The notes under the pieces were generated by a model. The model saw nothing but the letters and a program-made list of their open reading frames with translations, did not search any database and was not told the DNA's origin. Shown one piece after another: positions 1 to 64,000 of a stretch of 64,000 nucleotides of DNA. The DNA is from Mobula birostris (taxonomy: Eukaryota). The stretch lies in assembly GCF_030028105.1 (NCBI RefSeq), contig NC_092378.1:102351731-102415730 (forward strand), given 5' to 3'. A program made the translations under genes and the position numbers. Numbering within the stretch: the first letter of the stretch is position 1; each line of letters starts with the position of its first letter.

Positions 1-284
1 TTGTGGGGGCACACCGCTCTTCCAGGGTCTCGTTATCTCGTGATCTCATGGTGTGTGTCGTGCCTTAGCGAATCTGTTCTTTTTATCTCCCTGCTGGGGT
101 ATCGCCTGTCCATTAAACTTCAAACAGTTCAGGTTCAAAGCAACCGGTCCGTCAATACTCTGAAATGTGTTTCTTTCTCATTAATCTCTCTCTTCTCTCT
201 TATTAGCATTTTGAATGTTTCTCCATTGTCTCCCTTATCTCTCTCATCAACATCAATCTTCTGATAACTTGGTTTGTCGTCACA
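1..284. mobile_element. Probable LTR terminus of a second LTR element inserted into the Gypsy pol below; runs off the window
   Basis: The minus-strand Gypsy pol (DELTLD..., then RVVVPP after a frameshift) stops abruptly at 285. The adjacent unrelated sequence ends ...GTCGTCACA, a TG...CA-type LTR end. Confidence 0.5.
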
Positions 285-2876
285 GGTGGTACAACAACTC
301 TGAATCCCCACGTAAGACAACCTCGTCAAGAGTTAGTTCATCCCAGCACTGGTAAAAATAGAGGAAATGGAATTCCTGCTGCACTTTCCAGCCATTTTGG
401 GTTTCCATGTAGACCTGAGACAGTGTGGGGTCTTCTCTGGTTTCCCTCTTGATCATCTCTGCCATAATAGAGAGACTTTTGATTTGTATCAGAGGAGTGT
501 TCTCTTTTGTGAATTTTTCAGGCAATTCCTTTTCCAAAGATAAACAGGACAATCCACCAACATTTCTAAGATTACTTATCTTCTTGAATTCAATCTTGTA
601 TTTGTGTCCTCCAAGAAACAGAGCCCATCTCTGCATTCGTGCTGCTGTTGTTAGTGGAACACCCTTCTGTGGATTGAAAATGGACACCTGTGGTTGATGG
701 TCAGTAATGAGGGAAAACTCTCTCCCATAGAGTACTAGACGAAACGTTTAAAACTCATAAATCAGACTCAAGTCCACTCAGTCAATCAGTGCATGATTTT
801 TCTCTGCAGTGGTAAAGAAACGTGATGTAAAGCCAATGGGTATTCACTTCCATCACTCATGACATGTGACATGACTGCACATACACCATGAGGTGAGGCA
901 TCAGAAGCAAGCTTTACTAGACAATGTGGATCATAATTTGTGTGTACAGTGTGTGTTATCATCATATCCTTTGCCTTTTGGAAAGTCATCTCACACTGCT
1001 TTGTTCATTGCAATTTCTTTCCAATCTGTAGTCATGAGTTCAAGAAATGGAGCACAATAGCTAAGTTTGGTAGAAACTGTTATAGTAATTGACAAATCCT
1101 AAAAAAGACCACAACTTTGGCCATGGGGGCATCTACCACAGCTTGAGTTTTCTCAGCACATTTGTGAAATGCTGTGTGTCAATGGTGTGACCATAGTAAA
1201 TGATGCTTGGTTTAAAGAATTTACACTAGTTGTGTCATGTTCTGACCCATAATCTTCTAATCTTTTTAACAATATCTTGAGATTTTGGAGATGCTCCTTG
1301 TCTCCTTACTGGAATCAATGATGTCATTGGTATAATACTGAGTGCCTGGGCAGGCTTGTAATACCTGGTCCATTGCTTTCTGGCAGACTGCAGGTAAAGA
1401 TACTACTCCAAAAATAGGTTTATTATAGTGAATTCTTAGTGAGCGTTTATGGTGAGAAACACTTTGGACTCTTCTTCCATCTCTATCTGTAGGTAGGCCT
1501 CAGCTAAGATCACTTTGTTGAAGTGTTTCCCTCCAGCAAGGTTTACAAAGATATCCTCTCTCCTGGGAAGATTTTATTTTCAGTACTGGGTTGATGGTGA
1601 CATCAAAATCATCACAGGTCCTGACAAACCCATCCTTCTTGTCTACTGGGGCCACTGGCCCATGGGTTCGACTCAACTCAGCCTCCATACGTTCTAGCTC
1701 ACTGGCTACTTTATCGCGGATGGCATAAGGAACTGCTTTAGATTTGTAAAATGTCTGCATTTTCATTTAACACTATTTTACCCTTGAAATGTTTGAGTTT
1801 TCCAATGCCATTCTTGAACGCCGCTGTGGTATCATCCAATACCAGTCTTAATTCGCTTTCAGTTGTTTCTATTGCAGGGGTTGTGGCATGCAAATAGTGG
1901 ATGAATGTTCAATCAAGTTGTAGTTGTCTCATCCAATCACAGTCCCAATATACTGACCCTCCTATTTTCACTACATACAAGCCCAATGCAACTTGTGGTT
2001 GTTGTATTTCACTGTTACAACTGTCATTCCTGCAGGAGTTATCTATTCGCCGGTATAATTTCTGAGTTGGATATCTGCAGATATTAGTTCAATATATCTG
2101 AAATGCCATTCAAACTCATTTGTAGAATGACTGGAGCAGCCAAGTCAGTATTCAATTACATTTTAATTAATTTGCCATTCACATCCAGTGTAAGCTATAT
2201 TGCTTGTCTCTTTTTAGTTTTCACAACTGAAAATCTCAAGGCTACTCAGTCCTGGGCCACTCCCATCATTTTCAGATTTTTCATCAACAGCATGCAGGTT
2301 GTGCTGTTTTGGAAAATGCATCTTGAGATTTTATCTTTTCTTTGTGCGGTGCATGTATTTTTGTCTGCTTGACATGATCTTTGTCTGTGACCTACCTTAT
2401 CACATTTTCTGCAAGTTTTGCCTTTAAATCTGCATTGGTCTAGAGTATGTGAGCCCCTGCCACAATGGTAACACAATTTTTTCAGCCAGGCAGGTTTCTG
2501 TTTGGACGTCGCAATTTTGTTCACACTCGCGTTCATTCCTGACTGCAACTCAGTTGCATCTCTGGATGCTGTTTCTATTGATGCAGTGATTTCAACTGGT
2601 CTTTTGAATGTGTATTGTGTTTCAGTCAGGTCAGTGCATCATTAAGCCTATCACTGAACCAACAACGCTCAAATAATTTCTTCAATTTAGCCACATAAGC
2701 TGAAATGGGCACCCTTCCTCTTGATTCCGCTGATGAAACCTAAAGCAATCTGCAATCAACAAAGGTTTTAGTTCTAAATATTCTTGTATTATGTTCATTG
2801 TTCAGCAAAACTCATTTCGGCTGGTTTGGTTGGAGCAGTTAAACTTCTAAGCAAGCTGTATGCTTTTCAACCTATT
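285..2876 (-). mobile_element. Degenerate Ty3/Gypsy LTR retrotransposon internal region (gag C-terminus, protease, RT, RNase H, pre-integrase)
   Basis: Minus-strand fragments: zinc knuckles CYHCGRGSHTLDQC and CRKCDKVGH (2246-2548); RT-like VPYAIRDKVASELERME and KKDGFVRTCDDF (1500-1766); RNase H LASDASPHGVCAVMSH (786-989); AARMQRWALFL (280-687). Many stops and frameshifts. Confidence 0.9.
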
Positions 2877-4103
2877 CCAGAGGCCCAATCAGCAGCGGAG
2901 CAGAGTACTTTGATGAGGTTACTCGCAGGTCAACAAATCTTGTATAAAAGGAGAGGTTTGCGGGTGTTCAGACATTCCGGAGGCCCAATCAACGGTGGGA
3001 GCAGAGCACTGTGAAGTAAATAAAAGTACGGAAGGGGCAAGCGGGGCAGCCATTGTTGGGAGTAGGCCAGGGGTGTGAGTAGGAGTATCAGGTTTTGATG
3101 AGAAGAGGCTGAGGCCAAGAAAACAGGTTAGAAAGGTTAGTTACTCATTTTGTTATTGCTGATTTGGTCTTGGTTGCCTGTTGCACAGTGCAGGCAGAAT
3201 GGCAGATATGGCAGTGGAATGCTCCTCCTGTAGGATGTGGAAATTTGCGGAACCTCACGGTCTCCCTGATGACTCCACCTGGGCGAAGTGCAGACAACTC
3301 CAGCTCATGAAAGACTGCATTACGGAGCTGGAGCTGGTGCTGGATGAATTAAGGATCATCCAGGAGACAGAGCAATTGACAGACAAGACGTTTGAGCTGG
3401 TTACACCAGAGTGCAGAATTCAGGGAGTAGATGGTGAACACCAGGAGAGGTAAAGGCAGAAAGAAGTCAGTGCAGGGCCCCCCTGTGGTCATTCCCCTCA
3501 GCAACCTTTGGATACTGCTGAAGGGGGTGACCTATCTGGACAAGGCAACAGCAACCAGACCAACAGCACTGTAGTTGGCCCTGAGCCTTTGAGGGTAGGG
3601 TGAAGTCAGGCGGAGCAATAGTCATAGGGGACTCAACAGTTAAGGGGACAGATAAGGGATTCTGTGACAGCAAAAGAGGGGCCAGGATAGTGTGTTGCCT
3701 CCCAGGTGCTAGGGTCCAGGATGTTTCTGAGTGGTTGCAGAATATTCTTGAAAGGGAGGATGAGCAGCCGGAGGTCGTGGTACATATTGATACAAATAAC
3801 ACAGGCAGGAGAGGGGTAGAGGTTGTGCGCAGTAAGTTTCGGGAGTTAAGAAAGAGGCTGAAGAGCAGAACCACTGAGGTGGTAATCTCCGGATTACTCC
3901 CGGTGCCACAAGTTAGGGAAGGTCAGAACAGGAAAATAGCACAGACAAATGAGTGGCTGAAGAGATGGTGCATCGGGCAGGGTTTCAAGTTCTTGAATCG
4001 TTGGAATCTTTTCTGGAGAAGGGGTGACCTGTACAAGTGGGATGTGTTGCCCCTGAACTAGAGGGAAACCAATATCCTGGGAGGAAGGTTTGCTAATGTT
4101 ACT

Positions 4104-4525
4104 CAGTCAGTCAGTGGGTGCCGAGATTGGTGGCTATGCACCTCCATCTTCTTCGATCTTGCGACAGCACCGAGTACAGCCTCTCCTCCAGTCTGTTCTC
4201 GCTGGCTGCCTTGACACCGCCCGCCGCTGCCCCCGCCGAACTTGAGCCCAAGGCCGTGTCAGCCCCCAGCCGCGGCCTCTTCTTCGAGCTCGGCCCTTCC
4301 TTAGGCGGAGGCCTTGGGCAGGTCCAGGCACACGGTGCAGTGCCCAAGTTCATCATGTCTCTTCTAACTAAGTGCATAGCATACGATTTGAAGAGACGTG
4401 GTGAGGCTTTAATCTCTTCCACGGAAGATGGTTGTTGGCTCACAAGGAGCTCATCCGCCCTTTGTCAGCTCTTGTTTCTTTTAGTCCTGCTGGGTGTCCT
4501 CACACCCTCCTCTCCAGACTACATC
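4104..4525 (-). mobile_element. RTE-clade LINE 3' fragment with (CTGA)n tail, carrying a captured host-gene segment
   Basis: The minus strand gives a degenerate EMW.WRR.LR.P..TKRNKS...HLVRRDMMNL (4342-4525) and QDRRRWRCIATNLGTH* (4111-4163), followed by ctgactgactga. These resemble RTE ORF C-termini and short-repeat tails. Confidence 0.55.
4164..4340 (-). pseudogene. ZFTRAF1: Circularly permuted fragment of a ZFTRAF1/CYHR1-like coding sequence
   Basis: Minus 4340-4306 encodes [11 protein letters not shown]. Minus 4305-4164 encodes PKEGPSSKKRPRLG...[12 protein letters not shown]. I recall CYHR1/ZFTRAF1 as [24 protein letters not shown], so the two parts are swapped. Confidence 0.8.
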
Positions 4526-4930
4526 TATTGGGGAGGGTTTAAACTAGATTTGCAGGGGGTGGGAACCGAAGTGACGAGACAGAGGGGCAGTTGCGCACAA
4601 GTAGTGACAGCTTGTAAGGATTTGTGAGGAAGGATAGACAGGTGATAGAGCCAAGATGCACTCAGCCAGATGGTTTGAGATGTCTCTATTTTAATGCAAG
4701 GACTATCATAAACAAGGTGGATGAACTCTCCCCCACCAAAAATAGTCATGTCCTCATGACTTTGAGATAATTTATCACTATAACACTAAGTTTCAAAGGA
4801 ATTTCATGATGTCAGGACCTCCAATCCATGTGTGAATTGGCAGTGATATATCTCACTAAGGGAATAGTTGCAACACGCTGTTCCCTGGTGCGACATACGC
4901 CAGTCTATCTGAGGGTTTCCTCCAAGGTAT

Positions 4931-5467
4931 CCCACTTGGAGTACTTTGTTCAGTTCTGCTCACCTCAGTACAGGAAGGATGTGGCTACTATGGAGAGAGT
5001 GCAGAGAAGATTTACAAGGATGTTGCCTGGATTGGAGAGCATGCCTTACGAGAATAGGTTGAGTGAACTTGGTCTTTTCTCCTTGGAGTGACAGAGGATG
5101 AGAGGTGACCTGATAGAGGTGTATAAGATGATGAGAGGCATTGATTGTGTGGCTAGCCAGGGGCTTTCTTCCCAGGGCTGAAATGGCTAACACGAGGGGG
5201 CATCATTTTAAGGTGCTTGGAAGTAGGTACAGGGGGGATGTCAGAGCTAAGTTTTTCACACAGAGAGTAGTGGGTGCGTGGAATGCACTGCCAGCGGTGG
5301 TGGTAGAGGTGGATACAATAAGGTCTTTTAAGGTACATGGTATTTAGAAAAATAGAAGGCTATGTGGTGGAGAAATTCTAGGCAGCTTCTAGAGTAGATT
5401 ATATGGTCAGCACAACATTGTGGGCCGAAAGGCCTGTAATGTGCTGTAGATTTCTGTGTTCTATGTT
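4931..5467 (+). mobile_element. CR1 LINE 3' end with (TTCTATG)n-type tail
   Basis: HLEYFVQFCSPQYRKDVATMERVQRRFTRMLPGL; FFTQRVVGAWNALP; tail ttctgtgttctatgttcta. Confidence 0.92.
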
Positions 5468-5948
5468 CTATTGCACTCAACAACACTGGCACTCATTTTT
5501 CATTGGCTATTTCATTTGCTTCTAAATACTCTTCAATTTGTTCAGTTTACATCAGGTATCTGCCGTGCAAACAAGCGCATCTATCTTTTCAATGTATCCA
5601 GCCATTTCTGCTTTTTTATTTTATTATTATTGTTACCTGGTACTTATTATTTATGGCTGCTTATTAATTTTGTTCATTTTCTGCCTTTTTTTAAGCTTGA
5701 ATGTCTCTTTCCCCTTCTGAAGAATAATGTGCAGTGCTTTTTAAACCCTAAAGTATTTCTCCCCTTGAAAGAAAAACGTGCTGCACTTTTTTTTTAACTC
5801 TATCATTTCTCTCCCCTTTGAAAGAAGAATGTGCTGTGTTTTTTTTTCTTGAATGTCTCTCTCTGTCTCCCCTTCTGATAGAAAATGTGCTGCATTTCAA
5901 CTGGTAGGTAGTTGCCTTGGGTTTACTTTAAACCTTCCTCATCACCAC
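5468..5948 (-). mobile_element. Gypsy gag N-terminus, 5' leader with short repeats, and PBS (continuation of the 285-2876 element)
   Basis: The minus strand reads MAGYIEKIDA...EQIEEYLEANEIANEK*VPVLLSA, which joins IG*KAYSLLRSLTAPTKPAE below 2876. PBS-like TGGTGATGAGG lies next to the LTR. Three copies of a (GAATG)TCTCT..CCCCTT.TGA..AA.ATGTGC.G unit occur at about 5699-5897. Confidence 0.8.
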
Positions 5949-6214
5949 TGTTCTGTTTTGTAACTACAGATATTAATTGAAAGAAAAACACGGAAGCCAG
6001 GATATGTTTTGTACAGTCAGTTCTCCATCAGTAAGACCACAGAAGTGACATGGTGGCATAATGATATATGTTATTCAGTCACTTCTTACATGTAACCCAT
6101 AATGAATTATGTAAACAAACAAAAATGCTTAATCAAACAACATATTTACAATATTATTCAAATATTACTTATTACTTATTACTTACTTACTTATTAAATA
6201 TTGAATACACTACA
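5949..6214 (-). mobile_element. 5' LTR of the Gypsy element
   Basis: The minus strand begins TGTAGTGTATTC (6214) and ends ...CAGAACA (5949), immediately before the PBS. Confidence 0.75.
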
Positions 6215-7569
6215 GGGAGATTGAAAGGAGAAAGGTTCATTTTGCAGCAAAAATGTCCAGCCCATGACCTTCTCCAAACAATGATCGGCAGGGAAAGAGA
6301 CCATACTTACAGTATCATGGCCCATCATGCACTAGGATACTGCAGGAACCCATAGTTTCCATCACATGATACAACTGAGCTCTTGCTGTGAATAGTAGTC
6401 TGAAGACTCAATGTGACCATGACCATGCAGGTTTTTGACACCCAGACAGCTGTCAGTAACCAATTCTGTGTCCTGAAAACAAGTACCTTAAGCATGCTTC
6501 AAGCAATGTGGATCATCTTGTGCCTTTTGAGGTTCCACCACAGTATGACCATAAGTGATCAAAGCTTGACATAAAATATTTCACAGCTACCTTACCTGTG
6601 TCTACCTTGTCCTTGGTATCCAACTTAGCTGAGGTTGAGAAAGACCAATTCAATGAGGTGCAGGGAGGATGGACCAACTTTTGTCAAGAAGTCAAGGTTC
6701 AAATTTCTTCAGTGCATGAATTTCTGAGCTGTGTTGCAAGGACAATCCTCTGATGGCTTCATTCAACATACTTGGAGACCAATTAGGTAAGGTTTGTATG
6801 CAATTCATATAACCCTAAGAGTTGGAGTAAGTTCCAAAGTTATGGTACAGGGGTTAAAACATTCTTCTTCAGAGAGAAGAAGATTAATTATTGGAATTCA
6901 ACTTCAACTCAGTGTTTCTTGTTTACATTTTGAGACACGGAAGAATACGGCAGTCATGTCGAAAGATAGTGCTCCATAGTCAGACCTGAGGCCTGATAAA
7001 GAAGAACATGGGAAATTATCAAAACACTAGACATTGCCTTTTCAAAGCAGAAATTCTATCAAGTTTGGGCAATACTCTATGTTGAATAATGCTTTCAGGA
7101 TTATTTCAGCATTAAATGAGTCCTGTGCTCTGCAATTCATATGGCATGGATTTCAGTTTCAAATAGAATGTAAATCAGTGAAGAAAGCCAAAGTGTCCAC
7201 TTCTGGTCGTACCAGGAATAAAATGGCAGATCTGGGATTATTAGCAGGGTTCATAGGTTATGTTAGTGTTGTGTATGGGATGTCCTTGATCAGGGGTTTA
7301 TTGGGCTTTCTGGTAAACAGGAGTTTTGTGAGTGATTTAGGGATATCCAAATACTGAGGTGAGAATGGGGTGTTAACGCAGTGATGCTTGATTTTCTCTG
7401 GGGTCACTTTATGAATATGAGAACCCAGAGTTTGTCAGAGATGAAAATCATTGCCCTCCTACAAAACTGGGAAATAATGATTTCAGCAAATACTCAGTTA
7501 AATAATACTAAGACATACAGGTTAACATTGGAGCAATAACTCTCTTGGTGGCCTTCCCACCTCCAAAGG

Positions 7570-7905
7570 CTGTGACAGCCTCAGTGCAATATTGAGGGAG
7601 TCCTGTATTCTCAGAACTCATCTCTCGTGTGGTTGTAAAAGATACTCGCAGTGCTGTTTCAAAGAAAAGCAAATGAGTTATGGTCTCCCATGCCCTGGTC
7701 AACTTGTATCCTACATATATTATTTGATATGAGTTAAAGTGGATAATTCAGTGATTTCTTGAATTACTGCTTGGGGGAGTTTGCAGTATGCACATTAGTT
7801 CTATATCACAGCAGTGACTATATTTCAAAAAGTGTTTCATTAGCCAGGAAGCATTTTAAAACCTTTTGAGATTGTGAAACACACTGCATAAATTCAGCTT
7901 TCTTC
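7570..7905 (+). mobile_element. Degenerate Deu-domain SINE (SacSINE1/AmnSINE1-like)
   Basis: Recognisable blocks: CAGTGCAATATTGAGGGAGT, GTAAAAGAT, CCCTGGTCAAC, CAGTGACTATATTTCAAAAGT and GTGAAACACACTGCATAAAT. Confidence 0.65.
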
Positions 7906-8693
7906 AGCTTGCATAAAACATGGATTATATTCCCTTGGGTTTTAGAACTCAGTTATAATGCTTAGCTGTTAATATGACTTCTCCTTTAAACACAACTGCC
8001 TAAGTTCTCCCTGGAGCTGTTGTAAACTCCTCAGAATGACTAGCAGTCAGTAGGTCTTTTCGGAAAATTGCATCAAAAAAGTGGAACTCCGTACCATTTT
8101 TGTTCTTCCCTTTAAAGATTTTGTGACATATTTCAGTATCTAGTCTGTGATGTCAAATATGTCTCTAATATATATTGCATAATAGATAGATGTTATGTTA
8201 GCTATTAGAGAACATTTAATATTTCATAGCAAACAACAGCAACCTCTATTTACCTTGCAGAGGAGAGTTTACACAGAGTCGCTAATCTTCACAGCTGTAT
8301 AATTATTTTCCGAGTTTACAAGCATTCCTCAGAAAAGCTGCTTGAACCTTAAAAATGTGGTAATCAATCAGAAAGTACAGCATGCTGGGGGAAGATTCAT
8401 TAATTAAAATAGGTTTACTGCCAATCATATTTAAGAGCAGGTACAATGTTGCGCCCTGCTCTTGCCCTGTTCCTGCTTGTGAGCTTCTGTGCAGGCTAGG
8501 ATGTTCTGGGGGCTGAAGTGAGGTGAGCGAAAGGGGACAAAGCCTGATGTATGAGTGCATCACCAAGGTGAGAAAGCACTGGAGGCTGGAACAGGTCAAC
8601 ATCCATTTCACAGAAGGAATAAATGAAAAACGAGGAATGCTAGAAATGCACAACAGGTCTGGTAGCATCAATGGAGAGAGAACCAGTTAAAGT

Positions 8694-8995
8694 TTATTTA
8701 TTTATTTATTTATTTGTGATACAATGTGGAGTAAGCCCTTCCAGCACTTCCAGCCCTTTGAACCACACCATTCAGCAACCCCCAATTTAACCCTAGTCTA
8801 ATCATGGGACAATTTATACTGGCCGATTAACCTACCAACCAGTACATCTGCGGATTGTGAGAGGGAACTGGAGCACCCAGAAGAAACCCACACGATCGTG
8901 GTGAGAAAGTACCAACTCCTTACAGACAGCAGAAAGAATTGAGCCCTGGTACTGTAAAGCGCTGTGCTAACCACTACACTTCTGTGCCATCCCAA
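8694..8995 (-). mobile_element. tRNA-derived V-SINE (HE1-like) with (TAAA)n tail
   Basis: Minus strand: GTGTAGTGGTTAGCAC (box A-like), V-domain GTGGGTTTCTTCTGGGTGCTCCAGTTCC...GGTTAATCGG. (ttta)n at 8692-8716. Confidence 0.8.
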
Positions 8996-9403
8996 GGTAC
9001 AGATCGATGACTTTGGTCAGAAAGTTAAGGCAAGTGCAAAAGCTGTTCATGGACTAATATTATCTAGTTGGGTTTCACATGCCTAAATGTTTATTTAGCG
9101 TCCCCCTCAGCTTTGCTTGTAGAAAATCATTTGAAAGTGTTGCCGCAATCAGTAATGATACTAGTTACGAAGTGATTATTAGCAAAGGTTCATGTAAGGC
9201 CACGTGAAGTGCCGGATAGGTCCTCGGTGTAACATTCCTCCAGGGACAGTACCTGAGGCTCTAATTGCACAGCATCAGTCTGCGTGCCTGAGGTTCCACT
9301 GTGTTGCTTAGGCCCGTTGTCTCTCACTTCAACATGAAAGTGCTGCTATTGAGTCAAGTTGTTAAAGACCAACACTTGTGTAAAGCAAGGTTGAATTACA
9401 GAA

Positions 9404-9840
9404 CAAACAACATAGAGAGAAAAAAAATTCTCTAACTTCCGCTAATGCCCCACCTCCCCCTCGTACCCCATCCGTTATTTATTTTTATATACACATTCTT
9501 TCTCTCACTCTCCTTTTTCTCCCTCTGCCCCTCTGACTATACTCCTTCCCATCCTCTGGGTTCCCCCCCCCCCGCTTGTCTTTCTCCCCGGATCTCCAGT
9601 CCCATGATCCTCTCATATCCCCTTTGCCAATCACCTGTCCAGCTCTTGGCTCCATCCCTCCCCCTCCTGTCTTCTCCTATCATTTTGGATCTCCCCCTCC
9701 CCCTCCAACTTTCAAATCCCTTACTCACTCTTCCTTCAGTTAGTCCTGACGAAGGGTCTCGGCCTGAAACGTCGACTGCACCTCTTCCTACAGATGCTGC
9801 CTGGCCTGCTGCGTTCACCAGCAACTTTGATGTGTGTTGC
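9404..9840 (+). mobile_element. Penelope-type terminal repeat insertion with a hammerhead core and a 13-bp TSD
   Basis: TTGAATTACAGAA occurs at 9391-9403 and 9841-9853. The pyrimidine-rich body ends CCTGACGAAGGGTCTCGGCCTGAAACGTCGAC...GATGCTGCCTGGCCTGCTG. Confidence 0.75.
9742..9776 (+). ncRNA. Minimal type I hammerhead ribozyme motif
   Basis: AGTC-CTGACGA-AGG(GTCTCGG)CCT-GAAAC-GTC-GACT: conserved CUGANGA and GAAA boxes, stem I AGUC/GACU, palindromic ACGU stem III and a GUC cleavage triplet. Confidence 0.7.
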
Positions 9841-10904
9841 TTGAATTACAGAAGAGCTTTTCCAGGGGTATTTCTTTTTTGGTGTGGGTTTGTTGAATTT
9901 GTGTTTAAGATTAATGTAAAAAAATGTGCATAACTTAATTCACTTGACACTGGGATGATGCCATCATTCAAAATCTGAACCTTCTAATGCATATAGCAAA
10001 CATTTCTCACCATCCTTAATTCTCACTGTGAAGATATGCCCAAAATAGTCTTTCAGGTTCCAACAATGACCTCATTGCTGTCTCTGTGCACTGTACAGAA
10101 GATGATTGACAGCTATCAGGATTGCAAAACAAGAAGATGGTCAAGGTCTTCAGGTGACATCCTAAACCTGATAGCTTTGCTTAAAATGAATGACAGTGAT
10201 TGAGCGTTCCTTAAACAGGGTCAATTTTGCAAGGGTGCTTGCAGCCTTGCAGAAGTCACAATTTAATGTGCTGTAGATTGGGCATTTTTGATAGTAAATT
10301 CGTTTTAGACTTAGTGTCACTGAACTCCTTTTGCATCACATTACTGTCAACAGACTCTTTTGGTTTAAATCTAATAGTGGCTGATTCCTTTGATTCAGTA
10401 GTGAAGGCTGACATTTGGAAATAATATTGAAAATGTAATGCCAAGGATGGCAATTAGTTATGGTGCAAGAATCTGGGATAAGTGAATCTTCAAACAGAAC
10501 AGAGCAGCATGCAGCATCCTAAATCTTTCCGCATTGGATGGAGTAGACCACTCACTGGTCGACAGTGCAAGGGGCATGGGAGGAAATGCAATGTGTAGGA
10601 GAGAGAGTACATAGATTGAAGGAGAGTCAGTGTTTGGGTAGTGTCCGTAGCAGGATCCAAAACGTTGATTGTCCATTTCTCCCCGCAGATTCTGTCCGAC
10701 CTGACGGTTCCTCTGTCTTCCTGTTTGTTGCTCTAGATTCCAGCGTCTGCCTCTCTTGTGTCTCGGGGAGTGTAGATGTGATGTGAGAGGAGATTTATCG
10801 GGTGGGAGAAGTTCACAATGGGGAGAGTTTATATGGAGTGTGGGAGAAAAATCAGTGGGTGAGTCATAGAGGAGAATATATATGGGTTGAGGGATGACAT
10901 TTCA

Positions 10905-11342
10905 TGACTGTGTTGAGTCCACTGCAGGGAAAATTCACGGGTGAATAGCGACCATGACATGGGGGACTGAGTTGGGCGAGGAGCTTCAGTGGAATGCAGA
11001 AGGTGAGCACTGGCTGTCTGCCTTTGGATTGCTGGTGGGATTGCTCTGCTGCCGGAGACAAAAGCCTCAGTGGCCTGCCATTGTGTCCAGAGAATGTTAC
11101 CTAGATTTCCTGCGTTTTGGATGTGGATATGGACTTGGACTATGGACTATGAACATCTTTTTCAGTCTTATAGTATTTTTATATTCTGGTTTTTGCCTGA
11201 TTGTTCTCATTTTTTGTGTAGGGAGGGAGTTTTAGGGGTTGATGATTCTGCTGCTGTTCTTTTCTTTCTTGGTTTTGTGGCTATCTGGAGATGAAGAATT
11301 TCAGAGTTGTATACTTTGATAATAAATGAACCTTTGAACCTT
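10905..11342 (+). repeat. Unclassified non-LTR-type interspersed repeat with AATAAA and (TGAACCTT)n tail
   Basis: Ends gataataaatgaacctttgaacc; contains internal GGACTAT repeats. Confidence 0.45.
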
Positions 11343-12197
11343 TTTTAGTTCAAGTCTAAAATAGATTGGAACCTACTGTGGATATGAAAGGAAAAGAGTA
11401 TGTATTCCATGTTTTCTTAATTTCCTTATTGATCCAACTGACTGCTTTCATATTTTATTGCTCTCGGACCATTTCTTGTGATATTGGGTTGACTCTGACA
11501 GCTTCCCTATGGTGGAACGATGATACCAGCTGACTCGCTTCGTACTGTATCGATCCCAGTCAATTGCTTTGTTGTTCTGTTGAGGCCAATTTTTATTGTC
11601 ACATTGACGATGTTGAATCCTGTTGTTGCAACATTAATGGTGCCAAATTCCTTATCCAAAATGATAACGCTATTCAATGTTTTTGAGCAATGGGACAGGG
11701 TACAGAAGCTTATAGATCAAGTCCTCTGCAGAGTACAACCACAGGGAATAGAAGCAGTGAGCAGAATTTCTGGCATTCTCTAACCTGTGAGTGGTATAGC
11801 ATTCATCCTTCACCAGGCACTGTGAGGATCTGATATTCTGGTGCTCACATTTTGATCAGAGTAGCACTCTCCAGAAGACAGCAGAGCAGTCTGCTATCTG
11901 AATGCACCCTTGATGAATCATGCTGCACTCTATTTGAAAGGAGTTTGCAAATCTTTATTCAAAAGAGATGAAATATTTATTTGCAGGGAAATTACTTTTT
12001 CTGCTTGAACTGCACTAAACTGATACGCTTGTTTCGAATGGATTTTGCTCCCCTCCCCTTCTTTTTCCTGTAACTCTGTCTACCCCAAATAAGGGCTTTT
12101 CATGCTTCAGCTTTCGTTCAGAATCTACCATTTCGTGAGACAGCATGAGAGTACTTTGAACTACGATGTTGGAGAGCACAGCAGGCTCAGCAATTGG

Positions 12198-12790
12198 GAA
12201 TGGAATTGGTTTATTATTGTCACATGTACCGAGATACAGTGAAAGGCTTGCTTTGCATATTGTTCATACAGATCAGATCATTACACAGTGCCTTCTGGAA
12301 GAGGGAAATACATTAGAGGCTTTTAAGAGATGCCTGGATAGGCACACAGGTGTAAGGAAGATAGAGGGATAAGAGCATGCTGAAGCTAGGAGGGATTTTG
12401 ATCTGCTTTTTAACTGGTTTGGCACAACATTGTGGGCTGAATAGCCTGTTCCTGTGCTGTATTGTTCTATATTCTATGTTAACAAGGAAAAATAATAATC
12501 AAGCACAATATAGTATAGCAGCTACAGAGAAAAGTGGAGTGCAGGTAAACACTGCGGGACAAGATCATAATGAAGTAGAAAGTGAGGTCAAGTGTCCAAT
12601 TTATCACGTAAGGGAACTATCTACTACTCTTATAACAGCAGCATAGAAGCTGTCTTTGAGCATGATGGTACGTGCTTTCAGGCATTTGTATCTTCTGCCC
12701 GATGGAAAAGGGAAGAAGAGGGAATTTCCAGAGTGGGTGGAGTCTTTAATTACGCTGGCTGCTTTTACTGAGGCAGTGACAAGAGTAGAC
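12198..12790 (-). mobile_element. Rex1/Babar LINE 3' end, with a nested CR1 3' tip (+, about 12295-12480)
   Basis: IKDSTHSGNSLFFPFPSGRRYKCLKARTIMLKDSFY on the minus strand, ending in AATAAA plus a short-repeat tail. The internal segment ends in the CR1 tail ttctatattctatgtt. Confidence 0.75.
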
Positions 12791-14081
12791 ATGATATATG
12801 GCTTTGTACCCGTTACTCCCACCAGCTCTCCACCAAGAGAGTTTCTTGCCCTCATACCTGGATCTATTGTAGGGTAATTGGTGGAGACCCTTTTACTGTG
12901 ATTGGCCCATAATTCTGCCAATATGTCCTGCAGCTGTCAGGCGGCAAAGGTGATCTAGTGGGTCCTGAGTCTTTATCTGTCCACAGTCCAAACATTACTA
13001 GCTTTCTCCTTTTCCTTTCAAAGGGGGCTAATGCAATGTATCATATTTTGCCAGTGAGAACTGGAACCATTGCAGTGTAACTCCTTTCCTTCATGTTCAC
13101 ATTGGCTTGTTGGCATTGGTGCAGAGTTACAGAATGAAAGAAGCATACAGCACAGAAGCGGGCCCTCCCACCCCAGCTGATCTGTGCCCATGATGATCCG
13201 CATTTACCTGCATTACACCCCTTTCCCTCTACTCATTTTTACTCTAAATACCTGTCCAAATGCTGTAATTATATCTGCCTTTACCACCTCCCCTGGTCCT
13301 TCGGTCCAGGTCATCACCACCATCTTTGTGAACAACTTGCCCTCTGAATATGATGGTATTGGATTCCCTAAACTCAGAAGGAAGTTTGAAAGGAAATTCT
13401 AAGCCCCATTGATGTTTAGTAGCAAACTGTGGATACCCTCACTATAGGGAGATCATACTGTATCTGCCTACTCTTCAAAGAGTAACTTACTTCCCTGCCT
13501 TGTCTCTGTGGCGAGGTCCAGCTGCCAAAACCCATTATATGAGCAGTGGGTCCCCCCCTCACCCCGCTTTCTACCAAGGAGGAGATATGCCCAGCTAACA
13601 AAATAGTTTAAACAGTTTATTTTTAATGATAAACTTTACAATTAGAAAAATCATTCTGAACACACATTTAACACTCACAGTGGATTTCTGATTTATTAAA
13701 GATTTCCAAATTACCAAAGTTATGGTAAACTACCAATAAACTACAAATTTTTTAACTACAAAGAATTTCTAATCACGGGTACAATTCTTATGAGCTAAAA
13801 GCACATACATTCTGCTTCTTCTCTCTGTCACCCCATCTGTCTCCCATTCTTTGTGTCACTCCTAACAATCCTCATTGCTTTCTAACAATTAGACTGTTTG
13901 CTACTGGTTGACATTGTCTGCATGTGATCTTTTCAGATACCGTCACTGGGACAAAGTAATTTGCATATGGTCTAAAAGATTCTGGGGTCAGATATCTCAG
14001 ACATCCAAAACTGAGGCTGTGAGGACTGACTCTCTGAGTACTCAAAAATCCCAAATATTGATTGGCTTTGGCGATAACAGG

Positions 14082-17000
14082 ACGAGGTGAGGGAAGTTAC
14101 CTGTGAGGAATAAAAACAGGAAGTATGTCTGTGAGACCGGTGTTCTCTACTGGTTATCAAACGTGGAGGATTGGGAGACACCCAGCCTCCTGGAGGCCAT
14201 ATATGGGCAAGGTGCGTCAAGCTGCAGCTCCTTAGGGTCCGCGTTAGGGAACAGGAGCTGCAGCTCGACGACCTTCATCTGGTTAGTGAAAGTGAGGAGG
14301 TGATAGAGAGGAGCTATAGGCAAGTAGTCACACCAGGGCCTTGGGAGACAGATAAGTGGGTAACAATCAGGAGAGGGAAAGGCAAGAGTCAGATACTAGA
14401 GAGCACCCCTGTGGCTGTCCCCCTGAACAATACGTACTCCTGTTTGAGTACTGTTGGGGTGGGGGGGGACAGCCTACCTGTGGGAAGTGACAGTGGCTGT
14501 GCCTCTGGCACAGAGTCTGGCCCTGTGGCTCAGAAGGGTAGGGCAAGGAAGAAGGCAGCAGTAATAGGGGACCCTATATTTAGGGGGTCAGACAAGTGAT
14601 CCTGTGGACGCAGGAAAGAAACACAGATGGTAGTTTGCCTCCGGGATGTTTCTGATTGTGTCCACGATATCCTGAAGTGGGAGGGAGAACAGCCAGAGGT
14701 CGTAGTACATATTGGTACCAACGATATTGGTAGGAAAAGGGAGGAAGTCCAGTAAACAGAATACAGGGAGTTAGGAAGGAAGTTGAGAGGCAGGACCTCA
14801 AAGGTAGTAATCTTGGGATTACTGCCTGTGCCACATGACACTGAGTATAGGAATAGAGTGAGGTGGAGGATAAATGCGTGGCTGAGGGATTGGAGCAGGG
14901 GGCAGGGATTCAGATTTCTGGATCATTGGGACCTCATTTGGGGCAGGGATGACCTGTACAAAAAGGATGGGTTGCACTTGAATCCGAGGGGGACCAATAC
15001 CCTGGCAGGGAGGTTTGCTGAGGCTATCGGGGAGAGTTTAAACTAGGATTGCTGGGGGGTGGGAACCAAACTGAAGAGACGAAGAAAGGGGCAATTGGCT
15101 CACAAACAGAGAAAGCTTGGAGACAATGCGAGAGAGAGGATAGGCAGATGATAGAGAAGGGACTCGCTCAGACCGATGGTTTGAGATGTGTCTATTTTAA
15201 TGCAAGGAGTATTATGAACAAAGCGGATGAGCTTTGAGCGTGGATCAGTACTTGGAGCTATGATCTGGTGGCCATTACAGAGACTTGGATGGCTCAGGGG
15301 CAGGAATGGTTACTTCGAATGCCAGGCTTTAGAGGTTTCACAAAGGACAGGGAGGGAGGCAAAACTGAGTCTACTGAGTCTCTGTGGGTGGAAGTTAGAA
15401 ACAGGAAGGGCTTAATAACTCTACTGCTTGTTTTTTATAGGCCACCCAATAGTAACAGGGAGATCGAGGAGCCAATTGGGAGACAGATTCTGGAAAGCTG
15501 TAATAATAAGTGTTTTCGTGGTGGGAGATTTTAATTTCCCAAATATTGATTGGCATCTCCCTAGAGCAAGGGGTTTAGATGCTGTGAAGTTTGTTAGGTC
15601 TGTTCAGGAAGGTTTCCTGACACAATTTGTAGATAAGCCTACAAGAGGAGAGGCTGTGCTTGATCTGGTATTGGGAAATGAACCTGGTCAGGTGTCAGGT
15701 CTCTCAGTGGGACAGCATTTTGGAGATAGTGATCACAGTTCTGTCTCCTTTGGAGAGGGATAGGAACAGACAAGTTAGGGAAGCATTTAATTGGAGTAAG
15801 TGGAAATATGAGGCTATCAAGCAGGAACTTGGAAGTTTAAATTGGGAACAGTTGTTCTCAGGGAAATGTACGGCAGAAATGTGGCAAATATTCAGGGGAT
15901 ATTTGAATGGTGTTCTGCATAGGTACATTCCAAAGAGACAGGGAAAGGATGGTAGGGTACACGAACCATGGTGAACAAACACTGTTGAAAATCTAGTCAA
16001 GAAGAAAAGAAAAGCTTACGAAACGTTCAAAGAACTAGGTAATAATAGAGATCTAGAAGATTATAAGGCTAGCTAGAAGGAGCTTAAGAATGAAATTAGG
16101 AGAACCAGAAGGGGCCATGAGAAGACCCTAGCGAGCAGGAATAAAGAAAACACCAAGGCATTCTACGAGTATGTGAAGACCAAGAGGATAAGAAATGAGA
16201 GAATAGGACCAATCAAGTGTGACAGTGGAGAAGTGTGTATGGAAGCGGAAGAGATAACAGAGGTACTTAATGAATACTTTGCTTCAGTATTCACTATGGA
16301 AAAGGATCTTGGTGATTGTAAGGATGACTTACAACGGATTGAAAAGCTTGAGCATATAGATATTAAGAAAGAGGATGTGCTGGAGCTTTTGGAAAGCATC
16401 AAGTTGGTTAAGTGACCGGGATCAGACGAGATGTACCCAGGCTACTGTGGGAGGCAAGGGAGGAGATTGCTGAGCCTCTGGCAATGATCTTTGCATCATC
16501 AATGGGGATGGGAGAGGTTCTGGAGGATTGGGTGAGTTGCTGATGTTGTTCCATTATTCAAGAAAGGGAGTAATGATAGCCCAGGAAATTATAGACCAGT
16601 GAGTCTTACTTCAGTGGTTGGTAAGTTTAGGGAAAAGGTCTTGAGATTTATGAACATTTGGAGAAGCATAACATGATTAGGAATAGTCAGCATGGCTTTG
16701 TCAAAGGCAGATCATGCCTTACGAGCCTGATTGAATTTTTTGAGGATGTGATTAAACACGTTGATGAACGTAGAGTAGTAGATGTAGTGTATATGGATTT
16801 CAGCAAGGCATTTGATAAGGTACCCCATGCAAGGCTTATTGAGAAAGTAAGGAGGCATGGGATCCATGGGGACCTTGCTCTGTGGATCTCGAATTAGCTT
16901 GCTCACAGAAGGCAAAGACTGGTTGTAGACGGGTCATATTCTGCTTGGAGGTCAGTGACCAGTGGTGTGCCTCAGAGATCTGTACTGGGACCCCTTCTCT

Positions 17001-17964
17001 TAGTAATTTTTATAAATGATCTGAATGAGGAAGTGGAGGGATGGGTTAGTAAATTTGCTGATGACACATAGGTTGGGGGTAGTGTGGAGGGCTGTCATAG
17101 GTTACAGCAGGAGATAAATAGGATGCAAAACTCGGCTGAGAAGTGGCAGATGGAGTTCAACCCAGATAAGTGTGAGGTGGTTCATTTTGGTAGGTCAAAT
17201 ATGATGGCAGAATATAGGTATTAATGGTAAGACTCTTGGCAGTGTGGAGGATCAGAGGGATCCTGGGGTCCGAGTCCATAGGACACTCAAAACTGCTGCG
17301 CAGGTTGACTCTATGGTTAAGAAGGTATACGGTGCATTGGCCTTCATCGACCGTGGGATTGAGTTTAAGAGCTGAAAGGTAATGTTACAGCTATATAGGA
17401 CCCTGTTCAGAACCCACTTGGAGTACTGTGCTCAGTTCTGGTCGCCTCACAACAGGAAGGATGTGGAAACCATAGAAAGGGTGCAGAGGAGATTTACAAG
17501 GATGTTGCCTGGATTGGGGAGCATGCCTTATGAGAATACATTGAGTGAACTCAGCCTTTTCTCTTTTGAGCAGCGGAGGATGAGAGGTGACCTGATAGAG
17601 GTGTATAAGATGATGAGAAGCATTGACTGTGTGGATAGTCAGAGGTTTTTTTTCCCAGGGTTGAAATGGCTAACATGAGAGGGCACAGTTTTAAGGTGCT
17701 TGGAAGTAGGTACAGAGGAGATGGCAGGGTAAGTTTTTTACGCAGAGAGCGGTGAGTGTGTGGAATGGGCTGCCTGAGACAGTGGTGGAGGCGGATACAA
17801 TAGGGTCTCTTAAGAGACTCCTGGATAGGTATATGGAGCTTAGAAAAATAGAGGGGTATGGGTAACCCTAGGTTATTTCTAAAGTAAGTACATGTTCGGC
17901 ACAGTATTGTGGGCCGAAGGTCCTGTATTGTGTTGTAGGTTTTCTATGTTCCTATGTTTCTATG
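14082..17964 (+). mobile_element. Near full-length CR1 LINE (ORF1 esterase; ORF2 APE endonuclease and RT), inactivated
   Basis: AVIGDPIFRG, KDGLHLNPRG; CVYFNARSI, AITETW, FYRPPNS, VGDFNFP, LDLVL, DSDH; [31 protein letters not shown]; HLEYCAQFWSP; tail ttctatgttcctatgtttctatg. Many stops and frameshifts. Confidence 0.95.
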
Positions 17965-18279
17965 ATTGATCAACTATACCTGTGACCACGTTTGATGTGC
18001 TAAGTGAAAAAATCAGCTTGGTCTGCAGACTTCCATAACTCAGCCGCAATGGTGCAAATAACTTAGTCAGTATTGTCTGGTTTGATGCAAGCCAGTTAAC
18101 ATAACCCCACTGTCTTACGTTGGTTAAACATGGGCCTACAAGACCTCATTCTCTACTTGTTTGCAACAAGCTGAAGAAGGAATATTGCTTTGAAGTTTAA
18201 CTTTGTCACAAACAAATTTGATTCTTTGGAAAGGCTCTGCTAGAAAGCTGAAGTTCTCAGTAAGAATCTTGGGCCCTGG

Positions 18280-19590
18280 ATAATGAATATGCACCACAAA
18301 AGTTTCTTGAAATCTCTTCCGTCTTGCCTTAATCCTGTGCCCTCTAGTTCCAAACTCCCCTGTCCTGGGAAAAAGACTCAGAGTCTTTATCCTTTTTATG
18401 CCCTTCATAATTTTATAAACTTCTATAATTCATCCTTTAGCTCCCATTTTCCAGTGAGATTAAATCCAGCCTATCCAATCTCTCCTTATTACTGTGGTCC
18501 TCCATTCCTGGCAATATACTGGTGAATCTCTTCTGCACTCTTTCTATTTCCGTCACATCTTCCTGTAGTGAGCTGAAATGCAGATAATGCTTATCGATGT
18601 TTTGTATGACTGATACATGATGTCCCAACTCTTAATCACAATGCCACAGACTATGAAGGCAAATGTACCAAACACCTTCTTCACTACAGTTTCCACCTGT
18701 GTTGTCACTTTCAGGGAGCTATGGACTTGCATCCTAAGATCTCTCTGTTCATCAGTGCTACTAAAGACCTTGCCATTTAACTAATAGAATTGGAGATTCC
18801 AAAATCCATTATCTCATCCTTGTTTGGACTCAATTCATTCTGCTACCTCTCTGACCAACTTTCTAGCTGACCTATGTTCCACTCTATACTTAGGAAACCT
18901 TCTTTGTTATTAACGAGTCCAGCAATCTTCATCTTGTCTGCAAGCTTTCTAATCAGACCACCTATATTCTCATGCAAGTCATTATTTTTAGATGTAAAAA
19001 CCCACAGGGGCCCCAACACGGATTCCTGCGGCAAGTGTCTTGTTGCAAACGTGTTAGTCACTACTATGTAAGGCACTCAACCAATCAATCCATCTACTGT
19101 ACTGCCTTCGTCACTTTCCTCAGTTGCCTCCTCAAAAAAAAACAATCAGATTTGAGAGTCATATTTTCGCCAATCAAAACCATGCTGACTCCTCCTAAAT
19201 GGTCTCTACTTTTCCAAGTGACCATGAATCCTGTCCCTCAGAATCTTCTCCAACAACTTCCTGATATAAGGCTCACTGAATCTGCAATTTATAGGCTTAT
19301 GCTGTACCTACGATCCACTTTGAACAAGTGGGTAATACTAGCTATCCTCCTGTCTTCTGTTATCTGACCTCCCCCTTGGAGCTTCAATTGTTTCCACTCT
19401 ACACTTCCTTCACTTCCTGCGACAGATCCCATCAGATAATGGGAATTTATCTACCATAGTGAGCACCAATATTTCCTGCACTCCCTCCTTCCTAATACAG
19501 GCATACTCCAGAATAACGCTCCTTAGTTCTCCAGCCTCCACTTCCTTGTCCCTAGTGAATACTGATGAGCAGGTCTTCATACCTTGGCCA
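18280..19590 (-). mobile_element. Old CR1 LINE RT/3' fragment
   Basis: PQESVLGP, KLADKMKI, IERVQKRFTSILPGM on the minus strand. Confidence 0.8.
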
Positions 19591-21042
19591 CTGCAAGGTA
19601 TGTCCCTGAAAGGAATCTACCTTGCAATGGAAGAAGGAAATGATGGACACCTGGCTAATGACTGGACTACCAAGGGTAATTGCCCTGGCTTTGTTGACTG
19701 AAGCAATACAGAATTTGGGGAAGTCATTGGGAAATTGACTTTCCTAAGGGGCTCAGAACACACTGAATAAAGTGAGAGAATGGAAATTGTAATGAATTTC
19801 TCACTATTAAATGTTGGGTAGGGAAAAAGACTGTAACTGTCGTTAACACACAGGCATGAGCTAAAGTGTGCAAACACAAGCACACTCACATGGACATGCC
19901 ATGTCAGACAAGAATAAGATTCTCTTTTACTTGCTGTGCACTGTACAGAAGATAACACTGTCGAACACAGTTGTACGGTCCCAGACAGGAGTTGGCTCTA
20001 TCGCTGACACTTTGCTGTGTTTGGTGCTTCCTTTATATCTATATTCTGTAGTACTGTCTCTCTTGGAAGGTTCGAGTACTAAGGATGAGTTCAAATGGTA
20101 TTTTCTCAATTGCCAAAGGTAGCATCACACAACCATTATGACAAATGTTTTGAAGTTTCCTACAGCTTGGTCACATTTTAACGACCTGTAATGTTATTAT
20201 TGCTGGTGTGTGATGATTGGCTGCGAGTGTGTTGTTACAACTGAAGAAGTGAGGTCTTCAGGAAGCATGTACTCCCTAAGCACACATTCCCACATCCATT
20301 AATGAATTGTTAATTGCGCTGAAAATTACAGGGCGTTCTCACATTTTCCTTGTGAGCACTGTCTGGGCCCCGGTGAGTTAAAAAATGAATCAGCAGATCT
20401 GTGCTGTGAGTTTATGAAGTCTGGGAGTCACACAGCCAGTTACACTCATTATACTGAAATGAGAATGGTGGGGCTGGGAGATTTAATGAGGCTTGACTGA
20501 AACTATATACCAAGGGGCAATCAGCTGAGAAAGTTAAATGACAAAACGAATTGCAGAGAGGGAAGAAAAGGATAAATTAAAAATTATGCAATGGAAGAAT
20601 GTTTAACGACAATAGACTTAGATTGTGGCCATGATGAAAAGGAAGGAAGGGTCTTTACCCACCCACAGATGGGGGTGAAGGTGGGATGAATGTCACCTAT
20701 AATATCTCATTGGGATTTAAAATAAGTCATCACGCCAGGCCATCCCAGATCAGATGGATGCAAATGAACCTTCCTTCACTTTCTCCCTGCGATACACTTG
20801 TGTGTTTTCTTGTCTGTTTTCCAAGGTGAATGAGGAGGTGGGCTAATATGCCGATGGTGCCAAGCCTTCAGGATATGAGTTAGTGGTTTACAATTAGTGG
20901 CTGATTCTGATGGGAGACTAAAGACACAGGTAGCCCAGGCCGGGCAGGAGGTGGCAGTCTCACATTGTTAAAGAAATACTGAACAGATTTGGTTTATGTC
21001 AATTAGTTTTACACCTGTCAACTACAGTAAAATCCAATAATC

Positions 21043-21431
21043 CAGTACTGTGCTCAGTTCTGGTCACCTCAGTACAGGAAGGATGTGGGTACTATAGAGA
21101 GAGTGCAGAGGAGATTTATAAGGATGTTGCCTGAATTAGAGAGCATGCCTTATGAGAATAGGTAGAGTGAACTTGGCCTCTTCTCCTTGGAATGACGGAG
21201 GATATGAGGCGACCTGATAGAGGTGTATAAGATGATGAGAGGCATTGATTGTGTGGAAAGCCGGAGGCTTTTTTCAAGGGCTGAAATGGCTAACAGGAGG
21301 GACTTAGTTTTAAGGTGCTTGGTGATTGGGTGATATTAGGCCGTTTCTAGAGTAGGTTACATGGTCGGCACAATATTGTGAGCCAAACAGCCTGTAATGT
21401 GCTGTAGATTTCTATGTTCTATGGTCTATGT
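21043..21431 (+). mobile_element. 5'-truncated CR1 3' end (same subfamily as 4931-5467 and 17400-17964)
   Basis: Direct nucleotide similarity to those copies; tail ttctatgttctatggtctatg. Confidence 0.9.
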
Positions 21432-22054
21432 ACCCCAGACTTTGGTGGTGCCAGAGAAGCAAATCTTCTAGACTATTGGAATGAATGGTGGAGCATAACA
21501 ACAAATTTCACGACATATGCCAGTGATATTAAACCTGATTCTGACTCTGAGTGGGTGCTGAGGATACGTCCTTGAGGAATCCAATGGGATTGGGTTGGCA
21601 TGCGAAATGAATCCTTTGTCGGTTACCCTCTGACTATAATCGAATAGAAAGCAGAACCAGCAGGGCACATTGGCATTGTTAACAGTGGGTGAGGAACTGG
21701 AGGACAAATGTGTCAGTGGCTGCAGAGAGATAGAGGACGTTCCCTTCAGCACCATCACAGGAAGCAAATTGTGACTTAATGGTGATGAATACTTGATTAG
21801 ACAAAATCATTCTTGGAGTTCTCAGCAAGAAGTGCCTGGATTTGGCAGCTGTTAGCGTGTTCAAGAACTTTGGAGAGGGGACTGAGATTTGAAGTGAGGT
21901 ATTTGTTTGTAACCATAACCATGATTCCTTATTGAAAGGAAGGGTGATGATAACATATTTGAAATGGAGAGTCACAATTGGGACAGAACTATGAGCTATA
22001 CAAGAAAAAATGGGAGACAGCTGGTAATGTCGGATTAAACATAAGGACAGGGCA

Positions 22055-22500
22055 GAATAGCCCAATCTGCTGCTCTAGCCTGCTCCTGCATTAGGTAAGA
22101 TAATGACCCATTCCTGCTTTCTCCCCAAATCCCTTGACTTCAGTGTAATCTAATTGTTGTCAATCTCTTCTTTGAATATATTCAATACCTTTGCCTCTAC
22201 AGTTCTCTAGGGTAGAGAACTCCAAAGTCTCACAAACCTCTGAGGAGAGAAAATTACAATTTCTGTCTGTAATGGGTCAGGTTTTACCCTGCACCCAAGC
22301 CATTCGGTTCCAGATACCCCACCAGGGGAACATCCTTCTCAGAACCTTATTTGTTTTAATAAGAAAACCTTTCATTCTTGTAAATATCAATTAATACTAA
22401 ATTAAGAACCAGCCTAGTGAATCTTCCACATGCCTCTAATACTTTCTTAAATGTGGAAATGAAAGCCGTACACAATATCCTGATGTGGTCTCACCAGTGT
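22055..22500 (-). mobile_element. Old CR1 3' fragment
   Basis: GAACTCCAAAGTCTCACAAACCTCTG and GGAAACATCCTT resemble the reverse complement of CR1 3' ends elsewhere in the window. Confidence 0.6.
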
Positions 22501-23225
22501 ACTGAGTTGGGTCAGTCAGCGGTCTGTTAGGAATAGAGCTGAAGGAGGAAAGGTTGGCCCAGAGGCAAAGGGATCTGGGAAAAGTTCTGGGGTGAGGCAA
22601 GGGAGAAAGTAAGGTTTAGTCTGGGGGAAAACCAGCAGAATGGGATACTCAGGATCAAAAGTCAAAAGGTCCAACTGGTGGTATGGGGGAGGGTCTGTGG
22701 TGAGGAAAACTATCTAGGAATACCTTTGCATTCTGCAATTATCCTGGATTGATAAACTATTTTTGCAGGTGGGGATTTTTGTGATTCAGACTTGTCTAGA
22801 AATAAATGGTAAATGAGCGACTGATACTTGAAATGAAGGATTCATTCAGTACCTGCCAATTCCATGGCACAGGCTCACAGTGTCTGAGTTCTCTTCTGCA
22901 GAAGAGTCTTGGAGAAGAGGTGACTACTGCAGGCTGCACAGCCATTTCACATCGTGGTGAGCTGCTGACCCTCAATCATTTTTTTATCTAGGTATTTGAT
23001 TCCGCTCCTTACCCATTCCATTGAAGCACTCATCCCTCCCATTACTGAGCTACTCTTCTCCCCTGGCCCCATCATTCATCCTCTACTGTCCATGAATTCC
23101 ACCGGCCTGTACAAATCCCTGATATCCCTCCCTATCCTATAGTGCCCTGACCCTTTAACATTTCCTTTGTTCCCTAGTGCAGGGATGTATAATGTTTGTT
23201 TTATATCTTATGGGTTGCATGTATT

Positions 23226-23588
23226 CATCATCATCATCATCATCATTACGTGCTGTGCTGTATGACGTGGGCGATCATGGTCTTTGAACATGATTGTTCT
23301 TGGCAAATTTTTCCACAGAAATGGTTTGCCATTGCCAGTGTCTTTACAAGATGGGTGACCCCAGTCATTATCAGTACTGTTCAGAGATCGCCTGCCTGGG
23401 GTAACCACGACTTGTGATATGCACCAGCTGCTTAAATGACCATCTACCACCTGCTCCCATGGCCTTATGTACACTGATCATGGGGCTAAGCAGGTGCTAC
23501 ACCTTGCCCACGGGTTACCTGCAGGTCGGCAGAGGGCAGGAGTGCCTTCCACCTCCTTTGGTAGAGACACATCTCCAACCCGCCACCC
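23226..23588 (-). mobile_element. Short non-autonomous RTE-related element with (ATG)n tail
   Basis: The minus strand has GGCAATGGCAAACCATTTC...TTGCCAAGAACAATC, an RTE 5'-UTR-like motif, and ends in (gat)n, which is (cat)n on + at 23227-23246. Confidence 0.55.
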
Positions 23589-23589
23589 T

Positions 23590-23925
23590 TTTGGTGTATT
23601 GCTTTGTCATAATATGCAGGATACCGTGAAAAGCTTTTGTCTGCATGTCAGCCAGTCAGATCATGTCACAAAGGTAGTTACAGGAAAACAGAAGGCAGAA
23701 TGCCAAACATTGTGTTGCATTTACAGAGGAAATGCAGTGCAGGTAGACAAATAAATTTCAAAGGTCACCTCAAGGTAGACTGGGAGATCAGGAGTTTATA
23801 TTTTAGCGTATTAAAAATCCATTCATAAATCTGATAATAACAGGATAGATGCTGGCCTTCTGCTGGTACGTGTTCTCAGGTGTTTGTATTTTCTGCCTGA
23901 TGGGAGAGGGAAGAAGGAAGAGTAA
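23590..23925 (-). mobile_element. Rex1/Babar LINE 3' end
   Basis: FFPLPSGRKYKHLRTRTSR on the minus strand; similar to 12198-12790. Confidence 0.7.
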
Positions 23926-25764
23926 AAATAATCATTCCCATTTGATCTCAGTGACCTCCTCTTACCTGACAACTTGTCTCTTCTGACCTTTCCATTCTGA
24001 TGGTTTTCATCAGTGACCAAGTTCCTTTCATTGTCCTTATCCTTCATGTCTCCACATCTCTCTCCCCCACCAAACCGATCTTCAGGCACCATGTCCTTCA
24101 GCAGGATCTTGGTCATCGTCTGAGGATGTACTTCAGCTCTGAGAGAGATCCTGAGCTAACTTTAATAGGTGGTTTGGGACAAATTTTCAACAGTAAGGGA
24201 ATGACAGTAAATGCATGGCTTTTCTCTCCCAGTCTGTCCCTTCCTCTTCATTTCTATCCACCGGCAGTGGTTTTCCATCCTTCTCACATAATGATCACCT
24301 TTTCCTGTGAACTGAGGCAGTGAGTGACGTAACTTTTTCTCAAGTGGTGTGTATAGGCATAGGTAGCTCATGGTGGTGTGTAGAGTTTACTGGCTGGCAG
24401 CCAGGAACAGAAGCATAGAGGCTGTTTAAAAGGCATTGGAATAACTGAGGCATGACCAACTAACCCAGCAGAGGTCAGACACTGGATAAACAACATTTGT
24501 AATTCGTAATGTCAAGCAACTAGGAGATAAAGAAGTATTGTGCAAAACAATCTTTTCATCACCCATGATTAATGATTCAATTACCTTATTTTCCAGAATT
24601 TATATCGATCTTGGCCCATTCCTCGAATGCATGTTCGTGTTCATATTTCCTTACAGTCTGCTGAGTCTAAACTCAATCCCAGAACAATCCCATCTATCCC
24701 ATTTCCCCACTTATTTTCCTACAGCCTATTCTCTCTCGCTCATGTCCATCATCTTCTCCCAGTTCCCCTGCCATCTATCTGTGTAGGGGCAACTTACAGT
24801 GGCAAGTTAATCTAGCAGCCTGCATGTCTTTGAGAATAACAGTTAACACCAGAGCTCAGGATCACAGCTGGGCTGCTAGAGCTGGATGGCAGCTGCACTA
24901 ACTGCTGCTCCACAGTGCCACTCTTATTCACATTAAATTGACTATTATCTATGTCCGTGTACAGGCAATTGTTTAAATCCAAACAACAGAGATTAATTCT
25001 ACCTCTCTTGTTCTATTTTTACGTCAGAATTCTCCTTGCATGGCTTCAGGCTGCATGACCCACCTTTGCACCATTCCACTGTTTTACACTTCCCATTATA
25101 TTTATGATTGCCATATACGCTCTTTACTCTGTGAGTTTCATGCGATCAAGGACTTTCATTGCACCCTGGTGTACATGACATTAAGCTAATCTGACATACA
25201 GAGCAACACAATGAGACAGGGAAAGCTGCAATGTGAAACTCTCTGGCTATATTGCACATGTAAACATGAGTCATCTAAATATATCATACTTTGACATACA
25301 CAGGACTCACTTCTCTGTTGAAAGGAAAAAATGCATATACTGTATATGCACTATTTGCAAATTTAATGTATTGGCATCTGCCCTGAGTTGCTGCAATAAT
25401 CTCAAAGGCATTTTAGTCATTCACATTGTACCATTTCCTGAATTTAAGAAGGTGTCACACCCTGACTCAATTCACTAGAATCTTGTGTCGCTTTTTTAAC
25501 AACCTCCATTCTATCAACTTCCAGATTACTCTCCTAATCACATAAATCTTCAGCATTCTCCTGCGTATCTCTTGCAGGAATTAAACAATTCCTGCTTCAT
25601 CCCTTGTTTCCCGTCGATCTCTCATTGTAAAGCACACTGGATGATCTCTCCAGCAGGCTACTTCCAAATGTCTGACAAAGCTGGTTACTTACCAAACTAT
25701 GTCATGGAGCTTTCGTTGTTTCTCTCCACGAGTGAAGCTGCAATTTTGCTTCTGTCTCCAGATG

Positions 25765-26030
25765 AACTAAAAACTAGAGGGCGTAGTTTCAAGAAGAGGG
25801 GTGTAAGATTCAAAAGGGACCAGGAGGTCAATTTCTTCAACCAGTATATGGTATCATCTGCCAGATGAATTGGTGGAGACAGGCACAGTAATAATTTTCA
25901 AAGGGTATTTTGTTAAATACATGGATGGGAGGGGTTTGAGGGATATGATATTGGGACTAGCTTGGTGGGTTCATAGTGGGCATGGATGAATTGGGCCAAA
26001 GGCCTATTTCCATGCTCTATGATTCAATGT
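25765..26030 (+). mobile_element. CR1 3' tip
   Basis: ELKTRGRSFKKRGVRFKRD...NFFNQ; ends gggccaaaggcctatttccatgctctatgattc. Confidence 0.7.
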
Positions 26031-26039
26031 CTTGTAAAA

Positions 26040-26360
26040 TAGAAAGAATCCATTTGGCCCATCAAGTCTCTGTAGCTCTCAGAGCAATCCCATCATCCAT
26101 AATTCCCTATAAAATCTATTCTTTCTCAACTATCCATTGAACTGCAATCCCACCCCACCGACACCCCCACCCAACCACTGATTCTTCCAACACAGCCTTA
26201 CAAGGGGTAATTTACAATAACCTATTAACCTACCAATTTGCATGTCTTTGGGATGTGGGAGGAAATCGGAGCAACTGGACAAGCCTAGGAGAATGTGGCA
26301 ATTCAGTACAGGCAGCACCTGAGGTTAGGATTGAACCCGTGTCACTGGAGTCATGTCGCT
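26040..26360 (-). mobile_element. V-SINE (HE1-like)
   Basis: Minus strand: GGGTTCAATCC (box B-like), then TTTCCTCCCACATCCCAAAGACATGCAAATTGGTAGGTTAAT. Confidence 0.75.
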
Positions 26361-26449
26361 ATATCTGCTCTTCCATTTTTGACCAAACTAAGCTCAATCC
26401 GGTTCTGAGTTTTCTTTACATCAGTAATTCATTTGGAGTGTAACCTGGT

Positions 26450-27100
26450 GTGACGTGGCATTGCACTGCAGTTTAGCAAGAAGTTTGTTAATCAAACTGC
26501 AATTGTTAAATGTGAGCACCCTTATAATACTTGATTCTTCACTCTGTCTTTGATAACTCTGACTGATCGTGCAACAACACCTTTTGATGCACAATGATAC
26601 AACAAACCAAGCGTCTGCTTAATACCTTCTGTATCATAAAGCACTCAGACAAAAACGAATAGGATGGAGATTGTCATTTTTCTGGTAAAGTATGACATCC
26701 GAAAATGGATGTTAACTCCTCGACAGAATCCCCTGTATTGTACTGGGCACAGTATGTTTCAACTTGGTGTATTTCAAGTGGCTGTCTATCAATACTAAAT
26801 GCGAGAAAGTAATAACCAATGTGTACTCTTTGGAAAAGGTGTGTTGGCCATTGACTACTCTTACAATGTCTTTGTTGGCTAGGCTCTTCAATCTTGGCAG
26901 AGAACGAGTTGTCTACAGGATCTCCATCTAATCCCAGTGAATGTACAAAAGCTTTGATTCACTTTCCTCATGTTCACTTCAACAACAAAATGTTCAAAGT
27001 AAAGCTCTTCTAAAATCTACCTTCTCAATAAACTTGGCATGACAATTCTTTGTCCTCATATAACACAACCTTGTTCCGTCGCCAGCTTGTGTCATCTGTG
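26450..27100 (-). mobile_element. Highly eroded Gypsy integrase remnant
   Basis: Minus-strand LYHCASKGVVARSVRVIKD (about 26545-26601) resembles integrase PYHP.SNG.AER.V.T.K. The upstream IKAFVHSLGLDGD is weakly like the integrase zinc-finger region. Confidence 0.45.
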
Positions 27101-28279
27101 ATTATATTTCATCTGGATTTAATTATAGTACTCCATGTGTTCATCGAGACATTTGTTTGCTTCACTTCTTCGATTGAAGCTTTTCATATGCTCGTTTGAG
27201 AACAATATGTCTTTTGTGTCTTTTCACTTCTCTTCACTGCAAGATCCAGAAAAGCATCTCCTACTCCTTAACTGTGAAAGTCATGTGTTCACTCTCAATA
27301 TCTGACTTTTCATGTGGTAATTTTGTGAATTTACCGTATCTGCAATAGTATTTTGTTTTGAACTTCTATATTTGATTGTAAATTCACACTGAAGTGGAAG
27401 ACATTCCTTCCAATTCATTTATTCCTCCTTTCCTGATTCACTGTCTTTCCCGTTCCACCAAATCTACCATCTCTCCTCATCCCTATCCACCATCTCTCCT
27501 GAGGATGTTAATCCAGGCTCCTGTCCTGAACCTCTATCTCTACAGAATTACCAGCTCTCCTGTTCGAAACCACCATCACAGAATTGCCACAAGTTCTGAC
27601 CCGCCAGTTCACCTGAAAGACCATCTCTCCTGAACCACTGCGCCTTCCATTGGTTACAAAGGCTGCAGGTGTTTGGCTCTGATTGGGAATCTGGATCATC
27701 TTCAGGTCTCCAGATGTCTGCAGGACTGCGGAAGCTAATGTTCAAGTCATCAGTTGGGAATACATTCTATGAGCCTAGGGCTTTCCTGGGGACATTGTTT
27801 GTCAAACAATCAGGAAGGTGCAGTAATTGTACACAGACTTCCTGTACTGGACTGGTAAAATACAGTAATAGAATGCAGTTAAACTGACCGTACCCAGACA
27901 GATGGTATCACTTTATGTGCTGGGGAACAAAGCACATAACAGCAATTTAAAAGCTCTCAAAGCTGCCTTATCCCATTGATTTTCATTGCCATATGGTTTA
28001 AAATTATTGAGCAACATTGTGTGGCCAAGTCTCCCTCTGTTGCTTGCTTCTTATGAAATATAATGCTAGATCTCAGTTCTGCTCATGAGGATCTCATGTG
28101 CTTTCTAACCCCGACTCCAGTTCTGAGCACACTCTGTATTTACCTCCGCATATACATATTGAGTGAAATCTCTTGCTACTCCACCAAGTTTTTTGTAAAA
28201 TACAGGCAAAGGGGCACTTCATCTGCCAGCATAGTCCCAGCACTCCCAGTCAGTGCACCACAGGCTGAAGTAGGACTGC

Positions 28280-28450
28280 ACTGAGGGAGCTTTAGGTGGT
28301 AATGAGGGACCATTCAGGGTTGATATCAGGGTGATATTGAGGGAGTACCTGGGATGATACTGGGGCAGCAGTGAAGGAGCACCTGGGCCAATATTGGGGC
28401 CTCATTGAGGGATCCTCCAGGCCAACATCAATGCATCACTGAAGGATGGG
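28280..28450. repeat. Degenerate minisatellite, period about 30 bp
   Basis: Recurring (A/T)(C/T)TGA(G/A)GGA..CCT.GG....A.T.GGGC units, e.g. tattgagggagtacctgggatgatactggg and cagtgaaggagcacctgggccaatattggg. Confidence 0.55.
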
Positions 28451-28452
28451 GC

Positions 28453-28880
28453 TGTCATTACGTTCAGACATTGCCCAAGTGCGGAGCGAGACACACTGAA
28501 GCGAGTCGGTGGCTCACAGACTTTACTGTGAACAGAGATTGAGGGAAAAGAAAACAATAAACGCTTGGCCAAACAGGGCTGCTAACTAAAACCCTTAAAT
28601 GGAAAACAAAGCCTACACTGCGGCTGAAAGGAATAACTAAATATAAAACGAATACCGTTAGTCTTCAGAGTCAGTTGACTCGACAGTCCAATTTCTCAGG
28701 CAAGGCCGAATGCAAACAGGCAGTGAAAACGTCGCTGTGCTTTGTTCAAGTCTCGACGAGTGCTATGACAAAAAGAATGGAGTTCAATGCCATTACAATG
28801 AAATAATAATTAGCTGACATGTGCATATTCACGAGCGTAATTGCTGTATCTGCTGCGCTGCCGGATCCATGGTTGTGACA
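28453..28880. mobile_element. Probable solo LTR
   Basis: A 428-bp CpG-retaining segment bounded by TGTCA...TGACA. No clean TSD is visible. Confidence 0.5.
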
Positions 28881-30426
28881 CAGTCAGGGCAACATCAACA
28901 TATCTGTTAAACCAGTTTACCTCCTCCCTGATAACAGAGCTTTTAATGCAGAACAACCCACTTATGCTTTCAAATATCAGCTCTGGCTGCACAAAATATA
29001 CAACGTACACTCGAGTTTTTTAGCAGTTCTTTCATCTCAGACCTGTGTGTACTGTAAATACAAGAGCTGGAGTGAAATAAGCCGTGGAATAAAAGACAGT
29101 GAATCGTACACAAGCTGCACAGACGGTCCATTTCAGCAGAAGGGTAGATTCTATCAATGGAACGAAACCTAAAAGGGGGCAGAAATGGAATCCAGGAGTT
29201 CTGAGCAAGAGATACCCAGTAAGTGGGAGGTTCACTTCGAACAAGATGAATATTTCAAATGGATTTTATATAAATTCTGAACCAATTTTAATATTTTCCC
29301 AGAGGGAAGGGAATGGTTTCTTTTTGTCTGCTATGTACACTAAAACTGATTGTAATCCACACAGATTCAATCTGCTAAACGATAACTTTTTTTTCCCTGT
29401 ATCGAATGATTCCTCCTTTAGACTCTAATTATACATTGGCTGTTTTCACGTTAGGTAACATTGTGCTGAAGCTGCCTGTTCTACCGGATGGGAGTGATCA
29501 TGGCATCAAGGAATTGTTGAGCACAGAAATGAGCCCTTTGGCCCATCTCATCCATGTAGACCGTGATGTCTATCTATGCTAATCCCACTGCAGTAGGCAC
29601 ATACCCCTCCATGCCTTTCTCATTTAAAAGGCTTCATGCCTTTTAAACATTATGATTGTATCTGCTTCCAACATCTCCATGAGCAGCTTGTTCACCACCC
29701 TCTGTGTGAAACACTAAGAAACAAGGACAGGAGTCATCCCTGGAGATCTACAAGTCTGCTCTTCATTGAGTGGGGAATTGGTTAAGTGTCTACCTGGCCC
29801 TCTGTTGCACCCCATCCCTATAATCATTTATTTCCTTATAGAGTGGAAAGAGCTATAGATCTCGACTACTAAACATTTACCTGTGTGCATTCTCTTACCC
29901 TCTGAGGAAACAGTCTACTCTCTCAAGCCCCCGAGGAATGGTCAGAACCCTAAAGAGAGGAATGCTGAGGTTCAGGAATAGAAATGTGAAATATTGGCTG
30001 AGATAAACCTACTGAGGAGGATTTACTATTCTTTGAAAGTGCACAAGTTGCAGGCCAAAGTGATAAGATGAGCGAGGGGAGGAACATAGAAAGTGCTTTC
30101 CATTATTGCTCAAGCCCGATGTGAAGGGAGCTTGAAACAATGGGAAGAGGTATTCTGAGTTCGTCAATTTAACATCAAAGGAAGATTAATTATTATAAAT
30201 AATTCTGGCTCATACTATTAAATATACAGTTTCACAACTCTCTATGTGAAGAAACATCTTTTCATCTAAGTCTTAAATATCTTATTGCATAGCTTGAGGC
30301 TGTGACTCCTTGTTCTAGATCCCTTCAGGAGAAATATCCTCCCTTATCAGGTCTGTCAAGTCCCTTTGGACTTGCACATATTAAAATAAGATCCCCACTA
30401 CTAAACTATAGCAAATACTGTCCTTA

Positions 30427-31268
30427 AATCAAATCAAGTTTAATTATCATTCAAACCATACTTGGTTTGGATACAGTTGAACGAGGCAGGATTCCCCCGG
30501 GGCCAGGGTGCATAACATATATTCAAAATAGCAAGAGAAAAAAACACACATTGTTATGCAAGAAAACACATGTATAGTCCAAGTCCCTAAGCAACATGCA
30601 AATTGATGGTACAGCTCCCAGCTATCCAGACTGTCATTCTATTAATCAAACGCCGGAGGGCAGCATTGATGGGAGAGGCCAGCTCCCAACCGAGCATGGG
30701 CTTTATGCTACACCACCTCCAGCATCTATTCACCTAGACTGCAGCAGCAGGCTGCACCGTGGCTTGAGGCCTAGTCCTCACTACATCCGAGGCCATGCAG
30801 CTGCCTTGTCACCTGTCTCACCACTGAACAAGGGAAACATTATTCCCTTACATTATCAACATCCAACAGGGTCTTGTGATTGCAAGAGAAATGTTCAAGA
30901 GAGTCACTCACGGTTATACTGCATGCTGCTTTCGTGCACCAACTGTGATGTCTTCAAGTAGCAGGCAGCCACACAATCTGCTCCCAGGTCAGCTCCTCTA
31001 AAACCTCTCCGACCTGAGTGCTGGCTTCACCTTCTCTAGCCCCAGCGCCAGCTTCTTCTTCTCTGACTCGTACGTCAGCTCCTTTAACACCTTGGCCAGC
31101 TGATCCAAACAACGAACAGCTCATTGATGCTGTAGAGTTGCTGTACCCATTGTTCTTGGAGTCCAGTATAGTCTTATGGTCATAAAAGCACATTTTAAAA
31201 AGAAAAGTGCACCTTTGTTTGGCCCCCAAGAGGCCACTGTGTTTGAACACGCCACCATCTTCCCAGAA
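30427..31268 (-). mobile_element. Unclassified non-autonomous retroelement splitting an older CR1 3' fragment (about 30230-30426 and 31270-31600)
   Basis: The minus strand starts GGGAAGATGGTGGCG and ends ATTAAACTTGATTTGATTT. CR1-like sequence lies on both sides. Confidence 0.5.
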
Positions 31269-31857
31269 TTTCGTCTACCCAATCTCTGCAGACAATAAAG
31301 TCCTACAATGCCAGCAACCAGCCTGGTGAACCTTTGCTAGATTACCTATGTGACAAATATGTCATTTCATGGGAGACCAAACCGGCATACAATACTCCAA
31401 GTATGGTCTTACCTGTCTTAGCTGCAGTAAATATTTTTGCTGTTAAATTCAAATCCTCTTGCAAAGAATGCTAAGTTACATTTATTTTCTAACCTCTTGC
31501 TGAACCTGCATATTTGCTTTCAAGGACTCCCGGGTCCTGTTGTGCATCAACATGTCCTAGTCTTCCAGTATTTCACCAATAATCTGCCTTTCTAATTGTC
31601 CCACTCCCTTTCTCTTCATGACAACTATATGCTAAATTTAGTAAAGTTACTCCTAGATATTTTTGACAAAATTCCCAGCCATAATGATGAATCAATGACA
31701 AATTATCCTTTAAACGAGTTATTTACCATACTGAATGTTGGTTGGTACCAGCTTAAAATTGACATATCTGTGTAGCTCTACATTATGTTTGTGCAGAATT
31801 TACCAGAGTCTGTCTCTGTGGAAATAACCATTTGTCTTCAAATAGCCCTTTCACTGT

Positions 31858-31958
31858 GGTCTCTGTCTCTCTGTCTCTGTCTCTGTCTCTGTCTCTGTCT
31901 TTCTGTCTCTCTCTTTCTCTCTCTCTCCCTCTGTCTCTATGTTTCTGTCTGTCTGTCT
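31858..31958. repeat. (CTCTGT)n/(CT)n microsatellite
   Basis: Directly visible. Confidence 0.95.
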
Positions 31959-32099
31959 GGCTCCCCAAACAATATCCACTTTTTTTACACCCACATCTAG
32001 TCCACCGTTACCTCTTCCCCCCCACCTAGTTCCATTACCCACACACTGTTCCCATAGAGTCTTAGATACCGTATTTCATCTGCTTACGAGCTCTCCTTT

Positions 32100-32490
32100 A
32101 CCTACCACCACCTATCGTTTCTTACTTATCAGAGACCAGCATTTGTACCTCTTGTGCCTCTACTTATCTCTACTTTCACTCTGCCCTTCCCTTATCTGAT
32201 TCCACCCGTCATCCCCAGCTTCTTTCTCCCATTTTCATGCCTCCCCTCTGTGTATGGCTCCATCTGACCTTCATCTTTCAATCCACATGTCACCCACCAG
32301 CCCCTGCTTCACCCCTCTACTTCTCCACTTTATACTGGCTGTCCTCCCTCTTTGCTCTTAGTCCCAATGCAGGATCTCAACCTGAAATGTTGATAATGCC
32401 TTTCCCTCCACAAACGCTGCCTAGCCCACTGAGTTCTTCTTCCAGCAACTTGTTTTTTTTTTTGCTCCAGGTTCCAGCATGTCCAGCCTT
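32100..32490 (+). mobile_element. Degenerate Penelope-type terminal repeat (related to 9404-9840)
   Basis: Pyrimidine-rich body, then GTCCCAATGCAGGATCTCAACCTGAAATGTTGA...GCTGCCTAGCCCACTGAGTTCTTC (decayed hammerhead region). Confidence 0.55.
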
Positions 32491-34674
32491 TATTTCCAAT
32501 TGCTTGGTTAGTTGCATGCTAACTTTCAGTGATTAGTGTGGAAAGATGGAGGGATGGCGACCGAATGAGCCTCACTCATGGAACAGCTGAGAGAACTAAA
32601 ATGAGTGACTCAATCAGCTGTCAAACCTGTCCAAAACTTTAAATTATGATGAATTCTTTTGACATCCAGGCATGTTCAAAAATATTCCAAAGGTAATAAA
32701 AATGATTAATCCACTTAAATGAGTAAAACAATGAATAAAAATATCTGCACTTCAAATAAAGATTAAAACCATTTTGTAATCATTTAAAATACCTGGAACA
32801 ACTGATACCTGAAAATAGAAGAAATTGCTTAATAGATCAGTTGCATCTGTGGAGGGAGAGATGGAGAAAGGGAGACAGTGTTTCAGGTCAGTGATCTATC
32901 ATTGATGTGCTGCATGTATCCTCCTCAGGTTCAGTCTTGTGCAGGTTTTTCTGGAAGATTCTCCAGTCCTGGAGAATTGCTGCATCGATGCACAATGGCA
33001 TTAGACCCCATGATGAGTCTAGTGCTGGAATGCACTGGTAGAATTGCTGGCGGAGAGGTGTCCACCAGTTTGCAGTTTCTAAGTCAACTGCAGAGCAGAA
33101 ATTGGTGCTGTTTCTGTGTACGAATGTCAGAGTTTTGCCCATGCACAACTGGTAGCGAAGTCTGTCTTATGTTGCACTGATTACTGGGCAATTCCATTTC
33201 AAGGTCTAATGATCTGCACTGTGAAAGGTGAGCAACATTCATCATTGTGCCCGATCTAGCTTGACTGAAGTTCAAAATTCATTCATTTCTGTAGCTGGGA
33301 TAAACTTGATAGGTTTCAAGCTGTTCAGTCGTTTCAAGTATTCCTACATCAAATCAGAGAGAGAATCTTATGGACATGATACCAAGGCTTCTGGCATCAA
33401 AGGTGATTTTTAAAGGATTTGGATTGAACATACTTTACTAATCCTGTGGAACAATTATCCACAAACTCCATATCTTTAGGCAAAAATGGTTGTCTTTTGA
33501 TGAAAATACCCACCCCTGATACCACCGATCAGCAGGCTCCATGAGATTCCAAGACCTTTCATTAAGCAAGTCCCACCACAGAGTTGCTCCTTCACTCTTA
33601 CCAGCTGTCTAGGAGAGTGAATGCCTGTGAATATCTTTCTTCTTGCAGCCATACTTACTTTTTGTCATTCTGATTATGTTGGAGGCTTGGTTGTCATGCT
33701 TGCCCATGGAACAAAGAGAACTGCAAGCTACAAGTAAGCTTTAGATTGAGTATCCTGCCTACTTTTTTTAAATGCTGGTTAAGTCACGATCTAATGATCA
33801 GAATAAACTGTTCAAACCGTTTTCAATAATTTCGTCCAATCAGATGCTACCAGTTCAAAGTTCAGCACTACGGTAGCTCACCTGAAGTCTCTGAGGAGTC
33901 CCGCAACAAAGGCAAGCTGTCCCAGGAATAGAAATCAGCAGTGTACAAGTTTGAGGTTTCCACCTTTGCCCTGGGTTCCTGACTTCCGCTGAATTATGCA
34001 GTTCAGTGAAGTGGAAGGTCTGTCCACTTCTTCTAGGGAATTGATAAGGGAAGCGACTCACATACAGTGGGGCTGACACAGAACAACAAAGAAATCAATC
34101 CCCTTTCACTGAGTGTGGCTCAGTGGCTTCTCACTGTTCACAGGTCTCTTAGTCTAAGATACAAAAATTGACTGTAATCTGAACTCACACACACGCCGAA
34201 GATGTCAGAGGCAGGAATGAATCATTCCATTTTCCCCTTTGTGTGTGATTTGACACTGAGACATAATGCACACAATGCAAATAAAGTAATCACCATTGTT
34301 CTTTTCAGTGTGTGTGTCACAATGAGGATATGAGGTACATCAGTGTTACAATGGTGCGTGTGAGTTATACGAGAATCTCGCAGTGTAGATGTGAAGTAAA
34401 TCGGTGTTATAACTGAAGTTCCTGATGGTGATGGATATTGGTTATATCAGAGTGTCATGATGAATGCACAGTACGGGTCAAAGTGATATGGTGAGATTAT
34501 GTTGTCTATCAGCAATAAAGGGAGAGCATATCACAGTGTTAAGCTGAAAGTTTGCCGTATTGCAGAATGGTACTCTGAAGATATGGTTAATATCAGGAAG
34601 TTACAATGAATGTGCAATATACATTAGACTGAAAAATGATCGACTGCTTTCCCGGCGTATATGACAAATAAGCG

Positions 34675-35372
34675 CTTCTCGGGCTTGTAGCCGGGTTCAA
34701 GCATCGATTTTAACCGATGTTTCGATGACAAACTCTGCCATCTTCCTCAGGGATGATGCCTGGGTATGCCTAGTCTGGTGGTATGTATACCCCTGTTGTC
34801 CATCCCTGCTGATTGGCTAGCCCTCATCCAATCAGTTTTCCGCTCTTCATACCTTGTTTATAATTGAATTCTAGTTCTTACTTAGAGTGAGACCTTTATC
34901 TCTGTTAAAATTCTTTTTCACTAGTTTTATTTCAATGGCTTCCTTCACCAAGAGGTTCCAAAAACTACTGGCATGGCACAGTAGTTTTGTACCATTGAAG
35001 TCAATCCTGTGGCCGTTGTGAAAGCAATGTTCTGCTCACCGAATTCTTCGGATAGCCCAAATGGATATCCCTCCTGTGCTCCTCGATGTGGGTGTGTACC
35101 ATGTGTCCTGTCTGGCTGATATATGCTGTTTTGCATTCACAGGGAATCCTGTAAATGCCAGCCATCCTGAATCCCAGGTCATCTTTGACCCCCATAAGCT
35201 ATGATTTGAGCTTCCTTACGGGCTTGTGGATGGTATTAATCAGGTATTTCTTCAGGATCCTGATGATCCTTCCAGAGACCATGGAAACACAGGGAAGACA
35301 GGCAGTAGCAATGGGTCCCTCCTCGTTGTTAGGTTTCCTGGTTTTTCCATTGGCCCTTTTAAGAGCCCAAAT
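34675..35372 (-). mobile_element. Penelope-like element 3' part (GIY-YIG endonuclease and pLTR)
   Basis: Minus strand: ATACLPCVSMVSGRIIRILKKY...GIYRIPCECKTAYISQTGH...IEEHRR, followed by CTGAGGAAGATGGCAGAGTTTGTCATCGAAACATC. Confidence 0.85.
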
Positions 35373-35399
35373 GTAGAGTGGTTCTTTCTACTTTGGTTA

Positions 35400-35931
35400 C
35401 TGTGTGAAAACTATTGAGGACCCTAAGATTCTCCAGGTGGAAATAAGACAAATATGCAGGACCTTCCTACAGAATGGCTACAAGGTGAAGGAAATTAATC
35501 GGCGGCAGCAGAACACTGCATTCGCAATGGCCATAGGATTGACTTCGATGGCACAAAACTACTGTGCTGCGCCAAGAACTTTTTGGGACCTCCTGATAAA
35601 GAAAGCCAATGAAATAAAACTAGAGGAAAAGAATTTCAACAAAAATGAAGGTCTCATTCTAAGTAAGAACTGAAATTTGATTGCAAACAAAGTAGGACAG
35701 CGGATAACACACACAAAATGCCGGAGGAACTCAGCAGGTCGGGCAGCATCTATGTCCCACCCAGGTGGGGCAATGGATAACTAATTGGATGAGGACTAAC
35801 CAATCAGGAGGGATGAAGGATGGGGGTATAAGTACCACCGGACTAGACATGCCCAGACATCATCTCTGATGAAAATAGCAGAGTTTATTTTGGAAACGTC
35901 AGTTACAATTGACACCTATACCCGGCTAGAA
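35400..35931 (+). mobile_element. Second, inverted Penelope segment with pLTR
   Basis: EIRQICRTFLQNGYKVKEIN, then DLLIKKANEIKLEEKNFNKNEGLILSKN. 35505-35931 is a reverse-complement homolog of 34687-35035 and includes CTGATGA...GAAACGTC. A short unrelated insert lies at about 35707-35775. Confidence 0.8.
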
Positions 35932-36079
35932 ATCAAGCTGTTATAAAGAATCTATCAGGCATCGACAGTATATTGCAATGAGGATGTGGTATATCAGGTC
36001 AGGCTCATCTTTGGAAATGAATAAACAGTCAACACTTTGGGCTGAGACCCTTCTTCAGCACTGTGAAGCTCAAACATAA

Positions 36080-36810
36080 AGAGATAGTACACTTTTAAGG
36101 ACAAGACCCTCAACAATGTAGACAAACAGAGGGATCTTTGGGTTTAAGTCCATAGCTCCCTGAGAGTGGCTACACAGGTTGATATGGTGATTATGAAGGC
36201 GTACAGCATGCTTGCCTTTATTAGTTGAAGAACTGATTTCAAGAGTCAGGAAGTTATACTGCAGCTTTATAAAACTCTACTTGGGTCACATGTGGAATAT
36301 TGCATACAGTCCTGGTCGTCCCATTACAGGGAGGCTATCGAGGACTTGGAGAAGGTGCAGAAGAGGTTTACCATGATGCTGTCTGGATTAGAGGGCATGT
36401 GCTATCATGAGAGGTTAGACAAATTTGGGTTGTTTTCTCTAGAGAGGTGAAGGTTAAGGGGAGACCTGACAGAGCTTATAAGATAATGAGAGGCATAGAT
36501 AAATAGACTGATAGTACTTTCTCCCCAGATTTGAAATGTCAAATACCAGAGGGCATGCACTTTGGATGAGAGGGGCAATCTCAAACGAGGTATGAGGGTG
36601 CTTGGAAGGCACTGCCTGGGGTGGTGGTAGAGGCAGATACCTTAGGGATTTTTAGGAGACATTAGATAGGCACATGAATTTGAGGAGAATGGAAGGATAT
36701 GCACGTAGTGTAGGCAGAAGAGATTAGTTTAGTTGACAATTTGATTACTTCTTTAATTGGTATGGCACAGCATCGTGGGCTGAAGGTTGCTCCTGTGTTG
36801 TATTGGTCTA
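36080..36810 (+). mobile_element. CR1 3' fragment
   Basis: LQLYKTLLGSHVEYCIQSWSSH...LEKVQKRFT; CR1 3' UTR-like end. Confidence 0.85.
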
Positions 36811-36867
36811 AGTTATGATAAAGGTGCGAGATACGTGGTAATGTTCTAGCAAGGATGGAATATATAA

Positions 36868-39800
36868 GATCATAAAACCTAGGAGCAGAATTAGGCCATT
36901 TAGCCCATCGAGTCGGCTCTGCCATTTCATCATGGCTGATCCCAGATCCCACTCAACCCCATACACCTGCTTTCTGGCCATATCCTTTGATGCTCTGACC
37001 AATCAGGAAGCTTATCACTTTTTGCTTTAAGTAAACCCACAGACTTGGCCTCAACCGCAATCTGTAGCAGAGCATTGCACAGATTCACTACTCTCTGGCT
37101 AAAAAAAAATCCCTCTTTACCTCTGTTCTAAAAGGTCGCCCCTGAATTCTGAGGCTGTGCCCTCTAGTTCTGGATACTCCCACCATAGGAAACATCCTCT
37201 CCACATCCACCATATCTAGTCTTTTCAACATTTGGTAGGTTTCAATGAGGTGCCCCCCCACATTCTTCTAAATTCCAGTGAGTACAGGCCCAAGGCTGCC
37301 AAACACTCCACATATGTTAACCTCTCTGAGATAGGGAAACCAAAACTGTTGACAATACCCCAAGTGCAGCCTGACTAGTGTTTTATTAGCATTGTCTCCC
37401 TGCTTTTATATTCTGTTCCCCTCAAAATAAATGCCAACATTGCATTTGCCTTCTTTGCCACAGACTCAACCTGTAAATTAACCTTGGAGTCTTGTATGAG
37501 GACTCCTAAGTCCCTTTGCACCTCTGATGTGTGAATTTTCTGCACATTTAGATAGTAGTCTGCACTATCGTTCCTTTTAGAAAAATGCATTATCATGTAT
37601 TTCCCAGTACTGTGTTCCATCTTCCACCTTTTTTTGTCCATTCTTCCAATTTGTCTAGGTCCTTCTGCAATCACATTGCTTCCTCAGCACTACCTACCCC
37701 TCCACCTATCTTCGTATCATCCACATACTTTGCACAAAACCATCAATTCCATTATCTAAATCATTGACAAGCAATGTGAAAAGTAGTGGTCCCAATACTG
37801 ACCTCTGAGGAACACCACTAGTCACTGGCAGCCAACCAGAAAAGGCCCCCTTTATTCCCACTCACTGCCTCCTGCCTGTCAGCCATTCCTCTATCCATGC
37901 CAGTATCTTTCCTGTAATGTCGTAGGATTTTATCTTGTTAAGCAGCCCCATGTATGGAACCTTATCAAATGCCTTCTGAAAATCCAAGTAAATGAATCCA
38001 CTGCCTCTCCTTTGTCCATTCTGCTTGTTACTTCCCCAAGAACTCTTAACAGATTTGTCAGGCAAGATTTCCCTTTACAGAAATCATGCTGACTTTGACT
38101 TATTTTGTTATTAGTCTCCAAGTACCCTGACTCCAACAATTTTCCAACCACTGAGGTTAGGCTAACTAGCCTATAATTTCCTTTCTTTTGCCTTCCTCCC
38201 ATCTGAAAGAGTAAAGTGACATTTGCAATATTCCAGTCTTGCGGCACCATGCCAGAATCAAGTGATTCTTGAAAGACCATGACCAATGCATCTGTTATCT
38301 CTTTAGCAATTTCTTTCAGGACTCTGGGATGTAGCCCAGTTGGTCTAGGTGACTTATCTATCTTAAGACCTTACAGTTTGCCTGGCACTTTTTCCTTTGT
38401 AATAGCAATGGCACTCAATCCTTCTCCCTGACACTCAAGGGCCTCTGGCACACTGCTAGTGTGCTTCCACAATGAAGGCTGGTGCAAAGTACCCATTAAG
38501 TTCACCTGCCATTTTTTGTCCCCATTACTACCTCACCAGCATGATTTTTCAGTGGTCTAATTTCAACTCTCACTTCCCTTTTACTCTTTATGTAACTGAA
38601 AAAAATTTATAGTATCCTTCTTTATATTATTAGCTAGTTTGTCCTCATATTTTGTCTTTTCCCCTCTTATAGCTTTTACTTAGTTGCCTTTTGTTGGATC
38701 TTGAAAGCTTCCCAATCATCCAACTTACCACTCACTTTTGCTACCTTATACGCCCTTTCCTTAGCTTTTATGCAATCCTTAACTTCCCTTGTCAGCGACA
38801 CTTGCCTACCCCAGTCACTTAAGAACATCTTCTGTAGGACATATATATCCTGTGTCTGGTGAACTAGTCCCAGAAACATCAGCCACGTTTGCTGTGCCGT
38901 CATCCCCACCAGTATCCTCCTCTAATCCAGCTGGCAAGCTCCTCTCTCATGCCTCTGTAATTCCCTTTATTCCATTGCAATACTGATTCATGTGACTTGT
39001 GCTTCTCCCTTTCAAATTGCAGTATGAATTCAATCATATTATGATCACTGTCTCCTAAGGGTTCCTTTATAGTAAGCTCCCTAATAAGATCTGGGTTATT
39101 ACCCAACACACAATCTAAAATAGCCTTTCCCTGAGTAGGCTCAAGCACAACTGCTCTAAAAAGCCATCTCATAGGCATTCAACAAATACCCTCTCTTGCG
39201 ATCCAACACCAACCTGATTTTCCAAATCCCCTTGCATATTGAAGTCCCCCATCACAATTGTGATATTATTCTTACTACATGCCTTTTCCAGCTCCTTTTG
39301 CAATATCAGCCCCACAACTTGGCTACTATTTGGAGGCCTATATATGATTCCAATTGTGTTTTTTTTTTCACCCTTGCAGTTTCTTAACTCCACCCACAAA
39401 GATTCAACATTTTCTGGCCCTATGTCACCTCTTCCTCAAGATGTGATTCCATTTCATACTAACAGAGCCTTCTTGCCCGCCCTTTCTATACAAAGTGTAT
39501 CCTTTGATGTTAAGCTCCCAACCATGGTCTTCTTTCAGCCATGACTCAGTGAAGTCCATAACATCATACTGACTAATCTCTAATTGCACCACGAGTTTGT
39601 CCGCCTTCTTCCGAATTGCTATGCGCATTTAAATACAGCACCTTCAGTCCTGCATTCTTCACCCTTTTGAACTTTGCCTCTGTGGTCCAGTTTAACTCTT
39701 TGCTCTGTCTGCTTTGGCTTGTCTTTAATGTTACACTCATCATCTACTTGTAAACATGCTGGCTCATCCCCAGCTCTATCATTCTGGTTCCCAACCCCCT

Positions 39801-40340
39801 ACCATATTAGTTTAAACCATGGCCAACAGCTCGAGTAAACTGCCTGCAAGAATATTGACCCCTCGGATTCAAGTGCAACCCATCCCTCTTTTACAGGTCA
39901 CACCTGCCCCAGCAGAGGTCCCAATTATTCAGAAATCTGAATCCCTGCTCTCTGCTCCAATTCATCAGCCACTCATTTATCTGCCACTTCATTCGATTCC
40001 TATCCTCACCGTCGCATGGCACAGGCAGCAATCCTGACATTACTAACCTTGAGGACCTGCTTCTCAGCTTCCTTATGTACTATGACCTCTGGCTGCTCAC
40101 CCTGGCTGTTCAGAAACATCACGGACACTGGCACCTGGGAGGCAAACTACCATCTGTGTTTCTTTTTCGTGTCCACAGAATCGCCTGTCTGACCCCCGAA
40201 CTACAAAGTCCCCTATTACTGCTACCATCCTCTCCAGTTCCCTACCCTTCTGAGCCACAGGGCCAGACACAGTGCCAGAGGCATGGCCACTGTTGCTTCC
40301 CCCAGGTAGGTTCCTCACCCCCCCCAACTGTACTCAAAAT
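36868..40340 (-). mobile_element. Near full-length CR1 LINE (ORF1 esterase to 3' tail), inactivated
   Basis: VAVIGDFVVRG and CLPGASVRDV (40097-40327); FTESWL, IYRPPNS, MGDFN, DSDHNMIEF; [25 protein letters not shown]. The 3' end is at about 36870. Confidence 0.93.
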
Positions 40341-42993
40341 GGCGTACATATGAATTACATGTATTTTCACACCTCCTTCTTTGTATGCACACTCCAGACA
40401 CCCAAAATGAATGTTAATCAGCATTGTCTAGTTTTTCAATTAACTGCAGTCCACAGCTCCAGCACCCTATTGTCGAGGACTGCATTTTAAATTTAATCTA
40501 CAATCCACATTCAGGTCTAAAGATCGCTTGCTGAAGTTAATATTTTGCTATATACCCTAAGTCCAGAATATGCCCTGACATCTATTATATATTATCTTAA
40601 GATATGAGGCATTTCAGAAAATATTACAGAGACAGTGTGGGCTATATCAGTAATGGTGTTGGATATACAATAGAACATGAGAAGTTGAGGCAGGAGTAGA
40701 CATTCAGAGCCTGTGCCCCCTCTACCACCAACATTTCACCTTGGCACCGCTTTCTTGGACTGATCCTATATCCCTTAGTGTGTATGCCACTATCAGTCAG
40801 TGTTACAGTGAGGGAAGGAATATATAAAAATTCATTTCAAATACGATGGAATTAATTGAATGTTCCTTCTTCTTGGGTCCTTAGTTCCTGGTGGTGCATA
40901 GACCATTGATGACCTCCTGTCTCCATCATCCAAAGTCAATGGTATGGTTGGAGCTCATCAATGTTTCTGTAATCCATTGCATTGACTGTACAGGGATTGG
41001 CCTATACAACTTCACCAGAGCTATGTTGGCCAGACTTACCCATTTCCAGCTGTCATGACCGGGACATAAAGTTGGACTTTGAGAGAGAATTGAATGTTTA
41101 GAGGAGGTTAATAACCTGGTGGATAGGGAAATGCCAATGGGTACTTCATTATGTGGACTTCCAGAAGCCAGGATCAAAGGGGGCTGTAACAAGAGTGTTG
41201 CTCTGGTAGAAATGAACTGAATGGCCTCCATTTGTGTTGTAGTTCTTCTGTAGTTCTAGCAGATAGTGAGGGTTTAGACATGCCAGAGAATGTTTCAGTG
41301 AGAGTATAGAGCACAACAGTGTCAGAGTAAGGATGTGGCCAAGTGAGAGAGTGTTACAGTGAGGATGCTGGGTGCATCAGAGTGAGGGGGATGTATGCAT
41401 GAGAGTGTTACATTGAGAATGGGTAGCTAGGTCAGAAGCTGCAAGGAGTTGAGAATCAATTATTGTAGCACACTATACCTTGAATATGCAAGTCAGGTTG
41501 TGAATCTTTGCTTCTAGGTTCTGCAAAGCCCTGTAGATGAAAGCCTCACCTCCCTGCAGTGGTATCACTTGACTGAGCTGTCTTTACACGGAGTGTCTCA
41601 TTAAACAGCTCTCTGTTCAATGAAAAATGCTGAGTAGAAAAATCTTGTCATTCTATATGGAGCAAGTGTGGGGTCACTTTGTTGACTTTAGAATATGTTA
41701 AACTGTAATGATTGGAATAGACAGAATGGTAAGATTAATACCTATAATAATTTAAGGATCTTCGCATGAGGTTTCATATTTCAGGCACAAGATCATCAAA
41801 GCATATAAGAAGTGTATGGAAGGCTGCTTTCTCTATCCTTGCATTATTTCTGATGTTCGTCAGCTAATGTTATAGCAGGAAACTCCCCGTGGGTGTTCCA
41901 TCCTGGAATATTCAGTGCCAATCTGAAGGTTCCTATCCTTCAAATAGATTAGAGAACTTTGAGCAGCACCTAAATTTTCCGTGTCGAACCTTTGTTGACA
42001 CAATTAGTGATCGAATCGTGTTATACTCCAAAAATACCTGTCATGTTATATTCCAACAACACCAATGTCAGGCAACAAAATAACAGTTAACTTCAGGATA
42101 GATCTAATATTTCTGAGTTTACATTAAAAGAGCAAAGCATTGTTCAGCAAATGTGAATGGGAGGGAAACATTTTATTGGTGATTATGGATTCAGTGATAA
42201 TCCCTAATTTCCTTTCAAAGTCTCTCTCTTGTCGCCTACACACATCTCTCTCCACGGACACAATGCACAATTATACCCGGGAATTCCTTGCAAAACACAG
42301 CTCTGGGCCACCTTCACCACAAAAATCTGCAGCAGGCCATGTAGAAAGGCAGCCAGTATTTTCTCTGGGGACCCGTGGATGGGTATTAAATGTGATCCTT
42401 CCAATGGTGCCCTTGCCCCAGGAATGAATGAGAAACAAAAATCTGTTGCAACAGAAGTCAGGCCAGAAAATGCTGGAAATATCCAGCATCCAAGAATAGA
42501 GAAACAATTAACATTTCAGCCAAATGAGAATGAGGAACAGTTAGGAATAATTATTTAAACATGTAAAGAAAGATTGGTTTGAGATCTTGGGGGAGGGGTG
42601 AGAAAACAAAGAAGCAGGTCTCCCTGAGGATGAAAGGTAAGACAGATTTGGTGGGATAACAAAAGTCGAGAGGAGGTGATGGTGCAGATGAATTATCTGT
42701 TGGTGATATAGTGACCTCACACCTCTGAGCTCTAATGAACCGGATTTGATCGAATGCGGCCAATTGATCGAATGGTGCATCGATTGGGCCTCTTACGCAC
42801 GGAGGGCTCTCCCTACAGCATTTGTGTGGCTTTTGAATGTGTATGCCTTTTGTCTTAGTGGGCCCGGGTCATCATTCCTACACAGTAAGTTGCCTGGCGT
42901 GTATCTCTTCTAACAAGACTTAGTAAAAACATTTAATCACACTACTCCATTTTAGCTCTTGTTCCATGTATACGTAATTCCTGGGTTCAATCC

Positions 42994-43651
42994 CAGACAT
43001 CCCACCCTGCAAAAACTCATTTCAGGGAGGTAGCACCATCAACTTGCGGGAGACTTCCGGGAGAGGTGGGATGTCTGTAATAGAGTAGCTCCTTAGCAGC
43101 TGGCCAGCTAGTTTAAATAACGTTAGCTATGCTAATGAGTGAATGACACCTGTTAAACTCACCTCAACATGTCTTTTACAGTCTTAACCCATCACTGTTG
43201 CAAACAGTGCAGCGAACAACACTGTCATTATTTTTGACCCCTATTAGGCAGGGGTACACTTTAGTGTAGTCTGGGGTGACGTACGTTTTATATTTTCTTT
43301 TTTTGGAACACTCTGCCACTCTGACTTTTTTTGGAACTCTCTCGCTCTTGCTCTTGCACTCGCTTTCTCTCTCTCTCTCCCTTGCACGCACTCTCTCGCT
43401 CTTGCTCTCGCTCTCTCTCTCTCTTGCTCTTTCACCCTCGCTCTCTAGCACTTGCTTTCTCTCTCTCTTGTGGTCGCTCTCACTCACGCTCGCTCTCTCG
43501 CGCTTGCTTTCTTGCTCTTGCGCTCGCTCTTTCGCTCTCTCTCGCGTGCTCTCTCACACTCGCTCTCAAAAAAATCAATTTCCGGGACATTGTATATAAT
43601 TTGCGGGCATCAGGGAGCCACTATTAATTTGCAGGAGAGGTAGGATGTCTG
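42994..43651 (-). mobile_element. Non-autonomous hAT-like DNA transposon with a BED-finger remnant, inserted in a V-SINE
   Basis: TIR CAGACATCC at 42994, with its complement GGATGTCTG ending at 43651 and also at 43078. Flanks are CAATCC and CAGTCC. The minus strand reads KKRKYKTY...YPCL...VRCTVCNSD. Internal (CT/CGCT)n lies at 43338-43566. Confidence 0.65.
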
Positions 43652-43854
43652 CAGTCCTAATCGCAGATGTTGTCTGTGTAGAGTTTATATGTTTGTATGT
43701 GAGTTTCCCCTTGATACTCTGGTTTAATCACATATCCCAAACCACAAAGGTGAACTGGTTGGTCCATAGGCTACTGGAAAATACTCTCAAGGTCGTGTGC
43801 AGCTGTACATTTAGGAAGGACAACTGGAGAGAACTTTGAGCATGTAAGAGACTG

Positions 43855-44212
43855 TAAGACCATAATGTACAGGAGCAGAATTAGGCCATTTGGCCTATCG
43901 AGTCTGCTCCACCATTTCATCATTGCAGATCTATTTGCCTCTCAGCCCCAATCTCCTGCCTTCTCTCTGTATCCCTCCATGCCCTGACCAATCAATAATC
44001 TATCAACCTCTACCCAATGACTCCAACTCCACAGGCACTTGTGGCAACAAATCCCACAGAATCACCACTTTCTGGCTGAAGAAATTCCTCCTCATCTCTG
44101 TTCTCAATGGATGCCCCTCTATTCTGAGACTGCACCTCTGGTTCTATATGCCCTCACCATAGGAAACATCCTCCCACTGCCAGTCTACCTAGACCTTTTA
44201 TCATTCAATAGG
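43855..44212 (-). mobile_element. CR1 3' tip
   Basis: GGAGCAGAATTAGGCCATTTGGCC...AAATCCCACAGAATCACCAC, similar to 36880-37250 and 50250-50600. Confidence 0.85.
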
Positions 44213-44514
44213 TGCGTGATGAGCAGATGGAATGGGTGCAAGAGGGGAAAGAAACAGGGTGATATTTTTTTGCTTCAGAGTTCATCATCTGTAGTCTCTT
44301 GTGTCTCCTGTTAGAAATCAGGCATGCTGGAGAATGGGGAGAACAAAGGAAATTGAGGAAGGGGTGAGTGTAAGAGAGAGAGACTGGATGATGCAGATGA
44401 AGGTGGTGCTGACTGAGGGAGTGTGGGAGAGCGAGTTAACTGTAGAAGATCCATCTGAAGAAGATGGAAATAGAGTGAACTGAAAGAGAGAGCGAAATAA
44501 TGATGCCAGCAGAT

Positions 44515-45165
44515 TCAAGATTGAAACTTATTTATTATGTGTGCATTGAAATGTCTCATTTGCAACCAACACAACTGAGGATGTGCTGGGGCAGCGCACA
44601 TTCTGGCGCAAACAAAGCATGCCCATAACACTCTGCAGAACAACACAGAACTCAGGAAGCAACAAAATAATGGCAGCAAACAAGTCATGTTCCTCCCTAC
44701 CCACCCACCCATACACATAGAATGTTCTGCAACCCCAAGACAAGCGTCTGTGGCCTCAAGTCTTCAGCTTCCAATGGGCCCAGACTTACAGGCATAAGGC
44801 TTTGACTTCCCCAGCGGGTGCATAGGGATTCGCAGACTCAGAGCTCCAGTCAATGGACTTTGATTTCTGGACTTGCGAACAACCCTTGGGCCTCAGCATC
44901 AGTCCCAGGACCCGCCAATTGCTGAGCACCAGGCCTCGAATTCCAGTTGCGCATCCAGGGGGTCATCGGACCTCGTTCCTCTTGCCCACACAGAACTCCG
45001 ACCCTGGGTCCTGCCATCAGGCCTCATCCATGCTGGTCTGCCGGCCGACATTCGAGATCCAATCGCAGATGTCCCACTTCCACCTTGCTGGCCTTCCAAC
45101 ATGGAACAGAGTCTTATACTCCAGCCTGACCTCTAATTCCTCCACAGTCCAGTCCTAATCGCCCC
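44515..45165 (-). repeat. Unclassified interspersed repeat, probably a non-autonomous retroelement
   Basis: The minus strand ends AATAAATAAGTTTCAATCTTGAA. The GC-rich body has sharp borders. Confidence 0.4.
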
Positions 45166-46265
45166 ACATTCTTGTCACAGTAATGTGAAATTCAAAAACC
45201 ACCCTGAGATCTTAAACCGTAGAGAATGTTGCAATGACCACAGGGGCCATTGGGAAAGTTTTGTTGAATCTTACAGAGATTACAGCATATCAGTGCAAAC
45301 GCAAACTGGAAATGGAAAATTGTTGAATGAATTGCGTGTCCTGAAGGCTGCAGTCTGCCATGTCAGACAATGAGTGCTGTCCCCTGGTCTCATTGAAACA
45401 GTGTAGGTGGCCAAAGCTAGGGAGATCAGAGTGGCATACAGAATTAAAGTGACAGGCGGCTGGAAACTTGGGGATCACCTTTGCTAAACGTCCCCACAAA
45501 TTAAACATGCTTGCCTCCTAACTTTTGGGATTTTGGTGAAAGGCCAGCAGCCTGAAGCATTGACTCCATTTATCTCCCTGGAGATGCTGCCTGACCTGCC
45601 AAATAGTTCCAGTGCTTTTCATTTGGGATTTCCAGCTTCTGCCGTTTTGGTTGCTTTTCGAGCTCTACAGGGCCATCAATTCCTCGCAATGCCTTTTAGA
45701 GTGGCAATAAAATGCTTCACTGCTCACAGTGTGCACATTACTGAGGTGATCATACCACCTCACTTGTTCGCCAGACAACCCGTGCATTCTTTACTGTATG
45801 CTGATAGAGGACTTGTAGTTTAATGGGAGTTAATGTGATTGATTTAATTTTTCAGCAGTGCTGTACCTTTCCGTGATAGGCAGTGGTGTGTGGCAGCAAA
45901 TGCATTTCTATAAAGCCTGATTAGTAGCAAAGTGACAGTCCCCACTGCCAGAGTTTGTTTTAGAGGGGCATATTAAGTACACAGTCATGCATGTGGATGC
46001 ATATTTAATGATTTTAGCACAGGAGCATGTCTCTGTAGCTCAGACCCTTTGTTCACACTCCTGCCTGCCAGTAACTTTGAAGAAAGCTGCACACAGAGCT
46101 GTGAGAGTGTCTGCAGTATAGGTTTCCCTTTTGCTAATACATCAGCCATCAGCTGACAAGGATTCCTGGTGCCCAGCAGCTGTGACATCATCAGCTGAGT
46201 AAGCAGCCAATCACACCGATGAATTCCCACAGCTAAAAAGCATCAACAATTTTTATTTTAACAGT

Positions 46266-46598
46266 GCGGCGGGCATGGTGGCGTAGTGGTTAGCACAACA
46301 CTTGACAGTACGGGTTCGTTTCCCACCGCTGCCTGTACGGACTTTGTACACTCTCCCCGTGACCGCGCGGGTTTCCTCCAGGTGCTCTGGTTTCCTCCTG
46401 CAGTCCAAAGATCTGCCGGTTAGCAGGTTAATCGGTCAATGTAAGTAGTCCTGTGATTAGGCTGGGATTAAATCGGCGTGAGTCCATGTCTTATATGTAA
46501 AATGAATAATAAAAATATTGGAAAAAAAAAGTTGGCGGATTGCTGTGTGGCATGGCTCGAAGGGCCTGTCCTGCACTATATCGCAATAAATAAATAAA
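46266..46598 (+). mobile_element. tRNA-derived V-SINE (HE1-like)
   Basis: Box A TGGCGTAGTGG, box B GGTTCGTTTCC, V-domain GGGTTTCCTCCAGGTGCTCTGGTTTCCTCC, tail (AATA)n. Confidence 0.85.
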
Positions 46599-47889
46599 GT
46601 TTAGGACATACACATAAAGTTAGAGACAAGTTTGAGAGGTTATAAACTTAAAACACAGTTAAGAACTCAAAAGCCATAGTATTTTGAAATAAATATCTGA
46701 AAATCTGATTTCACAATCATAAGGTAAGTTTCTTAGTGTCAGTCAAGTTGTAAGGAAAGGTGGAGGCCCATTAAAATGTCAATAATTATTTATACCTTTT
46801 TCAATATATGTAACATTCTCTGAGCTTACTTGCAGCCAGAACAGTTTCTAAGTAGCTGGAGATAATTTTAATTCCATGTTTTCTGAAGAAAACTGCAAAA
46901 GCAATTATCTCTGATCCGCAGCACAGCGATTGCTCTTAATCGATAGTTAACATGAATGGTCCCGATCTATGGATTTACAGGGATTTTGTCTCTGAAAGAT
47001 TTTTTTTACAATTCTCATTCTGCTATAGTTTCTGTAGGGCTATTGCATCTCCCTTTAAAGGTACTATCTCTGACTGAGCTCTCTTCAGAGCTGTCCTGTT
47101 GATAAACTGCTGTCCCTTTGAAATCACACATGAGCACAGGAAGCCTGCTGAAGTGTTGCATGGCCCTGCACTGCCCCCTAGGCCGCCCCTGGTGAAATTA
47201 GATAGCAAAGGAAATGAGGTAAGCTTGAAATATTCTCATTTAACATTGGCAACCATCCTGACTTGTCTCACTCTCCAGGAATTAAGGATTAATTTCTGCA
47301 TCGTGGCCCTGAGCAGCCCAGAAATAAAAATAGAGGATTAACAAATGGTGTGATCATTTCAATGCCTTTGAACATTCTCATTTATTAAGTATAAAAATAT
47401 TGGAGGTGGAAAAGTGCTGTTTGATTTGCCAAGCTGCATCTAAGCCAAGCGGGGAGGTCATGAGATGAAATCTCCAGGAATCCATCCAATCAACATTGTC
47501 AGCTCTATTCCTGCTGTAAAACACGGACTTCTCAATCAGCTCTCCAATAGACAATTTAGTAGAAGGCAGACCACACAACTCTCTCTCCAAGCATATCATT
47601 TTGCTTGTTGCATTTCCTGGCAACTCCATTCTGTTGGAATCCTTTGCTTTGACAATACCAGTTGGAGAAGGTGATGAACAATCCTACTTCATGTATTAAC
47701 TAATGAACAAAATCAATGCTGTATTTCCTGCTGTTCAAAGATACCATCACTATTCTTTATGTGATGAAGTTTATAAATCTCATACTCCATAAGCCATCAG
47801 TCTTAGATTTGAATAATGTTTGTATCATTTCACCCTGCCCAAAGCTCTCTTTATCTTTTGTGTTTTTGATTAGCAGTGGATTGTGCATA

Positions 47890-49520
47890 GATTAAGGTAC
47901 CTGTCACACCATTACGTCCAGCTGTCCCGCTCATACGGCTTGTCCAGTCCTTCATGGGTCACCTACTTGGTGCCATGAGTGTCTTCATCTCTGGAGGTTG
48001 ATAGCTGTGTGGCTGTGCAAGCTGGCATGGTGTGAGGGGAAGGCGGTTGTCTTCTCGTCTTACACTGATGATGTGCTCCTTGCAGTCACAGGTCCTGTTG
48101 CTCTGCAGAAGATTAATGGTAGTTCAACATTTACCACCTTTTGCAGAGGGATCCATTGGTGGGAAGTGTTCCAGATTCCTGGTGGGTAACCTCCCTGGCA
48201 GACTGACTGAGATGGTTTGTCGGAACAGCATGTAGATCCTTTATCTGGGAGTATACCTGAACCCCCGCATGGATAAGTTAACATTGTCCTTTATGTTGGG
48301 GAACTTTAGGAAAGAGTGATGCATCAAGCAGTCCCCAGGGTGAAAGTCATGCCCTTTACTGGGCCACCAGAGAAGACAAAGAGCTTTCCTACAAGGGCTG
48401 AGCACTTATAATCTGAACACAGTCACCCTTTGCTTTTGCCACCAAGATCAAGAAAAAGCTTGATGATTTCTTCTGGGCTGAGAGGAAACCCTGGTCCCCT
48501 GCAATGTTCTGAATCTCCTGACTGAGAAGCTCTGGCAGTTGTGAGTCTGTATCTGCACTGCTACTCCCTGCTATCAGACCCTGCAGGAGTGCCTATGCAA
48601 GAGCTACCCTTCTGTTGCTGTATATTACTGATATATTTTCCCACCAGTACTCTGCAGACAGAGCAACGTGAAAATCAGTGGGTATTAGCCATTCCATTGT
48701 GAGGGAGCCACCTACTTTCTCCAAGCCTGGGACATAGTTGCCTCCAGTCAAGATGTCCCCACCAACAGAGGCAAGGGTAAAATAGCCAGCCTTGGATGGA
48801 GGTGCAACTACAGTTTATATAGATGTTCAAGAGCGCAGCACAATTTGAGCCCGTTCAGCTGGAATTATCCATCAGTTTTACAACTGGATACCCTTTAAAA
48901 TAGGTCCTAAAACAATGTTCTTTCTCTCGGAAACACCCCCGGTCTTTCTACAAGATCAGGAGGGTTTCCTGCACAGGCTGATACTGTAAGCTGTTCACTT
49001 CCATCTAGACTGAAGGTGAAGGGGGTTTGGATATGTGCTGATCTCCCTACATGGGAGTCTTTCTCCTTTTGTGCTTGAGAACTTGGATAGAGTTTGCTGC
49101 ACAGAGCAATACCATGCAACGAATTCTTAAGTCAACTCATGGATTCCTAGGCTGTATTATTTTCCAGCATGGGAGAGCCCGAATTTCATGTGCCCACGGA
49201 ATTGAAGAGTTTGCATGCCCTATCTGAGGATTTGTAGGGGAGGAGATGCTCCCGAAATTTAGATTGCACTTCCGTCCCACACTCCTGATCTTTGGGTACC
49301 CAGTGTGGAGGGTTGTGAGTCAGTTGGGAGCCTCCTCAACTGTCCGCCCCCAACTTGGCCATTCACAAGTCTGGGAACATAGGATCTGCTGAGCCAACAG
49401 TTTGCCCGTCTTCCTAGGTTATGCTTGGGCCTGGGTATCATTGGAGAGGAAGCATGCAGTGCCTGCTGGCTGACTGGAGGCTTTTTAGGATAGGTGGGAC
49501 ACTGCAGGGTGTGGGCTGCA
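47890..49520 (+). mobile_element. Ancient Tx1/L1-clade LINE ORF2 remnant
   Basis: VVFSSYTDDVLL (YADD motif, about 48046-48081); LDDFFWAERK (about 48460); LLHRAIPCN (about 49095); FRLHFRPTLLIFGYPVWR (about 49258). Confidence 0.65.
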
Positions 49521-50237
49521 TCTCAGATAAAGAGAATCATTTTAAGAGATCGTTTTAACTGAGTGGAAGTTAAAAAATTTGGAAACACTCAGTGGAACAG
49601 GCCACACGGTATGCAGACAGAAAAACAGAGTTAACTTTTCAAATCACAGACCCTTTGTCGTTCTCGTATGTGTTTTGTTAGTGTTTCAACTATAGTAATT
49701 TTAGAACAATGTATACATAAAATAATTTTTAAAAATGGGGCCGGGAATAAACATGAAGGAATCTGTTTGCAGTGGAGAATCACTTCCTCTCCACCTTCCC
49801 TTGAGAACCTCTTGGCTGGACCAGACACATCAAACTTCACTGCACAGCGGATCCGCTTCCATTCAATGAATTCACCGCACTGTCACAGCTGATACTCACA
49901 GGTTGGATGCAATGCTGGGTTTATTTTGAGCAATGCTCCTTCGGCAATGTTTCATCAATCTCTCCCTGGGCTGGTACAGCACAACTTCTGTGCAATGTGA
50001 AGTTCCCTCTACGCTGTTCCCAGAGTTCTCCCGGGGCAAATGTAGCTGGTTGATCAGTCTGAGCAGACTTTATCGCATGTTGACGTATTCATCCATGCAG
50101 GAGACTGATCCAGAGGCAGGCTGAAAGATACAGTAGAAACACAACATGCACAGATGCACTACAACAATTAGACATTGTTTATATTCATGCACACATACAT
50201 ACACAAACACATAACTTAGGAATCACACAGAGACATA

Positions 50238-52725
50238 AGGCTATAAGACATAGGAGCAGAATTAGGCCATTTAGCCCATCAAGTCTGCTCTGCCATGCAA
50301 TCATGATTGATTTATTATCCCTCTCAAACCCAGCATCTCCCCGTTACCTTTGACACCCTGACTAATCATGAACCTATGAACCTCTGCCTTAAATATACTC
50401 AATGGCTTGGCCTCCGCTGCCACCCGTGGCAACAAATTCCACAGTTTCACTACCCTCTGGCTACAGAAATTCCTGCTTATCCCTGTTCTGAACGGATGTC
50501 CCTCTATTCTGAGGCTGTCCTCGAGGCCTACACTCACACACTATGGGAAACATCCTCCACATCCACCCTATCTAGGCCTTTCATAAGATTTTCTCCTTAT
50601 TCTTATAAACTCCAGTGATTACAGGCCCCGGGGCATTAAACACTCTTCATACTTTAACCCTTTCATTCCTGGAATTATTCTCGTGAATGTCCACTGGATC
50701 TTCTCTAATGTCAATACAACTTTTCTTCGATAAGGGGTCCAAAACTGCTCACAATACCCTGTGCAGACTGACCACTGCCTTATCGAGCCTCAGCATTGCA
50801 TCCTTGCTATCATATTCTAGCCAAATCAAATGCTAACATTGCATTTGCCTTTTTTTACCACCAACTCAACCTACAAGTTAACCTTTAGGAAACTCTGTAC
50901 AATGACCCCCAAGTCCCTTTGCACCTCTGATTTTTGAATTTTCTCCTCATTTAGAAAATAGTCTACATCTTTGTTCTTCTACCAAAATGCATGGCCACCA
51001 CTTCCCTACACTACATTCCATTTGTCACTCCTTTGCCTATTCTCCCAGTTTGTCTATTTCCTTCTGCAGACTCTCTGCTCAACACTACCTGTCCCTCCTC
51101 CTGTCTTCATATTGTCCATAAATTTGACCACAAAGCCATCAATTCCATCAACTAAATAACTGACATGTAACATGAAAGGAAGCCATCCCAACACAGACCC
51201 CTGCAGAATACCACTAGTCACCAGCAGCCAGCTAGAAAAGGCCCCCTTTATTCCTACTCTTTGTCACTTGCCAGTCAGCCAATCTTCTATACACGCTAGT
51301 ACCTTTCCTGTAATACCATGGGTCCTTATCTTGTTAAGCATCTTCAGGTTTTGCATCTTGTCAAGGACCTTCTGAAAATCCAAGGAAATAACATCCATTA
51401 ACTCTCCATTGTCTATTCTATTTCTTCAAATAATTCCAACAGGTTTGTCAGGCAAGTATTTTCCTTAAGGAAACCATGCTGACTTTGGCTTGTATTGTTA
51501 TGTGCCTCCAAGCATCCTGAAAATGAACTTCAACATCTTTCTAACCACTGAAGTCAGGCTAACTGGGCTATAATTTCCTTTCTTCTGCTTCCCTCCCTTC
51601 TTAAAGAATAGAGTGACAATTGCAATTTTCCAGTCCTCTGGAACCATTCCAGAATCTAGTAATCCTTAAAAGATCATTACTAATCCCTCCACAATCTCGT
51701 CAGCTACCCATCTCCTTCAGAACCTGAGGAGTTGTCCATCTGGTCCAGGCAACTTATCTACCTTCTGACTTTTCAGCTTCCCAAGCATCATCTGCTTTGC
51801 AATAGCAACTGCTCTCACTTCTGCCCCCTGACACTTTTGAATTTCTGGCGTACTGCTGGTCTCTTCCATAGTGAAGACCGTTGCAAAATACTTATTACAT
51901 TTGTCCGTGATTTCCTTGTTCCCCATTACTACCTCTCCAGTGTCATTTTCCAGTGGATGAACATTCCACTCTCGTCTCCCTTTTGCTCTTTATATATCTG
52001 AAAAGGCTTTTGGTAACCTTGCTGATATTTTGGCTAGTTTACCTCTAAGTTTCATGAATTCTCTTCTTATGTCTTTTTTTAGTTGCCTTCCAATGGTTTT
52101 TAAAATCTCCCAATCCTCTAACTTCCCACTAATTATTGTATGCCCTCACTTTTCCTTTCTTTGACTTTCCTTTGCTCCCTTTAGAATACTTCTTCATCGT
52201 CAGAATGTATTTGCCCTGCACCTTCCAAATTGCCCCCAGAAACTCCTGCCATTGCTGCTCTGACATCATCCCTACTGATGGTCCCTTCCAATCAACTGGC
52301 CAGCTCCACTCTCATTCCTCTGTAATTCCCTTTACTCCGCTACAATACTGATACATCTGACTTTATCTTTTCCCTCTCAAGCTGCAGAGTGAACTTTATC
52401 ATATTATGGTCACTGTCTCCTAAGAGTTCCTTTACTTTAGGCTCCCTAATCAAATCTGGTTCATTACACAACACCCAATCTAGAATTGTCTTTCCCCTAG
52501 TGGGCTCAACCACAAGTTGCTCCAAAAAGCCATCTCGTAGTCATTCTATAAATTCCATCTTTTGGGATCCAGCACCAACCTGATTTTCCCAGTTTACCTG
52601 CATATTGAAATCCCCATTGTTACATTTCCCCTTTTGACATGCCTTTTCTATCTCTCTTTATAATTTGCATCTCACATCCTGTCTACTATTTGGAGGCCTG
52701 TATATAATTCCCATCAGGGTCTGTC
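50238..52725 (-). mobile_element. CR1 LINE ORF2 (endonuclease C-terminus to 3' tail)
   Basis: VVEPTRGKTILDWVLCNEPDLI, DSDHNMIKF, NKYFATVFT, PGPDG, FCSQRVVKLWNLLP. Confidence 0.92.
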
Positions 52726-52730
52726 TTTGA

Positions 52731-53046
52731 ATTAGATTAGATTAGATTAGATTCAACTTCATTGTCATTGTGCTGAGTACAGCTACAAAGCCAATGAAAT
52801 GCATTTAGCATCTGACCAGAAATGCAAAGAATAGTGTTGTTTACAAAATAACTGTGAATAAAAAAGTGCTATAGCACACAAATATAAAAGTACTGAGACA
52901 GTACAATTTGGGTGCAATACTGCTTAGCGCTGTGATGTGAGGTTCAGCAGTGTCACAGCCTCAGGGAAGAAGCTCTTCCTGTGCCTGCTGGTGAGGGAGC
53001 GGAGACTTCTGTAGCACCTACCGGATGGGAGGAGAGTAAAAGTCCC
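52731..53046 (-). mobile_element. Rex1/Babar 3' end with (TCTAA)n tail
   Basis: (ttaga)n at 52732-52753. The minus strand gives LLPSGRCYRSLRSLTSRHRKSFFPEAVTLLN. Confidence 0.8.
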
Positions 53047-53094
53047 AATGCATTTATATTGGGACGTGAAGCAGATGATTTTTATTTGCATTCA

Positions 53095-54335
53095 TTTTCA
53101 TTTAAGAGAGTCAGTGGATGTTGTTTATTTGGATTTTCAGAAGGTCTTTCACAAAGTGCCTCACGTGAAGATGCTTAAGAAGATAACAGCCTATAGGATT
53201 ACAGGAAAGGTACTAGAATAGACAGAAATTTGGCTGCCTGACAGAAGGCAAAGAATAAGGGGCTTTTCTGGTTGGCCGTCAGTGATCAGTGGTGTTTTGC
53301 AAAGGTTGGTACTGGACCTGCTGCTTTCCACATTTTATGTTGATTCCAAGATTCAAAGTATATTTATTATCAAAGAAGGTATGAGATTTGGATTTGGATG
53401 ATGGAATTGATGGCTTTATGGTTGAGTTCACAGATGATATAAAGATTGGTGGTGTTGGGGAAGCATGGGAACTGCAGAATGACTTGGACAGGTTAGGAGA
53501 ATGGGCAGGGAAGTATCAGATGGAATACAGCGTAGGGAAGTGTATAGTCATGCACTTTGGTTGAAGGAATAAGGGCTTAGACTATTTTCTAAACAGGATG
53601 CGAATTCAGAAATTGGAGCTGGAAAGGGTCTTTGGTGTCCTAGTATACAGTTCATTGTGTTGAGTTGATAGTTAGGAAGGCAAATGCAAAATTAACATTC
53701 ATTTCCAAAGGGCTAGGATATAAAAGCAAGGATTTAATGGTGAGACTTTATAAGGCTTGGTTTGACCGTATTTGGACTATTATGAGCAGTTTTGGGCCCT
53801 ATACTTAAGAAAAGATATGCTGGCATTGGAAAGCGTCCAGAGGAGGTTTATGAGAATGATGCTGAGAATTAAAGTGTTAATGTATGAGCAGTATAATGGT
53901 TATCGTATGATGGCTCTGGGCCTATACTGGAGTTTAGAAGAATGAGGGGAAAACTCTCATTGAAACCTACTGAATATTGAAAGGCCTGGATCATGTGGAC
54001 GTGTGGGGAATGTTTCAAATAGTGGGAGAGTCTACAACCAGAGAGAACAACCTCAGAATACAAGGGCATCCCTTTAAAACAGAGATAAAGAGCAACATCT
54101 TTTGCCAGAGGGCAGTGAATGTATGGAATCCATTGCCATTCATGGCTGTGGAGGCCAGTTCATTGGGTACATAAAATGGGGATGTTAATAGGTTCTGGTT
54201 TAGTAATGGTGTCAAAGGTTATGGGGAGAAAGCAAGACAATGAGGGAAAATAGATCATCCTTGATCGAATGGTGGAGTAATCCTGATGGGCTGAATAGTT
54301 TAATTCTGTCCAATGTCTCATGGTCCTATGGTTTA
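53095..54335 (+). mobile_element. Old CR1 RT and 3' end
   Basis: [50 protein letters not shown]. Confidence 0.88.
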
Positions 54336-55819
54336 ACCAATGCAAATGGACATCTTGCTAGATTTGAACACATGCTAGATTTCCAAGACTCTTCATCACC
54401 TTGGGAAATGAATCTGGGCTGACTGACATTATCCAAACCCTGGGGGCATCCTGTAAGAAACACAACTATGATTTTACCCTCTCCCAGGATTGTTCTAATG
54501 TGCTACAACAAACGAGGCCATGAGGCGACACCTCCAGAGATGACAATCCTACACTTAGCGTATACACCACACTTCCAAGCCAAATGTAGGTCGACTCTCC
54601 AGCAAACCCACCCTGTCTGGAGAGTTGTATAAATTGTTAGAAGCCCACAGAGGAGATGAATTATTGATTCTGTTCAAAAAGAGATAAAGAAATTGCTTAT
54701 CCTTGTTAAAAAAAAGATTGCTGGAGCTAATTAAGCTGTGTAAAAGTACCTTGAGAAATTATTTTAGTAGGTGACTAAATATAGATATTTTAAAATACAT
54801 GATGCATTGCTAGGGACCCGGCTCTCATACATCCTCTTAAATGGCAATCAACACAAATTAAATAAAAACATTGTAGAGTGCTGTAAACATATAATGTTAT
54901 TGTTTTCACTGCAAAGGTCCGTCACAGAATCACACTTTCTGTTATGCTCTGTCTGTTCCCATCTGTCACATACACTGCACCTGACCCTCCGTTCAGCAGC
55001 AGCACAGGAGGAGGGCCGTCATGGCCAGTCATAATTTTCTGCTTGTGCCACTGTTCTTTTGCTGCTCGTTTCCCTGCTCCCTCCCTTAGTCCTACAGCTT
55101 CCTCTATCACAAATTTACACTTAATCTTTCAACAGGAAGAATTTATTGCACCCAGTAAGTGAAAATAATTTGGGATAGGATGCTGCAGTGTGCCGGTAGG
55201 CAAAGGGCCTCATTTGCAATACAATTGTACCAGTAAGGAACTTAAGTTAGGTTTGTTCCTGATTGTACACTATGTACTTTACCAGCTCAGTCACTACGAA
55301 TATACATACTATCAATGCACACAGAAAATGAAAATCAGCTATTGGAAGTGGAGAACGCTGAGAATGGGCAGATCATGTCTGTGGAAAGAGAAATGAGTTA
55401 CTGTTTCAGGTCAGAGGTATTAACTCTGGTCCTCCCTCTGCAGATGCTGCCTGAACTGCTACAGGCAATGCTACCCAGAGTTAAAATGCAGTGGTAATGC
55501 CCCTCTGTTACTGATATTACTGATACTTCCCCTGTGTTGAGTTGAGCAATTCTGATTGGTTCACTCAGTTTCTGATGCATTTATTTACTGCTTTAGCTAC
55601 TGTACTAGTAATAAGTTTGAGAAAATAGATCTGGGTAACTCTGGGCCTATTGCCAGGGAGCCTATAAACGGCCAAGCCTGTAACTGATATAGTGATATTG
55701 GCTGTGCTTTAAGAATGGCCAGAACAGCCTATGGAACTATTCTTAATGTCTGCGGCTGGTGGACGGGGAGATAAACTATTGGATTGTGTTCTGAAGTGTC
55801 TGTTCTTTTTTGCCTTTAG

Positions 55820-56462
55820 GAGTTTGATGCCGAAGACATTGGACGGACAGCTCACCATGGAGAAAACACCCAGTTACTTTGTCACCAGAGAAGCACCAAA
55901 ACGAATCTTCTCCATGGCAAAGGGCACCAAGCTGGTGGTGGTGGTCCGGAACCCAGTAACCAGAGCCATTTCAGACTACACCCAGACACTGTCCAAGAAA
56001 CCTGAGATTCCAACCTTTGAGGTTCTGGCCTTCAAGAACAGGACCCTGGGCCTGATCGATGCCTCTTGGAGTGCCATCCGCATTGGGATCTATGCCTTAC
56101 ACCTGGAGAACTGGCTCCAGTTCTTTCCCCTTTCCCAGATCCATTTCGTCAGCGGGGAGAGGCTCATCATTGACCCGGCTGGAGAGATGGGAAAAGTTCA
56201 GGACTTCTTGGGCCTCAAGAGGATCGTCACAGACAAGCATTTTTACTTTAACAAAACCAAGGGATTTCCGTGCCTGAAGAAACCTGAAGACAGCAGCCTG
56301 CCAAGATGCCTCGGGAAATCCAAGGGGAGAACTCATCCAAAAATAGATCCTGATGTAATCCATAGACTGCGAAAGTTTTACAGACCTTTCAACATCATGT
56401 TCCATCAGATTACAGGAGAAGACTTTGATTGGGAAAAGGATGAAAATCAAGAAATTATTTGA
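55820..56462 (+). CDS. HS3ST4: Terminal coding exon of heparan sulfate glucosamine 3-O-sulfotransferase 4 (sulfotransferase domain C-terminal part)
   Basis: Acceptor tgttcttttttgcctttAG|G at 55818-55820 (phase 2). The open frame runs (R)[20 protein letters not shown]...[13 protein letters not shown] (3'-PB motif)...[23 protein letters not shown]...* with stop at 56460-56462. [39 protein letters not shown] and [13 protein letters not shown] match my recollection of HS3ST4 rather than HS3ST2 or HS3ST3. Confidence 0.92.
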
Positions 56463-56588
56463 GCATGTCAACATCCAGAAGTTCAATAGAAGAGTATAGA
56501 AACTGGTTTCTTATTGAAGAAAGATATAGAACTAATAGGGCCATATTGATCGTCCTTCAAAATATAGAATGTTAATAAGATTGTAATT

Positions 56589-56594
56589 AATAAA
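56589..56594 (+). promoter_or_regulatory. Possible proximal polyadenylation signal
   Basis: AATAAA about 125 nt after the stop codon. It lies in an A-rich run and usage is unverified. Confidence 0.3.
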
Positions 56595-57392
56595 AAAAGA
56601 GGAATGATTTTTCAGCTATATTACAGATTACCAAAGGTGTTATGCTTATGAATTGTGGTTATTTTAGAGATGATTTTCATGTCAAGGTCAGCTTAATTTG
56701 CTGTTCTTTTCTCACAGTTTCCTTCATCCACATCAGATTGGTTGATAAAATCTCCTGAGGAAGCTCCAATCTGTCTTTATTGTGTCTCCTTCAGGACATT
56801 GCATCTTTGGTTGATTTACTTTGCTAATGCAAGGACCAATGTTTCACCATAGAGGTCACAGAAAAAGAAAACAAGCAAAGGGGAGAGCCTTCTGATCATT
56901 GCAGTGAGAGATGGAAATGCCGGGTGCAGTACAAGTTCGATTCTAGCCGCAAATATCAAGCAGTTGGTGGCAGGTAGAAGAGGGAGTTAGATTCAGGGTC
57001 AAGCTAATTTCAAGGTGTCACATTGAACTGTATTGTGCCAGGTAGAATGGTGGACAGATAGACCTATGTACTTCCTCGGTTTTACTATTTAATTCCTCCA
57101 GTGTCTGTGCACCAATCACAATACTGTCAGGGTGATGAGCATGATGTAAATTTGGTCAGTGACATTGGTTGTGTTCCTCTATATCTGAGGAAGTCCCATA
57201 GTAAGCCATATTTCAGTGCAAACACAGGGTGATACTTTTTATAATGTTCTGCACCTTAAGTGTGCAAGGACCTAATATTATCATCCATTCACTAATTTTT
57301 GCGAGAAAGAAGAGTCTTGAAATATAAAAGCATAGAAAACAGGTGCAGGAGAAGACCACCCAGCCCTTCAAGTCTGCTCTGGTACAAAGCGA

Positions 57393-57590
57393 TACACACA
57401 AAATGCTGGAGGAACTCAGCAGGTCAGGCAGCATCTATGGAAATGAATAAACAGTCAATGTTTTGGGCCGAGACCCTCTAACAGGACTAGAAAGGAAGAG
57501 AGGAAAGCCAGAACAAGATGGTGGGGAGAAAGGGAGGAGTACAAACTGGAGGGTGATAGATGAGACCAGTGGAGGGGAAGGTGGGCGAGT
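57393..57590 (-). mobile_element. Penelope-type terminal repeat (same family as 9404-9840)
   Basis: ACACACAAAATGCTGGAGGAACTCAGCAGGTCAGGCAGCATCTATGG...GGGCCGAGACCC is a reverse-complement homolog of 9750-9835. Confidence 0.7.
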
Positions 57591-58034
57591 CCCTTATTTT
57601 CTTCCTTTCTTTGATCCAAACTGGATCTCCCGAATCCCCTATCCTCCCTTCCCACCACCATCTCCCCAAGTTGTTACTGTTTATTCCCCTGTCTCCAGTG
57701 CCATTTTCTGCCTACCATCCTGTCCATCCTGCTTTCCAAATGCTTCTTCTCATTCTTGGTGTATGTATAGCCATGCCTCTAAAGGATAAGGGGTCTTCTT
57801 GCATTCTGTGCATCAGCCTTCAGCCCAGCATCTTTGCACCTGTTTGCAGCATCGGTATTTTGAGATAAACTGCTCTGAAGATTTCCAGCAATTGCAATGT
57901 TCTATTTCTGCTCTTAGTCTCAGAACCTCCGGACTGAGAAGAAGAAAGGAAGCAAAATGGATGCCTCCTTGATCACTACCATATCAGTGCAGTGAATCTG
58001 ACCTGAGAGAGGCTCTGTTGGTCAGGCTCAATGA

Positions 58035-58575
58035 TGGATATTACGTCCTAGCAGCTCTAGATACACAAGCCTGGGGGTACCATATGGTGAGCAAGCTTCC
58101 CCTCTCCACACATCTGATGAACCCAAATGAACAGCAGAGGCCAATACAATTTGGTACCAGTAGCTTTGCGAGAGTTGCCTGTCAGTGTTGAACTCAACAT
58201 GGGACTGCCTTAGGGACTCCAGCTCCAGATTTTTCCCTCAGTGTTCACTCCCGAAGCCTTCCCCATGAGTGGGTATAGCCACAAGTCAGAAGAGGTTTGA
58301 GATCAAAGTTTTCCTTCTCCTAGGTGAGCTGCCAACCATAGCTGATGAGCCCCATCTGCCCAAAGCAACTAGTTTTAAGGCAACAGAAACCCACCTTTGC
58401 CTCTTAAGATTCCTTAAGGTTGTTATAACTGGGGGTGTTAATGGGGACAAGCTCCCATTACCTATTAGCTCCCAATGGCGGGCACCTCAAACAGCTTCTG
58501 ACAGCCAAGTCCAGCTCCTGGCCTTCATGTGCAGCTGAACTACTAAGCCCACCAGAACTGTTTCTACTGCCAGGA
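58035..58575 (-). mobile_element. RTE-clade 5'-region fragment
   Basis: TTTCCTTCTCCTAGGTGAGCTGCCAACCATAGCTGATGAGCCCCATCTGCCC and GCCTTAGGGACTCCAGCTCC resemble RTE 5' regions read antisense. Confidence 0.5.
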
Positions 58576-58597
58576 ATCTGACCTGAATCTGGTGTAA

Positions 58598-59010
58598 ATG
58601 GTAATTGGTTTCTTGTTGTCTGATGCACCAAGATGCAGTGAAAAGCTTTTGTGTGCCATCCAGACATATCATTCTGTACAGAAGTACAAACAAAGAAACC
58701 AGATTCCAGAGTATTGTGTTACACTTACAGAGAGTGCGGCGTAGCAGACAAATAAAGTACAAGGGCCACAATGAGAGAGATTCATCTTTAGCATAAAGAT
58801 CCAGGAGGTCCATTCAATAGTCTGGTAACACTTGGATAGAAGCTGTTCTTGAATCTGTGCTCCCGATTTTGTACCTTCTGCCTGATGGGAGCCAGGAGTA
58901 GAAAGAATGACTGAGATGGAGTGACTTTTGATTACATAAACTGTTTTTTTGGGGCAACTGAAAGTTTAAACAGGGTCAATGGAGGGAATGCTGATTTGCC
59001 TGGCAGACTG
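58598..59010 (-). mobile_element. Rex1/Babar 3' end
   Basis: CTTCTGCCTGATGGGAG (LPSGRR antisense) and similarity to 23590-23925. Confidence 0.65.
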
Positions 59011-59015
59011 TGTTC

Positions 59016-59425
59016 TTACTTACCGCTCATTATGTCGCTGGTGTTTAGGGCATCATTAAAGGTTCTCCATCTCTAGTGGGGCTCAGGGCTTCCTTCATCA
59101 TTTTAGTAGCTTCCTCTCAGTTTTCACTACTGACAGTCATGCAAGTCCTTAGTGAGGTCTCAGGAATACCATTACATTCAGAGCAGACGGATTCTTCAAT
59201 GCTGTTTCCACCACAGTTTTGTTTTACCAGAGGTTTGTTAGCCCTGAGCTGAACAACTGAACCTAGAGGACCAGTGAACCTCTCTTAGTCTGACCTCTAC
59301 CCTTTGACCTGTTTAACATGGGTGACCCTACCAAGAACCAAAGCATAAAGCCCTGACTCCAACCAACATCGCTCTGCAGGTCAGTGAGGCACGCGAGCCT
59401 CCAACCACGACAAGGTTGTGGTCGT
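59016..59425 (-). mobile_element. Non-autonomous RTE/Expander-like element with (TAAG)n tail
   Basis: The minus strand starts CCACAACCTTGTCGTGGTTGGAGGCT...GGTAGGGTCACCCATG...CAGACTAAGAG...GGGCTAACAA and ends gtaagtaag. Confidence 0.55.
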
Positions 59426-60919
59426 CTTGGAGGACCTGTGCGATTTCCTGCAGCCATGCGCAGATCAGATGCCATGTTACGATGCAATGCATATGGATAT
59501 GATGTTTTATGTGGTTCCTTAGGAGATATTTCTGTAATTCAGTAAGGCCACAGTTGAGCCCACATGATGCAGCTTGAGAGCTTTCTTAATACAGGTATCA
59601 TTGCAGAAGGCTTTTATGGAGAGGCAGCTGGAAAGAATGATTACAGGAATCTGCTCTTTGCTTGGACTTTGTGTATTCTCTTCTCTGCAGTCATATGGAT
59701 TTCTAATGGGTGCTCCTGTCTTCTTTCACTTCCTACAGATGTACTCACAGGATTAACTAAGTTGCCTGTGGATGTAGGTCAATAGCAAACCAACCAAGGG
59801 GGAGTGTTGGGGCATGTGATAGAGAATGAGGCGCAGGGCTGTAAAGATTGATGGCAGGACTGATGGGATCTGGATGGAGCTGGTATCAGTCTGATGGATC
59901 AAGTAGCCACCTTCTGAGTCATTTTTACAAGGTTTATCTAGGGCAGCATTGGCAGGTTGGATGACGGCATCAAGATAATGAGGGTGGGTGTGGATCCCAT
60001 GAACAGGCAACAGAACAGGGGTACCTACCTGTGGATAATGCTGGGAAAGGATGTGAAAATGAAGACAGGGAGATGAATTGGGATGAAGAGCAATGGACTG
60101 GGAAGAGAAGCCATTTCTGAATTTGTGCTTACACAACTGAGGGTGAAGCCATTCATGTGAGTCTGTGTGAAAGGGGAGAATTCACAGTGACTCCTCCACT
60201 CCCAGTGTAAGGAAAAGAACAAGCTTGGCTGATGCCTTCTCAGATTAAAGTCTTGTTTAATAACAGTTTTTGTTATCATTTGTCCCGTGTAGAATGGAAC
60301 CATACTAGTAAATAGGACCGTCCTATACTGAGCAACACCTTCAGAAAGTCCTCTCTCAGAGTTCAGATCCCTCTGTAGACTCTGTTTTCTTTTACTCAAT
60401 ATCTCATGGTACAAGAGTCTCTCAGAAGACAGGCTGGAGGTAATTGAGAATAATTCTTTATGTGATTCTAATTTCCCTCTGGTAATTGCTTCCATTGTCT
60501 GGCATGAGCTGCTGATTTGTCCACCTCTGCCATCGATTGAAGTGTGTGCATTAATTGAAGGCCTGTGAATAAGCTTTTTTGTATTTATATGAGGTGAACG
60601 ATTGATCCTGAAGTATGTCTACCTTTTACAATCATGCTACGCTTCAGTGACTACTCTTCTTGATCTAATGCAGTCAAAAATAAGTTTTGTTTGCACTCTT
60701 GATCTATAAGGCAATTTAAACCAGGGAAACGTCCCTTAAGCATGCATACCGTCTGCTGCAGATGTACAGTACTGCAGCATTGCTGCAACTTACCAAATTT
60801 TAGAGTCAGGACCTTCAGCCCAAAGGGTCCATGCTGATCAAAATTCCCATCCAAACTATTTGTCTGTATTTGGCCAATATCCCTCTGAACCTTGGCCAAG
60901 TGTCTTTTAAATGTCCTTT

Positions 60920-62352
60920 ATGGAGAGAGAAACCGGGGAATTATAGACCGGTTAGCCTAACGTCGGTGGTGGGGAAACTGCTGGAGTCAGTTATCAAGGA
61001 TGTGATAACAGCACATTTGGAAAGCGGTGAAATGATCGGACAAAGTCAGCATGGATTTGTGAAAGGAAAATCATGTCTGACGAATCTCATAGAATTTTTT
61101 GAGGATGTAACTAGTAGAGTGGATAGGGGAGAACCTGTGGATGTGGTATATTTGGATTTTCAGAAGGCTTTTGACAAGGTCCCACACAGGAGATTAGTGT
61201 GCAAACTTAAAGCACACGGTATTGGGAGTAAGGTATTGGTGTGGGTGGAGAGTTGGTTAGCAGACAGGAAGCAAAGAGTGGGAATAAACGGGACCTTTTC
61301 AGAATGGCAGGCGGTGACTAGTGGGGTACCGCAAGGCTCAGTGCCGGGACCTCAGTTGTTTACAATATATATTAATGACTTGGATGAGGGAATTAAATGC
61401 AGCATCTCCAAGTTTGCGGATGACACGAAGCTGGGGGGTAGTGTTGCTGTGAGGAGGATGCTAAGAGGATGCAGGGTGACTTGGATAGGTTGGGTGAGTG
61501 GGCAAATTCATGGCAGATGCAATTTAATGTGGATAAATGTGAGGTTATCCACTTTGGTGGCAAAAATAGGAAAACAGATTATTATCTGAATGGTGGCCGA
61601 TTAAGAAAAGGAGAGGTGCAACGAGACCTGGGTGTCATTATACACCAGTCATTGAAAGTGGGCATACAGGTACGGCAGGTGGTGAAAAAGGCGAATGGTA
61701 TGCTGGCATTTATAGCGAGAGGATTCGAGTACAGGAGCAGGGAGGTACTACTGCAGTTGTACAAGGCCTTGGTGAGACCACACCTCGAGTATTGTGTGCA
61801 GTTTTGGTCCCCTAATCTGAGGAAAGACATCCTTGCCATAGAGGGAGTACAAAGAAGGTTCACCAGATTGATTCCTGGGATGGCAGGACTTTCATATGAA
61901 GAAAGACTGGATGAACTGGGCTTGTACTCGTTGGAATTTAGAAGATTGAGGGGGGATCTGATTGAAACGTATAAGATCCTAAAGGGATTGGACAGGCTAG
62001 ATGCAGGAAGATTGTTCCCGATGTTGGGGAAGTCCAGAATGAGGGGCCACAGTTTGAGGATAGAGGGGAAGCCTTTTAGGACCGAGATTAGGAAAAACGT
62101 CTTCACACAGAGAGTGGTGAATCTGTGGAATTCTCTGCCACAGGAAGCAGTTGAGGCCAGTTCATTGGCTATATTTAAGAGGGAGTTAGATATGGCCCTT
62201 GTGGCTACGGGGGTCAGGGGGTATGGAGGGAAGGCTGGGGCGGGGTTCTGAGTTGGATGATCAGCCATGATCATAATAAATGGCGGTGCAGGCTCGAAGG
62301 GCCAAATGGCCTACTCCTGCACCTATTTTCTATGTTTCTATGTTTCTATGTT
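60920..62352 (+). mobile_element. Young 5'-truncated CR1 LINE (RT and 3' UTR)
   Basis: Open frames 60831-61589 and 61469-62251 join through one frameshift near 61445: [51 protein letters not shown]. Tail (TTTCTATG)n at 62327-62350. Confidence 0.96.
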
Positions 62353-62464
62353 ACCCACCTCAATCACTTCCCCTGGCAGCTCATTTCATATATGTACCTC
62401 CATCTATGTGAAAAATTTGCCCCTTGGGTTCTTATTAAATCTCTGCCCTTTCACCCTAGATCTA

Positions 62465-64000
62465 CAGCGGGCCTAGAAAGTTGGTGAACTCTGCAGAATT
62501 TTCTCTATTTCTGCATAATATGACCTAAAATTGTGATCAGGTCTTCACGTAAGCCCTAAAACTAGATAAAGAGAACTCAATTAAATAAATAACACAAAAT
62601 CATTATATTTGTTCATTTCTTTATTAAGAAAAAAAGATCCAATATTACATTTATTTGTTGGGAAAGGTATGTGAACCTCTGGGGTAATGCCTTCCACAAA
62701 AGCTATTTGGAGTCAGGTGTACCGATCAATGAGATGAGATTGGAGGTGTGGGTTGTAAAGGTGCCCTGCCCTATAAAAAAAGACACACAAAGTCAGGTTA
62801 CTGACAGGGCCTGCTCTTCTCAAGAAAGATCCGTTTATGTGCACCATGCCTTGATCAAAACAACTTTCAGAGGATCTTAGGAGAAGAATTGTAGAGGTGC
62901 ACTAAGCTGGAAAAGACTACAAGAGCATTTCTAGAGACCTGAATGCTCATCAGTCCACAGTAAGAGAAATTGTCTACAAATGGGGGAAACTCAGTACTGT
63001 TGCTACTCTCCCTAGGAGTGGGCATCTTGCAAAGACCACACCAAGAGCACAGTGTGCAATGCTGAAGGAGGTGAAAAAGAACCCAAGGGTAATAACAAAA
63101 GACCTGCAGAAATTTCTAGAACTTGCTAGTCTTTGTTCATATGTCCACTGTGGGAAAAACACTGAATAAGAATGGTGTTCATGGAAGGACATCCGGTAGG
63201 AAACCATAGCTCTCCAAAAAAAAAGTTTGTAAAAGACCACCTGGATGTTTTATAATGTTTCTGGGACAGTCTGAACAAATGAGACAAAAGTTTAAATTTT
63301 TGGCAGAAATGTGCATTGCTATGTTTGGAGGAAAAGCGGCACTGCACACCAACACCAAAACCTCAGCCCAACTATGAAGCATGGGGGAAGGAGCATCATA
63401 GTTTGGGGCTGCTTTGCTGCCTCGGAGCCTAGACAACCTGCAATTGTTGAGGAAACAGTGAATTCAAAATTATATCAAAGCATTTTACAGGAGAATGTCA
63501 GGGTAGCAGTCCATCACCTGAAGCTTAATGGAAGTTGGATAATGGAACAAGGCAATGATCTGAAACACGTGAGTAAATCCACAACAGGATAGTTTAAAAA
63601 GAAGAAAATCTGTGTTTTGGATTGGCTGAGTCAAAATCTTAACCTTAATCCTATAGAAATGTTGTGGAAGGACCTGAAGCAAGTAGTTTACGCAAGGGAG
63701 CCCACCAACATCCCAGAGTTGAAGTAGTTTTGTAAGGAGGCATGACCTAAAATTACTCCAAGCCGATGTGCAGAACTAATCAACATTTACCAGAAATGTT
63801 GGGTTGAAGTTATTGATGTACAAGGCTCACATACTTTTCCAAACAAATACATCTAATATTGGATAATTTTTCTCAATAAATAAATAAACAAGTTTTTTTT
63901 GTTATTTATTTAATTGGTTCTCTTTATCTAGTTTTAGGACTTGCATGAAGATCTGATCACAATTAGGTCATACTTATGCAGAAATAGAGAACTTTCTAGC
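62465..64000 (+). mobile_element. Tc1/mariner DNA transposon with long IR/DR-type TIRs and a dead transposase; the right TIR runs off the window
   Basis: TA|CAG start at 62463-62467. 62490-62675 is the reverse complement of about 63826-63998. The transposase starts at 62846 (MP*SKQLSEDLRRRIVE) and includes PTMKHGGRSIIVWGCFA, QGNDLKH and NLNPIEMLW. Confidence 0.93.

What the first reader, a model, noticed from the sequence alone, without database searches (positions are those of the whole stretch)
4164..4340. Circularly permuted ~177-bp piece of a ZFTRAF1/CYHR1 coding exon: footprint of a small circular template
Seen: the minus strand reads c-TGC ACC GTG TGC CTG GAC CTG CCC AAG GCC TCC g ([11 protein letters not shown]). 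This is fused directly to cct AAG GAA GGG CCG...GAG AAC AGA CTG GAG GAG AGG CTG TAC TCG GTG CTG t (PKEGPSSKKRPRL...[12 protein letters not shown]). Knowledge: CYHR1/ZFTRAF1 reads [24 protein letters not shown], so the native order is A-B and here it is B-A. The outer ends (CTG T and C TGC) would abut in the source gene with only one base (G) missing. Inference: a ~178-nt circle (microDNA/eccDNA or a non-canonical circular RNA) was closed mid-exon, possibly through CCG microhomology. It was then copied or integrated for exactly one round. Size, high GC and exonic origin fit microDNA. Retained CpGs suggest it is recent or unmethylated.
Basis: partly seen in the sequence, partly recalled or inferred. 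Interest (0 to 1): 0.9.

Follow-up and report, generated by a model that had tools for sequence, protein, structure and literature searches.

The report
Order-swapped host exon piece inside retroposon
A 177-base piece of a host zinc-finger gene with its two halves in swapped order is really there, but it sits inside a larger 430-base insert in an old jumping gene and most likely arrived as cargo of a small retroposon, not as a free DNA circle.

Summary
The minus strand 4340..4164 reads an 11-codon RING-start peptide joined to a 47-codon open frame. The piece does not lie naked in its target. It is the middle of a ~430-base insert (4095-4524) with 184 and 69 more foreign bases on its two sides. 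That insert interrupts the spacer between ORF1 and ORF2 of an old esterase-type LINE. Both other, diverged copies of this LINE in the window lack it.

This scan has met the same swapped piece before on other DNA of this genome. Twelve notes hold the gene's names, and three follow-ups read it as inherited cargo of an RTE-like retroposon. Those notes are leads; I could not test them. After that I did not look for the gene itself, so the native A-B order rests on recall and on those notes.

Best reading: a 5'-truncated retroposon copy. The swap arose once, in the family's founder, from a once-cut small circle or from two template jumps. The circle idea is neither shown nor excluded. Integration of a circle at this site is not supported.

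The parts
3507..4094 (+). Host LINE copy, 5' part. It holds ORF1 (3600-4061) with a GDSL-lipase/OSK-type esterase domain.
   Evidence: 3715-4094 matches 14640-15019 (69.7%), and 3507-3730 and 3851-4090 match 40338-39837 (about 69%). Lipase_GDSL_2 E 1.9e-07 (32.2 bits, just under the 32.9 cut-off) and OSK E 1.6e-04. CpG o/e 0.27.
4095..4163 (-). Part Y: the 3' end of the insert as read on the minus strand, 69 bases. It ends in a short ACTG-type repeat followed by about 10 more bases. Its origin is not assigned here; earlier readers called it an RTE-like tip.
   Evidence: Absent from both other LINE copies. No DNA or translated match elsewhere in the window. No Rfam family. Sequence read.
4164..4340 (-). 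The order-swapped coding piece. Read 5'->3' on the minus strand, a short half (11 codons, start of a RING finger) is joined directly to a long half (47 codons, basic N-terminal region).
   Evidence: reading and frames. (GC 68.4%, CpG o/e 0.70). The assignment to ZFTRAF1/CYHR1 is recalled and was not tested.
4341..4524 (-). Part X: the 5' part of the insert as read on the minus strand, 184 bases. It has stops in all three minus-strand frames. An 11-base match to the 'ADEL' motif at the endonuclease start of another LINE copy is at chance level.
   Evidence: Absent from both other LINE copies; best matches elsewhere in the window are 11-16 bases, E 0.5-2.1; no significant translated match; no Rfam family (one hit at E 0.36, 13.4 bits against a gathering score of 40).
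4525..4760 (+). Host LINE copy resumes. The spacer runs into the start of ORF2 (endonuclease N-terminus, 'NAR.I.NK.DEL'-like, near 4695-4735).
   Evidence: 4525-4727 matches 15024-15233 (77.1%). Alignments. CpG o/e 0.25. The endonuclease motif is my reading, from recalled knowledge of LINE ORF2 starts.

Best explanation
Bases 4095-4524 are one copy, probably 5'-truncated, of a small non-autonomous retroposon. It lies on the minus strand and inserted into the ORF1-ORF2 spacer of an older esterase-type LINE. Earlier readers called the element RTE-like. It consists of a 5' part X, the order-swapped host exon piece, and a 69-base 3' part Y. The swap was not made at this site. It was made once, when the family's founder formed, and every copy inherits it. 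For that founding event I favour a reverse transcriptase that jumps between templates only at their ends. Such an enzyme would copy the 3' part Y, then a ~178-nt linear RNA from end to end, then X. That ~178-nt RNA was the permuted form of the exon segment, that is, a small circle cut once. Equivalently, a small DNA circle was cut once and ligated into a broken element copy. Shown here: the anatomy, and the absence of the insert from paralogous LINE copies. Taken from earlier notes: that there are many copies. Inferred: the founding mechanism.
For: (1): similarity to the other LINE copies stops at 4094 (or 4090) and resumes at 4525; copy 14640-15233 has 5 bases between the two flanks, and copy 40338-39300 has about 17. 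So 2 of 2 comparable copies lack the ~430 bases. (2) The swapped piece takes up only 177 of those ~430 bases. X (184) and Y (69) are also foreign to the LINE and match nothing else in the window. The unit that entered is therefore composite. (3) CpG o/e is 0.70 in the piece and 0.68 in Y, against 0.25-0.27 in the LINE flanks and 0.26 window-wide. That fits an insert younger than its host. (4) Leads, not tested here. 12 earlier notes name the same swapped piece at other places in this genome. Three follow-ups read it as retroposon cargo, one in a 627-base TSD-flanked copy. Noted stretch sizes of 166, 177/178, 233, 286, 422 and 627 fit a common 3' end with variable 5' truncation; for example 178+69=247 and 166+69=235. 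(5) Mechanism. [quoted passage not shown] LINE RTs fuse two or three transcripts into chimeric retroelements (abstract of PMC2104539). (6) In a local circular fold, a 5-bp stem bridges the inner joint. The two ends of the native segment could therefore lie close together.
Against: No second copy of the insert is in this window, so I did not show that there are many copies. No target-site duplication of 7 bases or more stands at the insert's ends (best shared words are 6 bases and are not at the ends). The two reference LINE copies are only 69-77% like this one, so the boundaries are good to about 5 bases. A spacer segment specific to one LINE subfamily cannot be ruled out from the window alone. 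X and Y were not shown to be RTE-derived, because no repeat library is at hand. The native order of the two halves was not tool-tested. R2 RT is not RTE RT, and a strand-displacing RT on a true circle could go round more than once.
Confidence: 0.65

Rival explanations
1. A free ~178-bp DNA circle (microDNA/eccDNA) or a circular RNA copy from the host exon integrated directly at this site, in one turn.
For: The B-A order with near-abutting outer ends. [quoted passage not shown]
Against: The piece is not flanked by the target. 184 and 69 further bases, foreign to the LINE, lie between it and the interrupted LINE sequence. Earlier notes place the same piece at many loci (not tested). 177-178 bp is just under the 200-400 bp range quoted.
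Confidence: 0.04
2. A one-off patchwork made at this site. Either a double-strand break in the LINE copy was repaired with filler from several sources, or one target-primed reverse transcription event switched among several RNAs. In that case X, the piece and Y were first joined here.
For: The insert is a mosaic of at least three parts with no match to one another or to the rest of the window. No clear TSD. LINE RTs are known to make bi- and tripartite chimeras (abstract of PMC2104539).
Against: Earlier notes describe the same sandwich elsewhere, including a TSD-flanked 627-base copy (not tested). If this locus were the founder, it should be full length, not shorter than that copy.
Confidence: 0.1
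3. The 430 bases are not an insertion. They are a spacer segment proper to this LINE's own subfamily, which the two diverged copies in the window never had.
For: The reference copies are only 69-77% identical. Their spacers differ from each other too, at 5 against about 17 bases. No TSD.
Against: The segment is antisense to the LINE. Its CpG o/e (0.70 in the piece) is far above that of the LINE flanks (0.25-0.27). Earlier notes report the piece in unrelated settings, such as a gene intron and duplicated segments (not tested).
Confidence: 0.08
4. On the origin of the swap only: no covalent circle ever existed. The RT entered a linear host mRNA inside the exon, copied the long half to a stall or 5' end, and jumped back to a point downstream on the same RNA. 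It then copied the short half until it met its own cDNA-RNA hybrid, and left. Alternatively the source carried a tandem duplication.
For: [quoted passage not shown] A 5-bp stem bridges the inner joint, and the stretch folds at z = -3.1 against 200 mononucleotide shuffles. Earlier notes say both halves come from the first coding exon, which has no upstream acceptor for back-splicing (not tested).
Against: It needs an internal entry and an exit within a base or two of each other. R2-type RT is reported not to jump when paused mid-template. A linearised circle explains the exact unit length with fewer steps.
Confidence: 0.3
5. Assembly chimera: the swapped order is an artefact of assembly.
For: The best DNA run holds only 0.54 of the sampled words of 3900-4720.
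Against: The joints are clean. The flanks continue as one LINE copy. The same order is noted at many other places in the assembly (not tested).
Confidence: 0.02

Closest known systems
Chimeric retroelements made by LINE reverse-transcriptase template switching (U6/L1 chimeras; bi- and tripartite chimeras of Magnaporthe and mammals)
   Same: Several unrelated transcripts are fused head to tail into one retro-inserted unit. Host mRNA 5' exons are frequent partners: 15 of 17 L1/mRNA chimeras map to transcript starts (passages of PMC13174262; abstract of PMC2104539).
   Different: Here the host part is order-swapped within itself, which those papers do not describe. The word 'circular' occurs 0 times in PMC13174262. 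No poly(A) and no clear TSD at this copy. According to earlier notes the chimera went on to multiply as a family.
circRNA-derived pseudogenes (Dong et al. 2016, PMC4897178)
   Same: A non-colinear order of host coding sequence sits in genomic DNA. There are many copies from one source (33 high-confidence circRFWD2 copies), few A's at the 3' end, and an association with retrotransposon sequence (whole text).
   Different: There the joint is a back-splice junction between whole exons (exon 6 to exon 2). Canonical back-splicing would therefore not make it. This was not tested here.
microDNA / small eccDNA
   Same: Small, GC-rich, from exons, 5' ends of genes and CpG islands (passages of PMC6511871). 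The piece is 177-178 bases with 68.4% GC.
   Different: Germline reintegration of a microDNA and its later spread inside a retroposon did not turn up in my searches. The size lies just under the quoted 200-400 bp. No circle was observed.
LINE-dependent non-autonomous retroposons (SINE-like elements that share a partner LINE's 3' end)
   Same: Short, non-coding, variably 5'-truncated and dispersed, with the 3' end presumably recognised by a partner LINE. These properties are my recalled knowledge of the class. Truncation and dispersal for this element come from earlier notes.
   Different: No tRNA, 5S or 7SL head was found beside the piece. The body carries a host exon piece. The partner LINE was not identified here.

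Membership tests
LINE-mobilised non-autonomous retroposon | Many dispersed copies that share the same internal junctions and the same 3' end | not testable with these tools
The only sign is earlier notes: 12 hold the gene names. These are leads, not support.
LINE-mobilised non-autonomous retroposon | Presence or absence against an empty (paralogous) site, with clean boundaries | tested here: met
   2 of 2 other copies of the host LINE lack 4095-4524. The boundaries are good to about 5 bases, because those copies are only 69-77% identical.
LINE-mobilised non-autonomous retroposon | Target-site duplication flanking the insert | tested here: not met
   no direct repeat of 7 bases or more between the two boundary zones. 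The longest shared words are 6 bases and are not at the ends. Decay of the old target, or a small target deletion, could hide one.
LINE-mobilised non-autonomous retroposon | 3' end homologous to that of a partner LINE (said to be RTE) | not tested
   No repeat library at hand. Y matches nothing else in the window.
circRNA-derived pseudogene | Non-colinear joint that coincides with a back-splice (exon end to exon start) junction | not tested
Earlier notes put both halves in the first coding exon, which would fail this feature.
circRNA-derived pseudogene | Host sequence confined to the circle's content, with no sequence from outside it | tested here: inconclusive
   The open frames end at the piece's borders. 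Without the source gene I cannot say whether X or Y holds further host-gene sequence.
microDNA-derived insertion | Size 200-400 bp, GC-rich, from an exon, 5'UTR or CpG island | tested here: inconclusive
   177-178 bases, just under the quoted range. GC 68.4%, CpG o/e 0.70. Features quoted from PMC6511871. The origin in a CpG island was not seen.
microDNA-derived insertion | The circle's content lies directly in the target, with nothing else inserted | tested here: not met
   184 and 69 further foreign bases flank the piece inside the insert.
Template-switch chimeric retroelement | Parts from different transcripts fused in the same orientation, the whole flanked by one TSD, with the 3' part from a LINE or SINE | tested here: inconclusive
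   The mosaic of three parts is shown. The orientation of X and Y is unknown. No TSD.

The most novel reading that the evidence does not exclude
A small circle, about 178 nt, was closed in the middle of a host gene's first coding exon, either as RNA without back-splicing or as a microDNA. It was cut once and built into a non-LTR retroposon, and the retroposon then multiplied in the germline. The family would then be a multi-copy fossil showing that mid-exon circles of nucleosome size can re-enter a vertebrate germline genome. The exact one-unit length would record end-to-end copying by a template-jumping reverse transcriptase.
Probability: 0.25. Interest if true: 0.7.

Novelty: new variant of a known kind. 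Interest (0 to 1): 0.4.

Why it matters
If the swap does record a circle, this family is a rare germline trace of a small mid-exon circle re-entering chromosomes. It would have been amplified by a retroposon, so the junctions can be read many times over and the event can be dated from the divergence of the copies. [quoted passage not shown]

For this locus alone the result is modest. It is one more, probably truncated, copy of an element that the scan has already met elsewhere in this genome. It says nothing new about circle integration at this site.

Tried and rejected
- **Second copy in the window.** blastn with word 11 on 2501-6000, blastn-short with word 7 on X, Y and the long half, and tblastx on X and Y found none. 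Only chance-level matches appeared.
- **TSD search.** One search found none of 7 bases or more.
- **Rfam beside the piece.** Searches found no family, so there is no tRNA, 5S or snRNA part.
- **Findings search by sequence.** X and Y plus the long half gave blanks.
- **Solved structures.** The long half's translation gave 0 hits at E up to 10.
- **Papers.** 'CYHR1' with 'retroposon' gave 0 papers. Searches on permuted or template-switch pseudogenes, RTE/SINE exon capture, manta ray genome repeats, microDNA reintegration, non-colinear retrocopies and the domains of the protein listed no report of an order-swapped exon piece inside a retroposon. I saw listings only for these, apart from the papers named in the report. 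They may hold comparable cases.
- **Rejected readings.** Assembly artefact: the LINE is continuous across the insert and the same order is noted elsewhere. Direct circle integration: the extra flanks speak against it.
- **Not done.** I did not search the large protein sets with the long half to fetch the native protein. I judged that too close to looking for the same protein by a flank. The native order therefore stayed unchecked.
- **First hand-in.** This is the same report with that field put in its place.

Full report
**What is in the sequence.** Read on the minus strand, 4340..4164 is a 177-base GC-rich stretch. One frame gives an 11-residue peptide that looks like the first Cys-x2-Cys of a RING finger, and it meets a stop just past the joint. 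The frame shifted by one base gives 47 open codons, from a basic N-terminal-like region to ...[12 protein letters not shown].

- The two frames are out of register at the inner joint. They come into register across the outer ends if one base is missing.
- GC is 68.4% and CpG o/e is 0.70, against 0.26 for the window.

**Why the gene identity stayed unchecked.** I asked look-up of sequencing runs for holders of 3900-4720. The best was coded DNA run X1 with 0.54 of the words. Several other coded organisms held 0.09-0.22. No holder is on record as RNA, though four small-share rows were guessed to be RNA.

I then asked read laying to lay two DNA runs and two possible RNA runs. I also did not look for the gene or protein in read, contig or sample collections.

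I further held back from searching the large protein sets with the long half. A search of solved structures with the long half alone gave nothing.

**The setting.** A self-comparison of 2501-6000 against the window shows two matches:

- 3715-4094 matches 14640-15019 (69.7%), and 4525-4727 matches 15024-15233 (77.1%).
- A third copy on the other strand matches 3507-3730 and 3851-4090.

In pairwise alignments the second copy has 5 bases where this locus has 4095-4524. The third copy has about 17.

The repeat is a LINE. ORF 3600-4061 carries a GDSL-lipase/OSK-type esterase domain (Lipase_GDSL_2 E 1.9e-07, just under Pfam's cut-off). Downstream of the insert, the sequence runs into what I read as the start of an endonuclease domain.

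So about 430 bases interrupt the ORF1-ORF2 spacer of an old LINE copy. The LINE flanks have CpG o/e of 0.25-0.27.

**The insert is composite.** The swapped piece fills only 177 of the ~430 bases. Part X (4341-4524, 184 bases) lies on one side and part Y (4095-4163, 69 bases) on the other.

- Y ends on the minus strand in a short ACTG-type repeat plus about ten bases.
- Neither X nor Y matches anything else in the window as DNA or in translation.
- Neither matches an Rfam family.
- I found no target-site duplication of 7 bases or more.

This anatomy alone argues against a naked 178-base circle landing here. Whatever entered was a ~430-base mosaic.

**What the scan had seen before.** These are leads, not tested here.

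- Twelve notes hold the gene's names, and those listed are from other places in the same genome. The stretch sizes listed include 166, 177, 178, 233, 286 and 627 letters.
- Three follow-ups concluded that the swap is real and that it travels as cargo of an RTE-like retroposon. One was in a TSD-flanked 627-base copy, and one named the genome as manta ray.
- These notes changed my reading. Before them I favoured a one-off patchwork.
- The sizes fit my anatomy if all copies share the 69-base 3' part and are cut short at different 5' points: 166+69=235 and 178+69=247. That is my inference.
- Most notes give 178 bases. Here the base next to the short half follows a C and could be a decayed CpG, which would make this copy 178 and a perfect permutation. 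That too is inference.

**How the swap most likely arose.** Non-LTR reverse transcriptases fuse separate transcripts into one cDNA (abstract of PMC2104539). L1 chimeras with mRNAs mostly take transcript starts (passages of PMC13174262).

If the enzyme that built the founder behaved likewise, the middle segment is an end-to-end copy of one ~178-nt linear molecule in permuted order. The simplest source of such a molecule is a circle cut once. A DNA route gives the same product: a small GC-rich exon-derived circle of the microDNA kind (passages of PMC6511871) is cut once and ligated into a broken element copy.

The rival that needs no covalent circle is a double jump on one structured linear mRNA. 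[quoted passage not shown] In a local fold a 5-bp stem bridges the inner joint, and the stretch is more stable than shuffles (z -3.1).

I cannot choose between these routes without the source gene and the other copies.

**Comparison with what is known.** The nearest described things are circRNA-derived pseudogenes, LINE template-switch chimeras and microDNA. Each shares something with this element. None describes an order-swapped, mid-exon piece carried and multiplied by a retroposon. My paper searches listed no such report. Supplementary tables were closed.

**Verdict.**

- The circle idea is a fair but unproven account of the founding event.
- The implied integration of a circle at this site is not supported.
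- This locus is most likely an ordinary, probably 5'-truncated copy of an unusual retroposon family that the scan has already met on other DNA of this genome.

Noticed in passing
window 55731-56462 (+): An ORF of 243 aa with a strong sulfotransferase domain (Sulfotransfer_1 E 7.7e-29). It is probably a coding exon of a host sulfotransferase gene.
   Followed up: no
window 60831-61589 (+), with overlapping ORFs to 62274: A reverse-transcriptase domain (RVT_1 E 8.4e-28) of another LINE copy. Its clade was not determined. X and Y do not match it.
   Followed up: partly
window 4931-5471; 17413-17963; 21044-21429; 36307-36662: A second repeat family just beyond the host LINE, with copies 69-89% alike. 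In two places it lies next to copies of the esterase-type LINE.
   Followed up: no
window 4118-4627 (+): A 169-aa ORF (GTG start) runs antisense through the whole insert, including the GC-rich piece. It is probably chance in GC-rich DNA.
   Followed up: no
window 14001-18000; 38001-40000; 50001-52000: Strong local GC skew: +0.33 to +0.36 at 14-18 kb, and -0.34 and -0.33 in the other two stretches. They are probably strand-biased repeats.
   Followed up: no
If real, permuted one-unit copies may be a recurring product of retroelement enzymes in this genome.
   Followed up: no
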